In this document: positions 1 to 64,000 of the stretch, in pieces
Position numbering within the stretch: the first letter of the stretch is position 1
How the letters are laid out: every line of letters begins with the position of its first letter
From: Verrucomicrobiia bacterium
GTDB taxonomy: Bacteria > Chloroflexota > Dormibacteria > Dormibacterales > Dormibacteraceae
Reading direction: 5' to 3'
DNA: 64,000 nt
Assembly: GCA_035637495.1 (NCBI GenBank)
Contig: DASPXA010000053.1
Span: forward strand, 694 to 64,693
Notes under the pieces: generated by a model
Told to the model about the DNA's origin: nothing
The model's database searches: none
What the model saw: the letters and a program-made list of their open reading frames with translations, nothing else
Position numbers and translations under genes: made by a program

Positions 1-832
1 GGGCGGGCGGAAGCGGAGCCGACCCGGAGACGAAAAGACGCACTGGCGAAAGGTCGCTCGGGTGCTCCTCCAGCCACTCGCACAACCGTTGGTACATCGA
101 GGGCACGCCGAACAGCATCGTCCCGCCACGTTGGAGCTCGGTGACCACGCCCTGCGGCGTGAAGGGAATCAGGATCGCGCTCCCGCCGCTCAGCAGCGTG
201 CCGTGCAGCCCCATCCCCAGTCCGTGAAGGTGAAAGAGCGGCAGCGCGTGCACGAGGACGTCGCTCTTCGTCCAACGCCACACCTCGATCGCGCCTCGGG
301 CCTGGGCGAGGAAGTTGCCGTGGTCGAGCAGCGCTCCCTTCGGGCGTCCGGTCGTACCAGACGTGTAGAGGATCGCGGCCGGACTTTGGGGGCTGAGTGC
401 ATGCAAGGACGCGGCCGGCGCGCGGGGCAGGTCCTCCAGAGGCACAGCGCGCAAAGCGAGCTTTCCGATCACCTTGGCGCGCTCGCGGTCCGCAATGACC
501 ATGGCCGGCTCAGAGTCGTGGAGGATGTGCTCCGCTTCGAACAGGTGGTAGTCCGGGTTCATCAGCACCACGCATCCGCCCGCGCGCAGGACGCCGAGAT
601 ACGCGATCACCCAGTCGAGCGAGTTCGCGGCATAAAGGGCGACGCGATCGCCCGCCCCGAGACCGAGGCCCTGCAAGCCGCCCGCCACGTGCCCGGCGTG
701 CTCACGCAGCTCGTCGCGAGTCAGCACGCGATCGCCCGAGCGGAGAACGACCTCGCGGCCGGGCTTCAGCAGCTCCTCAGGCAGCGTGCCGGAGCGCAGC
801 CGCCGGCGCAGCTCCTCGAGGCTCTCGGTCAC
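1..832 (-). CDS. AMP-dependent synthetase/ligase (acyl-CoA synthetase family), N-terminal ~277 aa; 3' end lies beyond the window start
   Basis: Minus-strand translation from GTG (comp. of 830-832) gives ...AAILYTSGTTGRPKGALLDHGNF..., the AMP-binding signature. The upstream in-frame stop is at 878-880. Absent from the ORF track because no stop lies in the window. The plus ORF 62..871 is its antisense artefact. Confidence 0.8.
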   Translation of the reverse strand, partial: MTESLEELRRRLRSGTLPEELLKPGREVVLRSGDRVLTRDELREHAGHVAGGLQGLGLGAGDRVALYAANSLDWVIAYLGVLRAGGCVVLMNPDYHLFEAEHILHDSEPAMVIADRERAKVIGKLALRAVPLEDLPRAPAASLHALSPQSPAAILYTSGTTGRPKGALLDHGNFLAQARGAIEVWRWTKSDVLVHALPLFHLHGLGMGLHGTLLSGGSAILIPFTPQGVVTELQRGGTMLFGVPSMYQRLCEWLEEHPSDLSPVRLFVSGSAPLPPA

Positions 833-877
833 GCGCCAAACAATGCCACAGGTCCAGACGCGGTCTGGTGATCGCGG

Positions 878-1576
878 TCAGGTCAGCCGGTCTGCGCGCC
901 GGCGGTAGAAGGCGCCCGCCACGACCAGCCCTATGACGGCGCCCGCCACCGGAAGCGCGAGCCCAAGCGCGTTCGCGGGGTCGAGCGTTGCGGCTTCCTG
1001 GAGGAGGAGCCCGACTCCAAGGCCGGCAAGAAACCCCACGATCATTCCCACCACGCGGGAGGAGCCGGTCGGCTGCAGGAAAAGGCTCGCGATCAAGCCG
1101 ATCAGGCCGAGCAGGGTCGCGATCAGGCCGAGGACCCCGGCCCAGGTCGCCAGTGGGGCGACGTCATCGACGATGATCAAGACGGCGCCGTCGCAGCTGG
1201 TGCTCGTACCCGCCACGGACAGAACCCGCGAGTAGTGGTCGTAGTCCGCGATCCGGTACGGGCCCGCGGCACCCGTCGTGCTGTTGCCCTGACGATCCAG
1301 CAGGGGAAGGCCCACCCCAAAGATGACCACCTTCAGCTGCGCGGAACGCTGGGAGCTTGGTGCCCGGGCCGCGCCGCTGATCACGTCCGCGTCAGTCACG
1401 TGCCAGACCGTTGCGGTCGTCAGGTCGACCGATCCCGACCTGGACGCGGTGGCCGAGGCTGTGCAGCCCCCGCTCACACGCGCCTGTCCCGCCACCGGTG
1501 TGACCAGAAGGCTGATCAGCACGATCAGCCACAGGCGGGACGCGTGTCCCACGACCGTCCGCCGGTTGATCTTCAC
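878..1576 (-). CDS. hypothetical secreted/membrane protein (N-terminal signal peptide, C-terminal multi-TM segment)
   Basis: C-terminal part of the chimeric 660-aa minus ORF. GTG start (comp. 1574-1576) gives MKINRRTVVGHASRLWLIVLISLLVTPVAGQA, a signal-peptide-like N-terminus, and a hydrophobic C-terminus. An alternative GTG start at 1597 is possible. Confidence 0.45.
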   Translation of the reverse strand: MKINRRTVVGHASRLWLIVLISLLVTPVAGQARVSGGCTASATASRSGSVDLTTATVWHVTDADVISGAARAPSSQRSAQLKVVIFGVGLPLLDRQGNSTTGAAGPYRIADYDHYSRVLSVAGTSTSCDGAVLIIVDDVAPLATWAGVLGLIATLLGLIGLIASLFLQPTGSSRVVGMIVGFLAGLGVGLLLQEAATLDPANALGLALPVAGAVIGLVVAGAFYRRRADRLT

Positions 1577-1596
1577 ATTTCTATAACGCGCATGCA

Positions 1597-2919
1597 CTAC
1601 TCCCTGGCGACGACCTCCTCGGGCTCGCTCTCCTGGTCTCGAACGTGGCCCGGGCGCAGGAGCTGGTACAGGACGATGGCGCTGAGCGCGCCGAGGCCGA
1701 GGTTGTTGAAGGTCAAGGTCAGGCCGCCGATGTGAATCGGAATGGCCTGGGTTGCGGGGATGCCGGCCGCGATGATGAGGGGAATCGCCGCCACGGCCAG
1801 GTTCGCGCGCTTGGAGAAGTCCACCTTGGCGTCGACCCAGATCTTGCCCCCGATCACGGCGATGAGCCCGAAGAGGTACATCTCGATGCCGCCCTGGACG
1901 CTGACCGGAATGCTGCGCACGAGCGCGCCGAAGATCGGAATGAAGCCGAGCAGGATGGCAAAGACCGCTGCGACGACGAACACCATGATCGAGAAGACGC
2001 GCGTGATGCCCATCACGCCGATGTTCTCTGCGTAGGTGGTCTCGCCCGTGCCACCCAGCAACCCGCTGATCGTCGTCCCCAGGCCATCGCCGATGAATGT
2101 GCGCCCGAGCATGGTGCTGAGGTCGCGCTTCATGATCCCGCTGATCGCGTAGACGTGACCGGCGTTCTCGGCGACGAGGATCACAGGGATGAAGAAGAAC
2201 AGGCTCAACGTGGTGCCGAACTGGCTGAAGTCCGGGAAGCTGAAGGTCGGCACGCCGACGATCGAAGCCTGCCCGATCGCGTTGAAGTCGATATGGCACG
2301 CCGATCTGGCGGCTGCGCACGGCGGATAGAAGATCGAGACCAGGTAGCCGACCACGATGCCGATGAGGACCGGCAGCAGGCGCGGGAATCCTCGCAGGTA
2401 CACCGCGGCGGCGACCGCCGCCAGCAGGGTGACCGTGGCCGTGAAGGGTTCGCCGGCGTAGTTGCCGGTCGCTGCGCTTGCCAGCGCTAGCCCGATCACC
2501 GCCACCACCGTCCCGGTGACGACCGGAGGCAGCAGAAACCGGATCGGGTTGACCCCGACGACGTGGATGATGGCGCCGATGGCCAGGTAGATGACGCCCG
2601 CCATCACGATGCCCGCGTAGGCCAGCCCGTGGTTCGGATTCTGCGTGCCTTGCACCGCCAGCACCGAGCCGATGAATGAGAAGCTCGAGCCGAGGTAGCT
2701 GGGCACCTTGAACCCGGTCACGAACAGGAAGATCAGGGTGGCGACGCCGCTGAAGAAGATGACGGTGTTCGGATTGAAACCCAGGATCAACGGCACCAGC
2801 ACCGTGGCGCCGAACATGGCCATGACGTGCTGGAGGCCCATGAGGATCGTCTGCGGCCACGGGAGCCGATCCTCCGGATAGACGACGTCGCGCTCGCGCT
2901 TCCCGGTTGCAACCGCCAT
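1597..2919 (-). CDS. NCS2 family nucleobase:cation symporter (xanthine/uracil/urate permease)
   Basis: ATG at 2919 (MAVATGKRE...). ~12 TM helices with the NCS2-typical ...FGATVLVPLILG... and ...GETTYAENIGVMGIT... motifs. The ORF-track version (to 3222) carries an N-terminal extension. Confidence 0.85.
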   Translation of the reverse strand: MAVATGKRERDVVYPEDRLPWPQTILMGLQHVMAMFGATVLVPLILGFNPNTVIFFSGVATLIFLFVTGFKVPSYLGSSFSFIGSVLAVQGTQNPNHGLAYAGIVMAGVIYLAIGAIIHVVGVNPIRFLLPPVVTGTVVAVIGLALASAATGNYAGEPFTATVTLLAAVAAAVYLRGFPRLLPVLIGIVVGYLVSIFYPPCAAARSACHIDFNAIGQASIVGVPTFSFPDFSQFGTTLSLFFFIPVILVAENAGHVYAISGIMKRDLSTMLGRTFIGDGLGTTISGLLGGTGETTYAENIGVMGITRVFSIMVFVVAAVFAILLGFIPIFGALVRSIPVSVQGGIEMYLFGLIAVIGGKIWVDAKVDFSKRANLAVAAIPLIIAAGIPATQAIPIHIGGLTLTFNNLGLGALSAIVLYQLLRPGHVRDQESEPEEVVARE

Positions 2920-2939
2920 GGCGCCCCTCCCCTGTGAGA

Positions 2940-2958
2940 GGCCCGGGCCACCCGGGCC
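2940..2958. promoter_or_regulatory. perfect 8-3-8 inverted repeat GGCCCGGG-CCA-CCCGGGCC in the divergent promoter region between the permease and deaminase genes
   Basis: Read directly from sequence. Lies in the 60-bp divergent intergenic region 2920-2979. Confidence 0.3.
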
Positions 2959-2979
2959 CCGCGCTAAGTTAAGGCCCCG

Positions 2980-4212
2980 ATGTGGGCTTTGCAAGATGCC
3001 CGGCTGGCTGATGGCTCTGTGGTCGACGTCAAAGTCGATGGCGACCGGATCGCCGGGGTATCGCCAGGCGCCGCGGCCGGCGCCGGCGAGGTAGTCGACT
3101 GCGGGCGGCAGCTGGTACTGCCGGCCTTCATAGACGGCCACGTCCATCTCGACAAAGCGCTGATCCGGAGCCAGCTGCGGGAGCACGACGGCACGCTGGC
3201 CGGCGCCATCGACTCGATCCACGAGCGAAAGCGGCGGTACACGGTCGAGGACGTGCGAGGACGTGCGCGGCGCGTGATCGAAGACTCGGTCGTGTCAGGG
3301 ACCACCCGGCTGCGCTCTCACGTCGACGTGGACACGATCGCCGGCCTGGTTCCCCTCGAGGGCGTCCTCGCTGCCGCGGCCGACTGCGCGGACATCGCCG
3401 AGGTCCAGACCATCGCATTCCCGCAGGAGGGCCTCATCCGCGACCCGGGCGCCTACGACCTGATGGAGGCGGCGCTCGAAGCCGGCGCGGACGTCGTCGG
3501 TGGGATGCCACACTGGGAGCCCGACGAGGCCTCCCAGCGCGAGCACGTGCGACTGTGCTTCGAGCTCGCGCAGCGCTTCGACCGCGACCTCGACATGCAT
3601 GTCGACGAGACCGACGACGGCGGCATCCGCACGCTCGAGATGGTCGCGGACGAAGCATTGCGACGCGGCTACGTGGGCCGCGTCTGTGCGGGCCACGTCT
3701 GCTCGCTGGCAGCGGCTGATGACGCCTACGCGGAGCGCGTGATCGAGAAGTGCCTGCGGGCCGGGATCTCCATCGCCGCGAACCCCGTCACCAACCTGGT
3801 CCTCCAGGGCCGCGGCGACCGGGGGTTGATCCGGCGCGGGACCACGCGGATCGGGGAGTTCCGGGCCGCGGGCGTCAACGTGCTGTTCGGCCAGGATTGC
3901 ATCGAGGACGGGTTCTATCCGTTCGGTCGTGGCTCGATGCTGGAGGTCGTGTTGATCTCCGCCCACGCCGCGCACCTGACGACGAAAGCCGACCTCGCGT
4001 TCGCGCTGCGCGCAGTCACCGAAGCCCCCGCCCGGCTGATGCGGCTGGGCGACTACGGGCTGAAGCCTGGATGCCGGGCCGACCTCATGTGGCTGCCGGT
4101 GCCCACCTGGGAGGATGCGCTTCGCCTGCAGCCTCCGCCGTCGAGAGTGTGGTTTCGGGGCCGTCTGGTCGCCGAGAGCAGCCTCAGCTCGACTCTGCAC
4201 CGAGCGCGCTGA
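2980..4212 (+). CDS. cytosine deaminase-like amidohydrolase (CodA/AtzC-type metal-dependent hydrolase)
   Basis: 410 aa. ...LPAFIDGHVHLDKA... HxH metal site, ...HVDETDD... and ...ANPVTNL... motifs typical of the cytosine deaminase / isopropylammelide hydrolase subfamily. Confidence 0.8.
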   Translation: MWALQDARLADGSVVDVKVDGDRIAGVSPGAAAGAGEVVDCGRQLVLPAFIDGHVHLDKALIRSQLREHDGTLAGAIDSIHERKRRYTVEDVRGRARRVIEDSVVSGTTRLRSHVDVDTIAGLVPLEGVLAAAADCADIAEVQTIAFPQEGLIRDPGAYDLMEAALEAGADVVGGMPHWEPDEASQREHVRLCFELAQRFDRDLDMHVDETDDGGIRTLEMVADEALRRGYVGRVCAGHVCSLAAADDAYAERVIEKCLRAGISIAANPVTNLVLQGRGDRGLIRRGTTRIGEFRAAGVNVLFGQDCIEDGFYPFGRGSMLEVVLISAHAAHLTTKADLAFALRAVTEAPARLMRLGDYGLKPGCRADLMWLPVPTWEDALRLQPPPSRVWFRGRLVAESSLSSTLHRAR

Positions 4213-4813
4213 CCGGCCCGATCGCCAGCACCGGCACCTGGCTGCCGACGCCCAACACGCGTCGCTGCGTCACCACGCGCAAGCCTGCCGCCGACAGCAT
4301 CGGGTCGAGCACCTTGCGCTCTGGGAACCGCTTCAGCCGAAAGAACCGGCGCACGTAGCGCATCCAGCCCGTCGCGATGAAGTCGGCGAGCAGCCACCGG
4401 CCGCCCGGGGCGAGGACGCGAGCAACCTCGGCGATCCCGGCGCGCTGGTCGGCCCAGTGGTGGAAGGTCATGGTGCTGAAGACGAGGTCGAACTCGGCGT
4501 TTCCGAACGGCAGCTTCTCGGCGACTGCGTTCTGGAACCGGATGCGGCTTCCCGTGGGAAGCGCCGCCTGGGCGTACCTGACCATCTCGGCCGCCGCATC
4601 GACGCCCTCGAGCCGCGCGCCCGGAAACAGGTCCTCGGTGGCGCGCAGAAGCCGGCCGGTCCCGCAGCCGACGTCGAGGATCGCCTCCGGCGCGGGAACC
4701 TCGGCCGCGGCCAGCTCGAGCAGCGTTCTCTGGACCGGCTCGAAGATCAGCCTCTGGAGGATGTGGCGGTCGTAGGACTCAGCCCAGCGGTTGAACCGCT
4801 CGACGTCGTGCAA
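4184..4813 (-). CDS. class I SAM-dependent methyltransferase
   Basis: 209 aa, TTG start. ...ILDVGCGTGRLL... motif I and ...LAPGGRWLLADF... post-motif II. Convergent with the previous gene, 29-bp overlap. Confidence 0.8.
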   Translation of the reverse strand: MHDVERFNRWAESYDRHILQRLIFEPVQRTLLELAAAEVPAPEAILDVGCGTGRLLRATEDLFPGARLEGVDAAAEMVRYAQAALPTGSRIRFQNAVAEKLPFGNAEFDLVFSTMTFHHWADQRAGIAEVARVLAPGGRWLLADFIATGWMRYVRRFFRLKRFPERKVLDPMLSAAGLRVVTQRRVLGVGSQVPVLAIGPVSALGAESS

Positions 4814-5314
4814 CTAATCGGCGCCGCGGGGATCGTCGGCTTTGGAGATCGGCCTGTCGAGTGCCGGCCGGACCGGGCTCAGGTGGATCTTGAAGACGTT
4901 GCCCGGCGCCTGAAAGTTGATCTTGAGGTGATTGTTGTCGCAGAAGGGCTTGTGCTCCGAGAAGCCGCACCTGCAGAGCGTCGCGCGAGGCAGCGTCTCG
5001 ACTGAACCGTCCTCGCGCCTGACCTCGATGGTGCCGGTGACCAGGAGCGGACCGTTTCGCATCGGCGTGACGGTGGTCGAGCCGTAGTGCTGCTCCTGCG
5101 CCTTGCCGTCAAGTCGCCTGTACTGCAGGGCGCCGCTCGGGCACAGCTCGATGACTTGAGCGACGCGGTCCGGCTTGCCCGCGTCCGGCAGCACCCAGGG
5201 CCGGCGCTCGAGCTGAAAGACCTTCGAGTCGCCGCGCAAACACTCCGCGATGTGGATGCAGATGTCGAGGTCGAAGCTCACCTCGATGTCGCGGCCGCGA
5301 TAGACCTTGCGCAT
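4814..5314 (-). CDS. CDGSH-type zinc-finger / iron-sulfur domain protein
   Basis: Start at MRKVYRGRDIEV (internal M of the 192-aa ORF). N-terminal ...FDLDICIHIAECL... (divergent 4Fe-4S mono-cluster-like) and C-terminal ...CRCGFSEHKPFCDNNH... CDGSH-like finger. Its stop abuts the MTase start. Confidence 0.55.
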   Translation of the reverse strand: MRKVYRGRDIEVSFDLDICIHIAECLRGDSKVFQLERRPWVLPDAGKPDRVAQVIELCPSGALQYRRLDGKAQEQHYGSTTVTPMRNGPLLVTGTIEVRREDGSVETLPRATLCRCGFSEHKPFCDNNHLKINFQAPGNVFKIHLSPVRPALDRPISKADDPRGAD

Positions 5315-5403
5315 CGCGCCAACACTAGACTCTTCCTCGCATGCCAGAGGCTGTGGTGTCGCCTCCGAGGGCCCGCCGGTCGAGACGCGCACCAGGCAGG
5401 GCG

Positions 5404-5907
5404 ATGATCTCTTCCGAGCGCATCTCGAGACGCGTCCAGCAGCTAGGGCGTGAGATCTCAGAGGTCTACGCGAACATCGAGACGCCGCTCGTCCTGGTCG
5501 CCATCCTCAAGGGCGCGACGGTCTTCGCGGCCGACCTGCTGCGAAGTCTCTCCATCCCGGCCGAGCTGGAGTTCGTACGTGCGGCGAGCTATGGCGCCGG
5601 GACGAAGAGCACAGGCCGGGTGAAGATCGCGCACATGGTCGAGGGCTCGCTCGAGGGACGACACGTGCTGCTGGTCGAGGACATCGTCGACTCGGGCCGG
5701 ACCGCGGACACGATCCTCAAGCGATTCCGGCGCATGAGACCTGCTTCCGTGCGCGTGGCCGCGCTGCTCGACCGGCCCGCGCGCCGCGAGATCCCTGTCC
5801 CGATCGACTTCACCGGGTTTGTCATCCCGGACCGGTTCGTCATCGGATACGGGCTCGACTACGCCGGCCTCTACCGCGAGCTGCCGGGGATCTACGCGCT
5901 CAGCTAG
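5404..5907 (+). CDS. hpt: hypoxanthine-guanine phosphoribosyltransferase
   Basis: Start at MISSERISRRVQQLG... ...VLLVEDIVDSGRT... PRPP-binding motif and ...VIGYGLDY... C-terminus typical of Hpt. Confidence 0.85.
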   Translation: MISSERISRRVQQLGREISEVYANIETPLVLVAILKGATVFAADLLRSLSIPAELEFVRAASYGAGTKSTGRVKIAHMVEGSLEGRHVLLVEDIVDSGRTADTILKRFRRMRPASVRVAALLDRPARREIPVPIDFTGFVIPDRFVIGYGLDYAGLYRELPGIYALS

Positions 5908-5984
5908 CCGGTCCGAGCGCGGCTCACGAGCGGACTCAAATAACCGCCACCGCCGGCGTTCGCGGGTTTGGCATTGCGCTGAGG

Positions 5985-6018
5985 CCCGCGAGCGCCGGCA
6001 CTCGCGGTGAATTTTTTT
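5985..6018 (+). terminator. Rho-independent terminator downstream of hpt; it abuts the stop codon of convergent codA
   Basis: Stem CCGCGAG / CTCGCGG with an 8-nt loop, followed by TGAA and a T7 run (6012-6018). Confidence 0.6.
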
Positions 6019-7305
6019 CTAACTGACCGGCGCGGGATTGGACGCCGGCTTCAGGAAGTCGACGAGCTCCTCGCGGTCATTCCATATCACGGTCGTGCGC
6101 TCGGGCTCTGTGCGCGCCACGATCTTCCCTCCCCGCAGCACCAGCTTGCGCGGCGCGATCAGCCGGATCGCGTCCATCTCGCTCGGCGCGGCAAACGCGC
6201 AGAGATCTGCGCGGCATCCGGGGAGCAGCCCGTAGTGCTCGAGGCCCAGCGCGCTCGCCGGGTTCCACGTGATCATGTCCATCAACGTCCGCAGCTCCCC
6301 GTGGCCCGACATCTGTCCGTAATGAGCCAGGACGAACGCCGACTGGAGCGGGTCGCCGTAGCCGAGCGGGTACCAGGGGTCCATCACCGAGTCGTGCCCG
6401 ATGCAGACGTTGATGCCCGCCGCCAGCAGCTCTTTGACCCGCGTGTGGCCGCGCCGAATCGGGTAGCTGTCGAACCGCCCCTGCAGCGTCGAGTTGTCGA
6501 GCGGGTTGGTGACCATGTGCATCTGCGCGCGCTTGAGGTTGTTGATCAACCGGTAGGCGTAGGCGTTGTTGTACGAGTGCATGGCCGTGGTATGGCTGGC
6601 GGTGACGCGGCCCCCCATCCCCAGCCGGATCGTCTCGGCGGCCATCACCTCGACGAAGCGTGACTGGTCGTCGTCGGTCTCGTCGCAGTGAATGTCTACC
6701 CGCAGACCCTTGTTGGCGGCGAGCGCGAATGCGAACTTGATCGACTGCTCGCCGTACTCGCGTGTCAGCTCGAAGTGCGGGATCGCCCCCACGACGTCGA
6801 CCCCGAGATCGATCGCGCGGCGCATCAGGTCCTCGCCGCCGTCGAACGACATGATTCCCTGCTGTGGGAACGCGACCAGCTGCAGGTACATCTGGTCACC
6901 GATCTCCTTGCGCAGCTCGACCAGCGCCCGCACGGCCTTCAGCTCCGGGTCGCACACGTCGACGTGGCTGCGCACGAACTGAACGCCGTTGGCCAGCTGC
7001 CAGCGCAAGACCGTCCGGACGCGCTGCTTCACGTCCTCCACGGTCAATTGCTTGACCCGCTCCGCCCAGATCGCGATCCCTTCGAAGAGCGATCCGGTCT
7101 GGTTGTGACGCGGCTCACCTTCCGTCAGCACGGCGTCGAGGTGGATGTGCGGCTCGACGAGCGCCGGCGTCACCAGCGCCCCGGCCAGGTCGATCTCGTG
7201 CCGTGACTCCGCCTCGGGCTCGCTGATCATGCCGTCCTTGATGCCGATGTCGCGGGTTTCCAGCTCGCCAGGCAGCCTGGCGCCCCGAAGCAGCAAATCG
7301 AGCAT
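6019..7305 (-). CDS. codA: cytosine deaminase
   Basis: 428 aa. ...EPHIHLDAV..., ...DIHCDETDD..., ...GHDSVMDPWYPLGYGDPL..., near-canonical CodA motifs. Confidence 0.9.
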   Translation of the reverse strand: MLDLLLRGARLPGELETRDIGIKDGMISEPEAESRHEIDLAGALVTPALVEPHIHLDAVLTEGEPRHNQTGSLFEGIAIWAERVKQLTVEDVKQRVRTVLRWQLANGVQFVRSHVDVCDPELKAVRALVELRKEIGDQMYLQLVAFPQQGIMSFDGGEDLMRRAIDLGVDVVGAIPHFELTREYGEQSIKFAFALAANKGLRVDIHCDETDDDQSRFVEVMAAETIRLGMGGRVTASHTTAMHSYNNAYAYRLINNLKRAQMHMVTNPLDNSTLQGRFDSYPIRRGHTRVKELLAAGINVCIGHDSVMDPWYPLGYGDPLQSAFVLAHYGQMSGHGELRTLMDMITWNPASALGLEHYGLLPGCRADLCAFAAPSEMDAIRLIAPRKLVLRGGKIVARTEPERTTVIWNDREELVDFLKPASNPAPVS

Positions 7306-7379
7306 TCGACGGAACTCTAATTGTTCCTTAAACTTCGGGCGTACTCGTCCGGTTTGTAGTGCGTTTGGGGGAGGCGCCT

Positions 7380-8861
7380 ATGCAAACGGTTCAGGAAGTC
7401 GAGAAACACGTACCTGTCCGGGAGGGCGACTACGGGGAGAGGGTGGCCACCGTCGAGCCCGGCGGGGTCGAGTACATCTCTCTCAAGGAGCGTCACGGCA
7501 AGCCGATCGACCTGTTCTGGACGTGGCTGTCACCCAACCTCGAGTTCGCGACGGTCTACGTCGGAGTCCTCGGCATCGCGGTGTTCGGGCTCAGCTTCTG
7601 GCAGACCGCGGTGGCCATCGTCGTCGGCAGCGCGCTCGGTTCGCTGACGCACTGGGTCCTCTCGTCGTGGGGACCGAAGTTCGGCGTGCCGATGATGGTC
7701 GAGAGCCGAGGCGCCTTCGGCTTTCTCGGCAACATCCTGCCCGCGGGCTTGAACGCGTTCACAGGCACGATCGGCTGGTTCATCGTCAACAGCGTCAGCG
7801 GTGCATTCGCGCTGCAGGCGCTGGCGCTGCTCATCAACGTCAACCTTCCGTTCGCGGTCACGTTCTTGATCATCGTCGTGGCGCAGGTCGCGATCGCCAC
7901 CCTGGGCCACAACTTCATCCATGTGTTCGAGCGTTGGGCGCTGCCGCTGCTCGGCATCGTCTTCGCCCTGGCCACCATCTTCATCTTCACGAAAGCGAAC
8001 TTTGGGGCCCCCGTCAACGCCAAGGCGCCGGTGTTCGTCGGCGAATTTGGCAGCTTCACGCTGCTGTTCACGGCAACGTTCGGATACGCCGCGGGCTGGA
8101 ATCCGTACGCGGCGGACTACACCCGTTACCTGCCGCCCAACACGAACCGGCAGATGGTCGGGTTCTGGGCGGCCATGGGCGTCTTCGTGTCGTGCGTGGT
8201 GATCGAGCTCGCGGGCGCCGCGCTCGCCACCGTCGCCGGCACCAAGTGGGGACCCACCGACATCCCAACCGTGCAGCTCCGGGTGGCGATGCCGGACTTG
8301 ATCTACTACCTCACCCTGCTCTGCATCGCGATCGGTGCGGTCGCCGCCAACGCGATCAACATCTACAGCGGCACGATGTCCCTGGTCGCGCTTGGAATCC
8401 GCGAGATGGGGCTCACGCTGCGCCAGCGCCGCGCGCTCCTCGCGGTCTCCGCCGGTGTGCTCGGCTACATCATCGGCATCGTCGGCCAGGCCAACGTCGG
8501 CCCCGGCAGCAAGTACGAGTTCTTCTTGCTGTTGATCAGCTACTGGATCGGGCCGTGGCTCGCGGTGGTGCTCACTGACTACTGGCTGCGCAAAGGCGAC
8601 TACGGTGACGAGTCGATCTTCTACGACACCAAGTACCAACGCTGGCAGGGGGCCGCAGCGATGGCCATCGGCCTCGTCGTATCCGTATGGCTGTTCGGGA
8701 ACAACATCCTCTACACCGGCGTCATCCCGTCGGCCAACCCAGGCATCGGCGACATCACGTTCATCGTTGGCTTCGTCCTGACCGGCATCCTCTACTACGC
8801 CTTCAACATGATGAGCCGCCGGGCGGCGAGCCCTGCGGGAATGGCCGGGTCCCGGGCGTAA
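7380..8861 (+). CDS. codB: NCS1 family cytosine/purine/uracil permease
   Basis: ATG at 7380, preceded by GGGGGAGG plus 5 nt. 12-TM NCS1-type protein. Divergent from codA. Confidence 0.85.
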   Translation: MQTVQEVEKHVPVREGDYGERVATVEPGGVEYISLKERHGKPIDLFWTWLSPNLEFATVYVGVLGIAVFGLSFWQTAVAIVVGSALGSLTHWVLSSWGPKFGVPMMVESRGAFGFLGNILPAGLNAFTGTIGWFIVNSVSGAFALQALALLINVNLPFAVTFLIIVVAQVAIATLGHNFIHVFERWALPLLGIVFALATIFIFTKANFGAPVNAKAPVFVGEFGSFTLLFTATFGYAAGWNPYAADYTRYLPPNTNRQMVGFWAAMGVFVSCVVIELAGAALATVAGTKWGPTDIPTVQLRVAMPDLIYYLTLLCIAIGAVAANAINIYSGTMSLVALGIREMGLTLRQRRALLAVSAGVLGYIIGIVGQANVGPGSKYEFFLLLISYWIGPWLAVVLTDYWLRKGDYGDESIFYDTKYQRWQGAAAMAIGLVVSVWLFGNNILYTGVIPSANPGIGDITFIVGFVLTGILYYAFNMMSRRAASPAGMAGSRA

Positions 8862-8875
8862 CTCAGATCTTTCCA

Positions 8876-8911
8876 GCGCCGCTGCCTCGACAAGGCAGCG
8901 GCGCTACTTTT
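8876..8911 (+). terminator. GC-rich hairpin (11-bp stem, 7-nt loop) plus TACTTTTAT after codB. Putative terminator/attenuator that overlaps the ribosome-binding region of the next gene.
   Basis: GCGCCGCTGCC-tcgacaa-GGCAGCGGCGC, then TACTTTTATGCGCATG. The ATG of the DUF3830 gene sits in the U-tract. Confidence 0.45.
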
Positions 8912-9331
8912 ATGCGCATGAACGTCGAGATCAAGGTCGCAGACATGCGCTTTCTCGCGCGAATGGAGAGGGAAGCCGCCCCTCGGACCTGCCAAGCCTT
9001 CGAGTCGATGCTGCCGCTCGAAACACAGCTCATCCAGGCCCGCTGGAGCGGTGAGGCCGCGTGGATTCCTTTCGGTGAGCTCGACTTCGGCCTCGGCTAC
9101 GAGAACCACACCAGTCATCCCGCCCCGGGCCAGCTGCTCCTCTACCCCGGCGGGATCAGCGAGACCGAGATCCTGTTCCCCTACGGCGCGACGCTTTTCG
9201 CCAGCCGGATGGGACAGCTCGCGGGCAACCACTTCGCCACGATCTTCGAAGGCAGTGACCGACTGAAGGAGCTCGGCGACCTCGTGCTGTGGAAGGGAGC
9301 GCAGGAGATCAGGTTTACCTCTCAGCCGTGA
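8912..9331 (+). CDS. DUF3830-family (cyclophilin-like fold) protein
   Basis: MRMNVEIKVADMRFLARMEREAAPRTCQAFESMLP...ARWSGEAAW..., a family recalled as DUF3830 (recognised from memory only). The stop overlaps the GTG of the next gene (GTGA). Confidence 0.6.
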   Translation: MRMNVEIKVADMRFLARMEREAAPRTCQAFESMLPLETQLIQARWSGEAAWIPFGELDFGLGYENHTSHPAPGQLLLYPGGISETEILFPYGATLFASRMGQLAGNHFATIFEGSDRLKELGDLVLWKGAQEIRFTSQP

Positions 9332-10533
9332 ACGACGGAGCGGCCGCGCTCGAGCGATGCGAGATCCTCGCCGCCTGCACGGACGAACCCGGCCGGATCA
9401 CCCGGCCGTTCGCGTCGGACGCGATGCGCCGCGCTCACGAGCACGTCGCGGGGTGGATGCACCAGGCCGGGATGACCGTGACGCGCGACAACATCGGCAA
9501 CCTGCGCGCCCGGTACGAAGGGACCGGACCCGAAACCCTGCTTTTGGGCTCACACCTCGACTCGGTCCGCGACGCGGGCAAGTACGACGGACCGCTCGGC
9601 GTCGTGGTCGCGATCGCTGCCGTCCAGCGTCTGCACGACGCGAACCTGCGGCTGCCGTTTGGCATCGAAGTGCTGGCATTCGCCGACGAGGAAGGCCTCC
9701 GCTTCGGCTCGACCTATCTGGGCAGCCGCGCGCTGGCCGGCCGTCTCGATCGAGCGGAGCTGCAGCGTACGGACGCGGACGGCGTGACGATGGCAGAGGC
9801 GATCCGCAGGTTCGGAGGCGACCCGGACAGGATCGCCGAGGACCGATGGAGCGGCGAGCGTCCGCTCGGCTATGTGGAGGTGCACATCGAGCAGGGACCG
9901 GTGCTGGAGCAACTCGGCCTGCCGGTCGGTGTGGTTTCCGCGATCGCCGGGCAGAGCCGCCACGAGCTCACCTTCACCGGGGAAGCCGGCCACGCCGGCA
10001 CCGTGCCGATGCCACAGCGCCGTGACGCGCTGGTCGGAGCCTCGCTCTTCGTCGAGGCGGTCGACGGCGTACGCGAGAAGCCCGGCCTCGTCGCGACCGT
10101 CGGCCGGCTCACGGTCCGGCCGGGCGCCGCCAACGTGATCCCCGGCGAGGTCACCCTCAGCCTCGACGTTCGCAGCCCTGACGACGAGCAGCGGCAGTTC
10201 GAATGCCAGGCCCTCCTGCACCTGGCAGGCGAGATCGCTCGGCATCGGAACCTGGAGGTGAGCGTGGTCCCCGTGAGCGAGCGCGCCGCGGTCGCCTGCT
10301 CGCCGAGCATCACCGGCCTTCTGCGCGAGGCCATCGGCGATGGTGCGGTGGCGGTGGCCAGCGGCGCCGGCCATGACGGCGTGTACATTTCCGAGATCAC
10401 CGACATCGGCATGGTGTTCGTTCGCTGCAAGGGCGGCATCAGCCACAACCCGGCGGAGTCGGTCGAGGAGGCGGACGTCGCGGTGGCGATTGACGTCCTC
10501 GGCCGCTTTCTGGAGCTGCTCGGCAAGAAGTGA
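9328..10533 (+). CDS. allC: allantoate amidohydrolase / N-carbamoyl-L-amino-acid amidohydrolase (M20 family)
   Basis: GTG 9328 (VNDGAAALERCEILAACTDEPGRITRPF...). The M20/AllC-type N-terminus and ...HLDSV..., ...FADEEG... metal ligands are seen. Confidence 0.85.
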   Translation: MNDGAAALERCEILAACTDEPGRITRPFASDAMRRAHEHVAGWMHQAGMTVTRDNIGNLRARYEGTGPETLLLGSHLDSVRDAGKYDGPLGVVVAIAAVQRLHDANLRLPFGIEVLAFADEEGLRFGSTYLGSRALAGRLDRAELQRTDADGVTMAEAIRRFGGDPDRIAEDRWSGERPLGYVEVHIEQGPVLEQLGLPVGVVSAIAGQSRHELTFTGEAGHAGTVPMPQRRDALVGASLFVEAVDGVREKPGLVATVGRLTVRPGAANVIPGEVTLSLDVRSPDDEQRQFECQALLHLAGEIARHRNLEVSVVPVSERAAVACSPSITGLLREAIGDGAVAVASGAGHDGVYISEITDIGMVFVRCKGGISHNPAESVEEADVAVAIDVLGRFLELLGKK

Positions 10534-11753
10534 TCGTCCGCGGCGGCACCATCGTCACCGCAGGCGGCGTCGAGGTAGCGGACATCGCCATCGAGGATGG
10601 CCTCATCACCGAGGTCGGCCCCAACCTCGGCGGTGGCGGTGAGGAGATCGACGCGACCGGGCTGTACGTCTTTCCCGGCGGCATCGATTCCCACGTCCAC
10701 TTCAACGAGCCGGGCCGCACCGAGTGGGAGGACATCGCCCACGGATCGGCCGCGTTGGAGGCCGGCGGATACACGGCGTTCGTCGACATGCCGCTCAACA
10801 ACCTTCCAGTCACGACGACCGTCGAGGCATTCGACCTCAAGCTCGCAGCGATGAGGCGCTCATCGAAGGTCGACTACGGCCTGTGGGGCGGGCTCGTCCC
10901 CGGCAACCTCGACCAGCTCGGGCCACTGGTCGAGCGCGGCGTCATGGGATTCAAGGCCTTCATGTGCCCGAGCGGCATCGACGAGTTCCCGGCCGCCGAC
11001 GAACGGACGCTGCGCGAGGGCATGAAGCGGATCGCCGAGCTCGACTCGATCCTCCTGGTACATGCGGAAGACCCGGCGGAGCTCCGCGATCCACGAGGTC
11101 CGTCGCCCGCCGACTTCATCGAGTCGCGTCCGGTCGAGGCAGAGGTCACGGCGATCCGCAACGCGATCGAGTGGGCGGCCCAAGCGGACTGCCGCCTTCA
11201 CATCGTGCATGTGAGTTCACTAGCGGGCGCCGAGCTCATCTTTCGCTCGAAGCACGATGTGAGCGGCGAGACATGCCCTCACTACATGCTGTACGTCGAC
11301 CGGGACATGGCACGCATCGGCGGCACTGCCAAGTGCGCGCCGCCGTTTCGTGAGGAATCAATGCCGATCCTGCCCATCGTCGTCTCTGACCACTCCCCGA
11401 GCACCCTCGAACTCAAGCTGGGCGATGACTTTCGCAAGATCTGGGGCGGGATCTCGGGCTGCCAGTCGACCCGGCAGCTGCTGCTGGCTCAGGACCACGA
11501 CCTGCAGGCCATAGCCGCGGTGACAGCGACGAACGTCGCACGTCGTTTCCGTATCGACGGCAAGGGCGACATCGCGCCGGCTTGCGACGCCGACCTATGC
11601 CTCGTCGATCTGTCGCACGAGGACGTCGTCCGGCGAGAAGATCTGCTGTACAAGAACCGTTTCAGTGCCCACGAAGGGCAGAGGATCCGGGGCCGCACAG
11701 TGAAGACGATCCACGGATCGCCGAGGTTCATTCGGCCAGGCGAGCGCTCGTAG
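10530..11753 (+). CDS. allB: allantoinase / cyclic amidohydrolase (dihydropyrimidinase family)
   Basis: ATGA overlap with allC. ...GGIDSHVHFNEPGRTEWE..., carboxylated-Lys context ...GFKAFM..., ...SDHSP... Confidence 0.85.
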   Translation: MIVRGGTIVTAGGVEVADIAIEDGLITEVGPNLGGGGEEIDATGLYVFPGGIDSHVHFNEPGRTEWEDIAHGSAALEAGGYTAFVDMPLNNLPVTTTVEAFDLKLAAMRRSSKVDYGLWGGLVPGNLDQLGPLVERGVMGFKAFMCPSGIDEFPAADERTLREGMKRIAELDSILLVHAEDPAELRDPRGPSPADFIESRPVEAEVTAIRNAIEWAAQADCRLHIVHVSSLAGAELIFRSKHDVSGETCPHYMLYVDRDMARIGGTAKCAPPFREESMPILPIVVSDHSPSTLELKLGDDFRKIWGGISGCQSTRQLLLAQDHDLQAIAAVTATNVARRFRIDGKGDIAPACDADLCLVDLSHEDVVRREDLLYKNRFSAHEGQRIRGRTVKTIHGSPRFIRPGERS

Positions 11754-13056
11754 CCGCGATGTCGCGCGCGATCTCTTCCTCGTCCGCGGTGAGCAGCCTG
11801 CCCTCGCGCACCACAACGATGCCGTTGACAACAACCGTCTGAGCGCGAGCCGGGGGCGCCAGAGCAAGGCCGGCGACGAGGTCTTTGATCCCCGCGTGGG
11901 CGAGGTCGTCGATCCGAAAGCAGGCGATGTCCGCACACTTGCCCAGCTCGAGCGATCCGCAGTCATCCCGGCCGAGACAGTCCGCCCCACCTTGCGTCGC
12001 CAGCCGCAACGCGCCGCGCGCGTCGAGCGCACGCGGCGATTGGTTGCGGACCCGCGCGAGCAGCAGGGCCTGGTGCGCCTCCGCGGCGATGTTGGCGTCC
12101 TCGTTGCTGGCCGATCCGTCCACCCCCAGGCCGATACGGGCACCTGCCCGCACCAGGTCGGCGACCCTGCACACGCCCGCGCCGAGTCGCATGTTGCTGG
12201 AAGGGCAGTGCGCGATGCCGGCCTTGACCTCCGCGACCCGGGCGACTTCGCCGTCGCTCAGGTGGATACCGTGCGCGTACCAGACGTCGTCTGCGGTCCA
12301 GCCGAGGTCTTCCATGAGCTCGTACGGCCGCTTGCCGAATTTCTCGATGCAGAACCTTTCTTCATCCAGGGTTTCGGCAAGGTGGGTGTGCAGGCGGACG
12401 CCGTGCTTGCGCGCGAGGGCCGCCGAATCGCGCATCAGCCGTGGCGTCACCGAGAAGGGCGAGCACGGTGCGACCACGACCCTGCACATCGATGCCGGCC
12501 GGGCGTCGTGGTGCCGGGCGATCAGCTCCTCGGTGTGGGCGAGGATCGCGTCCTCGTCCTCGACCACCGAGTCAGGCGGAAGACCGCCTTTCGATTCGCC
12601 CAGCGACATCGAACCGCGACACGGATGGAATCGCAGTCCCAGCTCGCCGGCCGTTTCCACCAGCGCTTCGAAGATCCCCGGCCGGCCGTGTGGAAAAACG
12701 TAGTGGTGGTCGGTCGAGAGCGTGCATCCTGAAAGTAGAAGGCGCGACATCGCCGCGCGGGCTGCCACGCGCACCGTGCCGGCATCGATTCGCGCCCACA
12801 CCGGGTACAGGGCTCGCAGCCACTCGAACAGCGTGCCATCCGGCACGTAGCCGCGCGTCGCCCACTGGTACATGTGGTCGTGCGCGTTGACGAATCCGGG
12901 CATTGCCACGCAGTTGGGCTCGTTGACCCACTCGTCGGCTTGCGGCGCCTGGCCGGAGCCGATGCCGGCGATCTTGCCGTCGCGGACGAACAACCAGCCG
13001 TTCTCGATCTCGCGGCTGCCCGTGAACAGCAGCCCCGCGCGTAAGAGAAGCGTCAA
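11728..13056 (-). CDS. 8-oxoguanine deaminase / guanine-deaminase-like amidohydrolase (TRZ/ATZ-SsnA family)
   Basis: 442 aa. ...MPGFVNAHDHMYQ..., ...HTHLAE..., ...GLGVDGSASN... Convergent 26-bp overlap with allB. Confidence 0.75.
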   Translation of the reverse strand: MTLLLRAGLLFTGSREIENGWLFVRDGKIAGIGSGQAPQADEWVNEPNCVAMPGFVNAHDHMYQWATRGYVPDGTLFEWLRALYPVWARIDAGTVRVAARAAMSRLLLSGCTLSTDHHYVFPHGRPGIFEALVETAGELGLRFHPCRGSMSLGESKGGLPPDSVVEDEDAILAHTEELIARHHDARPASMCRVVVAPCSPFSVTPRLMRDSAALARKHGVRLHTHLAETLDEERFCIEKFGKRPYELMEDLGWTADDVWYAHGIHLSDGEVARVAEVKAGIAHCPSSNMRLGAGVCRVADLVRAGARIGLGVDGSASNEDANIAAEAHQALLLARVRNQSPRALDARGALRLATQGGADCLGRDDCGSLELGKCADIACFRIDDLAHAGIKDLVAGLALAPPARAQTVVVNGIVVVREGRLLTADEEEIARDIAATSARLAE

Positions 13057-15293
13057 AGGGTGATGTCGTGCGGGCGGACGGGCACGCGGTCGATCTGACG
13101 CCCGGTCGCGGCTCGGATCGCGGCCACGATGGCCGGACCCGACGAGATGGTGGGCGGCTCCCCCACCCCCTTCAAGCCGTACGGCGAGTTGGGGTCGCCC
13201 AGCTCGAGGATGTCCATCCGTACCGGAGGCATGTCGAGGATGGTCGGCAGCAGGTAGTCCGTGAACGACGGGTTGCGGATGACCCCATCCTTGACCTGGA
13301 TCTCCTCCATGACGGCCAGGCCGAGTCCCTGCGCCGCGCCGCCTTCGAGCTGGCCCTGCACGGCAAGCGGATTGATCGCCTTGCCCACGTCCTGCGCCGT
13401 GGCGAGCTCCACCACCTTGAGCAAGCCGAGCTCGGTGTCGACGTCGACCACGGCGCGGTGCGCGGCAAAGGCGAACTGCATGTGCGCATCGGCCTGGCCG
13501 GTCTCGGCATCAAGGCGGTGGGTCTGGCGGGGGCGGAAGACCCGGGTCTCTTCGATCACGGCGTCGCCCAGCAGCGTGGCCAGGGACACGATCTCCTTGC
13601 CGCTTGCGTCCACCACCGCGTCATCCTCGAGCCGAAGGCCGCCGGCCCGGTGAAGCTCCGATTCCGCAAGCTCCAGGACACGCTTGCGCACGGCCTCCGA
13701 CGCAGCCTTGACGGCGCCGCCGGTGATGTACGTCTGTCTCGACGCCGACGACGAGCCGGCAGAGCCGACGTTCGTGTCGGCGGTCAGGACCACGATGTCG
13801 TCGACGCCAAGCTCCGTGCCCGCGACCTGGGCCTGGACCATGACGCTGCCCTGCCCCACCTCCGCCGCCGCGGTGTGGACTTCGACCCGAGGCCGGCCCT
13901 CAACGACCGACAGGCGCACCCTCGCGGTCGAGTAATCCTCGAAACCCTCGGAATAGCCGATGTTCTTGAAGCCGACCGCGAAGCCGACCCCTCTTTTCAC
14001 GCCCTCACCATGCGTCGTGTTTGACACCCCACCAGGCATTGACGTCAGGTGCTTGTCGGCGGCGGGCGGCATCGGCATCGCGCGCACGCGCTGCAGCAGC
14101 TCGGCCACGGGAACCGGGCCGTCGACGACCTGGCCGGTGATCATCTCGCTGCCAGTCTCCAACGCGTTGCGGAGGCGCAGCTCCACCGGGTCCATGCCCA
14201 TCGCGGCGGCGAGCTTGTCCATCTGCGCCTCGTGCGCGTAGCAGTTCTGCACCGAGCCGAAGCCACGCATCGCGCCGCATGGCGGGTTGTTGCTGTAGAC
14301 GACGATGCCGTCGATCGTCGCGTTGGGACACCGGTACGGCCCAACCGAGAAGCACGTGGCATTGGCGATCACCGCGGTCGAGCTCGACGCGTACGCGCCG
14401 CCGTCGAGAAGGATGCGAGCCCGGACGTAGACGAGCTTGCCGTCTCGGTTGGCGCCGTGCTCGTAGGTCAGCTTGCCCGGGTGGCGGTGCACGTGGCCGA
14501 CGAAAGACTCCGTTCGGGAGTAGGAGATTTTCACCGGCCGGCCGGTCTTCAGCGCGAGCATGCATGCGTGGGCCTGCATCGAGAGGTCCTCGCGCGCGCC
14601 GAACGCGCCGCCGATGCCGGCCATGGTGAGCCGCACCTTCTCCCTGGGCAGGGCGAGCACGCTCGCCAGCTGCTCCTGGTCGACGTGCAGCCACTGCGTC
14701 GCGATGTGGAGGTCGATGCCACCCTCGCCGTCCGGGATCGCGAGCCCGGACTCGGGGCCGAGCGGGGCCTGGTCCTGCATCCCGATCTCGTACTCGCCCT
14801 TCACCACGACGTTGGCGCGTGCCGCCTGGTCGCCGTGACGGATCTTCACGTGGCGCGTGACGTTGCCGTCGGGATGGAGCCGCGGCGCCTCGGGAGACAG
14901 CGCCTGCTCGGGGTCAGTGACCGGTCGCAGCACCTCGTATTCGACGTGGACTTTCTCGGCGGCCCGCCTCGCCTGCTCTGGATGGTCTGCGGCCACCAGG
15001 GCGACGGCCTCGCCCCAGTAGCGCACGACATCGAAGGCGAGGACGGGCTGGTCCTGGATCTCGAGGCCGTACAGCTTGCGCCCCGGCACATCGACGTGCG
15101 TGAGAACTGCCCGCACGCCGGGCATGGCGCGCGCTTCCTCGGTGTCGATCGTGATGATCCGTGCATAGGGGTGCGGGCTGCGCACGGTGGCGCCCCACAG
15201 CATGCCTTCGACGCGCAGGTCGGAGGAATAGACGAAGCCCCCGCGTACCTTGGGCACGCCGTCCGGCCGGCGGACGCTCTCACCGACCTTCAT
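13053..15293 (-). CDS. xanthine dehydrogenase, molybdopterin-binding large subunit
   Basis: Start at MKVGESVRRPDGVPKVRGGFVYSSD... (internal ATG 15293; ATGA overlap with the Fe-S subunit). XDH/CoxL family motifs throughout. Confidence 0.85.
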   Translation of the reverse strand: MKVGESVRRPDGVPKVRGGFVYSSDLRVEGMLWGATVRSPHPYARIITIDTEEARAMPGVRAVLTHVDVPGRKLYGLEIQDQPVLAFDVVRYWGEAVALVAADHPEQARRAAEKVHVEYEVLRPVTDPEQALSPEAPRLHPDGNVTRHVKIRHGDQAARANVVVKGEYEIGMQDQAPLGPESGLAIPDGEGGIDLHIATQWLHVDQEQLASVLALPREKVRLTMAGIGGAFGAREDLSMQAHACMLALKTGRPVKISYSRTESFVGHVHRHPGKLTYEHGANRDGKLVYVRARILLDGGAYASSSTAVIANATCFSVGPYRCPNATIDGIVVYSNNPPCGAMRGFGSVQNCYAHEAQMDKLAAAMGMDPVELRLRNALETGSEMITGQVVDGPVPVAELLQRVRAMPMPPAADKHLTSMPGGVSNTTHGEGVKRGVGFAVGFKNIGYSEGFEDYSTARVRLSVVEGRPRVEVHTAAAEVGQGSVMVQAQVAGTELGVDDIVVLTADTNVGSAGSSSASRQTYITGGAVKAASEAVRKRVLELAESELHRAGGLRLEDDAVVDASGKEIVSLATLLGDAVIEETRVFRPRQTHRLDAETGQADAHMQFAFAAHRAVVDVDTELGLLKVVELATAQDVGKAINPLAVQGQLEGGAAQGLGLAVMEEIQVKDGVIRNPSFTDYLLPTILDMPPVRMDILELGDPNSPYGLKGVGEPPTISSGPAIVAAIRAATGRQIDRVPVRPHDITL

Positions 15294-15733
15294 CGGGCCG
15301 CCATGCGCACAGCGTCGAGGATCTTCGCGTAGCCGGTGCAGCGGCAGATGTTGCCGGCGAGCGCCTCGCGAATCTGCGCGTCGTCGGGTTGCGGGATGCG
15401 CTGCAGCAGGTCGTGGGTCGCGACGACCAGGCCTGGCGTGCAGAAGCCACACTGCACAGCGCCGGCTTCGACGAACGCCTGCTGAACTCTCGCGCCGTCG
15501 AGACCTTCGATGGTCACTACCTCACGGCCGTTCGCCTGCCCTCCCAGCACCAGGCACGCGCAGACCAGCGTTCCGTCGAGGTAGACCGAGCACGATCCGC
15601 ACTCGCCCTGCTCGCATGCGTTTTTCGAGCCGTAAAGGCCGAACCTCTCGCGCAGCACGTACAGAAGGCTCTCGCCCTCCCAGACCCCTTCGGCGCCGCG
15701 AGGCTCGCCGTTGACCACGCAGCTGACCTTCAT
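15290..15733 (-). CDS. xanthine dehydrogenase (2Fe-2S)-binding small subunit
   Basis: Start MKVSCVVNGEPRG... ...CEQGECGSCSV... and ...GFCTPG...CRCTGY... 2Fe-2S motifs. ATGA overlaps on both sides. Confidence 0.85.
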   Translation of the reverse strand: MKVSCVVNGEPRGAEGVWEGESLLYVLRERFGLYGSKNACEQGECGSCSVYLDGTLVCACLVLGGQANGREVVTIEGLDGARVQQAFVEAGAVQCGFCTPGLVVATHDLLQRIPQPDDAQIREALAGNICRCTGYAKILDAVRMAAR

Positions 15734-16578
15734 CTCGCGGCCCAGGCCCACTCGAGACACCGGCGCGCCAGCACCGCCAGCGCGTGGCGGCGATAAGCGG
15801 CCGTCCCGCGCACGTCGTCGATCGGCCTTGCCGCCGACGCGACCAGCTCGCCGAAACGACTCAACGTGGCATCGCTCAAGGGCCTGCGGCGCTCCCAGTC
15901 GAGCTCGCCCTGGATGAACTTCTCCGCCGCTGCCGCGCGCATCGGGGTTGGGCCCGCGGAGCCGATGCCGGTGCCGACCCTCATGTGAGCGGGATCGATC
16001 GACAGCGCAAACGAGCACACGGCGATGACCATCGCGTTGCGAGTCCCAACCTTCGAGAACTGCTGCGGCCCGCGCGCGGGCTGCACGATGAAGGCGGCGA
16101 TGAGCTCGTCCTTCCGCATCGCATTGCGTTTGGGACCGGTGAAGAACTCACCGACGTGCACGTGGCGAGTCCCGGATTTGGAAGCGAGCTCGACCCACGC
16201 GTCCGACGCGAGGAGGGGCGGATGGGCATCACCCGCGGGAGATGCCGTGCCGAGGTTGCCGCCGACCGTGCCTCGGTTGCGGATCTGCGGCGAGCCAACA
16301 GTCCGGGACGCCATCGCCAGGCCCGGCAGCCGGTCGCCAAGCTCGTCGATGAGGCGCGTGTAGGTCACGCCGGCGCCGATTCGCAGGATGCCGTCGGACG
16401 GTCCCCACTCCGTGAGCTCGCGAATCCGGGTGAGATCGAGGATGGTCGCCGGACGCCGGTGGTCGAGGTTGATCTCGACCATGACGTCGGTTCCGCCGGC
16501 GATCGGAGTCGCTTCCGGGTGGGCGGCCTTCATGTCGAGCGCCTCGGACCAGGTGGCCGGCTGAAGGAATTCCATCAC
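15730..16578 (-). CDS. xanthine dehydrogenase FAD-binding medium subunit
   Basis: 282 aa, CoxM/XdhB-like FAD-binding (...AGGTDVMVEINLDHRRP...). ATGA overlap with the uricase stop. Confidence 0.85.
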   Translation of the reverse strand: MMEFLQPATWSEALDMKAAHPEATPIAGGTDVMVEINLDHRRPATILDLTRIRELTEWGPSDGILRIGAGVTYTRLIDELGDRLPGLAMASRTVGSPQIRNRGTVGGNLGTASPAGDAHPPLLASDAWVELASKSGTRHVHVGEFFTGPKRNAMRKDELIAAFIVQPARGPQQFSKVGTRNAMVIAVCSFALSIDPAHMRVGTGIGSAGPTPMRAAAAEKFIQGELDWERRRPLSDATLSRFGELVASAARPIDDVRGTAAYRRHALAVLARRCLEWAWAAR

Positions 16579-17426
16579 CAGGCCAGGCCGGGCTCGGGGG
16601 CGTCGTCGCGCATCACCGTTCCCTCGATCAGGCCGTATGGGCGGTCGGCCGCGTAGAAGACCTCGTTGTCGTTGGCCATTCCGAAGGGCGAGAGGTCGAC
16701 CACGAAGTGGTGCTTGTTCGGCATCGAGAGCCGGATCTCCGCAACCTCTGGACGCTCGCGCAGCACGGCCTCGCCCATGGCGTAGAGGGTCTGCTGCAGA
16801 GACAGGCTGTGTTTGGCCGCGAACGTCTCGAGCATCAGTCGGCGTGTCTCCGCAAACGACTGGCGCCAGTCAACGTCGGTGCTCGCGTAGCGCCAGTTCG
16901 CCGCCAGCGACGTGGCCATGATCCGTTCGCGTGTCTCGGCGAGCGTCGTGAACCGGTCCCTGATGTAGCCGTGGAACTCGGACCCGGTCGACTTGAGGAT
17001 GACGAGGTCGGCGATTCCGCTGACCACCCAGGTGCTGTCGTCGGTGCACGTCACCATCGCAACTCGCTTCTCAGCGCCGGCGCGAACGAAAGCGTGGTCG
17101 TGGATTCGATTCCAGCCGACCTCCTCGATGGCGACCCGAGCTCGATACACGGACGCGAACTCCCCGACGAAATGCCGCGCGAGCCGGATTGCAAAGTCTT
17201 CGATCTCCCCGATCGGATCGCGCGCGAACGCGAAGACCGTGTTCTTCTGGGTGTCGGTCGGGACGACCTTGCTGTTGTCTCCGGTCAGGTGTGTATCGGT
17301 GAAGTCGCCAGCAAGCGCGACGCTGACGTTGAGGTCCTTGATCTCGTGCTTCTCGCCGTCCTTCGTGATGCGCACGACGTGCGTTTCCGCTTTCCCGTAC
17401 TGGTTGTCACCGAGGACGATGGTCAC
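16575..17426 (-). CDS. uox: urate oxidase (uricase)
   Basis: GTG start (VVTIVLGDNQYGKAETHVVRI...). Strong full-length similarity to Arthrobacter globiformis uricase (...ATDTQKNTV..., ...SLPNKHHF..., ...EVFYAADRPYGLIE...). The upstream part of the 398-aa ORF is a non-coding extension. Confidence 0.9.
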   Translation of the reverse strand: MTIVLGDNQYGKAETHVVRITKDGEKHEIKDLNVSVALAGDFTDTHLTGDNSKVVPTDTQKNTVFAFARDPIGEIEDFAIRLARHFVGEFASVYRARVAIEEVGWNRIHDHAFVRAGAEKRVAMVTCTDDSTWVVSGIADLVILKSTGSEFHGYIRDRFTTLAETRERIMATSLAANWRYASTDVDWRQSFAETRRLMLETFAAKHSLSLQQTLYAMGEAVLRERPEVAEIRLSMPNKHHFVVDLSPFGMANDNEVFYAADRPYGLIEGTVMRDDAPEPGLAW

Positions 17427-17431
17427 GACGC

Positions 17432-17761
17432 TCAGGTTCCCCTGTAAGTCGTGTAGCCGTACGCGCTGAGCAGCACGGGCACGTGAAGATGGCCGCCGTC
17501 GAAGTTGAAGACCACCGACACCGACGGATAGAACACGCTGAGGCCTGACCGCTCGAAATAGGGACGCGTGTCGAGCTCGATGCGGTACTCCGCCGGCTCC
17601 AGTTCCTCGTCTGTCAGCTCGCGGATCCGGCCGTCGGCGTCGGTTTCCGCCCGCGCGACCTCTTTCCAGTCGCCGTCCGGTTCGCGGCGATGCAGGGCGA
17701 CCGCCAGCCCGGCGGCCGGGGCTCCCCGCATGGTGTCGAGGACGTGCGTCGAGATCGTCAT
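17432..17761 (-). CDS. uraH: 5-hydroxyisourate hydrolase (transthyretin-like)
   Basis: 109 aa. MTISTHVLDT..G.PAAG... and a C-terminal ...YTTYRGT, the YRGS-type signature. Confidence 0.9.
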   Translation of the reverse strand: MTISTHVLDTMRGAPAAGLAVALHRREPDGDWKEVARAETDADGRIRELTDEELEPAEYRIELDTRPYFERSGLSVFYPSVSVVFNFDGGHLHVPVLLSAYGYTTYRGT

Positions 17762-17770
17762 CCGTGTCCA

Positions 17771-17798
17771 TGAGAGGAAACCAGACGGTTTCCTCTCA
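17771..17798. promoter_or_regulatory. perfect 12-4-12 inverted repeat TGAGAGGAAACC-AGAC-GGTTTCCTCTCA, 9 nt upstream of the uraH start codon
   Basis: Read directly. Lies in the 127-bp uraD-uraH intergenic region. No U-tract follows on either strand. Confidence 0.5.
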
Positions 17799-17888
17799 CG
17801 CTCCCCAGAGGGGCCCCCGGCAGGAAGCCGACCGTGCGGCTTCGCCGCAGGGCAAGCGCCGCTGCTCTCCTTCCCTTGATCGTCTTTG

Positions 17889-18419
17889 TCATTTCAGGAT
17901 GCCCAGCAGCCGCATGCGCGTGATCTTGCGCTGCTCCGCGGCGGCGACTTCGACCTCGGTGTAAGGGTCGTTGTTCATGCGGCGGCGAAGGTCGTGGAGG
18001 ATCTCGTCGGCGCTCCGCCCCCGGGCGGCGATGAGAAAGACGTGTCCGAAACGCGCCTCATAGGTGCGATTTTCGGACGCCAGCGCAGCCAGCGTTCGCG
18101 CCGACGCCCGGCGGACGCCACTCTGCTCTCGCTCGGAGGTCGCGGGCGCGTGGCCGCCCCGCTCTCCGATCCGCGGGTGGGCCCGGAAGGCCTGCAGCCA
18201 ATCTCCAGGCTTGAGGTCGGCCCACGCCGTCTCCGCAACCTCCAGCAGGGCGTCGACGTTGCGGTAGGGCCGGCCGTTTGCGATCCGGGCCGCCCAGGGC
18301 TGGTTCGCAAACGTGGCGTACAGCCGTTCTTCGGCCTCGGCGGCCGGGAGTGCGTTGAACCGGTCCAGGCCTTCACTCAACTCCCAGCGGCACCAGCTCG
18401 AAACGGCTGACGTCGACAA
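17889..18419 (-). CDS. uraD: OHCU decarboxylase (2-oxo-4-hydroxy-4-carboxy-5-ureidoimidazoline decarboxylase)
   Basis: ...LDRFNALPAAEAEERLYA...AHPRIGE...HVFLIAARGRSADEIL... The TTG start at 18419 overlaps the ade 3' end by 47 nt. An alternative TTG at 18380 gives an 8-nt overlap. Confidence 0.8.
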   Translation of the reverse strand: MSTSAVSSWCRWELSEGLDRFNALPAAEAEERLYATFANQPWAARIANGRPYRNVDALLEVAETAWADLKPGDWLQAFRAHPRIGERGGHAPATSEREQSGVRRASARTLAALASENRTYEARFGHVFLIAARGRSADEILHDLRRRMNNDPYTEVEVAAAEQRKITRMRLLGILK

Positions 18420-20043
18420 GACCGCGGTCCGTGATCTTCAGCTCCGGGATCACCGACAGCGCGAGGAAGCTGAGCGTCATGAAGGGTGAAGCCATCGCCA
18501 CCCCCATCGTCTTCAAACGCTCCTCCATGGAGCGCAGCCGCTCGTGCACGGCAGCAAGTGGGCTGTCGCTCATCAAGCCGGCGACCGGAAGGGGCAGCTC
18601 TTCCACCACTCTGCCGCCCTCGGCGATGACGATTCCTCCCCCGATCTCCGCCATGCGCATCGCGCAGGCGGCCATGTCCCCGTCGTCGACCCCAAGGGCA
18701 ACGATGTTGTGCGCATCGTGCGCCACGGTCGATGCAAACGCGCCGCGCTTAAGGCCGACGTTGGTCGCAAAGCCGAGACCTACCCGTCCGCTGGCATGGT
18801 GGCGCTCGACGACAGCGATCTTGACCAGGTCGCGCGCCGGGTCGGCAACGATGCAGCCGTCGCTGACGGTGGGCTCGAGGACCTCCACGCCTGTGACGAG
18901 CTGCTCGGGGACGACGCGCATGACGCGGATCTTCGTCGGTCCCGCCGAAATGGCAAACGAGCTCGCCTCGACCGGCGCCATGCTCACCGTCTGCCTCACC
19001 CATTCGGGAACCTCGAGCTTGACGAAGCGAGGCGGCGCTCCACGCTTCAGGACCTGGCGGGGATTGAAGTTCCTCAGGTCGTCGAGGACGAGGATGTCGG
19101 CCTGGTAGCCCGGCGCGATCGCGCCCAGGTGCCAGAGGCGGTGACAGGTGGCTGGGTTGATCGTTGCCATGACCAGCGCGTCTTCGGGACTGACGCCTTC
19201 GGCCACCGCGACGCGAACCATCTGGTTGATGTGCCCTTGCTCGACGATGAAGTCAGGTTCGCGGTCGTCGGTGCAGAACGCGCACCGCTCGGTTCCGTAG
19301 CGCTTGACCAGCGGAAGCAGGTCTCGCAAGTTGCGCGCGATCGATGCCTCTCGCAGCAGCACCCACATGCCGAGCCTGCGCTTCTCGAGCGCCTCGTCGA
19401 ACGTCATCGCCTCGTGGTCGGAGCTGATGCCGGCGCTGATGTAGGCGTTGAGCGCCGGCCCGCGGACGCCCGGCGCGTGACCGTCGACGTGGTCGGTCAG
19501 GCCCGTCTCGAGCTTGGCCAGCTCCTCGGCGCTCCCGTTGATGACGCCGGGGAAGTTCATCATCTCCGCGATCCCGATCGTCCGGCTGCGGCGGAGCAGG
19601 CTCTCGATGTCTCCGACCGTGAACGGCCGGCGAGGTGACTCGAAGCGCGACGCCGGCACACACGACGAGGCCATCACGAAGACGTCGAGCGGGATCTCTT
19701 CGCAACAGTCGAGCAGCCAGTGGATGCCATCGGTGCCGAGCACGTTGGCGATCTCGTGAGGGTCTGCCACGACGGCGGTCGTGCCGTGGCCGAGCACCGC
19801 GCGGGCGAACTCGTCGACCGTGAGCTTCGACGACTCGATGTGCATGTGCGCATCGATGAAGCCAGGCACCAGGTAAGCGCCGGCGACGTCCATGCGCTCC
19901 CGGCCGTCGTACCGGCCCAGGCCGACGACGTGACCGTCCTTGACGGCCACGTCCACGTCGAGCCACTCCTTGGTGAACACCGACAGGACGTGGCCTCCGG
20001 ACAGCACGAGGTCGGCCGGCTCATCACCTCGCGCGACCGCCAT
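18373..20043 (-). CDS. ade: adenine deaminase
   Basis: Start MAVARGDEPADLVLSGG... (ATG 20043). ...VPGFIDAHMHIESS..., ...EMMNFPGV..., ...FCTDDREP..., ...SFLALSVIPELKIT... align with E. coli Ade along the whole length. The remaining upstream part of the 974-aa ORF is antisense to the next gene. Confidence 0.9.
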   Translation of the reverse strand: MAVARGDEPADLVLSGGHVLSVFTKEWLDVDVAVKDGHVVGLGRYDGRERMDVAGAYLVPGFIDAHMHIESSKLTVDEFARAVLGHGTTAVVADPHEIANVLGTDGIHWLLDCCEEIPLDVFVMASSCVPASRFESPRRPFTVGDIESLLRRSRTIGIAEMMNFPGVINGSAEELAKLETGLTDHVDGHAPGVRGPALNAYISAGISSDHEAMTFDEALEKRRLGMWVLLREASIARNLRDLLPLVKRYGTERCAFCTDDREPDFIVEQGHINQMVRVAVAEGVSPEDALVMATINPATCHRLWHLGAIAPGYQADILVLDDLRNFNPRQVLKRGAPPRFVKLEVPEWVRQTVSMAPVEASSFAISAGPTKIRVMRVVPEQLVTGVEVLEPTVSDGCIVADPARDLVKIAVVERHHASGRVGLGFATNVGLKRGAFASTVAHDAHNIVALGVDDGDMAACAMRMAEIGGGIVIAEGGRVVEELPLPVAGLMSDSPLAAVHERLRSMEERLKTMGVAMASPFMTLSFLALSVIPELKITDRGLVDVSRFELVPLGVE

Positions 20044-20076
20044 CCAGTGTGCGTCGATGACGGAGACTTTAGCGAC

Positions 20077-22338
20077 ATGACGGGGCTGATCGGGCAGAGC
20101 ATCAGGCGGCTCGAGGACCCACGTCTCCTGCGGGGCGAGGGCAGGTTCGCGGACGACCTGGAGACGCAGCTCTACGTGGGCCTCGTGCGAAGCCCCATGG
20201 CGAGCGGATTCCTCTCGGGCGTGGACACTTCCTCCGCCCGCACGCTGCCGGACGTGCTCGAGATTTTCACCGCGAGCGACCTTGCCCGGTCTTGCTCGCC
20301 GCTCGGTGTTCACATCACCACGCCTGGCGCCATCTGCCCGCCGCGGCCGATCCTCGCCGCGGATCGGGTCAGGTTTGCCGGCGAGATGATCGCGGCGGTC
20401 GTCGTGGGAAGCCGATACGTGGTGGCCGACGCCGTCGAGCTCGTCCAACCTGACATCGATCCACTGCCGGCGGTCGTGACGTTCGCGGACGCGCTGGCCG
20501 AAGGCGCGCCGCTGGTCCATGACGAGGTGCCGGGCAACGTCTATTTCCTCGGCCGCCGCACCTATGGCGACCCTCCCGCGGCCTTCGAGCACGCCGACCT
20601 CGTGGTCGAGGCGGAGGTAACTCATCCCCGCGTGGCCGCCGCGCCCATCGAAACGCGGGGCGTGGTCGCCGCGCCGGAAGACGGCGGCGTGGCGGTCTGG
20701 ACGTCCACGCAGGTCCCACACCTGGTCGCCGACGCGATCGCGGAGTGCCTTCAAATCGAGCGCAGGAGCGTGCGCGTGGTGGCGACCGATGTCGGCGGTG
20801 GATTCGGGGTCAAGGCTCAGGTCTATCCCGAGGAGATCCTGCTCGCCTGGATCGCGCGCCGAATGAACGCCCGCGTGAAATGGATCGAGACTCGCTCGGA
20901 GCACATGCTGTCCGCGAGCCACGCGCGCGACCAGCGCGTCCATTTCTCCGCGGCGGTGCGGAAGGACGGCCGCGTCCTCGCCATCAAGGCGACGATCCAC
21001 TCGAGCATCGGCGCCTACGGCGTCCGCCCCTTCGGCCCACTGCTCGACCCCCTGGGAACGGCGAGCCTCATCCCGGGCCCGTATGACGTTCGAGACTACG
21101 AGTACGCGACCTACGCGGTCGCCACCAACAAGTCGCCCGAGGGCCCTTACCGCGGGGTCGGCATGGTTACGGCCGTCCTGGTGCACGAGCGCCTGATGGA
21201 CCTCGTCGCCGGCAGGCTGGCCCTGGATCCGGCCGACGTGCGCCGCCTCAACTTCGTGAAAGCAGAGCAGATGCCGTACACGACGGTGACCAAACACCCT
21301 TACGAGTCGGGTGACTACGCATCAGCGCTCAATCGCGTGGGGTACGAGGCGCTTCGCACCGAGAGGGCGAGCGCGCGTGCCGAGGGCCGGCTCGTCGGCC
21401 TCGGATTGAGCTCCTACGTCGAATACACGGGCGCCGGATCGTCGACGTTCGAGCGCCGCGGCATGCTGGACATTCCCGGCAGCGACACGGCACGCGCCTG
21501 GCTCGCCGAGGATGGACGCGTGCACCTCCAGACGAGCTGTCCCGCGGTGGGCCAGGGCTCGCATACAACTCTCGCCCAGGTCGCGGCGGCGAACCTCGGG
21601 GTCGACGCTGAGAGCATCGTCGTCGAACAGACGAATACGGGCCGCGTCGGCGGCGGCACCGGTTCATTCATGAGCCGGGGCTCGGTGACCGGCGCCACCA
21701 CCGCTTTTCGGGCAGCCGGACTTCTACGTGAAGCAATCCTCGAAGCCGCTTCCGACCGGCTGGGCCAGCCGATCCACCGCCTGTCGATCGATGCCGGGAC
21801 GGTCATCGTCGAAGGCGCCCCGGCGCGGCTGGCGCTTTCGCAGCTTGCGGCAGACAACGCGGACCTCGATGTGTCGGTGGCGTACGACCCTGTTCAGGCG
21901 TCGCACCCATACGCAACTCACGCCTGCCTGGTCGAGCTCGATCGCGAAACCGGCGCGGTCCAGGTCCTCCGCTACGTGGTGGTCGAGGACTGCGGCGTGC
22001 TGATCAATCCGCTGATCGTCGAGGGACAGGTCACAGGCGGCGTGGCCCAGGCTGCCGGTGCGGCGCTCCTGGAAGAGGTCGTGTATGGACCTGACGGCGA
22101 GCCGCGTACGGCCACGTTCCTCGATTACATGATCCCGAGCATCAGCGAGGCCGTGCCGATCTCGATCGAGCACCTGGTCACGCCGTCGACCGTGCACGAG
22201 CTGGGCACCAAGGGCGCCGGGGAGGGCGGCACCATCGGAGGCACCGCGGCGATCGCCAACGCCGTCGCCGACGCGCTCTCCGTCTCCGACCTCGTGCTCC
22301 CGCTCACGCCGGACCGCATCGTCGCGTTGATGCGTTGA
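20077..22338 (+). CDS. xanthine dehydrogenase-family molybdopterin-binding subunit (CoxL / aldehyde oxidoreductase-like), without cognate small or medium subunits in its own operon
   Basis: Start MTGLIGQSIRRLEDPRLLRGEGRFADDL... (753 aa). CoxL-type motifs (...GGGFGVK..., ...SRGSV...). Confidence 0.85.
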   Translation: MTGLIGQSIRRLEDPRLLRGEGRFADDLETQLYVGLVRSPMASGFLSGVDTSSARTLPDVLEIFTASDLARSCSPLGVHITTPGAICPPRPILAADRVRFAGEMIAAVVVGSRYVVADAVELVQPDIDPLPAVVTFADALAEGAPLVHDEVPGNVYFLGRRTYGDPPAAFEHADLVVEAEVTHPRVAAAPIETRGVVAAPEDGGVAVWTSTQVPHLVADAIAECLQIERRSVRVVATDVGGGFGVKAQVYPEEILLAWIARRMNARVKWIETRSEHMLSASHARDQRVHFSAAVRKDGRVLAIKATIHSSIGAYGVRPFGPLLDPLGTASLIPGPYDVRDYEYATYAVATNKSPEGPYRGVGMVTAVLVHERLMDLVAGRLALDPADVRRLNFVKAEQMPYTTVTKHPYESGDYASALNRVGYEALRTERASARAEGRLVGLGLSSYVEYTGAGSSTFERRGMLDIPGSDTARAWLAEDGRVHLQTSCPAVGQGSHTTLAQVAAANLGVDAESIVVEQTNTGRVGGGTGSFMSRGSVTGATTAFRAAGLLREAILEAASDRLGQPIHRLSIDAGTVIVEGAPARLALSQLAADNADLDVSVAYDPVQASHPYATHACLVELDRETGAVQVLRYVVVEDCGVLINPLIVEGQVTGGVAQAAGAALLEEVVYGPDGEPRTATFLDYMIPSISEAVPISIEHLVTPSTVHELGTKGAGEGGTIGGTAAIANAVADALSVSDLVLPLTPDRIVALMR

Positions 22339-23714
22339 GCGAGCCCACGCCCTACCGACCGCTCAGCTACCTGGAGTGGAACGCCGCCCGCCGCGGCTCG
22401 AGCCCGGCGATCTGGGAGGCAGGTGATGAGATCACCTTCGAGGAGCTGCTCGAGCACGTCCGTCGGTTGCGGAAGCTGCTCGAGGCCAGTGGTGTTCGCG
22501 CGGGCGACGTCGTCGGCGTGCAGCTGCCCAACGTCTGGCAGTACGTCGCTCTCGAGCTGGCGATTCCGGACCTCGGCGCGGTGATCCTGCCGCTGCCGCT
22601 CAGCCTCGGCGAGCACGAGCTGGGCTGGGTGAAAGAGAAAGCGAGGCCGGTCGTGGTGATCCGCGAACCGTTGCCCGAGCCGGCCGACGGCCTGCCTGAG
22701 CCGACGCCTGCCGAGCCGGATCCCGCCCGGATCGTCGAGATCGCGCTCACCTCCGGCACGACAGGCATGCCCAAGCTCGCGTCGCTTTCGGCGCGCTTGA
22801 AGCAGGTCACTTTCGAAGGGTTCACGGGCCGCCTCGGCATCGCCGAGAACGACCGCGTCCTCCCCATGACGCCTCTCAGCCAGGGCATCGGCGGCATGTG
22901 CCTTTACTGTCTGCGCCTCGGCGCGACCCTGGTGATGCTCCACGAGCCGCACTGGACTCCCGATCACTGCCTCGCCACCGCGCGTGATGCGCGGGCCAGC
23001 GTCCTGGTCGGTGTGCCGACCAACGTGATCCGGATGCTCCATCACGAGATCGCTCTGCCGAACGCGCGAGCGGTCGCGGTGGCGGGGGCGCCACTGCCGC
23101 CGGAGGTCGCCGAGCGCTGGGAGACCACGACCGGAATCGCCATCACGAGCTTCTACGGTTCGATGGACGCGGGACAGCTCGCCGTCGCCCGCCCGTCCGA
23201 CCCTCGAGACAAGCGCTGGGCCACGGTCGGCAAGCCACACGACCGAGCCGAATGGAAGATCGCGGACGGCGAGATCTGCATGCGGGGCGAGCTGGTCCAG
23301 GACCGGTATTGGGGCGAGGCCTTCGGTCCTCACGCGGCCGACGGCTGGGCGCATATGGGCGACCTCGGCTTCGTCGACGACGACGGATATCTGCACGTCG
23401 TCGGCAGGGTCAAGGACATCATCATTCGCGGGGGAGCCAACATCAATCCGTACGAGGTGGAGTCGATGATGAGGACCCATCCCGCGGTCCGTGACGTGTG
23501 CGTCGTCGGACGCCCGCATCCCGAGCTGGGCGAGGTGCCTGTCGCCTTCATCGTCGGCGAGGTCGACGGGGATGAGGTGAAGCGGTTCCTGATGGAGCGT
23601 GGCCTGGCTCACTACAAGTGGCCGGAGGCGGTGTACATCGTGCGCGAGCTTCCCCTTTCCGGCCCCGGCAAGGTCGACCGCAAGGCGCTTCGAGAGCATG
23701 CTGGCGCGGTGTAA
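22335..23714 (+). CDS. AMP-dependent synthetase/ligase (acyl/aryl-CoA ligase)
   Basis: TTG start overlapping the previous stop (TTGA). ...LTSGTTGMPKLA... AMP-binding motif and ...GELPLSGPGKVDRKAL... C-terminal motif. Confidence 0.85.
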   Translation: MSEPTPYRPLSYLEWNAARRGSSPAIWEAGDEITFEELLEHVRRLRKLLEASGVRAGDVVGVQLPNVWQYVALELAIPDLGAVILPLPLSLGEHELGWVKEKARPVVVIREPLPEPADGLPEPTPAEPDPARIVEIALTSGTTGMPKLASLSARLKQVTFEGFTGRLGIAENDRVLPMTPLSQGIGGMCLYCLRLGATLVMLHEPHWTPDHCLATARDARASVLVGVPTNVIRMLHHEIALPNARAVAVAGAPLPPEVAERWETTTGIAITSFYGSMDAGQLAVARPSDPRDKRWATVGKPHDRAEWKIADGEICMRGELVQDRYWGEAFGPHAADGWAHMGDLGFVDDDGYLHVVGRVKDIIIRGGANINPYEVESMMRTHPAVRDVCVVGRPHPELGEVPVAFIVGEVDGDEVKRFLMERGLAHYKWPEAVYIVRELPLSGPGKVDRKALREHAGAV

Positions 23715-24489
23715 CGACATCGACGTTGCGTGGTTCGAAGCCGGCCGCGGCGAGCCGCTCATCCTGGTCCACGGCCTTGCCGACGACCATCGCGCGTGGC
23801 GCCGTGCACTGGCGGACCTGGTCTTGCGCCACCGCGTGATCCTTTACGACCTGCGGGGCCACGGCCAGACCAGCCTGGGCAAACCCGACTGCTCGCTGCG
23901 CCAGCTCGGTGACGACCTGGTCGCGTTGATGGACGTCCTCGACCTCCGACGCGCCAACGTGGCCGGTTTTTCGCTGGGCGGCACGATCGCCATGCGGCTA
24001 GGGATCGACCATCCAGAGCGCGTCCGAGGGCTAGCGCTGGTGGCGACGTCCAGTCGGGTCGGACGCGCCGCCGCCGACTGGTATCGGGAGCGCGTGGCGT
24101 TGGTCGAAACTTCAGATGCCCGGCTGAGGGAGACCCTCGACCGCGATACCGCGGACGTCTACACGCAGTCGCCGGACGAGCTCGCGGAGGGCTTGCTGAT
24201 CCGCCGCCAGTCGACCTCCGACCCACGTGGCTACGGCAACGCCTGTGCTGCGATGGCAGGGCTGAACGCCGCACCGCTCGACCCGGAGCTGCCGAAGATC
24301 AGCGCTCCGGCCCTGATCGTTGCGTCCGATCTCGACCGCCACTGCCCTCCGAAGGCGGCCGAGATGATCGCCGCCCGGATCGAAGGGAGCCGGCTCGAGA
24401 TCATCGAGGGCGCCGGTCATGCGATCCCGGTCGAGAAACCACACGAGCTGGCCGCGCTGATCAACATCTTCCTGGACGAAATTGCCTGA
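23698..24489 (+). CDS. alpha/beta hydrolase
   Basis: Start MLARCNDIDVAWFEAGRGEPLILVHGL...; ...GFSLGG... nucleophile elbow. 17-nt overlap with the ligase. Confidence 0.8.
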   Translation: MLARCNDIDVAWFEAGRGEPLILVHGLADDHRAWRRALADLVLRHRVILYDLRGHGQTSLGKPDCSLRQLGDDLVALMDVLDLRRANVAGFSLGGTIAMRLGIDHPERVRGLALVATSSRVGRAAADWYRERVALVETSDARLRETLDRDTADVYTQSPDELAEGLLIRRQSTSDPRGYGNACAAMAGLNAAPLDPELPKISAPALIVASDLDRHCPPKAAEMIAARIEGSRLEIIEGAGHAIPVEKPHELAALINIFLDEIA

Positions 24490-25240
24490 GACGCTGCTCC
24501 ACGAGTGGGGCGAGCACGAGGTTCTCACTCTCACGCTGAACAGACCCCAACGCCGCAACGCGGTCGATCCCGAGTTGCTTACCGCGCTGGCCGAGGCGCT
24601 GCGAACAGAGGGCGACCGTGCGCGGGCGGTGATCCTGCGTGGCGCTGGCGACGAGGCATTTTCGGCCGGGTACGACCTCTCGCGCCTCACGGGCACCGCC
24701 GGCGACCTCGATGCCGACGGTGTGATCGGCCGGGCTGCGGACGCCCTGCGGGCGTGCCCCGCCCCGGTGATCGCACGCCTGCATGGCCACTGTCACGGCG
24801 CCGGGGTCGAGCTGGCGATGAACTGCGACCTGCGAATCGCGTCGCCCGACCTTCGCATGTCGGTGCCCGCGGTCGGGCTCGGGGTGGTCTATCGATATCC
24901 GTTCCTCGCCCGCCTCGTGCAGACCTGCGGTCTCGCGCGCACCGCCGACCTGTTGCTTGCGATGCCAGAGCTCGACGGCGCGCGAGCGCATGAGTGGGGC
25001 CTGGTGACCGAGCTCGTGCCCGCCGCGGAGATCGACGCCAGGATCGAGAAGCTGGCCAGGCGCCTCGCCACCTCGCCGCGCGCCGCGCTGCGCGGGACCA
25101 AGGCGAGCCTGAACCTCCTCGCATCGCGAGGACTCTTCGCCGACGACCTCGAGCTGGCGCAGCGGCTGCGCGCGGAGGCTGCAGCCAGCCCCGAGCGCCA
25201 GGAGGCGCTCCGGCGCCGCCAGAAAAAAGTCACCGAATGA
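24482..25240 (+). CDS. enoyl-CoA hydratase/isomerase (crotonase family)
   Basis: 252 aa. ...AVILRGAGDEAFSAGYDL..., ...GHCHGAGVELAMNCDLRIA... Confidence 0.85.
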   Translation: MPETLLHEWGEHEVLTLTLNRPQRRNAVDPELLTALAEALRTEGDRARAVILRGAGDEAFSAGYDLSRLTGTAGDLDADGVIGRAADALRACPAPVIARLHGHCHGAGVELAMNCDLRIASPDLRMSVPAVGLGVVYRYPFLARLVQTCGLARTADLLLAMPELDGARAHEWGLVTELVPAAEIDARIEKLARRLATSPRAALRGTKASLNLLASRGLFADDLELAQRLRAEAAASPERQEALRRRQKKVTE

Positions 25241-26151
25241 ACGGATACGACGTGAGCGTCGGCATCAGCCCACGTCAGTCGTTCGACAGCTGGGCCTCGT
25301 TCATGGCGGGCCTCGAGGCGGAGGGCGTGCGCCGGGCATGGGTGATCGATTCGCAGCTTGCGATGAAGGACGTCTACGCGGGCCTTGTCGTGGCGGCCCT
25401 CAACACGACGCGGATCGGCCTCGGCACCGGGGTCACCAACGCGGTGACGCGGCACCCGACGGTCACTGCCAACGCGATCGCGGCCGTGGCGGAGATCTCC
25501 CATGGGCGCGCGATCCTTGGCGTCGGCGCCGGCGACTCGGCTCTGTACGGCATCGGCCTGCAGCCGCAGAAGGTGGCCGAGGTCGAAGAGGCGATCGCAT
25601 TCTTCCGTTCGCACCTGGAACGGAGCATCCCCATCTACCTGGCGGTGAGCCAGGAGCGGATGTGCCGGCTGGCCGGCCGCACTGCCGACGGCGCGATCGT
25701 GATGGGACCCGCGCAGCAGGACATGGTGCGGCGCCAGGTGGACTGGATAAGGTCAGGCGCCCCAAGCAGCGACTTCGAAATCGCTTTCATCGCCCCGACG
25801 TCCACCGACATCGAGGACGTTCGTTCGTGGGCTTCGACGCAGGCAAGGTTGATGTCGCACCACAAGGAGCTGCCGGAGAGCCTGGTCCCGTTTCGCGACG
25901 AGATCACGCGGAGCGCCGAGTCCTACGACTACTCAGAGCACCTTTCGACGAGAGCCGAGCACAGCGCCGTGGTATCCGACAGCCTGGTGCGCAAGCTGGG
26001 AGTCGTTGGAACGGCTGACGAATGTGCCGCTCGCTTGGGCGAGCTGCGCGCTTGCGGCATCGACACATTCATCTTTCCACTCGCGGGGCGCAACCGCATC
26101 GAGCGTTGGAAACGGATCCGGGACGAGATCCTCGATCAGACCATCGTGTAG
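25237..26151 (+). CDS. LLM-class flavin-dependent oxidoreductase (luciferase-like monooxygenase family)
   Basis: Start MNGYDVSVGISPRQ..., ATGA overlap with the crotonase. ...GVGAGDSALYGIGLQP... LLM motif. Confidence 0.8.
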   Translation: MNGYDVSVGISPRQSFDSWASFMAGLEAEGVRRAWVIDSQLAMKDVYAGLVVAALNTTRIGLGTGVTNAVTRHPTVTANAIAAVAEISHGRAILGVGAGDSALYGIGLQPQKVAEVEEAIAFFRSHLERSIPIYLAVSQERMCRLAGRTADGAIVMGPAQQDMVRRQVDWIRSGAPSSDFEIAFIAPTSTDIEDVRSWASTQARLMSHHKELPESLVPFRDEITRSAESYDYSEHLSTRAEHSAVVSDSLVRKLGVVGTADECAARLGELRACGIDTFIFPLAGRNRIERWKRIRDEILDQTIV

Positions 26152-26918
26152 CCGCCGCTGACCGACAGCGTCTGGCCCGTGATGTACGAAGCCCGGTCAG
26201 AGGCCAGCAGCAGCACCGCCGGCACCACGTCTTCGGGCTTGCCGAGCCGGCGCAGCGGATACGAGCGAGCCGCCTTCTCGCGGATCTCGGCCGTGAACAT
26301 CTTCGCCTGGTCGCTCGACCAGATCGACTCGCTGCCCGAGGTCTCGGGGTCGCCAGGGATCAGGCCGGGAGACACCACGTTCAGCGTGATGCCGTGCTTG
26401 CCAACCTCACGCGCAATCGCCTTCGACATCGCGATCACGGCGGCCTTGGTGCCGCTGTAGACAGCCTCACGCCACTCCCCCATCCGTCCCGCGTCCGATC
26501 CGATCGAGACGACGCGACCGTGGCGCCGCTCGATCATGGGGTCGAGTACCGCGCGCACGCAGTTGATGAAGCCCCACATGTCGATCGCGATCTCGCGCTC
26601 CCACTCCTCACGCGGCTTTTCTGTGAACAACCGGTCGATCGTCCATCCCGCGCAGTTGACCAGCACGTCGACGCCGCCCATCGAGCTCCTGACGAACTGC
26701 ACCATGGACGACACCGACTCCCAGTCGGTGACGTCGGTGTGCCGCGCCACGATCGTTCCCGACGGTGCTTCGGCCTCGACCTTCCTGGCCTGACGGTCGT
26801 CCACGTCAGCGATCACCACCCGCGCGCCCTCGGCCGCAAAGCCGAGCGTGATCGCGCGGCCGAGGTTGGACGCGCCGCCGGTGACGATGACCACGCGACC
26901 GGTGAGACCCAGGTCCAT
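26136..26918 (-). CDS. SDR family short-chain dehydrogenase/reductase
   Basis: Start MDLGLTGRVVIVTGGASNLGRAI... (TGxxxGxG). Catalytic ...YSGTKAA... Its start overlaps the stop of the sortase-fusion gene. Confidence 0.85.
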   Translation of the reverse strand: MDLGLTGRVVIVTGGASNLGRAITLGFAAEGARVVIADVDDRQARKVEAEAPSGTIVARHTDVTDWESVSSMVQFVRSSMGGVDVLVNCAGWTIDRLFTEKPREEWEREIAIDMWGFINCVRAVLDPMIERRHGRVVSIGSDAGRMGEWREAVYSGTKAAVIAMSKAIAREVGKHGITLNVVSPGLIPGDPETSGSESIWSSDQAKMFTAEIREKAARSYPLRRLGKPEDVVPAVLLLASDRASYITGQTLSVSGGYTMV

Positions 26919-29083
26919 CAGGCCGCGGGCACCGCCGTGACGATCAATCGCTCGCCGTACGTTGCCTGGCTCCGGTCCCATGCACCCGCGCATGTGATCA
27001 GCGAAAGGCGCGCGGGACCGGTCTGGGCAAAGACGCCCGGTGGATGGGCCTCGAGTGGCAGCGACTCCGAGGCCGCCACCTGAAACTCGACTGTGCGCCC
27101 GTCGGGCCAGATCACGAGGATCGCGTCGCCAGGGCGCAGGAGCCGAAGGTCTTTGAACACTCCCGGTTGTCGCGGCACGCCGAGGTGACCCGCGAGCACC
27201 GCATCGCCGGGCTGCCCTGGGGACGGACCTTGATTGAACCAACCGACTGATTCGAGGTTGCCCGGTGACGCCATGGCCCCATGCTCGTCCAGACCGACCC
27301 TGTCGATCGGCGCCTCGACCCCGATGCGAGGTATCACGAGGCGCCACCCCGCCGCCTTCGGTTGAAGCGAAGGGACCTGCGGCGGCTGCGCGGCAACCGA
27401 CGGCGCCGCGCTCGTCTGAGAATCTCTTTCGCCGTGGCCATGGTCAACAAGCGCCTCGGCCGTCGCTGGTGACGAAGGCATCCGGTCGACGGCCGGACTG
27501 GAGCCTGCAACCACGCCGGCAATCAGGAGCACCGCCACGGCCCTGCTGCGCCGCCATGCCAGCGACAGCAAAAGAGCCGCTATGAGGAGAAGCGGCCCCA
27601 GCGGCGCCGGCCGGTCGGGCGGCGGCCTCGGGAAGGCGCCGGTGTTGGGCAAGCCTGGCGGAGCCGAGATGATGAAGCACTCGGTCGTTGCGTTGGTGTG
27701 GCTCGCGGGCGCGTAGATCCCGGTGCTCGCCGCATCGGGGGCGTAGACGGTCCTCCAGCAGTACTTCCCCGCGGCGGTGGTCGCCGTCGTGGGGTCAGAC
27801 GTGGCGACGCCCGCCACGAGCGGCTTGGCAGCGCCGACCTGTGCCCCGCCGGTCGGGCATCCTGCCGGAGTCACCAGGGCCGGACCGCACAGGACGAACG
27901 CGACGCTCCCGGTCGGCGCAAGGCCGGCACCGCCATTGCCGGCGGTGACGGTGTCTGTCGCCGAGGCGCCCATTGGAACCGCAGTCCCGGAGGGGACGCT
28001 CGTGCTGGTCAGGGCAGGTGTTCTGCAGGAGTGAAAGTCGATCGGCCCCGCAAAGTCCTTGAGGATCGACGTGAACGACTGCGCGGTTCGCGTGTGCGGC
28101 AGGAACGTGTTGAAGCAGCCGGCAAAGGGAATGCCCTGCAGGTCGACTCCACCCTCCAGCAGGTCGTTCGTGGAAACGGTCGTCGAGTTGCCGGCGATCT
28201 GGTCGCGGCAGACCCAGCCCCCGCACGGAATGTTTGCCGAGTTCACCGTTAGAGCCGCAAAAGCAGGAGCCGGATTGAGCTCGTAGTGCTCAGGCCCACC
28301 GGCGGGGTTGCAGATCGTCCCATCGGGCGGTTGCGGACCGGGGTCGGCGGCGCAGTGCCACTGATAGATGGAGAAGCCGGCAAGGCTTCCGCCATTGGTG
28401 AAGTCGACCGCGACCAGCAGGTCACCCTCACTCCGGTTCCCGGTGAAGGCGCCGCTGCAGCCTGCTGTGAGCACGACCGTGCTCTGGAGGAACTCGAAAT
28501 CCATGTGGCTGTCTCCGTTGTTGACCAGTCGCTCAGCGCCGAAGTACAGCTCCGGATGCCCATCGACCCGGGTGTGGCTCACGGCGTAGACGTTGCTGAG
28601 GTCGGTCTTGGCGGGGACGGGACCGGGGCTGAAGCTGTAGGAAGAGATCGCATCGCCGTTCTTCCCGCCGTTCAGCGTGGTGGGATCGTTGGCCCCACAG
28701 GGCGTCGTGTCTCCTGAGATGGGATCGGCGATGAAAACCGCGGAGATGATGCTTGGATCGGCCGCGGCTGCGGGCGTCAGGGTCGGCGCGATCGGCGGAG
28801 CGGAGCCCGCGGCCGGCCGTCCGCAATTGAAGATGCCCCCCGTTCCGCCAAGGTCTACCGCGCCGGCAGGGCACGTGCCGGTTGGTCCGGCGAGTCCGGA
28901 GTTGGCCCAGTCGTAAGTTGCCCCGCTTGCGGGGTTGAAACGGATCAGCCCATCGATGGCGAGCCAGCCCGAAGGTGCGCCCAGCACCTGGAGGGCTGTT
29001 GCCCCGATGCCAAGAAAGGCAATGGTCGCCGAGAGCGCAACTCTGACCCGGCGACCGGTCTTGGGCTGGTGTGGGGTGGCCAA
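26918..29083 (-). CDS. single-ORF fusion: signal peptide, then a Cys-rich extracellular domain (~480 aa), then an LPNTG sorting signal, hydrophobic helix and RRSR, then a second TM helix, linker, and a sortase catalytic domain (TLxTC active site)
   Basis: 721 aa, TTG start (MATPHQPKTGRRVRVALSATIAFLGIGATALQVLGAPSG...). ...ISAPPGLPNTGAFPRPPPDRPAPLGPLLLIAALLLSLAWRRSRAVAVLLIAGVVAGSS..., then ...VLAGHLGVPRQPGVFKDLRLLRPGDAILVIWPDGRTVEF...ARLSLITCAGAW..., a sortase fold. No stop codon lies between the two parts. Confidence 0.75.
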   Translation of the reverse strand: MATPHQPKTGRRVRVALSATIAFLGIGATALQVLGAPSGWLAIDGLIRFNPASGATYDWANSGLAGPTGTCPAGAVDLGGTGGIFNCGRPAAGSAPPIAPTLTPAAAADPSIISAVFIADPISGDTTPCGANDPTTLNGGKNGDAISSYSFSPGPVPAKTDLSNVYAVSHTRVDGHPELYFGAERLVNNGDSHMDFEFLQSTVVLTAGCSGAFTGNRSEGDLLVAVDFTNGGSLAGFSIYQWHCAADPGPQPPDGTICNPAGGPEHYELNPAPAFAALTVNSANIPCGGWVCRDQIAGNSTTVSTNDLLEGGVDLQGIPFAGCFNTFLPHTRTAQSFTSILKDFAGPIDFHSCRTPALTSTSVPSGTAVPMGASATDTVTAGNGGAGLAPTGSVAFVLCGPALVTPAGCPTGGAQVGAAKPLVAGVATSDPTTATTAAGKYCWRTVYAPDAASTGIYAPASHTNATTECFIISAPPGLPNTGAFPRPPPDRPAPLGPLLLIAALLLSLAWRRSRAVAVLLIAGVVAGSSPAVDRMPSSPATAEALVDHGHGERDSQTSAAPSVAAQPPQVPSLQPKAAGWRLVIPRIGVEAPIDRVGLDEHGAMASPGNLESVGWFNQGPSPGQPGDAVLAGHLGVPRQPGVFKDLRLLRPGDAILVIWPDGRTVEFQVAASESLPLEAHPPGVFAQTGPARLSLITCAGAWDRSQATYGERLIVTAVPAA

Positions 29084-29138
29084 AAAAACGTGCCCAGCTT
29101 AATGGTGCCGACCCCGATATGGATCGCTGTTGCCGGCG

Positions 29139-29348
29139 TCAGGTCATCGTGCGGCGGTCACCCACCCTCCTGCGCACTTCCGCGCGCCGCTCTAGCCACC
29201 GCCGCGGTCCACTCCGCCGCTCGACCGACACCGCCACGATTCGCTCGCGCCGGTCGGCCCCGGCGCGTCTGTCCGCCGCGCGGCGGTCACCCTCGCCGCG
29301 CCTGGACCCTTGACGCTGCTCGTCCGCCGTCTCCTCGACCGCTTGCAT
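29139..29348 (-). CDS. candidate small Arg/Glu-rich protein (~69 aa)
   Basis: ATG (comp. 29346-29348) preceded by GAGGAGGAGGGG with a 7-nt spacer. An alternative TTG at 29375 overlaps the CpaF stop (TTGA). Sequence MQAVEETADEQRQGSRRGEGDRRAADRRAGADRRERIVAVSVERRSG... Could be a GC-frame artefact. Confidence 0.3.
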   Translation of the reverse strand: MQAVEETADEQRQGSRRGEGDRRAADRRAGADRRERIVAVSVERRSGPRRWLERRAEVRRRVGDRRTMT

Positions 29349-29371
29349 CTGACGTCCCCTCCTCCTCAGGC

Positions 29372-30502
29372 TCAACTTCTCTGGACTACGCGAACCGGCT
29401 CCGGAAACAGCTCGACGATCTCGGCCGGCATGGGGAGGCCGAGCTCGTCCAGCTTGTCGAGCACGCGGGGGCGGATCCCGGTCGGTGAGAAGCGCCCCAT
29501 GACCCGACCATTGGCATCCATCCCGGTGCGAATGAACTTGAAGACCTCTTGCATCGTGATCACGTCCTCTTCCATCCCCGTCAGCTCGCTGATCTGGGCC
29601 ACCTTGCGCGTTCCGTCGCGCAGCCGCTCGAGATGGACGACGACGTTGATCGCGCTCGTGACCTGGGCGCGGATGGCGCGCACCGGCAGGTCGTAGCCCG
29701 CCATCAAGACGAGCGTCTCGATCCTGGACAGAGCGTCCCGCGGCCTGTTCGCGTGCAAGGTGGTCATCGAGCCGTCGTGACCGGTGTTCATCGCCTGAAG
29801 CATGTCCAGCGCCTCAGGGCCTCTTACCTCGCCGACCACCAGCCGGTCCGGCCGCATGCGCAGTGACGAGATCACCAGGTCGCGGATCGTGATCTCCTTG
29901 CCTTCCGGGCCTCCAGGCCGCGACTCGAGTCGCGCCACATGTCGCTGGCGAAGCTGAAGCTCGGCGGCGTCCTCGATCGTCACGATTCGCTCGTCGGTCG
30001 GGATGTAGCCCGACAGCACGTTCAGCAGCGTGGTCTTGCCGCTGCCCGTGCCGCCGCTGACAACGATGTTGGCCCTCGCCATGACGCACGCCTTGAGGAA
30101 GCCGAAGGCCGAATCGCTGCAGCTGCCGAGGCGGATCAGGTCCGCCATCTCGAGCGGCCCGCGCTGAAAGCGGCGGATGTTGAGCATCGGGCCATCGACC
30201 GCCACGGGCGGTATGGCGACGTGCACGCGGGAGCCGTCGCTCAAGCGGGCGTCGCAGAGGGGCGATGCTGCGTCGACGTGGCGGCCCACCGATTCGACGA
30301 TGTGGTGGATCACCGCCATCAGCTCTTCTGCGCTGGAGAAGCTGATCGGGGTCAGCAGGATCTTGCCGTCGACCTCGACGTAGATGTCGCGCGGGCCGAC
30401 CACCATGATCTCGGTCACCTGCGGGCTGTGCAGCAGCGGGGCGAGCGGCCCAAGCATGGAGTAGTCGGACGGAAGGACAGGCTGCGCTTGTGCTGTGCTC
30501 AT
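29372..30502 (-). CDS. CpaF/TadA-family secretion ATPase (short paralog, ~376 aa)
   Basis: Start MSTAQAQPVLPSDY... Walker A ...VVSGGTGSGKTTLLN..., ...VGEVRGPEALDMLQAMNTGHDGSMTTLHAN... Confidence 0.85.
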   Translation of the reverse strand: MSTAQAQPVLPSDYSMLGPLAPLLHSPQVTEIMVVGPRDIYVEVDGKILLTPISFSSAEELMAVIHHIVESVGRHVDAASPLCDARLSDGSRVHVAIPPVAVDGPMLNIRRFQRGPLEMADLIRLGSCSDSAFGFLKACVMARANIVVSGGTGSGKTTLLNVLSGYIPTDERIVTIEDAAELQLRQRHVARLESRPGGPEGKEITIRDLVISSLRMRPDRLVVGEVRGPEALDMLQAMNTGHDGSMTTLHANRPRDALSRIETLVLMAGYDLPVRAIRAQVTSAINVVVHLERLRDGTRKVAQISELTGMEEDVITMQEVFKFIRTGMDANGRVMGRFSPTGIRPRVLDKLDELGLPMPAEIVELFPEPVRVVQRS

Positions 30503-32556
30503 TGGATCAACCTCACAGCGGACGGAAACGCCCGCAAAGTAGGATCGGCGGTGATCGACACGGCGCCATTGCCGGTGATGGTCGCGGTCCAGGCGATAAC
30601 GCCTCCGGCGATCGTCGCCTGGTACGAGTTGCTGCCGTTGATCTGGACGTTCGCCGCGGGGAAGTAGACGATTCCGATCAGGCTCGTGAAGCCGTTGCCG
30701 TTGATGGTGTTGGAGCATGTGTTGGGCGTGGCGGACTGAATCGGTCCGGGCTCGAAGATCAGCGTCCTGCCGTACTGGTACCCGCTGAACAGGTAGCTGT
30801 CCGCCCCACCGTGAAGGTCGACGCATCCACCGCTGGGTAGGTAGAAAACCACCGCCCCTGGCGTCCATGCCGACGGGCACGCGGTGTTGTTGCCGAGAGT
30901 GGTGGTAACGCAGTGGCCCTCGTTGGCCAGGTCGCCCTGCGGCGGCACCCCCGACGCAGGGTTGGTGTTCGGCAGAGTGCTCGCGAGAGGCAGACGCTGC
31001 GTGTCCGGCGGTGACTGGCCGGAAAGGCAGTTGTTGATGGTCACACTCGAGCTTCCCCCGCTGCCAACGTTCGTGCAGTAGGTCAGTCCCGTGCAGGTGC
31101 TGTTCTGGGCCAGGTAGACGAAGTAGTCCTGCGCGCCGGGGACGCTCGTCACCGACACCCGGATGTTTCCACTGCTCGCCAACGTCACGGTCCTGCACAT
31201 CGAGGGCGCGCTCTCGCGCAGGTAGCACGTCGATGCAACTGGACCACTGCAGGTGGCCACGCCGTTGGGTTCCCACCGCACGGCCGTCACCTCGACCGAG
31301 TACGTGCCCGACGAGAGTCCGCTGGAGCCGAGGGCAGTGAGGCTGAACGAGCTGCCACACCCTACCCCGTTCATGTCCCAGAACTGGTGAAGCGCCCGCG
31401 CCATGGTGACGACGATCGTTCCGCCGGCAAGCGTGCCGCTCACGGCCTGGGCGGCCACTGGAATCGACGTCGCGTTCAGGGCAGCGCCCGCCGAGGTCAC
31501 GGTGAATGCCTGGTCGTTAAGGCGCACGATCGAGTTCGCAGGCACCGCAACCGTGAGGGCGGTCACCGGAATCGACGTGATCGTGCCCATCAGCGCGGCG
31601 GTGGTCGCGGTCAGGTTGGGCTCGTCCGGCGGTCGCAGCTCGTTGCTGGTGAATCCGCCCAACTGGGTGTACCCGGCGGTGAAGTTGTAGACGCCGCCGC
31701 CCAGGAAGTAGCAGCCGGCGCCGCCGCCCAGGTGCGGGTCCGAGTTGTACGTGCCGGCCAGCTCCACGCTGCCGCTCGACGACGCCCACGAACGAGACGT
31801 CGTGTCAATTGGCGGTGTCGGGTATCCCGGATCGGGAGAGTTCAGGCCGTTGACCTGGGCGCCGGTGACCGTCCACTTCGGCGTCGTGAGCGGGTTTGGC
31901 GGCGCCGGGCAGATGTCGATGACGTTGCCATTGACGGTGCCGCCGGCCGAACCGCTCTGCTCGAAGATGTTGCCGTTCGACCAGATGTCGCCGACGACGG
32001 TCGTCGTCGAGTTGCCCTGGAAGATGAGAGAGCTGCCGCCGCTCGGGCAGCCGTAGGGCGCCAGCGTCTGGATGGCTGCGCCGTTCGTGCCGGCCCTGCG
32101 TGCCACCGCGGTTGCGGTGGCGCCGACGTTCATGGCCCCCGCTCCCAGCACTCGCATGATCGTGACCGGGATCTGATGGGCCGCGGTGGCCGTGAACGTC
32201 GTCCCGGCAATCGAACGGTTGGCGACGGTCAGGATCAGCACCTGGTTGCTCGGGTCGCCGAAGGTACACGTGACGTTCGCGGTTCCGTAGCCTGAGCAGG
32301 TCGGTGGGGTGTAGAGTCGCTGGTTGTTCGCGAACTGGGTGGTGGCCGCCTGCTCCGCCAGGATGTAGCTCGTGTTGTTCATGTAGTTGTAGGCCGCAGC
32401 GAGCGCCGCGGCGTCAACCGCCCCCTGCATGCCGCGCCGGTCGAGGTATCCGCGTCCTCCATCCACGGCCAGGCCGAGGAAGCCGAACAGCGCGACCAGG
32501 ATCAGCGCGACGAGAACGATTGCCTGGCCTTTCTGAGCACGAAGACCGGCGGTCAT
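30499..32556 (-). CDS. TadG-like pilus-assembly protein (686 aa), N-terminal TadE/G-like pseudopilin segment plus a large Gly/Thr/Cys-rich extracellular region
   Basis: Start MTAGLRAQKGQAIVLVALILVALFGFLGLAVDGGRGYLDRRGMQGAVDAAALAAA..., a TadE/G-like N-terminal domain. The start overlaps the TadE stop. Confidence 0.8.
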   Translation of the reverse strand: MTAGLRAQKGQAIVLVALILVALFGFLGLAVDGGRGYLDRRGMQGAVDAAALAAAYNYMNNTSYILAEQAATTQFANNQRLYTPPTCSGYGTANVTCTFGDPSNQVLILTVANRSIAGTTFTATAAHQIPVTIMRVLGAGAMNVGATATAVARRAGTNGAAIQTLAPYGCPSGGSSLIFQGNSTTTVVGDIWSNGNIFEQSGSAGGTVNGNVIDICPAPPNPLTTPKWTVTGAQVNGLNSPDPGYPTPPIDTTSRSWASSSGSVELAGTYNSDPHLGGGAGCYFLGGGVYNFTAGYTQLGGFTSNELRPPDEPNLTATTAALMGTITSIPVTALTVAVPANSIVRLNDQAFTVTSAGAALNATSIPVAAQAVSGTLAGGTIVVTMARALHQFWDMNGVGCGSSFSLTALGSSGLSSGTYSVEVTAVRWEPNGVATCSGPVASTCYLRESAPSMCRTVTLASSGNIRVSVTSVPGAQDYFVYLAQNSTCTGLTYCTNVGSGGSSSVTINNCLSGQSPPDTQRLPLASTLPNTNPASGVPPQGDLANEGHCVTTTLGNNTACPSAWTPGAVVFYLPSGGCVDLHGGADSYLFSGYQYGRTLIFEPGPIQSATPNTCSNTINGNGFTSLIGIVYFPAANVQINGSNSYQATIAGGVIAWTATITGNGAVSITADPTLRAFPSAVRLIQ

Positions 32557-33116
32557 CAATACTCCACGGCGTAGGTGGCGGCCGCCGTGATGATGATGTT
32601 GTTGGCCGTGATCTGGCGAATCAGGGGCGTGAAGGGCACGAAGTTGTAGCGGATCGTCACCTGCAGGGGCGCGTGGTTCCTTGCCGGATTGGTGGCGCTG
32701 CATGATCCCGTTGCGTTTCCCCACATCTGGCCGCCGGGCGCGTTCTCGAGGGTTGGCGAAAGCACCTCCACCGTCGAGGGCGGGTTTGGCTCGGTGATGT
32801 AGATCCAGCCCGTGTTGGAAGGCGGCGTGGTGGCGGTGATCGGCCCGTTCGGGCAGGGGTTGGCGAGGACCATGTCCACCGCGTGCTGCCTGACCGCGGC
32901 CTCCACGTCGGCGTTTGTAGGCAGCTGCGCCGAGGAGCGGATGGCGCTCCGCGCACCTTCGTTGACCGCCTGGTTGAGCGTCACGTAGTAGTAGATGACG
33001 CGGCCGAAGTCGACGATCCCGAACAGCAGGAGGAGAAGGACCGGCGCGATGATCGCGAACTCGACGATCGCTTGCGACCGCTGCGCAGCGTCCCGCTGAC
33101 GGATGAACCTGCGCAC
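32556..33116 (-). CDS. TadE-like protein
   Basis: ...QRSQAIVEFAIIAPVLLLLLFGIVDFGRVIYYYVTLNQAVNEGAR..., a TadE N-terminal domain. Confidence 0.8.
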   Translation of the reverse strand: MRRFIRQRDAAQRSQAIVEFAIIAPVLLLLLFGIVDFGRVIYYYVTLNQAVNEGARSAIRSSAQLPTNADVEAAVRQHAVDMVLANPCPNGPITATTPPSNTGWIYITEPNPPSTVEVLSPTLENAPGGQMWGNATGSCSATNPARNHAPLQVTIRYNFVPFTPLIRQITANNIIITAAATYAVEY

Positions 33117-33117
33117 G

Positions 33118-33681
33118 TCAGTAGCCCCCGACCGTCATGTGCGTGTTGGACACCATGTGGATGGAGCTGCCCAGAGCGTCGGCCAGAAAGCCGGATGTGA
33201 ACCCAAAGCTCATGATGAGGATCACGTTCACGTCGATGCCCTTGTAGGCGTTGTCGACGGGCGCTGATGAGAAGTCAGTGCCCGGATCGTTCGCGAAGCA
33301 GATGAAGAGCAGCGGCTGGTTGAGGCTCGATGGATACCACGAGGGGTCGTACGGCGGGTTGTAGAGCGAGTTGCCGTCAGTCGGTGACGGGCACGTCGTG
33401 CCGGGATTCTGCAGGATCGAGGAGGGCAGCCCAGACTTGAGGAGAATCTGGTCGACCGACGCCTGGATGGCCGAGTCGGACAGGTATGGATTGGTCGACG
33501 AGCTGGCGTCGAACCAGGTCGCCTGGCGGGCGCCTTCTCGCGTCGCTCCCGCAATGGCGACCGCGAAGTAGAAGGCACGGCCCAGGTCGACGAGTCCGAA
33601 GACGAGCAGGATGAGCACGATCGCGGAGACACCGAACTCGACGGTCGATTGACCGCGCATGCGGTCGTGTCTTCGCCGCAT
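33118..33681 (-). CDS. TadE-like protein (second paralog)
   Basis: Start MRRRHDRMRGQSTVEFGVSAIVLILLVFGLVDLGRAFYFAVAIAGATREGARQA... Confidence 0.75.
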   Translation of the reverse strand: MRRRHDRMRGQSTVEFGVSAIVLILLVFGLVDLGRAFYFAVAIAGATREGARQATWFDASSSTNPYLSDSAIQASVDQILLKSGLPSSILQNPGTTCPSPTDGNSLYNPPYDPSWYPSSLNQPLLFICFANDPGTDFSSAPVDNAYKGIDVNVILIMSFGFTSGFLADALGSSIHMVSNTHMTVGGY

Positions 33682-33683
33682 GT

Positions 33684-34619
33684 CTATCCAGCCGCCAGGT
33701 ACTTGAGCGCAAGCAGGAGGGCCGGGCCGAGGATGATCACCCACAGCGTCGGGAAGATGCATCCGAGCATCGGGATGAGCATCTTCAGGGAGGCCCGCGC
33801 CCCCTTTTCCTGCGCTGTGAGGAGGTGCTTGGTCCGGATCTCGTCCGACTGGGCGCGCAGGATTCGGGCAACGCCGGAGCCCAGCTGCTCGGACTGGACG
33901 ATCGCCTGGACGAAGTTGTTCAGCTCCTCGACTCCGAGACGCTGGCCCATGTCGCTCAGCGCGTCCAGACGCGGGCGGCCGAGACGCATCTCCTGGATCA
34001 TGCGGCCGAACTCCTCGGCCAGCGCGTGGTCGAACTTCTCGGCCACCCTCTCGATCGAAGCCTCGAAGGTAAGCCCGGCCTCCACGCACACGACCAGGAC
34101 GTCGATCACATCGGGCAGGTCGTTCTGAATGTCGGTCTTGCGGCGCTTGATCCGCCGGCTCAGCCAGAACATGGGACCGTACAGACCAAGGGCGGCGCCG
34201 ATCGCCGCCGCGACCGCAAGCACGATTGGGCTGCCCTTGAGCAAGCCGATCAGGATCCCCAGCGAGCACAGGAATGCGGTCAACACGTAGCGGAACGCCA
34301 CGAAATCAGTCGTCCCCATGCCCCCGGGGCGCCCGGCCAGCTGCAGCTTCAGGAAGAGCTGCTGGCGCGCATTCGCAGGCATGCTCTGCTCGATGAATTT
34401 CCCGATCCGCTTCAGCGCCGGGCGGATGACGCGCTCGCCGAACGGCATCTGGAGCTCTTCCTCCGCAGTCGAAAGCGCCATGCCGGTCTCGTAGATGCGA
34501 AGGCGGCCCTCGACCACGTCCGCGTTGCTCGGCGCGGCCGGCATCAGGCTCCAGATGATTGCGAACATGCCGAATGCGGCCACCGAACCAAGCAGGGTCG
34601 CCACGTACAGGGCTGTCAC
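33684..34619 (-). CDS. TadC (type II secretion system F-family inner-membrane platform protein)
   Basis: 311 aa. GspF/TadC-type TM topology and conserved cytoplasmic domain (...DLPDVIDVLVVCVEAGLTFEASI...). Confidence 0.85.
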   Translation of the reverse strand: MTALYVATLLGSVAAFGMFAIIWSLMPAAPSNADVVEGRLRIYETGMALSTAEEELQMPFGERVIRPALKRIGKFIEQSMPANARQQLFLKLQLAGRPGGMGTTDFVAFRYVLTAFLCSLGILIGLLKGSPIVLAVAAAIGAALGLYGPMFWLSRRIKRRKTDIQNDLPDVIDVLVVCVEAGLTFEASIERVAEKFDHALAEEFGRMIQEMRLGRPRLDALSDMGQRLGVEELNNFVQAIVQSEQLGSGVARILRAQSDEIRTKHLLTAQEKGARASLKMLIPMLGCIFPTLWVIILGPALLLALKYLAAG

Positions 34620-34621
34620 CG

Positions 34622-35563
34622 CTACACCCTGAAAGACGTGATCCGTCTGATGAAGAGGTTGCCGATGAAGATCGAGATGAGGACAAGAACCAGCATCACG
34701 CGGCCCAGCGGCACGTCGAACATGATTCGGAAGTAGCTCGGCGTGATCACGTCGAGGATGCCCGCGACGGCGAACGGAAGCAGAGTGATGATCCAGCCGG
34801 ACGCGCGCATCTGCGCCGTCAGAGCGGAGATCTGGGCCTTCATCTGGACCCGCTGCCGGATGGTGTGCGAGATGCCGTCGAGGATTCGGGCGAGGTTTCC
34901 GCCCACTGTCGACTGGATCGAGATCGCGGTCACGATCAGGTCCAGGTCTTCGCTTCCGACCCGCCTGACCATGTTCGCCATCGCCTGTGGCGTCGGGCTG
35001 CCCAGGTTCATCTCCCGGATCGCCCTGTGGAGCTCATCAGAGACCGGCGGCGACGCGTTGCGGGCGACCGCCTCGACGGCCTGTGGCAAGGAGAGCCCCG
35101 CCTTCAAGGCGTTGGAGAGGAGGCTGAGCGTGTCGGGGAGGCGGCCGTTGAATGCCTTCAGGCGCCGGCCCTGGCGGAACTTGACGTAGCGCATCGGCAG
35201 CAGGTAGGCGCCAACGCCCGCGATCACAAATTGGGGCGCAAAGCCAAATCGCCACAGCCCCAGCAAGACTCCGACGACGAGGAATCCGAGCTGGATCATG
35301 ACGAACTCGGAGGTCCGAAGCCGGATGTCGGCCCGGCCCAGGTGCTCGGCGAGCGTGAGGCCGCCGTTGAGTCGGCGCCTGCGGTTGGAGCGGTCGGCGA
35401 GCGCCTGGAAGGGTTGGTTGATCCGGTCCCGCAGGCTCGCGTTCGGCGCTCCGCCACGGAACGGGTCGGCCAGGTTCCTCTGGGCGACGGGCAGCGCGAT
35501 CGCGCTGCAGGCGAGCAGCACCCCGACGGCCGCAATCGCAGAGATGATGAAGACGGGGCTCAC
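34622..35563 (-). CDS. TadB (type II secretion system F-family platform protein)
   Basis: GTG start ~35563 (VSPVFIISAIAAVGVLLACSAIAL...). ...LPDTLSLLSNALKAGLSLPQAVEAV... The start lies 1 nt after the CpaF stop. Confidence 0.8.
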   Translation of the reverse strand: MSPVFIISAIAAVGVLLACSAIALPVAQRNLADPFRGGAPNASLRDRINQPFQALADRSNRRRRLNGGLTLAEHLGRADIRLRTSEFVMIQLGFLVVGVLLGLWRFGFAPQFVIAGVGAYLLPMRYVKFRQGRRLKAFNGRLPDTLSLLSNALKAGLSLPQAVEAVARNASPPVSDELHRAIREMNLGSPTPQAMANMVRRVGSEDLDLIVTAISIQSTVGGNLARILDGISHTIRQRVQMKAQISALTAQMRASGWIITLLPFAVAGILDVITPSYFRIMFDVPLGRVMLVLVLISIFIGNLFIRRITSFRV

Positions 35564-35564
35564 G

Positions 35565-37007
35565 TCATGCCTCCACCAGCGCGGCGCGCTCGGCCGGCTT
35601 GAAGATCGACTCCGGCAGGGCCTCACCCCGCTCCGCAAGGTGCTCGAGGTGCACCGACCTCTTGCCCGTGGCCGTGTAAAACCCGACGGCGTTGCCTTCA
35701 ACGTCGGTCCCCGTGAGCTGGAAGCGGAAGAGCTCCTGCTGCTGCGTCTCGCCGCTGGTGATGCCTGTCACCTCGGCGATGCTCACGAGCTTGCGGGCTC
35801 CACCGCGCACACGCTCGACCTGGACGATGACATCGATGGCGGACGCGATCTGCTTCTGGATCGCCCGCGCGGGAAGGTCGGCGCCGGCCATCAGAACCAT
35901 CGTCTCGAGCCGGCTGAACGCGTCGTACGGAGAGTTGGCGTGGACCGTGCTCATCGAGCCTTCGTGCCCGGTGTTCATCGCCTGGAGCATGTCTAGAGCC
36001 TCCCCGCCGCGGCACTCGCCGACGATGATCCGGTCGGGCCGCATGCGGAGGGCGTTGCGGACCAGGTCCCGGATCTCGATCGCTCCCTTGCCCTCGACGT
36101 TGGGCGGCCGGGATTCGAGGCGGATGACATGCTCCTGGCGGAGCTGCAGCTCGGCTGCGTCCTCCACCGTCACGATCCGCTCCTCGGGCGGGATGAAGCT
36201 CGAGAGGATGTTGAGCAGCGTGGTCTTGCCGGACGAGGTGCCGCCCGAGACCAGGATCGTCAGGCGGGCGCGCACCGCGGCGCGTAGGAACTGGACCATC
36301 TCTGGCGTCGCGCTGCCGATCGTCAGCAGGTCCTCGGGCCTCATCTTGTCCTTGGAGAACTTGCGGATGGTCATGCAAGGACCGTCGAGTGCAAGCGGCG
36401 GAAGCACCACGTTGACGCGCGAGCCGTCCCGGAGTCGTGCGTCGCACATCGGCGAGCTTTCGTCTACGCGCCGACCGACGGTGCTTACGATCCGGTCGAT
36501 CACCTGCCGCAACTGACCCGCGTTCTCGAAGACGATCGGGCTGAGGCTCACCCGGCCCCGCCGCTCGACGTAGATCTGATGAGGGTGGTTGATCATGATC
36601 TCGGTGATCGCCGGGTCCTCGAGCAGCTGCTGTAGCGGACCAAGGCCCAGCACGTCGTCAAGCAGCGAGTCGACCAGGTGTCCGTAATCGAGGCGGTTGA
36701 GAGTCGCGCCTGACGTCCGGATGTAATCGTCGGTAAGGATTTCGATGCGCTTGCGTACGCCCGGACGGTCCGTGATGTCGACCTCGTCAGCGTGCATTTC
36801 AATGAGCTGCGTGTAGATGGCCGTCTTCGCGGCCGCGAAGGCCGGCGACGGTCCTGCCGGCTTGCTCACGGCCGGCTTTGGTGCGGGAACCGGCTCGGCC
36901 ACGGGCTCGGGGCGAGTGCCTTCGAGCACGCTGAGGCCGCCCTCATCCAGCTGCCTGCCGTCACCCTGCTTGCGGGCCTGGAGCCTGTCTTTTAGTGCCA
37001 TAGCCAC
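35565..37007 (-). CDS. CpaF/TadA-family secretion ATPase (long paralog, 480 aa)
   Basis: ...ILVSGGTSSGKTTLLN..., ...IVGECRGGEALDMLQAMNTGHEGSMSTVHAN... Pro/Ala-rich N-terminal extension. Confidence 0.9.
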   Translation of the reverse strand: MAMALKDRLQARKQGDGRQLDEGGLSVLEGTRPEPVAEPVPAPKPAVSKPAGPSPAFAAAKTAIYTQLIEMHADEVDITDRPGVRKRIEILTDDYIRTSGATLNRLDYGHLVDSLLDDVLGLGPLQQLLEDPAITEIMINHPHQIYVERRGRVSLSPIVFENAGQLRQVIDRIVSTVGRRVDESSPMCDARLRDGSRVNVVLPPLALDGPCMTIRKFSKDKMRPEDLLTIGSATPEMVQFLRAAVRARLTILVSGGTSSGKTTLLNILSSFIPPEERIVTVEDAAELQLRQEHVIRLESRPPNVEGKGAIEIRDLVRNALRMRPDRIIVGECRGGEALDMLQAMNTGHEGSMSTVHANSPYDAFSRLETMVLMAGADLPARAIQKQIASAIDVIVQVERVRGGARKLVSIAEVTGITSGETQQQELFRFQLTGTDVEGNAVGFYTATGKRSVHLEHLAERGEALPESIFKPAERAALVEA

Positions 37008-37870
37008 CGCGCATCGCGCCTAACCATCAGATTGCCCAGGCGGCGGAGCGACCGCCTCGCCACCCTGCGCACGCGCAGGTCTGGGTCCTGGAGGAGCATC
37101 TCGATCTGGTCGAACGACGACTCGGCGTGCAGCACGGTCAGCGATTTGATCGCCGAGATCCGCACCCGCCAGTCGCGGTCGTACAGGGCCGTGCTCACCG
37201 CGGGGATCGCCGACGCGGCGTTGATCCAGCCGAGCGCTCGGCAGCAGATCACGCGCTGGCGATGCGTGCCTGAGCCGAGAAGCGCAACGAGCGGACCGAT
37301 CGCGGTGCGACGGCGGCGGAGCCCGGCCGCGATCGCGACCGCGCCCAGCGCTCCGGGACGCCGGTCGCTGCACAGAGCGGTCTCGACAAAAAGGTCCGGG
37401 GCCGCCTGGGCGAGGGCGAGGATGAACACGCGGCGCGGTCCGCTGCGCTGCACGGCCCCAAGCAGCGCATCCGCGGCCTGCGTCCCGCCGATCCTGCCCA
37501 GCGCCCTTGCCGCCGATCCGGAAACTCGAGCGTCTTTGGCGCGCAGAAGTGGCGTCAGCCACGGCACGACGCTCTCCATTCGCAGAGAGCCGGCCGTCCG
37601 GCAGCAGCGGATGCGGCGGTCCACGTTGCGTGCGGACAGGCCGTCGATCACCGCGTTCATCGAGCCGTTCTTGTGGAAGGCGGTCACCAACCGCCGCAGC
37701 TCGATGCTGGTCATCTTCATGCGTGCGGTTGCCTGCGCCAGCACGAGCGCAGCGTCGAACCCAGTGGCGTCGAGGTCGAAATGAAGGCGCGTGCCGTGAC
37801 CCGCCGCAATCTCGTGCAGCTCACGCTTCAGCGCGTTGCGCCGAATGCTTCCCCGCGCGTGGTCGATCAT
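36992..37870 (-). CDS. HEAT-repeat (PBS-lyase type) protein
   Basis: 292 aa. Repeated ...AARALGRIGGTQAADALL... and ...VRISAIKSL... HEAT-like units. Overlaps the CpaF start (16 nt) and the CpaE stop (4 nt). Confidence 0.7.
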   Translation of the reverse strand: MIDHARGSIRRNALKRELHEIAAGHGTRLHFDLDATGFDAALVLAQATARMKMTSIELRRLVTAFHKNGSMNAVIDGLSARNVDRRIRCCRTAGSLRMESVVPWLTPLLRAKDARVSGSAARALGRIGGTQAADALLGAVQRSGPRRVFILALAQAAPDLFVETALCSDRRPGALGAVAIAAGLRRRRTAIGPLVALLGSGTHRQRVICCRALGWINAASAIPAVSTALYDRDWRVRISAIKSLTVLHAESSFDQIEMLLQDPDLRVRRVARRSLRRLGNLMVRRDARWLWH

Positions 37871-39282
37871 GTCGTGCTCGCGTCGGCATGCTTCGCCACG
37901 CCAACCACGCTCCGGTTGTGGACGCGGTCGATCAGGGCCGCCAGTGCGTTCGACCCCCTTGTGACCTCGCTCTTAGGATCGGTCACGCTGAGGATCGCGC
38001 CGTCCAGCGCAGCCTGCTCCGGCTTGATGCCGTCGAACGCCACTTCGACGTCGACGGCACGCTTCAGCTTTCGAAGGACTGCGTCGCGAGTCACGGCCGG
38101 CTTCGCGGTTCGGTTGTTGAGCACCACGCTGAGCCGGTCGTCCGGCGTGCCGATCTGGAGCAGGATGTCAATCGCGTCGGCGGCGCTCTTGAGCGCAGAG
38201 AGCTCGGGTGCGACGACCAGGACCATGTGCTGGGTGAGGTCGAGCAGGGCCAGGGTCGAGTCCGAGATCGTGACCCCGAGGTCGACGACGATGTACCGAA
38301 ACGTCCTGCGGAGCACGCTGATCGCCCGGTTGATCAGCTCCGGCGTGACCTCATCGCCCTCCTCGGGCTTGAGCGCGCCGGGAAGGATCATGGGCCCACC
38401 CGAGTGATAGAGGACGGCGCTGAGCAGGACCTCCTCGAACGCATCTGCCGGCACCTCCGACATCCGCGCCAGGCACGTCGTCGGGATCAAGCCCGCCAGC
38501 AACGCGGCGTGGGAGTACGGAAAGTCGAGGTCGAGGAGCAGGACCTGACCGGGGTATGCACGCGAGAGCGAACCGACCAGGTTGAGGGCGATGCACGTAC
38601 CGCCAGATCCGCCCTTGGGCGAGTAGACACCGACGACGGTCGCCTCGCGAAGCAGCATTCCCCACGTCGCCTGCGTCGCCGTGTCCGCGAAAGCCTTGAA
38701 GCGGTGGTCCGCGACCTTTCGGAGCTCCTCCAGCGCCGCGCGGTCCCTTCCCCCGAGAACGGCGGCGAGGTTCTGGCGGTCGAGCGCGAGCAGGATGCAC
38801 TCGGTCTGGGCGTACACCGACGCCTGCTGCGGCCTGTTCAGCACGCAGGCCGCGTCGCCGAAGAAGTCGCCCTCCGACAGCACGGCCACGGTGACCTCGG
38901 TCGGAGGCTTCTCGACCACGAGCCGGCACCGGCCGCGCTCGATGAAGAAGATGGTGTCGCCAGGCTCGCCCTGGTAGAGAACCATCTCGCCCGCGCCGAT
39001 GCGGATCCGGCGCACCCGCCTGGCGACGGAGCGAAGCGTGCTCTCCGACAGGGTGAAGAAGACCGGGGCGCGCTGCAGCACGGCGAGCCTGGCCACCATG
39101 TCCTCATACGAAGGCCAGCCGTTGTCGGGCCGCCTCTGCAGCACGGGCTCACGGAGTACCGGCCCGGCCGATGCGAGCACGGGCCGTCCCGGCTCCGGCA
39201 CCGGTACCTCCTCGCCGTGCACCTGCGGCCTCATGAAAGCCTCCCCTGCCATCTGGTCGATCAGGCCCTCGTGAATCCCCAT
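37867..39282 (-). CDS. fusion of a cyclic-nucleotide-binding (CAP effector-type) domain with a CpaE/TadZ-like ParA/MinD-family ATPase
   Basis: N-terminal ...IRIGAGEMVLYQGEPGDTIFFIERGRCRLVV...LSEGDFFGDAACVLNRPQQASVYAQTECILLAL..., a cNMP-binding beta-barrel. C-terminal ...VGVYSPKGGSGGTCIALNLVGSL..., a deviant Walker A of CpaE/TadZ. The true start may be an internal M (39252, 39234 or 39099). Confidence 0.8.
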   Translation of the reverse strand: MGIHEGLIDQMAGEAFMRPQVHGEEVPVPEPGRPVLASAGPVLREPVLQRRPDNGWPSYEDMVARLAVLQRAPVFFTLSESTLRSVARRVRRIRIGAGEMVLYQGEPGDTIFFIERGRCRLVVEKPPTEVTVAVLSEGDFFGDAACVLNRPQQASVYAQTECILLALDRQNLAAVLGGRDRAALEELRKVADHRFKAFADTATQATWGMLLREATVVGVYSPKGGSGGTCIALNLVGSLSRAYPGQVLLLDLDFPYSHAALLAGLIPTTCLARMSEVPADAFEEVLLSAVLYHSGGPMILPGALKPEEGDEVTPELINRAISVLRRTFRYIVVDLGVTISDSTLALLDLTQHMVLVVAPELSALKSAADAIDILLQIGTPDDRLSVVLNNRTAKPAVTRDAVLRKLKRAVDVEVAFDGIKPEQAALDGAILSVTDPKSEVTRGSNALAALIDRVHNRSVVGVAKHADASTT

Positions 39283-40076
39283 CGGACATCGACCAGGGCC
39301 GCCCCGATCGCGATCGGCGCCTCCAGGGTTGAAGGGCAGGTCGGATCGGGCGCTGTGACCGGCGCTCCGTAGTCCTTCTGCGAGATCAGCGCGTACTTAA
39401 CGGTCCCCACCGTGAGCAGCCAGTTGAGGTACTGGGCGTCGCACAGGGTGAGCAGCACCGTGACGCTCGAAGACACGCCCTGCGGCTGGCCCTGCTTCGG
39501 CAGAGTCGAGGCCGGACCGACCCTGATGATGTAGACGTGGGTGAACACGGTGCGGGTCACAAACCCGTCGTACTGCTTGCCGAACAGGTTCTTATTGAGC
39601 GTCGCGATGATGTCCAGGTAATCGCCCTGCGCGGGGTAACCGGCAACGCCCATTTGCTCGCTGGTCGGCAGGCTCATGGCGAGGTATCCCTTGGGAATCG
39701 GCAGGAACGCGTCGACCAGCCCGGTGATGTCGTCAGGGTTGGAGGTGACCAGGTTGCGAGTGATCACCTCCCCCTTGTAGATGGGCACCACCGAGTGGTA
39801 GCCCTTGAGGTCGGCCACGGTCACGAACCCGATCGCGGCCATGGAGGACGGCCCCCAACCCATCGTGATCATGCTGTCGCTGATCGCCTGTCGGGGGTCG
39901 ATGTCTTGTGTGGTGACGACGAGGCGAGCCTGTCCCGCGTTCCCGACGCCGCGGCTGAAGATCAGCCCGAATGCGAACATGGCGAGAAACGCGAGCAGCG
40001 CAAGCGCGACGCCAAGGACGAACAGGGGGGTCCGGATCGTCGTGTTGCCGGGCCGCGCTTGACCGATAGCTGCCAT
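39261..40076 (-). CDS. CpaB/RcpC-family Flp pilus assembly protein
   Basis: Start MAAIGQARPGNTTIRTPLFVLGVALALLAFLAMF..., an N-terminal TM followed by a SAF-like periplasmic domain. Confidence 0.8.
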   Translation of the reverse strand: MAAIGQARPGNTTIRTPLFVLGVALALLAFLAMFAFGLIFSRGVGNAGQARLVVTTQDIDPRQAISDSMITMGWGPSSMAAIGFVTVADLKGYHSVVPIYKGEVITRNLVTSNPDDITGLVDAFLPIPKGYLAMSLPTSEQMGVAGYPAQGDYLDIIATLNKNLFGKQYDGFVTRTVFTHVYIIRVGPASTLPKQGQPQGVSSSVTVLLTLCDAQYLNWLLTVGTVKYALISQKDYGAPVTAPDPTCPSTLEAPIAIGAALVDVRWGFTRA

Positions 40077-40080
40077 TAGT

Positions 40081-40641
40081 TCAGGCCTCCTTAAGTTGAC
40101 GTCTGACGGAAGCCACCCAGCGGGTTCCGTCCCAGTACTCGCCCGGCTCCGTGGGAGGCTCGGGCCCCATCGCAAAGTAGGTGACACGCCTCAGCACGAG
40201 GCATCCGGCGAAAAGGTCATGGAGCGCTTGCTTTCTCGGCGTGAAGGCGGTGAGCAGATAGCCCGTCCCGAGCAGCAGGCTCGACAAGAGCTTCAGCGAG
40301 TACCTCGCGCTCGCTCGGTAGAAGGTGATCGGATCGCCTTGCAGGTCGGCGACGAACAGGTTGAGCGCGAGCTTGCCCAGCGTTCCACGCGCCGGCGAGC
40401 TCTCCATCAGCGCGAAGTAGGCCCACGCGATCAGAGAGGAGACAGGCGCGATGTTCACGACAGTCTTGATGTCGCCGTCGGAGGCCGCGACCACGATGGC
40501 GGTGATCGCCCCCTGCACGCCGACAATGACGACCAGGTCGATCAGGTAGGCAAGGACCCGCCGCCAGAATCCCGCGTACCTGATCTCGGTCTTCCGGACG
40601 GGCGTGGCAAACGGCGCCGAGGGTGCCTGGATCACGGGCAC
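40081..40641 (-). CDS. RDD-family membrane protein
   Basis: GTG start. ...YAGFWRRVLAYLIDLVVIV... RDD motif. 3 TM helices. Confidence 0.8.
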   Translation of the reverse strand: MPVIQAPSAPFATPVRKTEIRYAGFWRRVLAYLIDLVVIVGVQGAITAIVVAASDGDIKTVVNIAPVSSLIAWAYFALMESSPARGTLGKLALNLFVADLQGDPITFYRASARYSLKLLSSLLLGTGYLLTAFTPRKQALHDLFAGCLVLRRVTYFAMGPEPPTEPGEYWDGTRWVASVRRQLKEA

Positions 40642-40861
40642 ACCCGAAATCGATCTTGAGTTGAGTCACGAAGCGCGGGACTGTGCAGGTGCGGCCCTCC
40701 TTCCCTCCCGTGGGGTGATTGAGCCACCTTAGGAACGGCGCTTAATGCCCACAAGGTGACATTCGTCCCCGCGGTTTAGCGGCGCGGACGCGACCTAGGA
40801 CGGATGACCCATTACCTATGCCGCCCGGGTCCTTAAGGCGCGGGCGCTCAGTGGATTAAGG

Positions 40862-40894
40862 GGCTTGAAAAGGAAGGGGCGGCCTCACCGCCCC
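40862..40894 (-). terminator. Rho-independent terminator of the flotillin gene
   Basis: Minus strand: GGGGCGG-UGAGG-CCGCCCC followed by UUCCUUUUCAAG. The stop codon lies in the loop. Confidence 0.7.
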
Positions 40895-42849
40895 TCCTCC
40901 TGCGCTTCGGCGCTGTGGCCGTTGGCATTCAGGTTCCGCATGAACGTGGCGGCCAGCCCCTCGAGGGCGCTCCCGCCCCCGGTCACCAGCACCTCCGGCA
41001 TGACGTCGAGCTTGCCCTCCGACAGGGCGTTGGCGATCGCCACCGCCGCCGTCGGCGTCGAGCCGAGGCTTGCGACCTGGGCCTGGTAACCCTTCGCCTT
41101 GGCGAGGCCGAACGCCTCGACGGCCGCCGCTTCCCCAAGGCCGATCGCCCGCCGGCGCGAGCCCTCCGCCTCGCCGGTGACACGGACGTAGGCCGCTTCG
41201 CCGTCCGCCTCCGCCTTGCGGGCGTTGGCGCCGGCGCGGTTGATGTCCACCGACACCTGGGCCTTGGCCAGCTCCGCCTGCATGTCGGCGGTGCCGCGTG
41301 CCTTCTCGAGGTCGATGCGAACCGTCTGCGCGTCCTTCTGCTCCTCGAAGGTGGCCTTCTCCTGGTTCGCGATCTCGCGCCGCGTGAGCACGGCCACGAG
41401 CTCCTGCGGGAACGTCACGTCCTGGATGTAAACGCCGCGCGTCTCGACCTCGTACGCGCCGAGGTAGCGTGAGATGGCCTCCAGCGCGGCGGCCTGCACC
41501 TGGTCGCGCGTCTCGATGAAGCGAACGGCCTCCAGGCCCTGCAGCGTGTTGCGGAAGTGGTTGCCCACCGCCGCCTGCAGCACCTCGTTGACCAGGTTTT
41601 GCATCGAGCCGACCATCGAGATGACCTTCGGCGCCTTGGTGTCGGGCACGTGGATCTGGACCTGCAGGTCGATCTTGAAGATGAACCCTTCGCGGCTCTT
41701 GCCCTCGATCGGGCTCAGCTGTGCGTCCAGGTTGTGCGCGACCGAGTTCGCCTCCGCCCAGTTCAGGGTGAGGATGAACGTCGGCACCTTCTCGGCCGCA
41801 TAGATCCGCGGGTTCAGCGGGTACTTGCCGGTGCGCAGCGCCTCTCGCCAGATCCCGCGGTGGCCTGGCTGCACGATCGAGCCGAACTTGAACTCGGGAC
41901 CCGACGTGTCGAGCGTGGGCAGGCCGACGTAGGCCTTGATCACCGCGACCTCGCCCTGGTTCACGACCAGCATCGGCGCCGGCTCGACTCGAACCAGGAA
42001 CGGGTTCAGAAGGTAGGCGCCGTAAAGCAGCGGGTCGTGCTGCAGGCCGATCCGTCCGCCCCTGTCGAGGAAGGCCTGGAAGTCCTGGTAGTTGTTGTGC
42101 AGCTCGTTCTTCTTGCCCAGCAGGGCCTCGATCAGCTCCGAGTCCGAGATGTTCGGCTGCGACTCCATCGCCTCTATGTCGCTGAAGCCCCCGATCCGGC
42201 ATGCGATGTCTGCGGGGCCGAGTGGCTCGCCCTCGAGGGTGGTCACGATGCCGACTACGTCCTTATCGCCGTTGGGCGCGATCACGGTCACCCGGAACTG
42301 GTCTGGGCTCAGCCCGAACGAAGCAGGTGACAGCGGGCCCTTGGCCACGAGCTGACGGTCGACGGGCAGGCCGTACGCCTTGGTCGCCGTGACCACGAGG
42401 AAGGCGACCGGGTGGATCGGCGCAAGCGTGCCTGGCGGCAGCACTGGACGCTGGACGCCCTTCCGGCCCTTGCCGGCCACGAACGCATCGAGGTCGGTGA
42501 AGCCGCCGAACTCAGACCGGTACGCCGCCGACTTGGCGCCGGTCGGAAGCGGCTCGCCGATCTGCGAGATGACGACACCGATCTCTCCCGCCGGGACCTG
42601 GACCCACGGGTAGCGCATCACAACGTACGTCGGCCAGAGCTTGAAGCGCACACCGGGCATGAGCAGCTCGGCCTGGTAGCCGGCTTCGCCCGAGAATGCG
42701 ATGGGCGTGTCGGTGGTGTTGTGACTGCGCGACAGCCGCTTCACGACCAGTCCGATCTCGGCCGGGCCGATCACCACGATCGAGCGCCAGATGACATACA
42801 TTGCGAGCGCAGCCGAAAACACGAGGAGGGACTGCAGCAGAACACTCAT
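40885..42849 (-). CDS. flotillin-like SPFH/Band-7 domain protein
   Basis: 654 aa. N-terminal TM, SPFH domain, flotillin-type coiled-coil/EA-rich C-terminus. Confidence 0.85.
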   Translation of the reverse strand: MSVLLQSLLVFSAALAMYVIWRSIVVIGPAEIGLVVKRLSRSHNTTDTPIAFSGEAGYQAELLMPGVRFKLWPTYVVMRYPWVQVPAGEIGVVISQIGEPLPTGAKSAAYRSEFGGFTDLDAFVAGKGRKGVQRPVLPPGTLAPIHPVAFLVVTATKAYGLPVDRQLVAKGPLSPASFGLSPDQFRVTVIAPNGDKDVVGIVTTLEGEPLGPADIACRIGGFSDIEAMESQPNISDSELIEALLGKKNELHNNYQDFQAFLDRGGRIGLQHDPLLYGAYLLNPFLVRVEPAPMLVVNQGEVAVIKAYVGLPTLDTSGPEFKFGSIVQPGHRGIWREALRTGKYPLNPRIYAAEKVPTFILTLNWAEANSVAHNLDAQLSPIEGKSREGFIFKIDLQVQIHVPDTKAPKVISMVGSMQNLVNEVLQAAVGNHFRNTLQGLEAVRFIETRDQVQAAALEAISRYLGAYEVETRGVYIQDVTFPQELVAVLTRREIANQEKATFEEQKDAQTVRIDLEKARGTADMQAELAKAQVSVDINRAGANARKAEADGEAAYVRVTGEAEGSRRRAIGLGEAAAVEAFGLAKAKGYQAQVASLGSTPTAAVAIANALSEGKLDVMPEVLVTGGGSALEGLAATFMRNLNANGHSAEAQEEGR

Positions 42850-43136
42850 TTGTGCCTGCCTCCGAGGGCGCGAACCTTGCCCTTGATCTAGGCTCGCCCC
42901 AACTGCGGGCGATTAAAGAATTACTTACCCAGTTCAGCCCAAAACATGCGCAAGGTTTCGCTTTTTTTTGGTTGATCTTGCGATTGGAAACCCACGAACA
43001 ATTCCACGCACGCGCAGAAGTTAGGCTTGCCAACGGTTTCCTAATTCTTACAAGCGACGCTGCGGATTCCGATTGAAGATCCGGACGAGCTGTCTGGGCA
43101 AGTTTTCTGGCGTGCCTCGCGAATCTTGCGGTGAGC

Positions 43137-44219
43137 TCAATCCCACCAGAAGTGCCACCACCGGCTCTGCGCAAGCTCGCGAGCATACGCGGAGATCGTG
43201 CCCACGCCTTGCCAGATGTTGTCCGGGCAGAACGCGCAGTGCTCCGCCGCGAGGACCGTGGCCGCCTGCTCGTCCCGTGGTGGGTTGCCCACCGTCAGTG
43301 TGAGTGTGTCGAATCCGATCTCGACCACAAACGCGTTCCAGCGCACCTCCCATGAGCGCAGCACGGCTGACAGCAGCGCAGGATCTTCGAGGTGATTCAC
43401 CATTCCGGTCCAGCCTATTGCGGCGATCGTGTCGGCGGGCCGCCCGGCCGCGACCAGGCCGACGCGGCGATCGCGGATTCGCTCGAGCAACTCAGCGTCA
43501 TCGCTCACCTGTTCCCAGCTCGCTTGCGGGGCGGCTAGGCCGGGGAACGTCTTGCCGAGTGGGCTGACCGACGCCATCAGCTCTTCGTCGTCGTCTTCGA
43601 AGTTTCCGCTCCACGCATTGGCGAGCTCCGCGGCAACATCGATCAGGCCCGCTCTGCGGGGATCGGTAGGGCAGAACTCACGACTGTCCCACGGCCGTTC
43701 CGGCGCGCCGTCCATTCCTACGAGCAGCACCGGCACCAGATTCCGCGCCGCTGCCGGCTGGCGCAGTTGGAACAGCGAGCGTCCAGCGTCCTTGACGCGG
43801 TCATTGGTCGCCCACAGAACGGGTTTGTCGATTGGACTGACACCCGATGGGGCAAACTCAGGGTTGCCGCCCAACCAGCGCCCCATTGGGAGCTTGACGT
43901 CTCCGAGTCGCACCGGCCCATCGCCCGGCAGTTGGGGGATCTCATAGGGCGGGAGCATGGGCGCTGTACGGAACCCGCGCTCGTCCTCGACTCTCGGTCC
44001 AGTGCCGGCTACCTCCTGGTAGCCCTCGCGCAGCTTTTCAGCTATCAGCTTCCTAACGCGCTCGGACGCGTCATCCCAGGTACCTAAGTCCTTTGTCTGC
44101 GTCTGGCCGTCGGTGCCGATGCGGCCGAAGCGAACCGTTACCTGCGGTCCGCTCTGGCTGATCTCCCAGAACTTGCTGGAGGTGCCACCCACGAACTCGA
44201 AACGCCGCATACGCGGCAT
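43137..44219 (-). CDS. WGR-domain protein with C-terminal DUF4253-like domain
   Basis: MRRFEFVGGTSSKFWEISQSGPQVTVRFGRIGTDGQTQTKDLGTWDDASERVRKLIAEKLREGY, a WGR domain. Confidence 0.7.
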   Translation of the reverse strand: MPRMRRFEFVGGTSSKFWEISQSGPQVTVRFGRIGTDGQTQTKDLGTWDDASERVRKLIAEKLREGYQEVAGTGPRVEDERGFRTAPMLPPYEIPQLPGDGPVRLGDVKLPMGRWLGGNPEFAPSGVSPIDKPVLWATNDRVKDAGRSLFQLRQPAAARNLVPVLLVGMDGAPERPWDSREFCPTDPRRAGLIDVAAELANAWSGNFEDDDEELMASVSPLGKTFPGLAAPQASWEQVSDDAELLERIRDRRVGLVAAGRPADTIAAIGWTGMVNHLEDPALLSAVLRSWEVRWNAFVVEIGFDTLTLTVGNPPRDEQAATVLAAEHCAFCPDNIWQGVGTISAYARELAQSRWWHFWWD

Positions 44220-44258
44220 CGTATCGGGCCCGAGATACGTTTCAGCCGAACACGCACG

Positions 44259-44855
44259 TCAAGACAGGACCGCCGCGGACTGACGCCGCACGAGTGATTT
44301 GACGCTGAGCACGATCACGAACGCAACGAAAGCTAGAGGTGCCACGACGTCCAGGGCCGTGAATCCAAGGGGGCTCCCCAATGCGCGCACGGTGCATGCC
44401 GCAGCGACCACGTAAGCCGCGACGCGCAGCCACACCGGCTGCGTCATGGTCGCCGCTGCGACGAAGACGGCGATCGCAATGAAGAGAGCGGAGTCGGCGA
44501 TGTCCTCGGCAACGGTGAGCATGTGCGCGGTGTCCGCCCGAGGATTGCTAGCCTCCATCACGAGAGGAATCACGTTCGTCGCCAGCTCGGTGACAGCGAA
44601 CAGCCAGAGCGCCGGTCGCAACCATCGACTCGGGCGAAGCGAGAGCGCGAAAGCGATGAAAGCGCCCAGCGCCGCAACACCCACGATCTGCTGAAGCACG
44701 ATCAGCTCGCCATGAGCGATGTAGAAGGCCGCGATCCGCTCCCCGCTCTGGGCCGAGGTCGGTAAGGACACCATGGCAGCGCTGACCAGAAGCAGGACGG
44801 CGAAAGCGATTCCCCACCCAGCGACGGCGCCCGGTGTCCCGATCAGATGCCTCAA
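44259..44855 (-). CDS. hypothetical integral membrane protein
   Basis: 198 aa, ~5 predicted TM helices. 4-nt overlap with the upstream sensor gene. Confidence 0.55.
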   Translation of the reverse strand: MRHLIGTPGAVAGWGIAFAVLLLVSAAMVSLPTSAQSGERIAAFYIAHGELIVLQQIVGVAALGAFIAFALSLRPSRWLRPALWLFAVTELATNVIPLVMEASNPRADTAHMLTVAEDIADSALFIAIAVFVAAATMTQPVWLRVAAYVVAAACTVRALGSPLGFTALDVVAPLAFVAFVIVLSVKSLVRRQSAAVLS

Positions 44856-46246
44856 CTGACGAGGAAGTCCGAAGGGTGGCGCTCCCGCCCGAGCGACAGG
44901 CCGATCGCGACCGTGTCGGCCGCCCGCTGGAGGCGCTCCTTTTCACGCTCGGTGTAAGGCGCTCCGTGGCGCCGAGCGGTGAGCGCGATCTTGCCCAGCT
45001 CCTGGTCTCCCGCGCGCAGAGGAACGACCAGCTCAGCGTCGCCCGTCCAGTCGCCCGCGGTGTAGCTCGGCGCGCCGTCGGCGGCGCCGTCGAGGAACAC
45101 GGCAGCACCGGTGGCGCCGGCGCCCTCCTGGGCCGTGCGCACCAGGCGCTCCGCGAGGCGAGGGCCATAGATCACGTCGACAACCGCGCCGACGTCGGTC
45201 TCCAGTGACGTGAGCACCTTCTCCAGGCCCTTCGCGTCCTTGAACCTTGTGTCGACAAGCCGCTGCAGCGCGTTGCGCGCAGGCGTGAAGAGTGTGGCGA
45301 TGAGCGCGACGGTGATGACGATCGCGGCGTCCGACGACTGGCCCGTCGATGCGACGAACACCTTTTGCAGGGTCGCGGTGAATCCCGCATAGATGCCGGC
45401 CACGATCGCGGTGAGTGCTACGTAGACGATCGCCCTGTTGATGATGAAGTCGATCTCGTACAGGCCGTACCTGAGGATTGAGGCCCCCGCTGCAATCGGG
45501 ATCAACAGGTAGGCGAGTATGAAGACGAGGAACTCGACCGGCCTGATCAGGGTGGGGTTCCAGGCGTTGATCGCGATATCGCCGACGAACCCCAGCACGA
45601 CGAGCGTCGCCGCCGCGGTCATCCACTTGAGCTGCTGGCGCAGGATGCTGCCCGCCCGCCTCCAGCGGAGCGCGAGGGCGGCCAGGCCGGCAATCGCTGA
45701 GCCCACTGTCAGGAAGACTCCCGCGGTGTCGAGGCCGTCCGCGATGGGGTCTTTGCCAGACGGGTCCATGGTGTCACCGACCAGCCGCAGCACGAGCCCG
45801 AGCACGGCAGCCGCGGCGGCCGGCCACCAGCGGCGAGACAGCAGCCGGCCGTCGGGGAACAGCAGCAGGCCCAGCGTCAGTGGGAGAAAGACTCCGGTCT
45901 GGAGCAGGACGTAGGCGACCTGGCTCACGGTCTGCCCAGCAGGTAGGTGCCAACCCGGCGCGTCCGAAAGCTCCCCATACCCCACAAACACGAGCGATGC
46001 TCCGGTCAGCAGGCCAGACAGCGTGAAAGTCCAACCGATTGCGTGACGAGGATGGCGAGACAGGATCAGGGCGCCGACGCAGGAGAACGCGACCGCTCCG
46101 ACAAAGGACCCGACGACGCTCCAGGCGTCCTGCGGCGAGAGTGGAGTCCGCAGGGGCCGCGTAAGCATCCAGGTGCTGAGCGGTATGAAGACGAGGGTCA
46201 GCCCGAAGCAGGCCCACGCAATGCTCCGAGCGCGCTGCGCCGTCAT
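44852..46246 (-). CDS. multi-TM membrane sensor with C-terminal GAF-like domain and no recognisable output domain
   Basis: Start MTAQRARSIAWACFGLTLVFIPLSTW... ~8 TM helices, then ...AGATGAAVFLDGAADG...VVPLRAGDQELGKIALTAR... (GAF-like). Confidence 0.6.
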   Translation of the reverse strand: MTAQRARSIAWACFGLTLVFIPLSTWMLTRPLRTPLSPQDAWSVVGSFVGAVAFSCVGALILSRHPRHAIGWTFTLSGLLTGASLVFVGYGELSDAPGWHLPAGQTVSQVAYVLLQTGVFLPLTLGLLLFPDGRLLSRRWWPAAAAAVLGLVLRLVGDTMDPSGKDPIADGLDTAGVFLTVGSAIAGLAALALRWRRAGSILRQQLKWMTAAATLVVLGFVGDIAINAWNPTLIRPVEFLVFILAYLLIPIAAGASILRYGLYEIDFIINRAIVYVALTAIVAGIYAGFTATLQKVFVASTGQSSDAAIVITVALIATLFTPARNALQRLVDTRFKDAKGLEKVLTSLETDVGAVVDVIYGPRLAERLVRTAQEGAGATGAAVFLDGAADGAPSYTAGDWTGDAELVVPLRAGDQELGKIALTARRHGAPYTEREKERLQRAADTVAIGLSLGRERHPSDFLVS

Positions 46247-47088
46247 GGCGTGGTGTAGGCGGGTGCCGCGTCCGGCGCCACCTCGGTGCTCGGGTAGCCG
46301 AGCCGGCCGCGGGTGGCGACGATCACGACCAGCGCGATGACCACGAGCATGGCGACCGGGGCCACCTCGTTGTCTTTGGCCGCCGGAAAGATCTGCGCGG
46401 TAAGGCCCTGGGAGAAGTTCAAGCTCGCGTGCAGCAGGACGGCCATCAGCACGCTGCCTCCGGTCCGGTTGTAAACCCACGTGATCAGCACCGAGAACGT
46501 CACGGCGACGGTGGCGAAGACGGCGACGCCGCCGAGGCTGAAGCCGCCATTGACGCTCTCCCAGTCGGGGCGGAAGTAGTTCGGCAGGTGCCACGCGGCC
46601 CACATGAGACCGACGATCACAGTGCCCACGAGCGGACCCCGGCCGCGTTGCAGGCGTGGAAGCGCGAAGCCTCGCCAGCCCGGCTCCTCCGTGAGCGGCC
46701 CGCCCGTGATGCCGAGAAACACATAAAGCACCGGGAGCAGCGCCAGGTCACTGAACGAAAACGGTGTATAGGAGCCTACGGCGCCTGGAACGAGGGCCAT
46801 GCTGGAGATGTACGCGAGCGGGAGCCCGACCAGCGCAATCGCGTACCAGACGATCCCGACCCGCCATTTGATGACCTGTTTCAGCAAAGCCGCGACCCCG
46901 GCACGCCCCGCCACGACCCCGGTCACGACCAACGCGCCGATCGTCGGACCTAGATCGCCCGGCGTGGTCCGGACAGGGTTGTCGGGGATGGGAAACGCGA
47001 TCAAGAAGACGATCACGTACGTCCACGTCCAGGCGAATGCGACGACGACGTAGAAGATCACTGGATGGCGCCGGACGAGGGAGATCAT
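46243..47088 (-). CDS. CPBP-family intramembrane glutamic endopeptidase (CAAX protease / Abi family)
   Basis: ...EEPGWRGFALPRL..., ...WAAWHLPNY..., ...HASLNF..., CPBP motifs 1-3. Confidence 0.8.
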   Translation of the reverse strand: MISLVRRHPVIFYVVVAFAWTWTYVIVFLIAFPIPDNPVRTTPGDLGPTIGALVVTGVVAGRAGVAALLKQVIKWRVGIVWYAIALVGLPLAYISSMALVPGAVGSYTPFSFSDLALLPVLYVFLGITGGPLTEEPGWRGFALPRLQRGRGPLVGTVIVGLMWAAWHLPNYFRPDWESVNGGFSLGGVAVFATVAVTFSVLITWVYNRTGGSVLMAVLLHASLNFSQGLTAQIFPAAKDNEVAPVAMLVVIALVVIVATRGRLGYPSTEVAPDAAPAYTTP

Positions 47089-47115
47089 GGTGGCGTGGAT
47101 TGTGCCCTGTTCGGG

Positions 47116-48111
47116 CTAAGCCTGCTTGGCCCCGACCGTCAGGCCGACCCGCGGAAAGACTTCCTCGGCGAAACGCTTGATCACGCCGCCCTCTGCGGCG
47201 TTCGGCAGGTTGACGATGAAGTAGTCGATACCGAGATCGGCGTACCCGCGGATGATCCCCGCGAGTCGGTCAGCATCGCCGGTCCACTCCTGCCACGAGC
47301 GGACGAAAGCCTCGTCGCGGCCGGTCCGGCGGGCGGCGTCACTGACGATTCGATTCACCTCGCGCTTGTCACCGAGGATCGCGTAGAACTCGAACGTCTT
47401 CAAGACCGAGTCGTAGTCACGGCCGACGCTCTCGCAGTGCTCGCGCAGGACCTCCAGCTTGTGGCGGACGGTGTCGAGGTCGGCGCGAAGGTTGCACGCG
47501 TCGCCGTACTGAGCGACGAGCTTGAGGGTGACCTTCTCGCCGGCCCCGCCGATCCACAGCGGCGGGTGCGGTTTCTGCACGGGCTTTGGCTCGTTGATCG
47601 CGCCACGAATCCGGTAGTAGCTGCCTTCGAAAGTCGCCTCGTCCTGGGTCCACATCGCCTTGATGACCTGCAGCGATTCGCGCAGCATGCGCAGGCGCTC
47701 GGGCGTCTCCGGGTAGTCGTAGCCGTATGCCCGGTACTCGTGCTCATACCAGCCGGCGCCGATGCCCAGGATCAACCGGCCGTGGCTCATCACGTCGATG
47801 CCGCTGGCCATCTTGGCCAGCAACGATGGCGGCCGGTAGCTGTTGCAGGTCACCATCTGGCCCAGCCGGATCGTGCTCGTGTCCCGCGCCAGCGCGGCCA
47901 TCGAGGTCCAGCACTCGAAAACCGCTTCGAGGTGCGGGTCCGGCACGGTGTGGAAGTGGTCGTAGAGGAAGACGCCGTCGAACCCCGCGCTCTCCGCCTC
48001 GAGCGCGCAGCGGCTCATCGTCTCGTACTTCTCCACCGGGTCGGGGACGTCGACTAAGTCCATGCGCCAGCCCTGGGGCAGGAAGACGCCGAACCTCACT
48101 CCACCCGCCAC
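47116..48111 (-). CDS. LLM-class F420-dependent oxidoreductase
   Basis: 331 aa, luciferase-like TIM barrel (...GIGAGWYEHEY..., ...HPPLWIGGAGEK...). Confidence 0.85.
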   Translation of the reverse strand: MAGGVRFGVFLPQGWRMDLVDVPDPVEKYETMSRCALEAESAGFDGVFLYDHFHTVPDPHLEAVFECWTSMAALARDTSTIRLGQMVTCNSYRPPSLLAKMASGIDVMSHGRLILGIGAGWYEHEYRAYGYDYPETPERLRMLRESLQVIKAMWTQDEATFEGSYYRIRGAINEPKPVQKPHPPLWIGGAGEKVTLKLVAQYGDACNLRADLDTVRHKLEVLREHCESVGRDYDSVLKTFEFYAILGDKREVNRIVSDAARRTGRDEAFVRSWQEWTGDADRLAGIIRGYADLGIDYFIVNLPNAAEGGVIKRFAEEVFPRVGLTVGAKQA

Positions 48112-48130
48112 GCCCTAATTGTCAGCCGGT

Positions 48131-48415
48131 TCAGGAAGCCGGCGTGTCGGTAGGCGCTGCAGGAGCGTCTTTTGGTTCCGGGGGCGCCCACTGTGGCGGC
48201 GCCATCGGGACGATCGGCTGGCTCGCGCGGAGCACCTCGTGCGGGGCGCTGACCACCTCGGTCGCCGGCTCGCCGTTGGTCGACAGCGGCGCCGGAGGAG
48301 ACGAGGCCTGAGTCTCGACTCTGGCAGCCACGACCGCCTTGCCCCGCCGGACCCCGAGTGCGATCCACACTCCGAACGCGAGCAGGATCAATCCCCAGCT
48401 GGACGCGGCCGCCAC
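48131..48415 (-). CDS. candidate small membrane protein with Pro/Ala-rich tail
   Basis: MAAASSWGLILLAFGVWIALGVRRGK... 15 nt downstream of the protease gene. Weak. Confidence 0.25.
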   Translation of the reverse strand: MAAASSWGLILLAFGVWIALGVRRGKAVVAARVETQASSPPAPLSTNGEPATEVVSAPHEVLRASQPIVPMAPPQWAPPEPKDAPAAPTDTPAS

Positions 48416-48429
48416 CGGCCCGTACTGGG

Positions 48430-49752
48430 TCAGGTCCGGCGGCGTCCGGTCGTTGCCCCCGGGATCTGGCTCTGGGTCGAGGTGATGTCATCACCGATGT
48501 AGGCGTCAAAGGACGTGCGTGACTGGATCTGCTGCAGCAGGCGAAGCTCCGTCCGGTAGCGCTGGGCGTCGCCTTCGGCCAGCGCGTGGTAGTAGATGCC
48601 GGTCAGGCTCTTTGGGTCCGCGACTGTCTTGACCGAGGCCTTGGCGAGGTCCTCGCGGATGTAATCGGACGGCACGAAGTAGCCCTGACCCGGGAGCTGC
48701 CGGCCCTGGTCGTCTACCGCCGCGAAGCTCACAATGCCGAGCACCCTGCCCTGCGCATCCAGCACCGGGCCCCCGCTGTCGCCGTGTGTGAACACCGCGT
48801 CCGTGCCCCATGCCGTCCAGCCGGTCTTCTGCTGTTTGTCTCGCAGCACGAGGCCGGAGGTCATGGCGGGGGGCACGACCTGGTTGCTCGGCACCGCCTC
48901 CTGGAGGTAGCCCTGCCGGGGATAACCGATTGCGTGTGTGACCTGCCCGAGCTTCGGCTGCCCCGCCGCGAGCTGCAGCGCGTGCACACCGCTCACTTCG
49001 GCCTTCATGATCGCGATGTCCCGTCCGGTCGAAGTCGGGTCGATGCTCACCACCGACCCACGGGCGCCGGTGCCGACCAGCCGGTCGCCGGCCTCGACCG
49101 TGCCCGAGCCCAGGTAGTACTTGACGTCCACCTTGGCCACGGCCAGGTAGCGCTCGACCCAGCGCAGGGCGAAGTCGACGAGCGTCGTGACCTGAGCGTC
49201 AGAGATCGAGACGTCGGCCCAATCCCGCTTGATGATGTCGCGCATCTCGCCGGCGTAGCGCGTGTCTTTGGTTTCCTTGATGACCTGCGCACGGATGTCG
49301 ACCGGGTCGGCGGACACCACGTGAGCCGCCGTCACCAGGTAGCCGTCCTCGGTGACGAAAAAGCCCGAACCGGTAGAGATCATGTCGAAGCTGTCCGGCA
49401 TCGGGGCGCCTACGGAGTAGTAGGCGTCTGGGTTGGCGAGGACAAGCTGGTTTGCAGCCTGGCGGTAGGCGGCGGTGGTCGTGATCTCGCCCGAGTCGAT
49501 GCGAGGCAGGAGCTGCTTTTCGATCGACTTCTCAGTGGCGTCGGTGACCACGAACGCCGGCACAGTGATGGAGACGTGATAGCTCGACTGGACCAGCACG
49601 ATGGCCGGCCGCGACGCCGTCTCGACCCTGGACGCGGTGGGTGGCCTTGGCGCCGGCTCCCGCGTGATCACGATCCCCGCCAGCAGGGCCGCGTTGCCGG
49701 CCACGGCCAGTCCCAGGAGCGCGGCGACCGCAATCCGCAGCACCTGACGCAT
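48430..49752 (-). CDS. trypsin-like serine protease (S1 family, secreted)
   Basis: Start MRQVLRIAVAALLGLAVAGNAALLAG..., a signal peptide. ...TAAHVV..., ...GDSGGPVLD..., a catalytic triad context. Confidence 0.8.
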   Translation of the reverse strand: MRQVLRIAVAALLGLAVAGNAALLAGIVITREPAPRPPTASRVETASRPAIVLVQSSYHVSITVPAFVVTDATEKSIEKQLLPRIDSGEITTTAAYRQAANQLVLANPDAYYSVGAPMPDSFDMISTGSGFFVTEDGYLVTAAHVVSADPVDIRAQVIKETKDTRYAGEMRDIIKRDWADVSISDAQVTTLVDFALRWVERYLAVAKVDVKYYLGSGTVEAGDRLVGTGARGSVVSIDPTSTGRDIAIMKAEVSGVHALQLAAGQPKLGQVTHAIGYPRQGYLQEAVPSNQVVPPAMTSGLVLRDKQQKTGWTAWGTDAVFTHGDSGGPVLDAQGRVLGIVSFAAVDDQGRQLPGQGYFVPSDYIREDLAKASVKTVADPKSLTGIYYHALAEGDAQRYRTELRLLQQIQSRTSFDAYIGDDITSTQSQIPGATTGRRRT

Positions 49753-49822
49753 TGTGTCCCCTCCCCTGCCGCGCCGCTGAATGAAGGGAGCGCTGGCTCT
49801 GGGGCAAATTGTGGGACCTTCT

Positions 49823-50770
49823 CTAAATCTTTGGGTTAACTGACTCTGTGGGTGGACCTGGCGGAGGTGGCGGCTCCGACGGCGGGCTGGGCCAGGCCAC
49901 CGGTGGCTCGGCCGGAGGCGGCACGGGAGCTGCCGTGGCCGGCGCCACCTCTTGGGCGGCACGCATCCGCGTCCGTATGAGCCCGCGCCAGGTCATGAAC
50001 ATCCCGAGCAGGAACCCGACGGCAACGGCGATGAATCCGGTTGCGACCACCAGGCGCGCGTCTTGAAGCGGAGACACGTTCGCCGCGAGGGCGCCGGAAT
50101 CTACGCCGGTGGTGGCGCTCAGCGTCTGCGCTCGGGTCCACGAGAGCTTCCAGATCGCGGTTTTGTGGTCGAGCGTGAAGAGCGCCCCCGGCGCGGAGGT
50201 GATCACGTGCGGCACGGTCAGCGCGAACGTCACCGTGAAGATCGATTCGAGCTCGTCCTGGGTGAGCATTTGCTGCTCGCCAGGCGTGGGCGACGGGGCG
50301 GGCGAGGGCGCGGTCTTGAACGTGTAGGTGTCGCTCTGGCCCGCGATCGAGTGCGTGGCCGAGGTGAACATCCCGCCGGTGTTGGAAAGGTTCAGGTTCA
50401 CGCCTGAACCCGACGATGAGGCGGATGGGCTGAGCTTCGACGGCTGCGTGAGGAAGCCGAACGCCTCCTTCTCCGTCTTGAACGGGATCGTGATCAGGGC
50501 CCCGGACTCGTCGCCCTCGTTGACCAGCGACACCTTGCTGCCTGGGTACTGGCCCTGCAGCTTCTTGTTCGCCGCAGCGATGTCTGACGGACTGAATCCA
50601 CTGATGGTCGTGCCGCTGCCGCCCTGCATCAGGGACTTCGGGAACAGGAACTTGAGCCCGATGGTCACCGAGCCGTCGCCGTTGAACGTGGCCGACGTGT
50701 CGTATCCGCAGCCGGCGGCGGCGACCATGACGGCCGCGATCAGGAAGGTTCGGGCTACCGTTTTGGGCAC
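49823..50770 (-). CDS. lipoprotein (LppM/DUF3153-like) with C-terminal TM and Pro-rich tail
   Basis: MPKTVARTFLIAAVMVAAAGCGYD, a lipobox. C-terminal ...LVVATGFIAVAVGFLLGMFMTW... then PPAEPP... repeats. Confidence 0.65.
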   Translation of the reverse strand: MPKTVARTFLIAAVMVAAAGCGYDTSATFNGDGSVTIGLKFLFPKSLMQGGSGTTISGFSPSDIAAANKKLQGQYPGSKVSLVNEGDESGALITIPFKTEKEAFGFLTQPSKLSPSASSSGSGVNLNLSNTGGMFTSATHSIAGQSDTYTFKTAPSPAPSPTPGEQQMLTQDELESIFTVTFALTVPHVITSAPGALFTLDHKTAIWKLSWTRAQTLSATTGVDSGALAANVSPLQDARLVVATGFIAVAVGFLLGMFMTWRGLIRTRMRAAQEVAPATAAPVPPPAEPPVAWPSPPSEPPPPPGPPTESVNPKI

Positions 50771-50809
50771 GCCGATATGTTGATTGCGCAGACCGAAATT
50801 CGATCCGGG

Positions 50810-51613
50810 TTAAGCCATTTCTCGAGCGCGAATCGTCGCCAGGAAGGCGGCGATGGCCTGGTTTACCGGTTCGGGATGGGTGAGGCAGCTCACGTGGCCG
50901 GCGCCTTCTACCCGGACCACGCCCCGACAGCCGGCGAGTCGCGAACAGAGGGACTCGGCCAGCGACATGTCGATGGCCACGTCCTCCGCTCCGTGGATGA
51001 CGATGGCAGGCGCCTGGATCTCCCCCAAGCGCTCGGTTATGTCGTCCCTGTCCATCAACGCGCGGTAGATCTGGGTCAGGCCTGCGGGCTCGCGAGCCTT
51101 CCAGACGGCAGTCCAACGCTCCGACTCCGGACGCCGGTTGCCGATGATGATCGCGGCGACCATCTCGAGCAGCTGGTCGCTCGGTCCTGAGCCCACCCAG
51201 ACCTCGTGCATCAGGTCGTACTGGATCGCCTTCTCGGGATCCTCGACCCCGGACTGGGTGTCGATCAAGACGAGGCCGGTGGTCCGCTCCGGATGCTTGA
51301 GCGCGAACCGGAGGGCGATGAATCCGCCCTGGCTCATGCCGCCGACCACTGCGCTCTCGACACCGACGTGGTCCAAAAGCGCCGCGAGATCGTCGGTCAG
51401 ATCCCAGGTGGTGAATGGCTCGGCCGAGGACACCGTGCGGCCGTGGCCCCGCTGATCCCAGGTGATCACGCGATGACTGCCGGCGAACGCGCGAACCTGG
51501 GCCTCGAACATCGTGCCGTCCATCAAAAAGCCGTGGCCAAGAACGAGGGGCAGACCGGCGCCGCTGGTGTCCTCGTAGTAGAGGTGCTGGCCGCGGACGT
51601 CGGCGATCGGCAC
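50810..51613 (-). CDS. alpha/beta hydrolase
   Basis: GTG start. ...VLGHGFLMDG..., ...GMSQGG... nucleophile elbow. Confidence 0.8.
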   Translation of the reverse strand: MPIADVRGQHLYYEDTSGAGLPLVLGHGFLMDGTMFEAQVRAFAGSHRVITWDQRGHGRTVSSAEPFTTWDLTDDLAALLDHVGVESAVVGGMSQGGFIALRFALKHPERTTGLVLIDTQSGVEDPEKAIQYDLMHEVWVGSGPSDQLLEMVAAIIIGNRRPESERWTAVWKAREPAGLTQIYRALMDRDDITERLGEIQAPAIVIHGAEDVAIDMSLAESLCSRLAGCRGVVRVEGAGHVSCLTHPEPVNQAIAAFLATIRAREMA

Positions 51614-51640
51614 GCGGGAAGCCTATACCCTGTCTGCTAT

Positions 51641-52615
51641 ATGGGCCAGCTGGAGGAGCCGACCTTCACCGACGTGCTGGACGCCGCGAAGCAGATCCGG
51701 CCGTACCTCTCACCCACTCCGCTGCGGCGCTATCCGGCGCTGGACCGAATCGTCGGCGCGGAGGTGCACGTCAAGCACGAGAATCACAACCCCACCGGCG
51801 CTTTCAAGGTGAGGGGCGGAGTCAACCTGGTCAGCCGCCTCAGTGAAGACGAACGCGGGCGCGGCGTGATCGCCGCCTCCACTGGAAACCACGGGCAGTC
51901 GGTGGCGTACGCGGCGAGGCTGTTCGGGGTGGGCGCGATCATCTGCGCGCCGGCAGCGGCCAACCCGGTCAAGGTCGAGGCGATGCAGGACCTTGGCGCG
52001 GAGGTGATTCTCGAGGGCGAGCGCTACGACGATTCGCGGCGCAACGCCGAGCGCCTGGCACGCGAGCACGGTTACCGGTACATCCACTCCGGAGACGAGC
52101 CCTTGTTGATCGCCGGCGTGGGCACTCACACACTCGAGCTGCTCCAGGAACAGCCGGCAGTCGACACCGTCATCGTCCCGATCGGCGGCGGCTCTGGCGC
52201 CGCAGGCTCGTGCATCGCCGCCAAGGCGGTCAACCCCGAGATCCGGGTCATCGGCGTGCAGTCGGAGCAGGCGCCGGCGGCTTACCTCAGCTGGAAGGCC
52301 GGCGCCCCAAGGAAATCGCCGAACCGGACTCGCGCCGAGGGGCTGTCCACCGCGGCGCCGTTCGAGCTGCCGCAGCGGATCTTGCGGCGGCTGCTGGACG
52401 ACTTCGTCCTAGTGTCCGACGAGGAGATTGACGCCGCGACGGCGGTGATGATCGAAAAGACCCGCACGCTCGTCGAGGCGGCGGGTGCGGCCGCGCTGGC
52501 GGCTGCGCTCAAGCTGCGCAATGAGCTCAGAGGCAGGAAGGTCGCCCTGATCTGCAGCGGCGGCAACATCAGCCCGGCGCAGCTAAAAACACTCCTCGCC
52601 GCAAGGCCGGATTAG
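51641..52615 (+). CDS. threonine/serine ammonia-lyase (PLP-dependent threonine dehydratase)
   Basis: Start MGQLEEPTFTDVLDAAKQIRPYLSPTPL... ...NPTGAFKVRGG... PLP lysine, ...ASTGNHGQS... Only 27 bp separate it from the divergent hydrolase start. Confidence 0.8.
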   Translation: MGQLEEPTFTDVLDAAKQIRPYLSPTPLRRYPALDRIVGAEVHVKHENHNPTGAFKVRGGVNLVSRLSEDERGRGVIAASTGNHGQSVAYAARLFGVGAIICAPAAANPVKVEAMQDLGAEVILEGERYDDSRRNAERLAREHGYRYIHSGDEPLLIAGVGTHTLELLQEQPAVDTVIVPIGGGSGAAGSCIAAKAVNPEIRVIGVQSEQAPAAYLSWKAGAPRKSPNRTRAEGLSTAAPFELPQRILRRLLDDFVLVSDEEIDAATAVMIEKTRTLVEAAGAAALAAALKLRNELRGRKVALICSGGNISPAQLKTLLAARPD

Positions 52616-52624
52616 CGACTACAT

Positions 52625-53488
52625 TTGGCCGGGGAAATGCCGACCGCGGTCGCCAAGAAGGACAAGAAGAGAAAAAAGAAGGACGGTCAGTGGACGCCCA
52701 AGAAGGGCGTGCTCTCGAAGAAGGACTACGAGAAAGAGCTGCGCCGCCTGCAGGTCGAGCTTGTGCAGCTCGAGGAATGGATCAGGCACCGAGGCTTGAG
52801 GGTGGTCGTCCTCTTCGAGGGCCGTGACACTGCGGGCAAGGGTGGTGTGATCAAGCGCATGACCGCGCTGCTCAACCCGCGGTACGTGCGCGTCGTGGCT
52901 CTTCCCGCGCCGACTGAGAGGGAAAGGACCCAGTGGTACTTCCAGCGCTACATCGCCCACCTTCCCTCCGCGGGCGAGGTGGTGCTGTTCGACCGGAGCT
53001 GGTACAACCGCGCGGGCGTTGAGCACGTCATGGGCTTCTGCACCGACGATGAGTACGACGAGTTCATGCGCACGTGTCCGCAGTTCGAGCGCATGCTCGT
53101 CCGGGCCGGCATCGTCCTGATCAAGTACTGGCTTTCGGTCAGTGATGAGGAGCAGGAGCGGAGGTTCCTTGGGCGCATCAACGACCCCAGCAAGCGTTGG
53201 AAGCTCAGCCCGATGGACCTGCAGGCCCGCGCGCGCTGGGTCGACTACTCCGAGGCGAAGGACCAGATGTTTGCATACTGCGACATCAAAGAAGCGCCCT
53301 GGAACGTTGTCGAGACCGACAACAAGCGAGCAGCGCACCTCAACCTCATCAATCACTTCCTTTCGCTCATCAAGTACGAAGAGGTGCCGCACGAGGAGAT
53401 AAAGCTGCCGCCGCGACAGAAGCGAGGTTACAACCGTCCGCCGAAGAGCTCGCAGCACATGGTGCCGATCAAGTACGAGGTGAAGTGA
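52625..53488 (+). CDS. ppk2: polyphosphate kinase 2
   Basis: ...VVVLFEGRDTAGKGGVIKRM... Walker A, ...FDRSWYNRAGVE..., a PPK2 fold. Confidence 0.85.
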   Translation: MAGEMPTAVAKKDKKRKKKDGQWTPKKGVLSKKDYEKELRRLQVELVQLEEWIRHRGLRVVVLFEGRDTAGKGGVIKRMTALLNPRYVRVVALPAPTERERTQWYFQRYIAHLPSAGEVVLFDRSWYNRAGVEHVMGFCTDDEYDEFMRTCPQFERMLVRAGIVLIKYWLSVSDEEQERRFLGRINDPSKRWKLSPMDLQARARWVDYSEAKDQMFAYCDIKEAPWNVVETDNKRAAHLNLINHFLSLIKYEEVPHEEIKLPPRQKRGYNRPPKSSQHMVPIKYEVK

Positions 53489-53871
53489 AGGTGAAAGTCA
53501 GCGATCTCCCGCCCGGCCGACTGCTCACGGTCGACCCAGAGACAAGAGTCTCCGACGTGGCGCGAGAGATGCGTCTGAAGGATTCGGACTCGGCCGCGGT
53601 GATGTCTGGCGGCCGGCTCGTTGGCATCATCACCGAGCGGGACCTGGTACGCGCCATCGCCGACGGGGTCAATCCGACCCAGGCCACCGCGGGGGTGATC
53701 ATGACCGCCGGTCCGGCCACCGTCACCTCGGACGAGGACGTCAACGTCGTGGCGCTCAAGATGATGCGCCTCGGCATCAGGCACCTGCCCGTGGTCGATG
53801 ACGAGGGGAAGCCTGTCGGCCTTCTGTCGGCGCGAGATCTCGTGGCGGTGCTCGACCGGGCCAAAACCTAA
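53485..53871 (+). CDS. CBS-domain pair protein
   Basis: GTG start overlapping the ppk2 stop (GTGA). Two CBS motifs (...AVMSGGRLVGIITERDLV..., ...HLPVVDDEGKPVGLLSARDLV...). Confidence 0.6.
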   Translation: MKVKVSDLPPGRLLTVDPETRVSDVAREMRLKDSDSAAVMSGGRLVGIITERDLVRAIADGVNPTQATAGVIMTAGPATVTSDEDVNVVALKMMRLGIRHLPVVDDEGKPVGLLSARDLVAVLDRAKT

Positions 53872-53879
53872 GCCGGCCG

Positions 53880-54395
53880 TTGAGCGCTGACACCGCCATC
53901 CGAGTGCGGCGTGAGGCGACGGTCCTCGAGCACATGGAGGCGGAGAACGCTCACGAATTTGACCGTTGCATCGCAGCCTTTTCGCATCCCCGCTACGAGA
54001 TCGTCCCCACCGGCGAGGTCTGGGACGGACACTCCGGCGTCAATGCCCTGCTTCAGCAGAACGAGCGGGGGTTTCCCGACTTCCATTTCCAACCGGAGGT
54101 GATCCACCATGCCCCCTCCGCGGTGATCGTGGAAGGCAGATTCACCGGGACTCACCTCGGCAACTGGCGTGGCCTGCCTCCAACCAGACGGAAGGTTGAC
54201 TTTCGACTGATCATCGTCTTCATGTTCGAAGGTGAGCGCATGGTCTGCGAGCGGACCTATTTCGACATTGGGACGCCGCTGCGCCAACTCGGCGTAGCAC
54301 GCGATCCAAACTCGCTAGGCGGCAAGATCGCCACCGTCTTCAACCATCCACTGGTGGTGGGCGCGGCAATGATCCGATCAGCGCTGCGAAGGTAG
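53880..54395 (+). CDS. SnoaL-like ester cyclase / NTF2-like protein
   Basis: 171 aa. ...VLEHMEAENAHEFDRCIAAFSHPRYEIVPTGEVW... ester-cyclase family pattern. Confidence 0.7.
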   Translation: MSADTAIRVRREATVLEHMEAENAHEFDRCIAAFSHPRYEIVPTGEVWDGHSGVNALLQQNERGFPDFHFQPEVIHHAPSAVIVEGRFTGTHLGNWRGLPPTRRKVDFRLIIVFMFEGERMVCERTYFDIGTPLRQLGVARDPNSLGGKIATVFNHPLVVGAAMIRSALRR

Positions 54396-54398
54396 AGA

Positions 54399-54983
54399 TT
54401 GATCAAGGTCGGTACAGAGATAGCGAGTCCTCAGACAGGTGAGCGGTTGATCTTCCGATCTACCGCGGAGTCATCGAAAGGGCAGCTTTTCCAGGCGGAG
54501 CTGATCGCGCAGCCGGGGTCCTATGTGGTCCGGTCCCACTGGCACCCCACTCAGGAAGAGCGCTTCGTGGTGCTCGAGGGGACGTACGGATACAAGATCG
54601 GTGCCGAGAGCGGGGCCGCGCATCCAGGCGATACGGTCGTCTGTCCGGTCGGCGTGCCGCACAGCCAGTGGAACGCAGGCCCGGCAGTGATGCGGATCTA
54701 CTACGAGCACCGGCCCGCTCTCGAGTCGGCCGAGCTGTTTTTCGAAACTTACTTCGGGCTCAGCCGCGACGGCAAGCTCCTGCCTTCGGGCGACATGCGG
54801 CTCTTGCAGGCCGCGGTGCTGCTGTCCGAGGTGTCCGACTTCATCCGGATAACGAGCCCTCCGCTGCTTGTGCAGCAGGTTGGATTCCCCTTGCTCGCGG
54901 CCATAGCCAGGCGGCGCGGCTACCGGGCGCGCTATCACAAGTATTCGAGTGCGACGCAGGCGGCGCCGGAGGGCCGGGCGTGA
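54399..54983 (+). CDS. cupin-domain protein
   Basis: ...YVVRSHWHPTQEERFVVLEGTYGYKIG...HPGDTVVCPVGVPH..., a cupin two-His motif. Confidence 0.75.
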   Translation: MIKVGTEIASPQTGERLIFRSTAESSKGQLFQAELIAQPGSYVVRSHWHPTQEERFVVLEGTYGYKIGAESGAAHPGDTVVCPVGVPHSQWNAGPAVMRIYYEHRPALESAELFFETYFGLSRDGKLLPSGDMRLLQAAVLLSEVSDFIRITSPPLLVQQVGFPLLAAIARRRGYRARYHKYSSATQAAPEGRA

Positions 54984-55936
54984 TCGACGACCCGGTCCTC
55001 ATCGAGGACTGGCATCCGGTCGCTCGCCTGCAGGACCTTGCCGCCGGTGGACCTGTCGCGGCGCGCCTCCTCGGTGAGGACCTCGTGCTCTGGCGCTCGG
55101 GAGACGAGTTTTTCGCGTGGCGCGACCTCTGCGTCCATCGCGGAACGCGACTCTCGCTGGGTCGCGTTGAAGGGGGGCGCCTCGAGTGCCCGTACCACGG
55201 ATGGACGTACAACACGGACGGCTGCTGCGTCCTGATGCCGGCACACCCCGATCAGAAGCCGCCCGCGAGGGCGCGAGTCGCGACTTACCACGCGAAGGCC
55301 AGGCACGAGTTGGTATGGGCCACGCTGGGCAGCGGCGCAGCCGAGATCCCGACCTTCGAGCTGATGGAAGATGCGTCGCATCACGTCCTCGCGGCGGGAC
55401 CGTACCGCGTGCGGGCGAGCGGGCCCCGTGTGGTCGAGAACTTTCTCGACGTGGGCCATTTCCCGTTCGTGCACGAGGGCATTCTGGGCGACCGCGCTCG
55501 ACCCGAGATCGAGGACTACGAGGCGCAGGTACTGTCAGATGGAGTGCTGGCGACCGGGGTCAAGGTCTACCAGCCAGACCCGTACGCCACAGGCCAGGGA
55601 TCGACGGTCACCTATACGTACCGCGTGCACCGACCGCTGTCGGCTTCGTTCATCAAGCACGGCCCGCACTCATTCGGAATGCTCCTGTCGGTCACGCCGC
55701 ACGACGCGGTCGACAGCACCGCCTGGATGTGGATGGCAATGGACTACGAGCCGACTTCGGAGATGGTCGACTTCCAGGACCGGATCTTCGCCCAGGACCG
55801 GCCGATCCTCGAGTCCCAGCGGCCCGAGCTCCTACCGCTCGACCTCCAGACCGAGCTCCACCTGCGAAGCGACCGGACGGCGATCGCTTACCGCCGCTGG
55901 CTGAAGCAGCTCGGCGTTCGAACCGGAGCCTACTGA
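54980..55936 (+). CDS. Rieske (2Fe-2S) non-heme-iron oxygenase alpha-subunit-like protein
   Basis: GTG start, GTGA overlap with the cupin gene. ...CVHRGTRLSLGRVEGGRLECPYHGW..., a Rieske CxH...CxxH. ...VGHFPFVHEG..., a mononuclear Fe site. Confidence 0.8.
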   Translation: MIDDPVLIEDWHPVARLQDLAAGGPVAARLLGEDLVLWRSGDEFFAWRDLCVHRGTRLSLGRVEGGRLECPYHGWTYNTDGCCVLMPAHPDQKPPARARVATYHAKARHELVWATLGSGAAEIPTFELMEDASHHVLAAGPYRVRASGPRVVENFLDVGHFPFVHEGILGDRARPEIEDYEAQVLSDGVLATGVKVYQPDPYATGQGSTVTYTYRVHRPLSASFIKHGPHSFGMLLSVTPHDAVDSTAWMWMAMDYEPTSEMVDFQDRIFAQDRPILESQRPELLPLDLQTELHLRSDRTAIAYRRWLKQLGVRTGAY

Positions 55937-56001
55937 GCCTCAAACTCGGTCGCTGAACAGATTCAGTTAACGCGACGAAGCGCGAACAGCCCGGTGGCAG
56001 A

Positions 56002-57408
56002 ATGCTCGCCACCACGAAAAACAGGCCTTCGGCACTGGGGTCCCTGGTGAGGTTTGGGCTGCTCGCCCTGGTGCCCGTCGTCGCCCTTGGATTCGTGCTC
56101 GCCCGCGAGGTCAACGTGGACATTCAGCAGCGGTACCTGGACTCCTCCCGGACCAGTGCGACCCTCATCACCCAGGTCGGCGTCCAGCCCTTGCTCAACA
56201 CCGAGCAGGTGCTGCGCGGGCTGAGTGCGGCCGACGTCAGCCAGATCGACGAGAAGCTGCAAGGCGCGTCGGTGAGCAACGAGGTCCGCCGCATCAAGGT
56301 GTGGAATCGCGTCGGAACGATCGTCTACTCCGACAATCACCAGCTGATCGGTAGGACGTTCAAAATCGACACCGACCTCGGCGAGGCGCTGAACGGAGAG
56401 TCGAGCGCCAGCATCACCGACGGTCACGACGAAGAGAACTCAGGTGACGATCTCGCCGGGCCCCTGATCCAGGTCTACGTGCCGCTGGTGTTCAGCGGCA
56501 ACTCATCCCCCAGCGGCGCATTCGAGCTCTACCTCCCCTACGCGCCGGTGCAGGCGGCGATCGACCACGAGTCGAACCAGCTGTACCTGCTGCTGGCTGC
56601 AGGCTTGACGCTTTTTTACGCGTCGATGTTCCCGGTCGCGCTGCTCGCCGACCGCTGGCGGCGCCGTGCCGAGAGCACCGCGATGGCCAACCTCGCCTTG
56701 CTCGAGCGGCTGAACCGGTTGAAGAGTGAGTTCCTCGTTCGCATCAGTCACCAGTTCCGAACGGCCCTGGTCGGGATCGAGGGCTTCAGCGAAGTCATCC
56801 GTGATTCCGAGCGACTCGACATCAACGAGGTGAAGGCATTCGCAAGCGACATCTACAACGACGCCGAGAGGCTGGACCGCGCCTTCAACGACATGCTCGA
56901 GCTCGACCAGATGGAGACCGGCCGCGCTGCCTTGCGGTTGTCGCGCGTGAACCTCAATCAGCTGATCCACCGAGCTGTCGACGAGGCGCGGAGTCAGGAT
57001 CCAAGTCACACGGTGGTGATGACGCTCGACGAGTCGACGCCACCCGTGTCATGCGACGAGAAAAGGATCGCGCAGGTCATGCGCAACCTCCTGGGCAACG
57101 CAGTCAGATACTCGCGACCCGGAACCGAGGTCGCGGTGAGCACCAGGGCGACGACCGACACGGTCGACGTGGTCGTGAAGGATCACGGTCCTGGCATGCC
57201 CTCCGACTTCGACCGCACCCTGTTCGCCGGGCAGACCAATGGAGCCGGTGACACCGGGCTGGGCTTACCGATCGCGCGCCAGATCATCGAGATGCATGGC
57301 GGTCGCATCTGGTTCGACAGCACCACAGGCGTCGGCACGGAGTTTCACTTCACGCTGCCTCTCAAGGCCCGGGCCAGCCGGGAGATGAAGGCGCTCGCGG
57401 CGGTCTGA
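56002..57408 (+). CDS. sensor histidine kinase (periplasmic sensor plus HisKA plus HATPase_c)
   Basis: ...LKSEFLVRISHQFRTAL..., the H-box. ...LGNAVRYS..., ...GDTGLGLPIARQIIEMHGGRIW..., the N/G boxes. No response regulator adjacent. Confidence 0.85.
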   Translation: MLATTKNRPSALGSLVRFGLLALVPVVALGFVLAREVNVDIQQRYLDSSRTSATLITQVGVQPLLNTEQVLRGLSAADVSQIDEKLQGASVSNEVRRIKVWNRVGTIVYSDNHQLIGRTFKIDTDLGEALNGESSASITDGHDEENSGDDLAGPLIQVYVPLVFSGNSSPSGAFELYLPYAPVQAAIDHESNQLYLLLAAGLTLFYASMFPVALLADRWRRRAESTAMANLALLERLNRLKSEFLVRISHQFRTALVGIEGFSEVIRDSERLDINEVKAFASDIYNDAERLDRAFNDMLELDQMETGRAALRLSRVNLNQLIHRAVDEARSQDPSHTVVMTLDESTPPVSCDEKRIAQVMRNLLGNAVRYSRPGTEVAVSTRATTDTVDVVVKDHGPGMPSDFDRTLFAGQTNGAGDTGLGLPIARQIIEMHGGRIWFDSTTGVGTEFHFTLPLKARASREMKALAAV

Positions 57409-57446
57409 CCAGCGGCCCTCCGGGCCGATACGGTCCCGGAGCACCT

Positions 57447-58346
57447 TTGGAAACCTGTGAAGATAGCGCCGCCTTGTGGTCGTCTCCGATCGCGTTCGCC
57501 GGCGCCGACTCGACGACCTGCTTCCAGCCCAAGCAGGAGCTGGCGTGGAGTCTCATCTCGTCGTCGTTTGCGCTCTCGAGCTTCTCCGCCGTGCTTGCCG
57601 CGTTCATGTTCGCGGCAATGGTCCTGACCCTGACGCGCGAGCTCAAGGAGTACTCGCGAGGCAAGCTCCGGTCCGCGATCGACCCCCACATCGGAAGGCC
57701 CATCGCGTTCATGTTCGCCGCGTTCTTCTCGCTCGTCATGGCCGCGTTCCTGTTCGCCGCAATGACCGGCGAAGAGGCCGACAAGGCGAACCCCAAACAG
57801 TTCATCGAAGGCGCGCTGCCGTCGCTGGTGCTGTCGCTGGGGGTGGCGCAGATGGCGGTTTCCCTGGCCTGGCTGCTGTCGGTCCGCGACCTGTTTGGAC
57901 TGCCCACCGACCTGGCCCGCCTGATGGTGCACGCGACGGTCGTGCTCGCCGCCTTCTTCCTGACGGGCGTCGTGGTCAGCCCGCTGTTCCAGGAGCTGGT
58001 GCGGCCAGGGTTTGCTCTGCAATCCTGGGTCGCCTGGCTGGTCCTCGTCGTTGTGATCCTGGCCGCCATCCCGCTGGGAGCGGTTGCCAGGAGACGGGTC
58101 GCCCGCTTCCTGTGGCAGGACCAGATCGTCAGGTTCGTGAACGTCGCGTCCCTGGCGATGGCGGTGCTGGCCGCTCTCGGCTGGAACGTCGTCTTCAGCC
58201 TCGGGAGGTGCGCGGTAGCGCCGATCTACAACACCGGTCTTGGCAATTTGATGCTCGCGGCTGCTTTCGTGCTCGTGATGGCGATGTTCGCCGCGCTCGA
58301 GGTTGCGACGCCCGCTCCCAAACGCTTGCTGAAGGGACCCCGCTAG
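57447..58346 (+). CDS. hypothetical integral membrane protein
   Basis: 299 aa, ~7 TM helices, no recognised domain. Confidence 0.55.
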   Translation: METCEDSAALWSSPIAFAGADSTTCFQPKQELAWSLISSSFALSSFSAVLAAFMFAAMVLTLTRELKEYSRGKLRSAIDPHIGRPIAFMFAAFFSLVMAAFLFAAMTGEEADKANPKQFIEGALPSLVLSLGVAQMAVSLAWLLSVRDLFGLPTDLARLMVHATVVLAAFFLTGVVVSPLFQELVRPGFALQSWVAWLVLVVVILAAIPLGAVARRRVARFLWQDQIVRFVNVASLAMAVLAALGWNVVFSLGRCAVAPIYNTGLGNLMLAAAFVLVMAMFAALEVATPAPKRLLKGPR

Positions 58347-58422
58347 GGCGCGGTCACAGGGGCGGGTCGGCGCCCGCTCCACGGGCGCGCCTGCTCGAGC
58401 TGGGCGGCGAGGCCGAGATCAC

Positions 58423-59049
58423 CTAATAGTGCCGTGGCTCGTAGCCTGGCTTCCATTGCCCGACGAAGCCCGGGTTGCGGGCCTTGATCTCCTCCCACGT
58501 CGCCTCGGGCATTGCCTGTTCGAGCAGCTTGCGCATCTGGCAGTTGGCGCATATGCCGAAGCGCTTACCGGCCCACGCGCCGCAGCCGGTCTTGCATGGC
58601 TCCAGGTGGTGATGGCAAGCAAAACAGAGGACCTGCAGGTTGTCCTCGCCGTCACCTCCACCCTGGAGCACAGGCATCCGGTGATGGACCTCCAGCACGC
58701 GGTCGGCCGCGGTGGCACCGCACACTTCACAAGCCCCGCCGCGGGCCGCGATCAATGCGCGCCGCCGAGATGTCTTGAGCGGCTCCGCACCTGCGCGCAG
58801 GTTGTTCAGCGTGAGCATTCGGTCGCGTAGGCTGCGTTCGCCCACGAATGTCGTGAACCCACCAGCTCGACCGGCCGAGCAGGCTCCGCACAGCACGACG
58901 AGGTTGGCGGCGCGGCAACCACCAAGCTCAACCACTTTGAACACGTACAGGGCCCAGCGCCACTCGAGGCCGCAGGCCTCACATGCCCCGGCGCACCTGC
59001 GCTCGAGCGCTGCGCGGACGCCGGGAGCAAGCCTTACAGCTCCAAACAT
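58423..59049 (-). CDS. HNH-endonuclease-domain protein with tandem (one degenerate) HNH motifs and extra zinc-ribbon
   Basis: ...CEVCGAT...LEVHHRMPVLQGGGDGEDNLQVLCFACHHH..., a canonical HNH, preceded by a degenerate CEACG...NLVVLCGACS copy. C-terminal CKTGCG...CANC. Confidence 0.65.
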   Translation of the reverse strand: MFGAVRLAPGVRAALERRCAGACEACGLEWRWALYVFKVVELGGCRAANLVVLCGACSAGRAGGFTTFVGERSLRDRMLTLNNLRAGAEPLKTSRRRALIAARGGACEVCGATAADRVLEVHHRMPVLQGGGDGEDNLQVLCFACHHHLEPCKTGCGAWAGKRFGICANCQMRKLLEQAMPEATWEEIKARNPGFVGQWKPGYEPRHY

Positions 59050-59151
59050 GCGTTTGGGACCTGATCATCGTAGCGCCTGACTCGGACCGCCGGAAGACGG
59101 GAATCGAACGCGTGTCAGCGCGGCGAGAAGAGTTGCCCGACCGGCCGGCGG

Positions 59152-59478
59152 TCAGTCGACCCGGTCGACCTTGACCCCATGCCAGAACGCGACCCGGTCC
59201 CTCACCATCTCGGCCTGCTTGCTCGGCTCCGCGTAGAACCACGCCGCGTCTTTGTTGGTCGTCCCGTCGACGACGACGTCGTAGTAGCTGGCCACGCCTT
59301 TCCAGTGGCAGGTGGTGTGAGTGTCACTGGGCCGCATGAATTCGGGCCGCACGTCGGTGATCGGAAAGTACTGGTTGCCCTCGACGCCCGTCGTGTTGGC
59401 GCTTTCGGCGATGACTGTGCCGTTCCACGTAGCTCGGTACCTGGTCCCTGACATGACAACAGGAATCGGCGCCGGCAC
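59152..59478 (-). CDS. DUF427-domain protein
   Basis: ...NQYFPITDVRPEFMRPSDTHTTCHWKGVASYYDVVVDGTTNKDAAWFYAEP...VAFW..., a DUF427 pattern. Confidence 0.7.
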   Translation of the reverse strand: MPAPIPVVMSGTRYRATWNGTVIAESANTTGVEGNQYFPITDVRPEFMRPSDTHTTCHWKGVASYYDVVVDGTTNKDAAWFYAEPSKQAEMVRDRVAFWHGVKVDRVD

Positions 59479-59524
59479 CCCGCTCTTCCATCTTCGACGG
59501 CGGGAGCGGGTTGGGAAGCGGAGG

Positions 59525-60787
59525 TTAGCCCTTGAACGGGGAGGGCGCGCCCGGCGGCAGGTAGGGCGCCGGGTTCACGGGCTTCTGGTTTATCCGCAGC
59601 TCGAAGTGAAGGTGCGGACCCGTCGAGTTGCCGGTCGATCCCTCGAGTCCGACCGGGGTCCCCTGCGAGACGGTCTGGCCCACCTTGACCAGCGCGGTGG
59701 AGAGGTGGCCGTAGAGCGTGTCCAGGCCTCCGGCGTGGACGATCACGACGAAGATGCCGTAGCCGCTTCCGTTGTTCCCGACCGCGGCGACGACGCCGTC
59801 ATCCGCCGCGAACACGGGTGAGCCGAAGGGCTCGACCAGGTCGATCCCGGTGTGGAAGTGCGGGTAGCTGCCATAAGGCGGCTCGAACCAGTACGGGCTC
59901 GGGCCAAACGGCTGCGAGATCTGCGCTTGCGGCTCCGGCCAGATGAAGCGGTACTGCGTGGAGTGGCCGCTGCTGGTTGGAATCTGCCCGACGTTGTTGG
60001 ACTGGGCCCAAAGCTGGACCTGCGTCCACACCGCCTGCATCGCGGCCGCGATGATCGCGTCCTGCTGCTGCTGCAGCCAGTCGGCGACCTGTTGCGCGAG
60101 CTGCGTCGATTGAGTGTTGAGCCGGGCGAGCTCCGACCGCGTCTCCCAGATCTTCTGCTGGAGCTCCTCCATGGACGCTTGCTCCTGCGCCTGGAGCGCC
60201 TGCAGCTGCGCCAGCTCCGAGCTGAGCTTGTTGCGCTGCTTGACCTGTTCCTCCCTCGCCGCCTCCTCCTTCTCGCGCTCCTTCTGAAGGTCGGCCAGGT
60301 CGCTCTTCAGCGAGTTCTTGATCACGCCCGCTCGCGCGCCGGCGACGTTCAGGTCCGCGATCCTGGTCAGCAGGTCGCTCAAGCTCTGCGCCTCGGCGAC
60401 CTGCACCAGCACCGATCCAGGCGAGACGTAGATCGCGCGCGCCAGCTCGCGCAGCTGCGCGCGTTCGGCTTCAATCCGATCGGCGAGGATCGCTTCACGA
60501 CGCTTCGCCTCCGCGATCTGCCGGTCGAGGTCGGCGATCTTCTCGACGACCTCTGCAATCTTGCCCCTGAGCACCTGCTGCTGGGCCGCGTTGTCTTCGA
60601 GCGATTGCTGGAGCTGCTGCTGCGCCGCCAGCCCATCGGCAAGGTTGCTGCCGAGCTGGGCGCGAATCTGGTCGATCACCGCCAGCTGCTGCTGGGGGTT
60701 CGATGGGCTCGAATCCGCGGAGGCGCCGATCCGGTCGGCGCTGAGAACGACAAGCGCAAGCGCGAATGCGACCAGCGCGGCTTTCAC
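59525..60787 (-). CDS. EnvC-like coiled-coil M23 family peptidoglycan endopeptidase
   Basis: GTG start overlapping the ftsX stop (GTGA). Signal peptide, long coiled coil, C-terminal ...HTGIDLVEPFGSPVFAADDGVV...GHLSTALV...GPHLHFELR..., an M23 domain. Confidence 0.8.
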   Translation of the reverse strand: MKAALVAFALALVVLSADRIGASADSSPSNPQQQLAVIDQIRAQLGSNLADGLAAQQQLQQSLEDNAAQQQVLRGKIAEVVEKIADLDRQIAEAKRREAILADRIEAERAQLRELARAIYVSPGSVLVQVAEAQSLSDLLTRIADLNVAGARAGVIKNSLKSDLADLQKEREKEEAAREEQVKQRNKLSSELAQLQALQAQEQASMEELQQKIWETRSELARLNTQSTQLAQQVADWLQQQQDAIIAAAMQAVWTQVQLWAQSNNVGQIPTSSGHSTQYRFIWPEPQAQISQPFGPSPYWFEPPYGSYPHFHTGIDLVEPFGSPVFAADDGVVAAVGNNGSGYGIFVVIVHAGGLDTLYGHLSTALVKVGQTVSQGTPVGLEGSTGNSTGPHLHFELRINQKPVNPAPYLPPGAPSPFKG

Positions 60788-61731
60788 GATTCCATGTGCC
60801 TCCGCAGGCTGATCAGCGAGGACCCGGAGCCGAGTGCCAGGCCCATCGCGACCACCAGTAAGCCCGCGATGCCGGCGACCGAGATCGTGACGCCCGGTGC
60901 AAACTGCGTGAACGTCCCCGGCGCTGCATTGGAGGCGGCGGCGGCGAGGCCGAACGTGACGAGGCCGGCGACCAGGCCGGCCAGTACTCCCGTGATCGCG
61001 CCCTCGATGACGAACGGCCCGCGCACCATCCACCGCGGTGCGCCGACGAGCTGCATGATCGTGATCTCATCCCGCCGGGCGTGGATCGCCGCCTTGATGC
61101 TGTTCATCGTCACCGTTACGGCAATGAAGCCGAGCAGGCTCAGGAACGCGAAGCCCGCGACTGCGGCGCCGAACAGCACGACCTGAATTCGCTGGTAAGC
61201 GCCCTTGTCGTAGGACGTGGGATACGAGGGATCGACGGCGATGTCGTAGCGGACCAGGGAGTCGATGGCCCCCACGTCTTCGATGTTCTTGACGTGGACG
61301 TCGAGGCTCGCGGGGAACGGGTTGCTCTCCGTGGAGTCGGCGAGCTGCGGAAGGCCTGGAATCCGCTGGGCGCGCGCGAGCGCGTCGTCTTTGGTCGTGT
61401 AGCTGACAGACGCGACGCGCGGATCAGCCTCGAGTCGGTTCCAGAGCACCATCACGTCCCTCGGCGTCGCGTTGTCGCGCAGGTACACGTGGAGCAGTGA
61501 GGCCTGGCCGGCCTCGATGTCGGCCAGGTTGTGCAGCGCGAAACCGGTGAGGCCGACCAGGCCTGACATCAGCAGGAGCAGCGTCATCGATCCGAGAGCC
61601 GGGGCGGTTCCGCCTATGTTCCGGGCCCAGCTCCGCGCTGCGCCCCGGAACATGTAACGGATGAGGTTCGCGACCACGGTCTGGATCACGTGCCGTCGTG
61701 GAAAGCGCCCTTTCACGACGACGCCAGCCAC
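60784..61731 (-). CDS. ftsX: cell-division ABC transporter permease FtsX
   Basis: 4-TM FtsX topology with a large extracytoplasmic loop. Immediately downstream of ftsE. Confidence 0.85.
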   Translation of the reverse strand: MAGVVVKGRFPRRHVIQTVVANLIRYMFRGAARSWARNIGGTAPALGSMTLLLLMSGLVGLTGFALHNLADIEAGQASLLHVYLRDNATPRDVMVLWNRLEADPRVASVSYTTKDDALARAQRIPGLPQLADSTESNPFPASLDVHVKNIEDVGAIDSLVRYDIAVDPSYPTSYDKGAYQRIQVVLFGAAVAGFAFLSLLGFIAVTVTMNSIKAAIHARRDEITIMQLVGAPRWMVRGPFVIEGAITGVLAGLVAGLVTFGLAAAASNAAPGTFTQFAPGVTISVAGIAGLLVVAMGLALGSGSSLISLRRHMES

Positions 61732-62444
61732 GCCATCCTCCCCGTCTGCCCCGCCGGTTGGTCGCGCACAAGCCGGCCGTGCACGAGGGTAAGCACCCGC
61801 CGCTGGAGCCGGGTCACGATCTCGACGTTGTGGGTCGCGACCAGCACCGAGGTGCCCCAGGCTGCGATGTCCTCGAAGAGGTCCATCAGCTCCCAGGCCG
61901 TGTCATGGTCGAGGTTGCCGGTGGGCTCGTCGGCGATCAGAAGCGGGGGCTGTGCGACCACGGCCCGGGCCACCGCGACGCGTTGCTGCTGGCCGCCGGA
62001 GAGCTGGTTCGGGAATGCGTCGGCCCGTTCGCCGAGGCCCACCGCTTCGAGCGCGTCCAGCGAGCGCTCCCTCGCCTCTTCGTCAGAGACGCGGAGGTCG
62101 CCGACCTGCAGGCCGAACGCCACGTTCTCGAGGGCTGTCAGCCGCGGCAGCAGCTTGTAGTCCTGGAAGACCACGCCAACCCGACGCCGCAGCTCGGCGA
62201 CCCGTGACGCCTTGATCTCGTGCGCCGGGATCCCGGCTATGCAGACCGTGCCGCGGGTCGGCCGGATCTCGCGGTTGATGAGCTTCAGAAGTGTCGACTT
62301 GCCGGCGCCGCTCGGGCCGACGAGGAAGGTCAGCTCACCCGGCAGGAGGGTGAGGTTGACGTCCTCGAGCGCAAGCCGGGACCCGTAAGACCGGCTGACT
62401 CCCACGAACTCCACGATCGGGCGCACGTTGACGAGTGGGCGCAC
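61713..62444 (-). CDS. ftsE: cell-division ABC transporter ATP-binding protein FtsE
   Basis: ...GPSGAGKSTLL..., ...LSGGQQQRVAVARAV..., ...LLIADEPTGNLD... The true start is probably GTG near 62426 (VRPIVEFVGV...). Confidence 0.9.
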   Translation of the reverse strand: MRPLVNVRPIVEFVGVSRSYGSRLALEDVNLTLLPGELTFLVGPSGAGKSTLLKLINREIRPTRGTVCIAGIPAHEIKASRVAELRRRVGVVFQDYKLLPRLTALENVAFGLQVGDLRVSDEEARERSLDALEAVGLGERADAFPNQLSGGQQQRVAVARAVVAQPPLLIADEPTGNLDHDTAWELMDLFEDIAAWGTSVLVATHNVEIVTRLQRRVLTLVHGRLVRDQPAGQTGRMAWLASS

Positions 62445-62572
62445 TTATCCGTTCGAGTAAACGGCGATCTCCGAGTTACCTTGCTGAGGGCCGCGCGTGA
62501 GCCCGCGTGCTGCTGCAACTGTTGTCAGATTTAGGGTGTTGTAGCTGACACGGTGGCCGGGGGAAGAGGCCG

Positions 62573-63823
62573 GTGAAGAGCCTTGGAGTGGTACGGGGGA
62601 GCGCGCTCTACGTCGGCGCGCTCATCGGTCCGGGCCTCCTCCTCGTTCCCGCCCTGGGCGTGCAGGCGGCAGGGCCGGCCTCGATCCTGGCCTGGGGCGC
62701 GCTGCTCATCCTTTCGGCGCCGCTGGCGGTGACTTTTGCCGCGCTCGGCGTGCGGTACCCCGTGGCGGGCGGCGTGTCTGCCTACGTCCGCGCCGGATTC
62801 GGAGACGCCGCGGCCGGAGTTACCGGTGCCTGGTTCGTGGCGGCGGTGGTGCTGGGTGCACCGGCGGTCGCGCTGATCGGCGGCTACTACGTGGCCGACC
62901 TGGTCGGAGGCGGCGTCGGCGTCGCGTTGGCTGCGGGCTTTCTGACATACGGGACGGTGCTGGTCGCCAACGCCCTCGGGCTGCGCCTCTCATCCGCGTT
63001 CCAGCTGGCTCTCTCCGCCACCCTGGTCGTGGTCCTGGCGGTGGCAATCGCCGCCGCGCTGCCGTCGCAGGCGGGCCGCAACTGGACGCCGTTCGCCCCG
63101 CACGGATGGTGGGCGGTCGGAACGGCGGCCAACATCCTGGTGTGGCTGTTCGTCGGATGGGAGGCGGTCGCCCAGCTCGCGGGCGAATTCCGCCAGCCGG
63201 GCCGCGATCTGCCTCGCGCGATCGCGATCGCTTTCGGCGTGGTCACGATCCTCTACATCTCCCTGGCCGTGGTGACGATCGGCGTCTCGGGCAACTCCAT
63301 GTCCCGGGTTCCTCTCGCCGATCTCGTCTCAGTCGGCTTCGGCCAGGTTGGCCGCGACCTGACAGCGCTGCTCGCAGTCGCCTTGACCATGGGCACCATG
63401 AATGTCTACATGGGTGGGAGCGCAAAGCTCGTCGATTCGCTCGCAGAGGCGGGCGCGCTCCCCGCATGGCTCGGCGGCAGCCGCCGCGACATCCCCCTTC
63501 GCCCGCTGGCGCTGTTTGCCTCAACAGGCCTCGTGCTGCTCGGGTTGCTGGCAGCCGGTGTGATCAACGCCACGGACCTCGTCCGCGCGACCTCGAGCCT
63601 GTTTGTCTGCGTCTACGTGCTCAGCATCGCGTCGGCGGTGAAGATTCTTAGGGGTCGCGACCGCGCGATGGCCCTCGCGGCAGTGGTCATGGTCGCCCTG
63701 ATAACGGCGTTCTCGAGCTGGTACATCCTGGTCCCCGCCGTCGTCGCCGTCCTGTCCCTGCTGCAGTGGGCGCGGTATGCAAGACAGGCGACAACGAGGG
63801 TGGAGCGTCCCGAACAGGCATAG
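62573..63823 (+). CDS. APC-family amino acid/polyamine permease
   Basis: 416 aa, 12 TM helices, APC-type glycine-rich motifs. Confidence 0.8.
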   Translation: MKSLGVVRGSALYVGALIGPGLLLVPALGVQAAGPASILAWGALLILSAPLAVTFAALGVRYPVAGGVSAYVRAGFGDAAAGVTGAWFVAAVVLGAPAVALIGGYYVADLVGGGVGVALAAGFLTYGTVLVANALGLRLSSAFQLALSATLVVVLAVAIAAALPSQAGRNWTPFAPHGWWAVGTAANILVWLFVGWEAVAQLAGEFRQPGRDLPRAIAIAFGVVTILYISLAVVTIGVSGNSMSRVPLADLVSVGFGQVGRDLTALLAVALTMGTMNVYMGGSAKLVDSLAEAGALPAWLGGSRRDIPLRPLALFASTGLVLLGLLAAGVINATDLVRATSSLFVCVYVLSIASAVKILRGRDRAMALAAVVMVALITAFSSWYILVPAVVAVLSLLQWARYARQATTRVERPEQA

Positions 63824-63865
63824 CAAGCCGCAGGGCAGATGGCCGGGACGTAACCGGCCACCCAC

Positions 63866-64000
63866 TTAGCTTCGGCGGGACAGAACGAAGCCGATCGGTT
63901 CGCGTCGGCCCGAGCCGCCGCTCTCTGCCTCGGCCTCCGGCAGCAGCTCCTTCAGCCTCGCCATCTCGAGCCTTGCCGCCTGACGAGAAGCCGCCTGGAC
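63866..64000 (-). CDS. 3' end of an unidentified gene (5' part beyond window)
   Basis: Minus strand reads ...AARLEMARLKELLPEAEAESGGSGRREPIGFVLSRRS* with a TAA stop at 63866-63868. Confidence 0.3.
   Translation of the reverse strand, partial: VQAASRQAARLEMARLKELLPEAEAESGGSGRREPIGFVLSRRS

Follow-up and report, generated by a model that had tools for sequence, protein, structure and literature searches.

Within the 64-kb stretch of DNA analysed here (the window), which comes from a soil bacterium of the Dormibacterota, lies a tight run of plus-strand genes, opening with the gene for a molybdenum-binding large (L) subunit of 753 aa (20077-22338) with Ald_Xan_dh_C, MoCoBD_1 and MoCoBD_2 domains. 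An AMP-forming acyl-CoA ligase gene with a TTG start (22335-23714, 459 aa) overlaps its end by the four nucleotides TTGA, and is followed by genes for a serine alpha/beta hydrolase (23698-24489, 17-nt overlap with the ligase gene), a crotonase (Pfam ECH_1, 24482-25240, 8-nt overlap with the hydrolase gene), and an LLM oxidoreductase (25237-26151, ATGA overlap with the crotonase gene). Open reading frames and domain matches bear out these genes, with the order and overlaps claimed in a preliminary description of the locus. The five coupled genes of the operon proposed there also stand, but the cassette proper comprises six genes, because a convergent minus-strand SDR gene (26136-26918, 260 aa, Pfam adh_short), which overlaps the 3′ end of the LLM gene by 16 nt, is a further member with a conserved position. 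In L001, L002, L083, and other loci, this SDR gene sits at the same place and overlaps to the same extent, while the gene beyond it varies.

On the upstream side, the L gene (start at 20077) is divergent from a minus-strand adenine deaminase gene (start at 20043), leaving a spacer of only 33 nt (20044-20076) that contains the GGAG Shine-Dalgarno sequence of the L gene. Alignment A2 revealed that the stretch CCAGTGTGCGTCGATGACGGAGACTTTAGCG of this spacer is nearly invariant in seven of eight loci, where the proteins are only about 70% identical; the spacer is a conserved non-coding element. The nucleobase island around the cassette encodes adenine, 8-oxoguanine and cytosine deaminases, a uricase, and an allantoinase.

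At least 12 loci from genomes or metagenomes show the same gene order with near-identical overlaps, their proteins being 65-78% identical, and the cassette is present in 20 more PucD-anchored metagenome loci, giving more than 30 loci in total; with order and overlaps recurring in this way, the arrangement is far beyond chance. All close orthologues of L (57-73% identity) belong to Candidatus Dormibacterota, an abundant soil phylum represented in the comparisons by metagenome-assembled genomes only. This conserved, previously uncharacterised six-gene cassette points to further catabolic capacity in Dormibacterota and is a concrete, clonable target for a substrate search. Within the flanks at hand, the cassette is missing from 10 of 30 related purine islands, so that its linkage to the island is specific to a sub-lineage, and the cassette is accessory to the purine/nucleobase island, probably outside the canonical urate pathway. 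As purine islands without it exist, a purine-derived substrate, one of the options put forward in the preliminary description, is not required.

The domain matches of L (55, 249, and 220 bits for Ald_Xan_dh_C, MoCoBD_1, and MoCoBD_2, each above the gathering cutoff) identify it by homology as a molybdenum-cofactor-binding subunit of the XOR/CoxL family, of the Qor-like (quinoline-oxidoreductase/CoxL-like) type. Among solved structures, its best match is QorL (1t3q; 445 bits, 38.8% identity over 742 residues), followed by CoxL (425 bits), whereas all xanthine dehydrogenase and aldehyde oxidase chains score at most 131 bits. With an identity below 40%, L is not a QorL orthologue, although it shares with QorMSL and the CoxL/KdhL subgroup an AYRGVG-type active-site loop (PYRGVGM in L), the molybdenum-site Gln (WTSTQVPH, aligned to WTATQMPS of QorL), and the catalytic Glu (GTKGAGEGG, aligned to GIKGMGESA). 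Both residues are invariant in alignment A1, and this inspection of the active site, which the preliminary description had proposed, suggests that L looks catalytically competent, since Gln, Glu, and a QorL-type loop are all retained. Qor itself differs in that, of its three subunits, M and S have dedicated genes, and in that it acts on a free heterocycle and involves no CoA chemistry.

Profile comparison placed L under every NCBIfam equivalog cutoff, and several specific identities were rejected. For xanthine dehydrogenase proper, the scores were 269 bits for pucD (cutoff 784), 343 for XdhA (780), and 191 for xdhB (850). Form I aerobic CO dehydrogenase (CoxL) is recognised by an AYXCSFR active-site loop with a copper-binding Cys; the PYRGVGM loop has no Cys, and TIGR02416, whose cutoff is 991, gave 434 bits. 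The alpha subunit of 4-hydroxybenzoyl-CoA reductase (HcrA) was likewise discarded, with 354 bits for TIGR03194 (cutoff 995) and only 232 bits for the structure 1rm6. That L could be a second purine/xanthine hydroxylase isozyme followed by functionally unrelated CoA genes is suggested by its place within a nucleobase island, and is nonetheless very improbable: L is only 27% identical to the PucD of the window, the xanthine dehydrogenase models (191-343 bits, cutoffs 780-916) score below the glyceraldehyde and CO dehydrogenase models (434-541 bits), all of them sub-cutoff, and the 4-nt overlap and true fusions with the ligase argue strongly against it. The earlier placement of L outside plain xanthine dehydrogenases is thus upheld.

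These fusions provide the most direct tie between L and CoA chemistry. In-frame L::ligase proteins occur in three independent 90%-identity clusters (P0022, P0029, and P0034; clusters of 20, 9, and 29 member sequences), two of which were traced to contigs of different samples with the same gene context. L and the ligase are shown to be coupled in translation and, in some lineages, joined covalently, and the fusions make the link between them strong, as the preliminary description had supposed from gene order. Such a fusion argues, more directly than genome data usually can, that molybdenum hydroxylase and CoA activation have one molecule as their common target; to our knowledge, the two chemistries are combined on only a handful of substrates, furoyl-CoA and 4-hydroxybenzoyl-CoA among them. 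Judged by its matches, the ligase is a short AMP-forming acyl-CoA ligase (ANL) of the MenE/feruloyl-CoA-synthetase-like type, with the core ANL motifs TSGTTGMPK and GPGKV conserved and with 8weu/8wev, 6qjz, and 4fuq as structural matches. Its score against the cyclohexanecarboxylate-CoA ligase model (176 bits) is far under the equivalog cutoff.

None of the cassette members attains a curated NCBIfam cutoff, and the assignment of steps below accordingly draws on family-level similarity. The hydrolase is closest to 3-oxoadipate enol-lactonase (PcaD), with 2xua (PcaD) as its top structural match (94 bits), although it failed the PcaD equivalog test (PcaDC 180 bits and PcaD 157 bits, both sub-cutoff; TIGR02427 cutoff 256); the GFSLGG nucleophile and the GHxIP histidine are kept in 13 orthologues. 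For the crotonase, all NCBIfam matches, including oxepin-CoA hydrolase and methylmalonyl-CoA decarboxylase, are sub-cutoff. The pattern GHCHG..VEL...SVPA(V/I) is found in 13/13 orthologues, so that the first Glu is present (GAGVEL) and the second position is Ala (SVPAV) throughout, these being the positions that we take to correspond to E144 and E164 of rat ECH. With the second catalytic Glu missing, the protein is probably not a plain hydratase, and its earlier naming as an enoyl-CoA hydratase was revised. The label of LLM monooxygenase was also dropped: 18 of the 19 NCBIfam matches of the LLM protein are F420-dependent LLM families, with Mer highest, and its structural matches are only to F420-dependent Mer and Fgd, which resemble it in place of flavin-dependent monooxygenases and indicate a Mer-like oxidoreductase that is probably F420-dependent. 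The best NCBIfam match of the SDR is BadH (2-hydroxycyclohexanecarboxyl-CoA dehydrogenase; 220 bits, sub-cutoff).

Known systems offer two partial templates for these proteins. Briefly, the Trudgill pathway starts with a ligase, after which a molybdenum dehydrogenase takes the CoA ester as its substrate, and lactone hydrolysis and a thioesterase follow (PMC3223595). By gene content, the cassette resembles HmfABCDE of Cupriavidus basilensis and Pseudomonas putida in having an acyl-CoA ligase beside an XOR-family L and a crotonase-family protein. It differs in that the FAD and Fe-S genes (hmfB and hmfC) lie within the Hmf operon and are absent from the Dormibacterota cassette, in its additional PcaD-like hydrolase, F420-type LLM protein, and BadH-like SDR, in the L::ligase fusion of some lineages, and in its embedding in a nucleobase island. 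With ligase and crotonase present but FAD and Fe-S genes missing from the operon, an Hmf-type cluster by gene content was rejected. The second template is the alicyclic/benzoate CoA pathway of Rhodopseudomonas palustris (AliA ligase, BadK, BadH, and BadI), where a ligase, a crotonase-fold enzyme, and a BadH-like SDR likewise come together and the ring of a CoA ester is opened by hydrolysis. The cassette proteins, however, score far under the corresponding equivalog cutoffs, Bad/Ali has neither a molybdenum hydroxylase nor an F420 enzyme, and ring opening in the cassette would fall to an alpha/beta hydrolase, in contrast to the BadI-type crotonase.

By analogy, the best reading is that the cassette would run along the lines of the furoyl-CoA (Hmf/Trudgill) pathway, with some steps of the Bad type, and the Hmf-like logic of the preliminary description gains support from the enol-lactonase-like (PcaD-like) hydrolase. 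The short ANL ligase would form the acyl-CoA of a heterocyclic carboxylate, and the Qor-like L would hydroxylate a ring C-H beside the heteroatom, acting either on this thioester or immediately before it is made. A lactone- or lactam-like ring product would then pass to the four remaining enzymes: the F420-type LLM protein would act as a reductase, the atypical crotonase would isomerise, hydrate, or carry out thioester chemistry, the BadH-like SDR would oxidise a hydroxyacyl-CoA, and the PcaD-like serine hydrolase would open the ring by hydrolysis. We thus infer, with confidence just short of even, a Dormibacterota-specific six-gene catabolic cassette that would degrade a heterocyclic, probably N-heterocyclic and nucleobase-related, carboxylic acid via CoA thioesters and would share the S and M subunits of the neighbouring xanthine dehydrogenase.

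A different order of events is unlikely but deserves consideration, in which L oxidises an aldehyde to a carboxylate, the ligase makes the CoA ester, and the crotonase and SDR catalyse beta-oxidation-like steps with the hydrolase as thioesterase; candidate substrates would be nucleobase-breakdown aldehydes, such as malonate or methylmalonate semialdehyde. The top NCBIfam score of L is indeed to glyceraldehyde dehydrogenase subunit alpha, but its 541 bits are well under the family cutoff of 790, and among solved structures QorL, CoxL, and KdhL all score higher than 4zoh, a glyceraldehyde-oxidoreductase-like chain (307 bits). The N-to-C order of the fusions fits L acting before the ligase, oxalyl- and malonyl-CoA synthetases are among the structural neighbours of the ligase, and the crotonase has its sub-cutoff match to methylmalonyl-CoA decarboxylase. 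Two cytosine-deaminase-like genes occur in the island with no known uracil pathway nearby, which would also suit an aldehyde substrate. Against this, the active-site loop of L is QorL-like, and there would be no obvious role for an enol-lactonase-like hydrolase or an F420-type LLM protein.

Quite improbable, by our estimate, is a true 2-furoate (Trudgill/Hmf) pathway in which the xanthine dehydrogenase adjacency serves only to supply S and M. Every one of the six products can be given a role in it, with the ligase as furoyl-CoA synthetase, L as furoyl-CoA dehydrogenase, the PcaD-like enzyme as lactone hydrolase, the crotonase as an HmfE-like 2-oxoglutaryl-CoA hydrolase, and the SDR and LLM proteins oxidising furfuryl alcohol or furfural. 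The lactone-hydrolysis step has no assigned enzyme in PMC3223595, and the substrate of 2xua, the solved structure closest to the hydrolase, is a 5-oxo-dihydrofuran enol-lactone. However, the plasmid-borne relatives of L, including those of Cupriavidus and Paraburkholderia, are all below 40% identity. As a yardstick of relatedness for HmfA, HmfD, and HmfE, PMC3223595 used at least about 40-54% similarity. The genomic surroundings also speak for nitrogen compounds: an NCS1 nucleobase-type permease gene lies directly upstream in L002, and the L026 sister operon and a second subgroup of orphan L genes (subgroup B) are surrounded by genes for the breakdown of nitrogen compounds (nucleoside hydrolase, CN hydrolase, amidohydrolases, and DUF1989).

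The usual picture of an XOR-family molybdenum hydroxylase is that of a fixed L-M-S unit. The orphan-L operon has no Fe-S or FAD genes of its own, here or in any orthologous locus, so that the earlier description of L as lacking S and M holds across the whole orthologous clade. Only one Fer2_2 gene and one FAD_binding_5 gene were found in the 64-kb window, and both belong to a minus-strand PucD-type xanthine dehydrogenase operon, which encodes the [2Fe-2S] small (S) subunit (15290-15733; Fer2_2, start refined to the ATG at 15733, 147 aa), the FAD-binding medium (M) subunit (15730-16578; FAD_binding_5 and CO_deh_flav_C), and an L subunit (13053-15293) that exceeds the cutoff of TIGR03196 pucD (842 against 784 bits). 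This PucD-type L is the bona fide partner of the S and M genes at 15290-16578.

Every orphan-L orthologue with enough flank adjoins a complete S/M/L set, which is consistent with the proposal of the preliminary description that Fe-S and FAD partners are borrowed from a neighbour. In subgroup A, as here, the set is a PucD-type xanthine dehydrogenase operon; in subgroup B, it is a paralogous L′-FAD-FeS operon, so that the situation which the preliminary description named as counting against it, S and M genes beside a paralogue, does occur, though adjacent to the orphan L and not elsewhere; L itself does not fall inside the xanthine dehydrogenases. The cassette stays by the xanthine dehydrogenase operon in 20/20 cassette-bearing PucD-anchored loci and in all subgroup-A genome loci, including the rearranged loci L002/L138 and L162. 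From this conserved adjacency, the orphan L probably borrows its partners from the adjoining operon, and under our favoured reading the [2Fe-2S] and FAD subunits encoded by that divergent operon would form a complex with it and so serve two different L subunits. The almost invariant 33-nt divergent control region, common to the cassette and the xanthine dehydrogenase/purine operon, also counts for it.

Alternatively, S and M might not be shared, with L using an L′-FAD-FeS- or CoxSM-type set elsewhere and the adjacency to the purine operon being inherited synteny; the CoA pathway may hold all the same. The orphan L of subgroup B adjoins a different, more closely related S/M set, to which the FAD and Fe-S subunits of the xanthine dehydrogenase here are only 26-33% and 43-49% identical, respectively, so that pairing of L with the latter would need re-adaptation. 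Further FeS-L-FAD sets in Dormibacterota, as in L054, could be the real donors, and the existence of purine islands without the cassette also fits separate supply. Against this view stand the retention of the cassette beside the xanthine dehydrogenase operon through rearrangements and the near-invariance of the common control region, and we regard it as a minority possibility. Similarly doubtful, though worth stating, is the strongest form of sharing, a new CoA-dependent nucleobase/N-heterocycle branch in Dormibacterota in which one [2Fe-2S]/FAD module would be time-shared by two unrelated L subunits, PucD and the Qor-like L, the second in physical complex with an acyl-CoA ligase. Taken together, the preliminary interpretation as a whole is partly supported.

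Phylogenetic analysis offers a background for such sharing. Uncharacterised operons of the type L1-L2-CoxG-FAD-FeS, in Acidobacteriota (L026) and Anaerolineales (L028), are homologous to the subgroup-B arrangement and have two L genes to a single M and a single S gene. Their second L groups with L′ of subgroup B at 100% bootstrap, and their first L (L1) groups with the orphan-L clade and three actinobacterial L subunits at 71%, the sister pairing of L1 and orphan L having just 35% support. These groupings make one S/M pair per two L genes appear ancestral in the orphan-L lineage and, if true, a conserved L that derives from such operons, lacks partners of its own, and stays beside the S/M genes of another enzyme would be a clear example from nature of electron-transfer subunits shared as modules. 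Unlike the cassette, the two-L operons contain no ligase, crotonase, or LLM gene; their neighbours encode a nucleoside hydrolase, a CN hydrolase, a cyclase-type amidohydrolase, a VOC protein, and an SDR.

The five plus-strand ORFs between 20077 and 26151, all with GC3 of coding type in a window of about 67% G+C, form a chain in which each gene overlaps the next. The first (20077-22338) encodes L, the 753-residue orphan large subunit of a molybdenum hydroxylase of the XOR/CoxL family, with the Pfam domains Ald_Xan_dh_C, MoCoBD_1, and MoCoBD_2. It is followed by an AMP-forming ligase of 459 residues with a TTG start, coupled to L by a TTGA overlap (22335-23714; Pfam AMP-binding), an alpha/beta hydrolase overlapping the ligase by 17 nt (23698-24489; Abhydrolase_1), a crotonase overlapping the hydrolase by 8 nt (24482-25240; ECH_1), and a luciferase-like protein (LLM) joined to the crotonase through ATGA (25237-26151; Bac_luciferase). 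The junctions were checked in the sequence itself, and together with the ORFs and domains they agree with the overlapping operon of the preliminary description, which was essentially right as a description and whose interpretation was supported in part. To its five genes a conserved convergent SDR must be added (260 residues; 26136-26918, minus strand), which overlaps the 3′ end of the LLM gene by 16 nt and is retained alongside the cassette in relatives, the next gene beyond it differing between loci. In the window, the SDR gene is directly preceded upstream by a minus-strand gene for a sortase-domain protein (26918-29083), the stop of which overlaps the SDR start, and then by one for a T2SSE-type secretion ATPase (29372-31360, minus strand); the adjacency of these two genes to the cassette is not conserved at other loci.

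L scores below every NCBIfam equivalog cutoff, its top models being glyceraldehyde dehydrogenase alpha, at 541 bits for a cutoff of 790, and CODH group 5, at 524 bits for a cutoff of 950, while the models for xanthine dehydrogenase (XDH) reach only 191-343 bits. Among solved structures the closest is QorL (445 bits; 38.8% identity across 742 aligned residues), followed by the CoxL subunits of M. smegmatis (425 bits) and O. carboxidovorans (364 bits), KdhL (355 bits), 4zoh (307 bits), and HcrA (232 bits), with all XDH and aldehyde oxidase chains at or below 131 bits. The active-site loop reads EGPYRGVGM in L, against IGAYRGVGF in QorL and AYRCSFR in form I CoxL, and inspection of the active site found both the molybdenum-site Gln and the catalytic Glu retained. 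Judged from these family scores, the similarity to QorL, the loop, and the two residues, L looks like a competent Qor/CoxL-II-type hydroxylase, and not an XDH or a CO dehydrogenase. In a tblastn search of plasmids, L matched nothing at 40% identity or above, and the relatives found carry generic annotation.

Database searches with L retrieved many metagenomic homologues at 65-73% identity and one at 99% (cluster P0001). The public gene call for the latter (782 aa) begins 29 codons upstream, within the adenine deaminase gene; the conserved ATG at 20077 is preferable as the start, with a GGAG Shine-Dalgarno sequence ahead of it. Among species-representative genomes, every match at 57-73% identity is a Candidatus Dormibacterota MAG, including soil MAGs deposited as 'Chloroflexi bacterium CF_n', and below these the next relatives fall to 36-43%. 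Subgroup A (64-73% identity) is an exact copy of the window layout, in which a purine operon with the large (L), [2Fe-2S] (S), and FAD (M) subunits of XDH diverges from L-ligase-hydrolase-crotonase-LLM, with the SDR convergent; at one locus (L002) the island is rearranged, with an NCS1 permease directly upstream of L and the XDH operon still in the same island. Subgroup B (60-64% identity) has its orphan L divergent from a GntR-L′-FAD-FeS-Amidohydro_2-CMD operon, where the paralogous L′ shares 36-38% identity with the window L, and has distant alpha/beta-hydrolase, AMP-ligase, and SDR genes in the vicinity; at L023 the crotonase is 58% identical to that of the window. In the subgroup B examples L016 (3981-9911) and L023 (9159-17051), the regulator is of the GntR/UTRA type, and MFS transporter, NUDIX, DUF1989, and ABC transporter genes lie nearby. 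The operon is real, conserved, and phylum-restricted. The relatives at 36-43% identity in other phyla sit in ordinary FeS-L-FAD operons. The lack of dedicated S and M genes that had been remarked for L is thus a fixed trait of the orphan clade, in which a complete S/M/L neighbour is always present.

In the window that neighbour belongs to a nucleobase catabolic island spanning 1.6-20 kb. This island encodes a xanthine/uracil permease and an NCS1 permease, two cytosine-deaminase-like proteins (2968-4212, plus strand, and 6019-7377, minus strand; one above its NCBIfam cutoff at 504 bits and one below at 329), a phosphoribosyltransferase, allantoate amidohydrolase (509 bits) and allantoinase (411 bits), both above cutoff, uricase, HIU hydrolase, and OHCU decarboxylase. 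Its XDH comprises the PucD-type L subunit (13053-15293; 842 bits, above cutoff), the Fe-S subunit (15290-15733), and the FAD subunit (15730-16578). An 8-oxoguanine deaminase equivalog (11728-13056, minus strand; 603 bits, cutoff 532) shares 4 nt (13053-13056) with the 3′ end of pucD, a position kept in all related islands, and the two genes look co-transcribed. Among the annotated genes of the island, none of the routes of uracil degradation (Rut, reductive, or barbiturase) could be recognised. A perfect 11-bp inverted repeat, GAGAGGAAACC-AGAC-GGTTTCCTCTC, lies at 17772-17797 in the purine operon, inside a 127-nt gap (17762-17888) between the OHCU decarboxylase and HIU hydrolase genes; these genes overlap in the related locus L001, so the gap and its hairpin are specific to the genome of the window.

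The association with XDH was followed in metagenome contigs by anchoring on PucD, which yielded 30 loci whose sequence extends more than 7 kb upstream of pucD. The cassette L diverges from the purine operon in 20 of these, where PucD is about 81-88% identical to that of the window, and the cassette is absent within the flanks in the other 10 (PucD 77-81% identical); two further loci carry it downstream in the same island. Because a third of the islands do without it in their flanks, the cassette is accessory and outside the core urate pathway, and where present it stays with the XDH operon. The XDH genes were the only ones for Fe-S and FAD subunits that tblastn found across the 64 kb. Electrons from L would leave through subunits borrowed from XDH, as the preliminary description had proposed; the S and M partners may alternatively be supplied by another locus, a reading to be weighed against this constant adjacency.

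The adenine deaminase gene upstream of L is divergent (588 bits, above cutoff), and as its true start is the ATG at 20043, just 33 nt of intergenic DNA (20044-20076) separate the two genes. This region is almost invariant in seven of eight loci (the window, L001, L003, L006, L007, L014, and L022), and such near-identity of DNA between flanking proteins only about 70% identical suggests a shared control element. Two conventional promoters do not fit into 33 nt; they would lie within the coding sequences on either side, or else the element would be an operator. Scans in and around the operon gave no Rfam family, tRNA, consensus promoter, or terminator.

In-frame L::ligase fusions of 1215-1230 residues occur in three 90%-identity clusters (P0022, P0029, and P0034, with 20, 9, and 29 member sequences) and share the junction ...PDRIAQLTR|PYDPMSYLEWN. 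Two clusters were located on contigs from different samples, both adjoining the same XDH/urate-pathway genes; one locus (L083) also has the complete downstream cassette, and the other contig (L084) stops just past the fusion gene. The fusions show that L and the ligase work together, which tells against L being a second purine hydroxylase, an unlikely role. They leave the order of the two reactions unfixed, and L may instead act first, converting an aldehyde to an acid that the ligase then activates. It is solely within this alternative, in an aldehyde/malonate form, that the oxidative pyrimidine route (uracil dehydrogenase/barbiturase) survives: no candidate barbiturase was found among the annotated genes around the cassette, and a literature search yielded no gene-level link.

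The ligase is a short ANL enzyme retaining the core motifs. It aligns over its full length only with feruloyl-CoA synthetase-type (8weu/8wev) and MenE-type chains, and its top structure matches also include oxalyl- and malonyl-CoA synthetases. An exhaustive HMMER search found its closest clusters at 66, 53, and 47% identity, then generic ligases and NRPS modules, with no functional lead and no additional fusion architectures. The hydrolase retains both the GxSxG motif and the catalytic histidine, its nearest relative being 3-oxoadipate enol-lactonase. At the crotonase positions that we take to be those of the rat ECH glutamates, the first catalytic Glu is retained and the second is Ala in 13 of 13 orthologues examined. 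The LLM, previously called a monooxygenase, is probably mislabelled, as its matches are almost all to F420-dependent classes, with Mer ranking first. The SDR scores highest against the BadH family (2-hydroxycyclohexanecarboxyl-CoA dehydrogenase), without reaching its cutoff.

The cassette is best read as a CoA-dependent pathway that hydroxylates and opens the ring of a heterocyclic carboxylate. The ligase would make the CoA ester and L would hydroxylate it adjacent to the heteroatom, after which reduction by the F420 LLM, crotonase chemistry, oxidation by the BadH-like SDR, and hydrolytic opening by the PcaD-like hydrolase may follow. The 2-furoyl-CoA dehydrogenase (Hmf/Trudgill) pathway is the closest analogue by function, and the cassette may be a genuine furoate pathway; the three-subunit operon that defines Hmf is, however, missing here, and family membership is not established. 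Nor is it for the Bad/Ali alicyclic CoA pathway, which the SDR, crotonase, and ligase recall. The cassette falls within a known kind, the CoA-linked molybdenum hydroxylase pathways, among which its constitutive absence of own S and M subunits and its L::ligase fusion are unusual. Literature searches on the cluster type, subunit sharing by an orphan CoxL, and Dormibacterota XDH or F420 returned nothing relevant. Menaquinone synthesis was rejected on weak matches of the ligase to MenE (182 bits, cutoff 330) and the hydrolase to MenH (80 bits, cutoff 209) and a crotonase that is not MenB-like; the Rut pathway (RutA LLM and RutD hydrolase), on a RutD score of 78 bits (cutoff 238) and no RutA match; and feruloyl-CoA hydratase/lyase logic, on a crotonase that retains the wrong Glu and matches no HCHL family.

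As to the origin of L, a neighbour-joining tree (Kimura-corrected distances, 736 alignment columns, 300 bootstraps) recovered the orphan clade at 100%. Subgroup B L′ grouped at 100% with the second L of L026 (Acidobacteriota) and L028 (Anaerolineales), and the orphan clade grouped with the first L of these two loci and three actinobacterial L subunits at 71%, a moderately supported node from a crude tree method. Both loci carry operons of the form L1-L2-(CoxG)-FAD-FeS (L026, 9938-16489, with CoxG; L028, 769-7105), in which two tandem L genes accompany one M and one S gene, and they provide the best matches to the subgroup B FAD subunit outside Dormibacterota. On the simplest reading of these sequences, which we infer rather than observe, the orphan L would descend from L1 of a system with two L subunits sharing one S/M pair, and in subgroup A this L1 would have been re-sited next to the XDH S/M genes. 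The L026 operon additionally encodes a nucleoside hydrolase, a CN hydrolase, a cyclase-type amidohydrolase, a VOC protein, and an SDR.

Follow-up and report, generated by a model that had tools for sequence, protein, structure and literature searches.

One uninterrupted reading frame in Candidatus Dormibacterota encodes an LPNTG-bearing surface protein fused to a class-F-like sortase domain

INTRODUCTION

Sortases are described, in the literature that we searched, as being encoded apart from the proteins that they sort. A 64,000-nt stretch of DNA (hereafter the window, meaning the whole stretch that was analysed) carries a gene that does not appear to follow this rule. The original prediction, made from sequence alone, was that a single 721-aa reading frame encodes both an LPXTG-type surface protein and a complete sortase domain, with no stop codon between them. 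The source lineage of this reading frame is Candidatus Dormibacterota, here an uncultured soil bacterium; the phylum as a whole is uncultured and globally distributed in soil. The locus raises two questions: (i) whether the fusion of a substrate to a sortase is genuine or results from two adjacent genes having been merged in this contig and (ii) whether the sortase domain would be expected to process the LPNTG motif that lies in the same chain.

RESULTS AND DISCUSSION

One reading frame, a surface protein, and a sortase

The gene occupies positions 26918-29083 on the minus strand (as do all of its features given below), starts with TTG, and is a single uninterrupted frame in the ORF list, supported by a 99%-identical protein (P0001) and by more than 100 full-length homologs. 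From the N-terminus, the chain consists of a signal peptide, a head domain, an Ig-like stalk, the LPNTG motif, a two-helix hairpin around RRSR, a tether, and a sortase domain. By hydropathy, the protein has exactly three hydrophobic segments, at residues 15-35, 492-511, and 513-532. The sorting-signal motifs are LPNTG at 478-482, PLGPLLLIAALLLSLAW at 494-510, RRSR at 511-514, and AVAVLLIAGVVAG at 515-527; in the sortase part, GHLG begins at 632, GDAILVIW at 652, TVEF at 664, and LSLITCAGAW at 693. That one gene encodes a surface protein with an LPNTG signal followed by a sortase is shown, while cleavage of LPNTG by that sortase is expected but only inferred.

The signal peptide (aa 1-35; 28979-29083) has a basic n-region (K8, R11, R12, and R14) and a hydrophobic core at 15-35, modeled by AF2 as a helix over residues 10-33. 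Cleavage is likely to occur near VLG-A|PSG, a site predicted from hydropathy and from the conserved mature N-terminus (A-P-S-x-W-L, at least 90% conserved in the alignment) without the use of SignalP. The head domain (aa 36-354; 28022-28978) is a disulfide-rich, all-beta domain of 319 aa with 10 conserved Cys, and its many invariant polar residues include K159, E178, E184, H193, D195, E197, Q200, H330, T331, and R332. It belongs to a family of 2,195 relatives at 50% clustering that has no solved fold, and no solved structural relative of the head was found. Since distant proteins with this head also carry SpaA, DUF11, and Ig domains and a Gram_pos_anchor signal, the head is a recurrent sortase cargo. 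The Ig-like stalk (aa 355-472; 27668-28021) contributes four conserved Cys, and in relatives the stalk folds are adhesin-like. All 14 Cys of the ectodomain are invariant or at least 90% conserved in the alignment.

The sortase domain (aa 579-719; 26927-27349) was matched by PF04203 over residues 582-719 with E=2.3e-19 and 69.8 bits, against a cutoff of 26.6, covering profile positions 1-124 of 125. The triad of H633 (AGHLG; codon 27185-27187), C698 (SLITCAG, a TLxTC-like context; codon 26990-26992), and R712 (GERLIV; codon 26948-26950) is invariant in 68 aligned sequences. The AF2 model has the eight-stranded beta-barrel fold of sortases, with a pLDDT of ~90-97 over residues 580-719, and all 21 PDB matches returned by Foldseek at E≤1e-3 were sortases (the best being 3tbe_C at 8.5e-9, with 3tbe and 5k9a at E~1e-8). 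Among the NCBIfam classes, class F (NF033748) was the best for the window protein (121.5 bits), with class E as the runner-up (25 bits). Class F was also the top-scoring class in all four architectures described below (114-132 bits), with 114.4 bits for the split form, 124.8 for the C variant, and 132.5 for the D variant, and some sources label the homologs "class F sortase." None of these scores reaches the curated threshold of 166 bits, and we therefore regard the domain as class-F-like and as a divergent branch of that class.

Most of what had been predicted for the protein itself held. The four successive parts are present with every motif where it had been placed, the last ~140 aa form a complete sortase domain that scored clearly (a failure to score as a sortase had been named as a refuting result), and the LPNTG-helix-RRSR sorting signal is borne out by a nearly fixed LP[ND]TG and a conserved RR.R. 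The claim of 16 Cys in the ectodomain did not hold: there are 14, with the catalytic Cys698 making a fifteenth in the protein as a whole.

The fusion is genuine, and its two halves occur as separate genes in relatives

An obvious objection is that a missed stop codon or frameshift, introduced by sequencing or assembly, merged two adjacent genes in this contig. Such an artefact is conceivable because the split gene pair of relatives overlaps by 4 nt, so that an error of 1-2 nt there would produce a fusion. However, at least 109 full-length hairpin-fused homologs with 53-99% identity, from independent samples, sequencing centres, and assemblers (ENA, JGI, NCBI, and Logan assemblies), carry one continuous ORF, with the LPxTG motif, spacer, TM1, RR.R, and TM2 of the junction conserved as protein. 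In eleven GTDB species-representative MAGs, the head, LPNTG, and sortase match likewise lie in one stop-free frame, two of these frames (L009 and L012) running to the contig end. As the ORF stays continuous across the junction in so many homologs, a hidden stop or frameshift can for practical purposes be ruled out even without re-mapping of raw reads, and the artefact, which the original prediction had kept as its alternative, is all but eliminated. Because the same uninterrupted layout recurs in more than 100 homologs down to 53% identity, the architecture cannot be put down to chance; the fused arrangement is genuine and vertically inherited in Candidatus Dormibacterota, and its whole layout is under purifying selection.

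A comparison of fused and split forms in related genomes had been suggested as a check, and both forms were found. In the unfused relatives (P0122-P0127, P0132, P0134, and P0139), the head and stalk end in LPxTG, a helix, a basic tail, and a stop codon. The sorting signal of the split pair consists, for example, of LPNTG, a helix, WRRS, and the stop, after which comes a gene for a 208-aa sortase with a 4-nt overlap; in L024 and L025, the substrate gene spans 8001-9578 and the sortase gene 9575-10201, with 4 nt shared. The split substrate is 61% identical to residues 13-482 of the query, the split sortase is 50% identical to residues 560-718, and L014 provides a second example of the split form. 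Since unfused relatives of the head and stalk bear a canonical C-terminal signal and are accompanied by a separate sortase gene, there is direct support for taking the N-terminal part of the fusion to be a sortase substrate, and we consider the split form to be the decisive evidence for the substrate-plus-sortase reading. A 501-aa match that looked like a substrate without a sortase (P0116) was rejected as a truncation at a contig end and not a split gene.

The sorting signal as part of a predicted internal hairpin

The window protein contains the tripartite signal of LPNTG (aa 478-482; 27638-27652), a hydrophobic helix, and RRSR, with both the helix and the basic patch conserved. Across the 63 hairpin-bearing members aligned at the junction, the motif has L, P, and T in every sequence (63/63 each), N in 47 and D in 16 at its third position, and G in 61 of 63, while the flanks are only 24-37% conserved. 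The codons for L, P, T, and G differ synonymously between homologs, and this turnover therefore indicates selection at the level of the protein. The scissile bond is predicted to be Thr481|Gly482, where cleavage and transfer to the wall are inferred. The Pro-rich spacer (aa 483-493; 27605-27637) varies in sequence, retaining a Pro at +3 in 61/63 and a Pro preceding TM1 in 56/63. TM1 (aa 494-510; 27554-27604) reaches a Kyte-Doolittle maximum of 2.5, is conserved in its hydrophobicity, and corresponds in the alignment to the last helix of the unfused substrates.

The RRSR patch (aa 511-514; 27542-27553), predicted to form a cytoplasmic turn, is conserved at R511 (54/63), R512 (59/63), and R514 (58/63) and aligns with the TCATGA stop/start overlap of the split gene pair. 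We infer that it may serve two roles, supplying the sorting signal with its charged tail and a sortase signal-anchor with its positive n-region. TM2 (aa 515-530; 27494-27541), a conserved hydrophobic segment placed directly behind RRSR, fits such a signal-anchor by hydropathy, and it aligns with its counterpart in L024, MRVVHWAAPLLVAGLAW, the helix with which the separate sortase begins. The Pro/Ala-rich tether that follows (aa 531-578; 27350-27493) is predicted to be disordered, with a pLDDT below 50 for residues 525-574, a mean identity to the query of 13%, and a variable length. The topology proposed in the original prediction (ectodomain outside, TM1 crossing inwards, RRSR in the cytoplasm, TM2 crossing outwards, and sortase outside) fits the hydropathy and the basic patch, although it rests on these alone and not on a dedicated topology predictor. 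The C-terminal placement expected of a sorting signal is not met in the window protein, where 207 residues lie beyond the basic patch, and a Pfam profile search with PF00746 (Gram_pos_anchor) gave no match to it at E≤1; P0170, a distant relative of the head, was matched by PF00746 with 21 bits against a cutoff of 20.

The alignment of RRSR with a stop/start overlap suggests another explanation, namely that internal initiation near the turn yields two products, the sortase being made separately and the genes remaining functionally split. In its favor, GTG codons are present at Val516 and Val518 in the window, and the codon for Ser513 lies opposite the ATG with which the separate sortase gene of L024 begins. 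However, no conserved internal start codon was found at the junction in the aligned sequences, L012, L013, and L018 have no start-capable codon at all in the codons read, and the alignment has S/T/G at position 513 and V/I/L/A at position 516. Furthermore, the full-length chain would be made even with internal initiation because no stop interrupts the frame. We therefore consider this explanation very unlikely.

Architectural variants and the role of the LPNTG motif

At least three fused layouts and one split layout occur within one lineage. In the C variant (~540 aa), the head, LP[ND]TG, a ~30-aa soluble linker, and the sortase follow one another without any membrane helix; because the motif is kept in a chain that tethers it to the sortase even when the helix is absent, it is retained specifically beside this enzyme. 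In the D variant (P0115, P0117-P0120, and P0141), the head and stalk are joined directly to the sortase, the LPxTG has degenerated, the helices are missing, and the triad is intact. As the canonical LPxTG was lost while the triad was kept, it is possible that the head in the D lineage is a permanent accessory of the enzyme and not its cargo. A bootstrapped NJ tree of the head domain supported the A1 (97), C (98), and D (70) clades; it did not resolve the order in which the architectures arose, and monophyly of the hairpin-fused form received only 9/100. In 317 kb of related DNA (not whole genomes), each sortase found was linked to a head domain, and the only sorting-signal ORFs of the scan belonged to the head family.

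These variants bear on a further alternative, in which the fusion exists without self-processing: the head and stalk would stay attached for good, as a targeting or accessory domain, to a sortase that acts on other proteins, and LPNTG would be cut by a different sortase or kept for a reason of another kind. Points in its favor are that the D variant joins the head and stalk to an apparently active sortase with neither helices nor a canonical LPxTG and that large N-terminal extensions on sortases do occur, as in the 792-aa Actinoplanes SrtE with its catalytic domain at 575-775 (PMC13251363). Against it, no stretch of the junction is better conserved than LP[ND]TG, whose codons turn over synonymously, the C variant retains the motif, the unfused orthologue is a textbook substrate, and no other sortase or substrate was seen in the 317 kb of related DNA. 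This alternative is thus very improbable, and we consider it likely that LPNTG is processed by the sortase domain of the same protein, an inference for which there are no cleavage data and no test of transpeptidase activity.

Genomic surroundings

A functional tie to the adjacent Tad/Flp pilus locus was considered and rejected, the upstream CpaF being common only to the 89%-identical relative L005. L001, L002, and L004 differ in their upstream genes, while synteny is kept downstream for the SDR, luciferase-like, and ECH genes. Two further regular-expression matches to a sorting signal in the window were false positives: 7359-8861 (plus strand) is a cytosine/purine permease, and at 878-2860 (minus strand) a spurious long ORF masks a small membrane protein with several helices.

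Proposed mechanism and acceptor

In the mechanism that we propose, Sec would export the ectodomain, and TM1 and TM2 would enter the membrane as a hairpin whose RRSR turn faces the cytoplasm. Given such an insertion, the outer face would carry both LPNTG, at a distance of ~11 residues from the membrane, and the sortase domain on its ~48-residue tether. Cys698 would then attack the Thr481-Gly482 bond, either in its own chain or in a neighbouring copy, to form a thioacyl intermediate, and the head and stalk would be passed to an amine nucleophile, for which a peptidoglycan precursor is the leading candidate. What would be left in the membrane is a sortase starting at Gly482 and held by two helices. 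The fusion would thereby set the ratio of enzyme to cargo at 1:1 and place the two side by side. We consider a cargo-plus-sortase module working in this way to be likely; the self-processing that had been predicted nevertheless remains an inference without biochemical evidence of cleavage, and whether it would take place in cis or in trans is unresolved. In the full-length AF2 model, LPNTG is not docked in the active site, and the pLDDT near the motif drops to ~60.

The proposal is favored by the recognition of LPXTG by the class F sortase of P. acnes (PMC8225981) and by the behavior of the engineered STEPL chain described below. Counting against it are the class F score below the cutoff, the lack of a PF00746 match to the internal signal, and the D variant, with its intact triad but no canonical LPxTG. 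The acceptor is less certain than the processing, and the case for the cell wall is at present evenly balanced, the envelope and peptidoglycan chemistry of Dormibacterota being uncharacterised and the phylum only inferred to be among the monoderm-type Terrabacteria, next to Chloroflexota (PMC10608941).

Alternatively, instead of anchoring to the wall, the tethered sortase could join Thr481 of one head-and-stalk unit to a Lys or the N-terminal amine of another copy and so build a covalent polymer resembling a pilus or a sheet, much as pilins are linked by class C sortases. Several observations are compatible with this: (i) the layout of head and Ig stalk is that of Gram-positive pilins and adhesins, with SpaA-type domains and adhesin-like stalk folds in relatives; (ii) distant relatives, too, keep Lys159 without exception, and APSxWL is conserved at the mature N-terminus; (iii) a lipid-II-directed reaction is less obvious for the C variant because it lacks a membrane helix; and (iv) the best PDB profile matches of the sortase domain are class C sortases. 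However, the NCBIfam class C model gave no match at E≤1 in the window protein and only 16-19 bits in relatives, and no YPKN-type pilin motif was seen on inspection of the window protein sequence, for which no dedicated search was made. In addition, the unfused relatives resemble ordinary wall-anchored proteins with one dedicated sortase, and no minor-pilin or base-pilin genes were seen near the module. Polymer assembly therefore seems unlikely to us.

A bolder form of the self-processing reading is possible, though less likely than not, in which sorting is obligate and essentially single-turnover, ligation occurs in cis without a housekeeping sortase, and the C variant is a secreted, self-contained "covalent adhesin." If this were true, the soluble sortase of the C variant, loaded with its own head, could ligate the head to amines away from the membrane of the producer (in mature wall, on matrix polymers, or on other cells). 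It would then be an example of a sortase that acts without membrane attachment, and a natural model for protein ligation tools made in one piece.

Significance

The module offers a natural test bed for several questions: whether a sortase can act on its own chain, what benefit lies in a 1:1 stoichiometry with forced proximity, how a C-terminal signal may become an internal hairpin through a change of 1-2 nt, and whether a membrane anchor is dispensable for a sortase, as the C variant seems to indicate. For class F-like sortases, it also supplies a defined cognate substrate; in addition, it provides protein engineers with a pre-evolved cargo-LPXTG-linker-sortase scaffold, and flags the large, uncharacterised head domain as a recurrent surface cargo.

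Comparison with known systems

The closest known systems are dedicated substrate/sortase gene pairs, including those of L024, L025, and L014, which have the same cargo family (61%), sortase lineage (50%), and LPxTG, helix, and basic tail, with the enzyme gene immediately 3'. In contrast, the window form lacks the stop and start codons, so its sorting-signal helix and sortase anchor helix are predicted to form an internal hairpin and the signal is no longer C-terminal. The window sortase has the His-Cys-Arg triad in common with class F sortases (prototype, SrtF of Propionibacterium/Cutibacterium acnes), whose physiological roles are reported as unknown (PMC13251363). The known class F enzymes, however, are ~180-270 aa long with no substrate attached (PMC13251363), and the window form scores below 166 bits.

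Hedgehog is an autoprocessing protein whose C-terminal domain releases the N-terminal domain and attaches it covalently to its destination. The logic is similar by analogy only, in that a single chain forms a (thio)ester at its junction and an external nucleophile then resolves this intermediate, fixing the N-terminal domain in place, whereas the HINT domain and cholesterol of Hedgehog are unrelated in fold and chemistry to the sortase barrel and amine considered here.

No natural substrate-sortase fusion was reported in the literature searched, which returned only engineered fusions; the fusion is new within that scope, in keeping with the original prediction. In the engineered STEPL design (cargo-LPETG-sortase), the attached sortase sets the cargo free and joins it to an amine nucleophile that is supplied (PMC11561820; the design is also described in PMC9075798), and the self-cleaving BISOP sortase tags (PMC2901362) are a further engineered single-chain fusion. 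The order of parts in STEPL is identical to that in the window form, and the C variant is essentially a natural STEPL construct, a resemblance of architecture and not a homology of origin. While STEPL and BISOP are laboratory constructs built on the class A sortase of S. aureus, the window form is natural, includes a membrane hairpin, and is conserved across a phylum-level lineage.

Fused open reading frame and its sortase domain

The fused gene (26918-29083, minus strand) opens with a TTG start and encodes a 721-aa protein in which LPNTG (residues 478-482) is followed by a first helix (PLGPLLLIAALLLSLAW, residues 494-510), the basic turn RRSR (residues 511-514) and a second helix (AVAVLLIAGVVAG) beginning at residue 515, with the sortase motifs GHLG at residue 632 and LSLITCAGAW at residue 693. 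Exactly three hydrophobic segments (15-35, 492-511, and 513-532) were recovered by a Kyte-Doolittle scan. The sequence strings quoted in the original prediction were all found where it had placed them; its count of 16 ectodomain cysteines was wrong, as there are 14, and the protein's fifteenth is the catalytic Cys698.

That the C-terminal part is a sortase, also claimed at the outset, was upheld: the Pfam Sortase model (PF04203) spans the C-terminal 140 residues end to end (E = 2.3e-19; 69.8 bits against a cutoff of 26.6), and all 21 PDB matches at E ≤ 1e-3 (Foldseek) are sortases. The best NCBIfam class was F (121.5 bits, below the curated 166-bit cutoff), followed by class E (25 bits). His633, Cys698, and Arg712 are invariant in 68/68 aligned sequences. 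An AlphaFold2 model built on a 68-sequence alignment (overall pLDDT 83) shows a confident sortase barrel (580-719), a disordered tether (525-574), and an all-beta N-terminal region.

Recurrence of the fusion

An uninterrupted frame could also reflect a sequencing artefact concealing a stop or start, as the original prediction allowed. This explanation failed, since the same layout recurs in more than 100 homologs. A search across 5.8 billion proteins returned 293 matches, the best 120 of which include more than 100 proteins of ~680-730 aa with 53-73% identity and 94-99% query coverage, as well as one further copy 99% identical to the fused protein; these derive from ENA, JGI, NCBI, and Logan assemblies. 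The single-chain order of head, Ig, LPxTG, helices, and sortase was assigned to 109 proteins. Named homologs are labelled sortase or class F sortase and come from Candidatus Dormibacteraeota or "Chloroflexi" soil MAGs. Among GTDB species-representative genomes, relatives are encoded at 19 loci, the closest (L005) being 89% identical, and a stop-free frame with head, LPNTG, and a sortase-domain match was present in eleven MAGs, with two frames reaching a contig end. The G+C content of the window (~0.64-0.73) is consistent with the 66.9% published for Ca. Dormibacteria soil genomes (PMC10608941). We therefore consider it very unlikely that the fused frame is an artefact.

Split substrate and sortase genes

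The search of related genomes for fused and split arrangements recovered both. With the head alone as query, proteins of 511-525 aa were found (P0122-P0127, P0132, P0134, and P0139; head identity 64-69%) that terminate in a canonical sorting signal, e.g., ...PGLPNTGRPPSGPRLPAEAAWLLAAAAVTTLAAWAWRRS-stop. At two loci (L024 and L025), the substrate gene (8001-9578) and a 208-aa sortase gene immediately 3' of it (9575-10201) overlap by 4 nt (TCATGA). Identity to the fused protein is 61% for the substrate (residues 13-482, the alignment ending exactly at LPNTG) and 50% for the sortase (residues 560-718). A second case (L014) comes from a species-representative MAG. The split junction (...A-W-R-R-S-stop, overlapped by M-R-V-V-H-W-A-A-P-L-L-V-A-G-L) closely matches the fused one (...A-W-R-R-S-R-A-V-A-V-L-L-I-A-G-V); the ATG of the separate sortase falls at the Ser513 codon of the fused form, and the two forms differ in register by 2 nt.

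The existence of this unfused pair in relatives therefore makes it highly probable that the N-terminal part is truly a substrate for sortase and that its dedicated enzyme is the C-terminal part, with cleavage itself remaining an inference. Judging from the sequences, conversion would probably need no change of topology: the stop-transfer helix of the substrate would run from outside to inside with a cytoplasmic basic tail, the signal-anchor of the sortase would run from inside to outside with a cytoplasmic basic n-region, and fusion would turn the two into a hairpin with one common basic patch.

Conservation of the junction

Across 63 sequences with the hairpin, no substitution occurs at L478, P479, or T481; residue 480 is N in 47 and D in 16, and G482 is kept in 61, with conservation dropping to 37% in the flanking spacer and 24% in the tether. 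The arginines of the basic turn are largely maintained (R511 in 54/63, R512 in 59/63, and R514 in 58/63), and both helices stay hydrophobic. Across 15 loci, the motif is written with three codons for Leu, two for Pro, four for Thr, and four for Gly, and this synonymous variety indicates that selection, rather than recent common descent, holds the amino acids. Such conservation makes it very probable, by inference, that the junction is selected as a sorting signal. Neither the junction alignment nor its codons revealed a conserved start-capable codon near the basic turn; therefore, independent translation of the sortase is not conserved.

Alternative layouts

Two further fused layouts were recognized. 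(i) Type C (11 proteins of 525-558 aa; loci L019 and L027) has the order head, PGLP[N/D]TGLV.PD.., a Pro-rich linker of ~30 residues, and sortase domain; the Ig domain is absent, and nothing but the signal peptide is hydrophobic. The motif is thus kept beside the sortase without a membrane hairpin, which is hard to explain unless the enzyme uses it. (ii) Type D (six proteins of ~640-670 aa: P0115, P0117-P0120, and P0141; loci L003, L016, and L017) has head and Ig running straight into a sortase domain whose triad is intact, without helices, and P-x-P-P-x-[A/S]-G-[R/H] (PAPPDAGR, PGPPAAGR, PGPPNSGR) aligns with LPxTG. Because Ala replaces Thr in some split forms (LPNAG, LPAAG, LPSAG), the type D motif may be divergent rather than dead; from sequence alone, it is conceivable that this lineage accepts Ala there and that the junction remains cleavable.

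In type C proteins (P0129-P0152), G-L-V-[D/E/G]-P-D-[G/W] is conserved directly after LPxTG. Class C sortases have a D-P-[F/W/Y] "lid" occupying the active site; by analogy, the type C residues might resemble this lid, and coincidence is not excluded. The type C locus L019 (DATGVT010000295.1) belongs to a MAG labelled Candidatus Acidiferrales, which we take to be an Acidobacteriota lineage and hence outside Dormibacterota; either mis-binning or horizontal transfer may account for this.

Sortase domains of all four layouts are class-F-like (114-132 bits), and each of 17/17 species-representative MAGs has exactly one layout. In a neighbour-joining tree of head domains, the split form (A1), type C, and type D each form a clade (bootstrap 97/100, 98, and 70, respectively); the branching order of layouts was unresolved, with support of 9/100 for hairpin-fused monophyly. 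The split form could be either ancestral or the product of secondary fission, and this tree decides neither.

Head domain and cargo

The head (28022-28978, minus strand; 319 residues) matched no Pfam or NCBIfam family and had no convincing solved relative by Foldseek (TM-scores ≤0.27), with just weak similarities to CBM9-like and DOMON-like sandwiches. The head and Ig unit has 2,195 relatives at 50% clustering, in which it is usually N-terminal; these proteins reach 3,782 aa and carry ≤19 Ig repeats. Distant relatives bear SpaA-type, DUF11/DUF7507, or Big_3_5 domains, some with C-terminal LPxTG anchors, and contig ends cut off members in two MAGs, one Actinomycetota and one Acidobacteriota. 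A sortase domain was present in 3 of the 139 top representatives examined, all three close to the query. The cargo therefore resembles a surface adhesin's tip and stalk, a tentative reading that rests on domain company, without ligand data.

In the Actinomycetota MAG (L023), a head protein with repeated Ig domains that runs off the contig end (1041-3584) adjoins an 847-aa repeat protein (3932-5607) with LPATG and then a hydrophobic stretch close to its C-terminal end; this pair is probably an ordinary Gram-positive surface-protein cluster using the same head family.

The set of invariant polar residues in the head is unusually large (K159, E178, E184, H193, D195, E197, Q200, R217, D221, D227, R293, E310, H330, T331, R332, and D343) and includes the motifs NNGDSHxDFEFLQ and FLPHTRTAQSF. 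Such a pattern might suit the binding of a metal or ligand, or a Lys-Asn/Asp isopeptide formed within the molecule, as far as sequence can suggest.

Genomic neighbourhood

The fused gene lies 3' of a Tad/Flp-type pilus locus immediately upstream (29372-37007, with 36992-39282; minus strand), an arrangement common only to its closest relative L005; upstream genes in distant orthologues include an ABC transporter (L001) and VWA-domain and TelA-family genes among others (L004). Downstream synteny is maintained, with short-chain dehydrogenase (SDR), luciferase-like, and enoyl-CoA hydratase genes. The stop of the fused gene overlaps the SDR ATG by one base (TGATG, 26916-26920, minus strand), and the sortase-SDR adjacency is conserved at L001, L002, and L004, which suggests that the fused gene is transcribed together with a metabolic gene whose function bears no obvious relation to it.

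The Tad/Flp locus has two genes each of the CpaF-like T2SSE ATPase, T2SSF (TadB/C), and TadE-like kinds, plus one for a 741-aa TadG-like protein whose large C-terminal region has no assignment, and is preceded by HEAT-repeat and cNMP-binding proteins. Between the CpaF-like gene and the fused gene, a 288-nt spacer holds a putative 69-codon gene (29140-29348, minus strand), with a strong Shine-Dalgarno-like GAGGAGGAGGGG in front and an Arg/Glu/Asp-rich product with repeated DRR units (MQAVEETADEQRQGSRRGEGDRRAADRR...).

In a 317-kb scan of the window and related loci, no sortase domains besides head-linked ones were picked up, nor any sorting-signal ORFs outside the head family except two false positives in the window. 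Within these 317 kb, which do not replace a whole-genome census, such a picture is consistent with a dedicated pair.

Proposed mechanism

The order of parts, their conservation, the intact active site, and the equivalence to the split pair are shown; the following steps are inferred from the established sortase pathway. The ectodomain would be exported by Sec and the signal peptide cleaved, likely near V-L-G-A|P-S (the mature N-terminus APSxWL is conserved), with the two helices entering the membrane as a hairpin. LPNTG would then sit ~11 residues off the membrane and the sortase on a flexible tether whose ~48 residues would let it reach the motif of its own chain or that of a neighbour. Attack by Cys698 on Thr481-Gly482 would give a thioacyl intermediate to be resolved by an amine. 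A peptidoglycan precursor is the likely acceptor, because Dormibacterota are grouped with Chloroflexota in the Terrabacteria, a superphylum that takes in monoderm phyla (PMC10608941); the envelope itself is uncharacterised. The two-helix sortase starting at Gly482 would stay membrane-bound, and in principle it could go on to act on other copies. Self-processing, the central functional claim and part of the original prediction, is thus probable but still inferred: the identities of substrate and enzyme held through the split pair, and cleavage has not been shown.

Comparison with known systems

In the full-text literature searched, we found no natural substrate-sortase fusion, all sortase fusions there being engineered, and no paper connecting Dormibacterota with sortases; within that scope, the claim that such a fusion had not been described held. 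The LPXTG signal, the sortase, and the adhesin-like cargo are of known kinds. What is probably new is (i) their presence in one chain, with an internal sorting signal inferred to form a hairpin, and (ii) a natural series of split, hairpin-fused, soluble-linker-fused, and motif-degenerate forms. A natural fusion of this type can be tested directly and would be unexpected to specialists in the field. Sortases are treated as separate enzymes in both a review of the family and a recent class E/F study (PMC8225981, PMC13251363), whereas here the enzyme is joined to its substrate; according to the latter study, what class F does physiologically is still unknown. A close parallel is STEPL, an engineered construct that, like the fused gene, places cargo, an LPxTG-type motif (LPETG), and sortase on one chain, and from which cargo is released and ligated (PMC11561820); the cargo-LPxTG-sortase geometry is therefore workable.

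What the first reader, a model, noticed from the sequence alone, without database searches (positions are those of the whole stretch)
37867..39282. Cyclic-nucleotide-binding domain fused to the CpaE/TadZ pilus-localisation ATPase
CpaE/TadZ proteins normally carry an N-terminal atypical receiver-like domain. Here the ParA/MinD-type ATPase module (KGGSGGT deviant Walker A) is preceded by a full CAP/PKA-type cNMP-binding beta-barrel (...GEPGDTIFFIERGRCRLVV...LSEGDFFGDAACVLNRPQQASV...). The phosphate-binding-cassette Arg is kept (NRPQQ), but the Gly-Glu of FGE is Gly-Asp and the usual Ala/Thr-Ala after the Arg are Pro-Gln-Gln. The ligand may therefore not be plain cAMP. This suggests direct second-messenger gating (cAMP, cGMP or another nucleotide) of where and when the secretion apparatus assembles.
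Basis: partly seen in the sequence, partly recalled or inferred. Interest (0 to 1): 0.7.

Follow-up and report, generated by a model that had tools for sequence, protein, structure and literature searches.

The report
Cyclic-nucleotide-type sensor fused to pilus ATPase
A soil bacterium's Tad pilus operon encodes its TadZ/CpaE scaffold ATPase with a cyclic-nucleotide-binding-type domain where the usual receiver-like domain sits; the fusion is real and conserved, but a key cAMP-contacting arginine is missing, so the ligand is unknown.

Summary
ORF 37867..39282(-) encodes a PF00027 cNMP-binding domain (E 4e-18), a long helix, then a MinD/ParA-fold ATPase with the TadZ-type Walker A KGGSGGT. The likely start is 39234 (455 aa), still upstream of the sensor domain.

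The gene sits in a monoderm-type Tad operon: RDD, RcpC/CpaB, this gene, a HEAT protein, CpaF, TadB, TadC, TadE, TadE, TadG, a second CpaF. That order recurs in all 80 related soil-metagenome loci, probably from Candidatus Dormiibacterota.

Alignments to PKA and PKG put the canonical phosphate-binding Arg opposite Gln136; Arg134 lies two residues upstream. The family motif is FGE..A....R-x-Q-Q-A-S.

This cassette is the most conserved part of the sensor domain within the family. It is not conserved among other Tad-linked lineages. In the few loci sampled, canonical FGE…PRSAT versions turned up outside Tad loci.

Some relatives carry PAS-GGDEF(-EAL) or receiver domains in front of the same cassette.

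Best reading: a TadZ/CpaE equivalent with a remodelled sensor domain in place of the atypical receiver domain. Plain cAMP gating is unlikely, and the ligand is unknown. I found no description of it in the literature searched. It is a new variant of a known kind.

The parts
37867..39234 (-). CNB-TadZ gene, probable 455-aa product (an alternative upstream ATG at 39282 gives 471 aa). Residue numbers below count from the ATG at 39234.
   Evidence: SD GGGGAGG lies at 39246-39240. The 97%-identical homologue P0001 is 455 aa.
38755..39108 (-). Cyclic-nucleotide-binding-fold domain (residues ~43-160): N-terminal helices plus the beta-barrel.
38818..38862 (-). Non-canonical phosphate-binding cassette, F125-G-D-A-A-C-V-L-N-R134-P-Q136-Q137-A-S139. 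The canonical Arg position is Gln136.
   Evidence: Alignment register. R-x-Q-Q-A-S is found in 105 of 110 family members. It is the lowest-entropy segment of the CNB domain (0.53 bits).
38647..38742 (-). Long C-helix/linker (residues 165-196) joining the sensor domain to the ATPase. It contains the invariant Q188-A-T-W-G192.
   Evidence: Helix 165-193 in the model, with lower pLDDT (~64) at residues 181-200. Invariant columns.
37915..38646 (-). MinD/ParA-fold ATPase module of TadZ/CpaE type (residues 197-440).
38596..38616 (-). Walker-A-like motif K207-G-G-S-G-G-T213. The signature Lys is kept; the P-loop Lys is replaced by Gly.
   Evidence: KGGSGGT[CS] in essentially all family members. It fits the TadZ consensus K/RGGXGXS/T quoted in bioRxiv 10.64898/2026.07.08.737194.
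39261..40187 (-). RcpC/CpaB gene directly upstream.
   Evidence: PF16976, E 4.8e-9; TIGR03177, E 2.9e-18. Found upstream of the fusion in 81 of 91 loci that match it.
40081..40641 (-). RDD-family membrane protein, first conserved gene of the operon.
   Evidence: PF06271, E 6e-22. Present in 66 of 91 loci.
36992..37870 (-). HEAT-repeat protein. Its start overlaps the TadZ stop (ATGA at 37870-37867), which suggests translational coupling. It is a conserved partner gene.
   Evidence: PF13646, E 6e-25. Overlap read. Present downstream of the fusion in 79 of 91 loci, and in the remote lineages P0124, P0129, P0139 and P0275.
35565..37007 (-). CpaF/TadA motor ATPase.
   Evidence: PF00437, E 6e-67; TIGR03819, E 1e-101.
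33684..35701 (-). TadB (34622-35701) and TadC (33684-34619) platform proteins.
   Evidence: PF00482 in both.
30499..33700 (-). Minor-pilin-like genes: TadE-like (~33118-33700), TadE (32556-33116), TadG-like (30499-32724, start uncertain).
   Evidence: PF07811 and PF13400. The TadE-like N-terminus was read.
29372..30508 (-). Second, shorter CpaF-like ATPase that closes the operon.
   Evidence: PF00437, E 1e-58. Conserved at the same place in L004, L005 and L007.

Best explanation
This is the TadZ/CpaE-equivalent scaffold ATPase of a monoderm-type Tad (Flp) pilus machine in an uncultured soil bacterium, probably Candidatus Dormiibacterota. In it the usual N-terminal atypical receiver domain is replaced by a cyclic-nucleotide-binding-fold (CNB) domain.

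Shown here: the two-domain architecture, the TadZ-type Walker A that lacks the P-loop lysine, the fixed operon position between RcpC and a HEAT protein plus CpaF, and a remodelled phosphate-binding cassette (R-x-Q-Q-A-S, Gln at the canonical Arg position) that is nevertheless the best-conserved part of the sensor domain.

Inferred: the ATPase half is an ATP-binding dimerisation scaffold rather than a fast hydrolase. By analogy with Caulobacter CpaE, it would form a ring of dimers around the CpaF hexamer. The CNB domain still occupies its pocket with something, most likely a small molecule other than classically bound cAMP/cGMP. It would pass that state through the long C-helix to the geometry of the ATPase dimer or ring, and possibly to the co-conserved HEAT partner. 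That would set whether the CpaF motor is engaged, and so when the pilus is assembled.
For: Architecture.

TadZ identity:
- Walker A fits K/RGGXGXS/T.
- The ATPase-only profile hits 3ea0 at 2.7e-33, 16 orders of magnitude better than MinD or FleN.
- The two plasmid hits inspected (top-ranked H1, and H15) are the CpaE-position genes of Paraburkholderia and Azospirillum tad loci.
- IMG names many members 'Flp pilus assembly CpaE family ATPase'.
- The rcpC-tadZABC order is the one reported for Chloroflexota.

Operon: the order recurs in all 80 metagenome loci as far as each contig reaches and in L004-L007.

A functional pocket: mean entropy is 0.53 in the PBC, against 0.71-0.95 in the rest of the CNB domain and 0.56 in the ATPase. 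Gly126, Ala129, Arg134, Gln136, Gln137 and Ala138 are invariant in the 20-sequence alignment (Ser139 in at least 90%), and position 127 is Glu or Asp in 109 of 110 members.

Altered ligand: the canonical Arg aligns with Gln136.

The cassette as a signalling module: relatives have PAS-GGDEF(-EAL) or a canonical receiver domain in front of the same CNB-ATPase cassette. One tad-linked lineage has GGDEF and CRP genes just upstream of RcpC.

CpaE ring model: PMC13170226.
Against: No ligand binding was or can be tested here. The model gives no side-chain coordinates, so I could not check whether Arg134 reaches the pocket.

Across other tad-linked lineages (P0124, P0129, P0133, P0139) the cassette is not conserved, and even the Glu of FGE varies. 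This favours a ligand-free structural role for the clade as a whole.

Within-family conservation of the PBC is measured among sequences at least 65% identical, so it is weak evidence.

The C-terminal tail is the most variable segment, so the membrane-targeting amphipathic helix of CpaE is not evident. The relative orientation of the two domains in the model is uncertain (pTM 0.63).
Confidence: 0.5

Rival explanations
1. The CNB domain is a ligand-free pseudo-sensor. It would be a structural, dimerisation or partner-binding module, functionally equivalent to the degenerate receiver domain of ordinary TadZ/CpaE. It would mediate contacts between TadZ dimers or with the HEAT protein, and sense no metabolite.
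For: The canonical PBC Arg is absent. Among five further tad-linked lineages only one (P0134) has an Arg at that position, and the cassette differs in each. In PAS-GGDEF-CNB-ATPase relatives the cassette is even more degenerate. The domain it replaces is itself a degenerate signalling fold used for protein contacts. The HEAT gene is always co-conserved and appears translationally coupled.
Against: Within the family the cassette is the most conserved stretch of the domain, and it keeps Gly, Glu/Asp, Ala and Ala-Ser, the residues that hold ribose and phosphate in real binders. A conserved pocket could also be a protein interface, so this does not exclude the rival.
Confidence: 0.3
2. One reading: the domain binds cAMP or cGMP in the classical way, and the second messenger directly gates the location or timing of Tad assembly.
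For: There is a strong PF00027 match and a PKA/PKG-like fold. G-E/D, Ala129 and Ala-Ser are kept. Unlike trypanosomatid PKAR, the Ala is not replaced by Glu, so there is room for a phosphate. A nearby Arg134 might compensate. In one lineage a class III cyclase-domain gene lies convergent to the end of the operon (L004 and L005).
Against: Gln replaces the phosphate-contacting Arg. In PKA this Arg neutralises and hydrogen-bonds the cyclic phosphate, and its replacement by polar residues accompanies loss of cAMP response in trypanosomatid PKAR (PMC10959531). Canonical FGE…PRSAT versions of the same fusion exist, but those sampled are outside tad loci. No cyclase is present among the window ORFs scanned, and cyclase adjacency is not conserved.
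Confidence: 0.15
3. The protein is not a Tad component. It would be a general MinD/ParA-like positioning ATPase with a sensor domain that merely lies in the operon.
Against: It holds an invariant position between RcpC and HEAT-CpaF in every one of about 85 loci, with overlapping or tightly spaced genes. No other TadZ candidate is found in the operon. The Walker A is the TadZ type, not the MinD/ParA KGGxGK[ST].
Confidence: 0.05

Closest known systems
TadZ/CpaE of Tad (Flp, type IVc) pilus systems: A. actinomycetemcomitans TadZ, C. crescentus CpaE, E. rectale TadZ (PDB 3fkq)
   Same: It has a ParA/MinD-fold ATPase module with the Walker-A-like K/RGGxGx[ST]. The gene lies between rcpC/cpaB and tadA/cpaF. 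It aligns at 26% identity over 224 residues with an Azospirillum CpaE-position protein.
   Different: The N-terminal atypical receiver domain is replaced by a CNB-fold domain plus a roughly 30-residue helix. A HEAT-repeat gene is inserted between it and cpaF. No conserved C-terminal amphipathic tail is evident. Curated CpaE models score below their cutoffs.
PDB 3ea0, 'ParA family ATPase' of Chlorobium tepidum
   Different: It is a 245-residue chain with no sensor domain. From memory only, it is a TadZ-type domain; I did not check its genomic context here.
Classical cNMP-binding domains (PKA RI-alpha CNB-B, PKG CNB-B, MloK1, SthK, CRP)
   Same: The fold matches, including the helical cap. The cassette has the same length, with Gly-Glu/Asp, Ala and Ala-Ser in register.
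   Different: The phosphate-binding Arg is Gln. There is an invariant Arg two residues earlier and a second invariant Gln.
Trypanosomatid PKA regulatory subunits (nucleoside-binding CNB domains; PMC10959531)
   Same: They are a precedent for a CNB domain whose cassette Arg became polar and whose ligand is no longer cAMP. They also appear among the structural and sequence matches.
   Different: Those proteins also change the cassette Ala to Glu, which clashes with a phosphate. The window protein keeps the Ala (A129), so a phosphate-bearing ligand is not excluded.
FleN/FlhG and MinD (ParA/MinD ATPases that position flagella or the division septum)
   Same: Same fold, and a likely ATP-dependent dimer acting as a regulator of a larger machine.
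   Different: They have the full deviant Walker A with both lysines, and they are not in tad operons. Sequence similarity is much lower than to 3ea0.

Membership tests
TadZ/CpaE (Tad pilus ParA/MinD-family component) | ParA/MinD-fold nucleotide-binding domain | tested here: met
TadZ/CpaE (Tad pilus ParA/MinD-family component) | Walker-A-like motif K/RGGxGx[ST] (consensus as quoted in bioRxiv 10.64898/2026.07.08.737194) | tested here: met
   K207-GGSGG-T213, present in essentially all 120 family members.
TadZ/CpaE (Tad pilus ParA/MinD-family component) | Encoded in a tad operon next to rcpC/cpaB and upstream of tadA/cpaF, tadB and tadC | tested here: met
   The order RcpC, this gene, HEAT, CpaF, TadB, TadC is seen in the window and in about 85 related loci. 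One extra gene (HEAT) intervenes.
TadZ/CpaE (Tad pilus ParA/MinD-family component) | N-terminal atypical receiver (REC-like) domain | tested here: not met
   The N-terminus is a CNB domain (PF00027, E 4e-18) with no Response_reg signal. For contrast, the Azospirillum CpaE shows a weak Response_reg match.
TadZ/CpaE (Tad pilus ParA/MinD-family component) | Match to a curated family model above its cutoff (TIGR03815 CpaE_hom_Actino) | tested here: not met
   30.8 bits against a cutoff of 154.45. IMG's own COG-based name 'Flp pilus assembly CpaE family ATPase' is attached to many members.
TadZ/CpaE (Tad pilus ParA/MinD-family component) | C-terminal amphipathic helix for membrane association (as described for CpaE in PMC13170226) | tested here: inconclusive
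   Residues 441-455 are the most variable segment (entropy 2.98). No conserved tail was seen, but I did not analyse helix amphipathicity formally.
TadZ/CpaE (Tad pilus ParA/MinD-family component) | Required for pilus assembly or localisation; binds the CpaF/TadA motor | not testable with these tools
   Needs genetics, microscopy or interaction assays.
Cyclic-nucleotide-binding domain (PF00027) as a fold family | HMM match above the gathering score, and an eight-stranded barrel with helical cap | tested here: met
   65.5 bits against 27.5. TM 0.82-0.87 to the PKA and PKG CNB-B domains.
Functional cAMP/cGMP receptors | Phosphate-binding cassette Gly-Glu (ribose 2'-OH contact) | tested here: met
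   Gly-Asp in the window protein, Gly-Glu in 99 of 110 relatives.
Functional cAMP/cGMP receptors | Phosphate-binding cassette Arg in P-R-[ST/A]-A-[ST] | tested here: not met
   It aligns with Gln136. R-x-Q-Q-A-S is found in 105 of 110 relatives.
Functional cAMP/cGMP receptors | Measured binding of cAMP or cGMP | not testable with these tools
   Needs ITC, DRaCALA or DSF on purified protein.
MinD/ParA proper | Deviant Walker A with both lysines, KGGxGK[ST] | tested here: not met
   The second Lys is Gly212. The MinD models TIGR01969 and TIGR01968 score far below their cutoffs.

The most novel reading that the evidence does not exclude
The remodelled pocket (Arg134-x-Gln136-Gln137) binds a messenger or metabolite other than classically bound cAMP or cGMP. 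Cyclic di-GMP is an attractive candidate, because relatives fuse the same cassette to PAS-GGDEF(-EAL) and one tad-linked lineage has a GGDEF gene in the operon. Binding would directly switch the TadZ ring around the CpaF motor. That would be the first small-molecule sensor built into the Tad scaffold ATPase itself, and a new ligand class for the CNB fold in bacteria.
Probability: 0.3. Interest if true: 0.75.

Novelty: new variant of a known kind. Interest (0 to 1): 0.5.

Why it matters
TadZ/CpaE is the least understood core part of Tad pilus machines. Its N-terminal domain is thought to mediate localisation and contacts within the ring around the motor. The lineage here comes from an abundant, uncultured soil phylum, and it has swapped that domain for a sensor fold and paired it with a dedicated HEAT protein. 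That gives a concrete, testable route by which a small molecule could act post-translationally on pilus assembly. It would add to the known transcriptional (cAMP-CRP/Vfr) and motor-level (c-di-GMP) controls of type IV pili. The non-canonical cassette is also a candidate for new ligand specificity in the CNB fold. If the domain proves ligand-free, it is a second example, after the atypical receiver, of TadZ using a degenerate signalling fold as a scaffold.

Tried and rejected
1. A first structure prediction with 20 close homologues gave pLDDT 59 and I did not use it. A 65-sequence alignment gave 85.9.

2. The genome-contig scan with the single protein returned only one true relative, a Dormiibacterota MAG cut at the contig end, plus two unrelated CNB proteins.

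With A3 it returned only the close family. A systematic survey of remote fusions was therefore not possible, and their contexts rest on 12 single look-ups.

4. Regex searches for a Flp pilin found none in the window. The small ORFs seen in related loci were not pilins.

5. The promoter and terminator scan of the operon was uninformative.

7. The TadZ structure paper (PMC3272108) is not held. What I say about ATP-dependent dimerisation comes from its summary in PMC13170226, and low ATPase activity from memory.

8. The AlphaFold database was unavailable for fold search, so I obtained no named organisms for remote fusions.

9. Literature searches combining CpaE/TadZ/ParA-like with cyclic-nucleotide terms, and Dormibacterota with Tad and pili, found nothing describing this fusion.

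10. I considered a downstream internal start that would express only the ATPase. I rejected it because the CNB region is as conserved as the ATPase.
Full report
**What is in the sequence**

The ORF at 37867..39282 on the minus strand is real (471 aa). Its third-position GC is 0.88, typical of genes in this 67% GC window.

Pfam finds one significant domain, cNMP_binding PF00027, at residues 94-176 (E 4.3e-18, 65.5 bits against a cutoff of 27.5). ParA/AAA_31 matches over residues 215-379 are weak. NCBIfam gives only sub-threshold matches: archaeal MinD 3.4e-14 and the actinobacterial CpaE homologue TIGR03815 1.5e-7.

The start is probably the ATG at 39234. It follows GGGGAGG (39246-39240) with a 5-nt spacer and lies 26 nt after the cpaB stop. 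The ATG at 39282 would overlap cpaB by 22 nt. The 97%-identical homologue P0001 is 455 aa, and the aligned relatives share no conserved sequence upstream of that Met. All numbering below is from this Met. The sensor domain is included with either start.

**Structure**

A 20-sequence alignment gave a poor model (pLDDT 59). A 65-sequence alignment that included remote fusions gave pLDDT 85.9. The model has these parts:
- a disordered N-terminus (residues 1-40);
- a CNB domain (43-160);
- a long helix (165-193);
- an alpha/beta ATPase domain (199-440);
- a variable tail.

**Is the ATPase half TadZ/CpaE?**

Five lines of evidence say yes.

1. The Walker A is K207-GGSGG-T213. It fits the TadZ consensus K/RGGXGXS/T (bioRxiv 10.64898/2026.07.08.737194). 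It lacks the second lysine of the MinD/ParA motif KGGxGK[ST].
2. An ATPase-only profile hits 3ea0 (KGGDGGS) at 2.7e-33. MinD and FleN come next at about 1e-17.
3. tblastn of the ATPase half against 72,556 plasmids found 40 matching records. I inspected two, the top-ranked H1 and H15. Each is the 'AAA family ATPase' gene directly upstream of cpaF in a classical Paraburkholderia or Azospirillum tad locus.
4. The Azospirillum protein aligns at 26% identity over the ATPase only. It has a weak Response_reg N-terminus, the expected atypical receiver.
5. Position: on the minus strand the order is SPFH, RDD, RcpC/CpaB, this gene, HEAT protein, CpaF, TadB, TadC, TadE-like, TadE, TadG-like, second CpaF-like ATPase.

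No secretin was found among the locus ORFs scanned, as expected for a monoderm lineage. rcpC-tadZABC is the order reported for Chloroflexota.

Against strict membership:
- no curated CpaE model passes its cutoff;
- the defining receiver-like domain is absent.

**Conservation and distribution**

More than 400 homologues were found, and all 120 listed carry PF00027 (lengths 411-499 aa). Sources name some of them Candidatus Dormibacteraeota or 'Chloroflexi bacterium' MAGs, and IMG often names them 'Flp pilus assembly CpaE family ATPase'.

Eighty soil-metagenome loci at 65-100% identity all show RDD, RcpC, fusion, HEAT, CpaF, TadB, TadC, TadE, TadE, TadG as far as each contig reaches. Two of them are identical to the window protein over the part matched. 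The stop of the fusion overlaps the HEAT start (ATGA).

A scan of 1.84 billion representative proteins shows dozens of clusters below 50% identity that match residues ~45-436 in a single stretch. The fusion is therefore old and diverse. Twelve context look-ups gave the following.

| Context | Lineages |
|---|---|
| RcpC, fusion, HEAT | window family, P0124, P0129, P0133/P0275, P0139 |
| Next to TadE, TadG and Flp genes | P0134 |
| Not in a tad locus | P0126, P0137, P0161, P0201, P0287 |

**The binding cassette**

phmmer alignments to PKA and PKG consistently pair F-G-D-A-A-C-V-L-N-R-P-Q-Q-A-S with F-G-E-x-A-L-x-x-x-x-P-R-S/T-A-T, with no gaps. The canonical phosphate-contacting Arg therefore corresponds to Gln136. 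Arg134 lies two residues upstream.

In 110 family members the tail is R-x-Q-Q-A-S in 105. The first motif is FGE in 99 and FGD in 10, the window among them.

Within the family the cassette has the lowest entropy of the CNB domain: 0.53, against 0.71-0.95 elsewhere in the domain and 0.56 for the ATPase. This argues for a used pocket or interface.

Across other tad-linked lineages the cassette is different each time: DQPAAET, GEPSPAS, DDPYQVS, EKPQPAT. Only P0134 has an Arg in place.

Fully canonical FGEmaL-LTGePRSAt cassettes occur in the remote members P0193, P0201 and others. The two sampled (P0201, and P0287 from the P0193 cluster) are outside tad loci. The sample is small. The trend is that the tad-recruited branch gave up the classical cassette.

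There is a precedent for Arg loss accompanying a ligand switch. Trypanosomatid PKA regulatory subunits bind nucleosides: there Arg became polar and the cassette Ala became Glu (PMC10959531). The window protein keeps the Ala (A129), so a phosphate-bearing ligand is not excluded.

**Signalling connections**

Relatives at 31-39% identity put other signalling domains in front of the same CNB-ATPase cassette:
- PAS-PAS-GGDEF-EAL (P0141);
- PAS-PAS-GGDEF (P0144);
- PAS-GGDEF (P0151, P0167);
- a canonical receiver domain (P0147).

The P0129 tad locus has GGDEF and CRP-type genes just upstream of RcpC. In L004 and L005 a class III cyclase-AAA_16-TPR gene lies convergent to the end of the operon. That gene is not at the same place in L007 or in the window.

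No cyclase is encoded among the window ORFs scanned.

**Mechanism: shown and inferred**

Shown: the architecture, the operon position, the TadZ-type nucleotide site without the P-loop Lys, the conserved but non-canonical cassette, and the conserved HEAT partner gene.

Inferred from Caulobacter CpaE: in that system six dimers ring the CpaF hexamer, the receiver domains probably mediate contacts between dimers, and the ring moves when the machine is piliated (PMC13170226). By analogy, the ATPase half here would be an ATP-dependent dimer scaffold around CpaF. The CNB domain and its C-helix would take over the role of the receiver domain. They would add either ligand control or simply a new contact surface, possibly for the HEAT protein.

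My probability estimates:
- about 0.5 that the pocket binds a small molecule by a non-classical mode or of a non-classical kind;
- about 0.3 that it is ligand-free;
- about 0.15 for classical cAMP or cGMP.

**Novelty**

Automatic annotations already record both domains: 'cyclic nucleotide-binding domain-containing protein' and 'MinD-like ATPase/CRP-like cAMP-binding protein'. Full-text searches found no paper describing a CNB-TadZ/CpaE fusion. Recent Tad papers describe TadZ only with, or lacking, the receiver domain. I rate it a new variant of a known kind, of moderate interest.

Noticed in passing
window 36992-37870 (-): A 292-aa HEAT-repeat protein is inserted between TadZ and CpaF. Its start overlaps the TadZ stop (ATGA). 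It accompanies the CNB-TadZ gene in the close family and in four remote lineages. The two classical tad loci inspected (Paraburkholderia, Azospirillum) have no such gene.
   Followed up: partly
window 29372-30508 (-): A second, shorter CpaF/TadA-like ATPase (378 aa, PF00437) closes the operon after TadG. The same arrangement is seen in L004, L005 and L007. It may be a dedicated retraction or accessory motor.
   Followed up: partly
P0141, P0144, P0151, P0167, P0147 (from; domains): Relatives of the CNB-ATPase cassette carry PAS-GGDEF-EAL, PAS-GGDEF or a canonical receiver domain at the N-terminus, all with degenerate cassettes. I could not fetch their genomic context.
   Followed up: partly
L004 and L005 20022-21386 (-): A large gene with Guanylate_cyc (class III cyclase), AAA_16 and TPR domains lies convergent to the end of the tad operon in one lineage. 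It is not at that place in the window or in L007.
   Followed up: partly
L008 10001-12541: Two tandem genes each encode a canonical-cassette CNB domain fused to a ParA-like ATPase. They lie next to a LysM/glucosaminidase gene and the secE-nusG-rplK cluster, with no tad genes nearby. This looks like a separate, possibly truly cNMP-regulated, branch of the fusion.
   Followed up: no
window 26918-29083 (-): A 721-aa protein with a C-terminal sortase domain lies just downstream of the tad operon. A sortase gene also lies near the P0124 tad locus (L010).
   Followed up: no
window 26900-43200: No Flp pilin gene was found in or beside the operon by motif searches, and no prepilin peptidase or secretin among the ORFs scanned with Pfam. 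The pilin may be encoded elsewhere or be too divergent for the patterns used.
   Followed up: partly
window 40081-42849 (-): An RDD-family membrane protein, conserved as the first gene of the operon in 66 of 91 loci, is preceded by a 654-aa SPFH/Band-7 protein.
   Followed up: partly
window 1597-22338: A purine and pyrimidine salvage or catabolism neighbourhood: two xanthine-dehydrogenase-type molybdoenzymes, an adenine deaminase, several amidohydrolases, and xanthine/uracil and cytosine/purine permeases. The long ORFs 18373-21297(-) and 19720-22338(+) overlap, so their real starts are shorter.
   Followed up: no
window 43137-44219 (-) and 52625-53488 (+): A WGR plus DUF4253 protein and a PPK2 polyphosphate kinase. 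Both appear unrelated to the finding.
   Followed up: no
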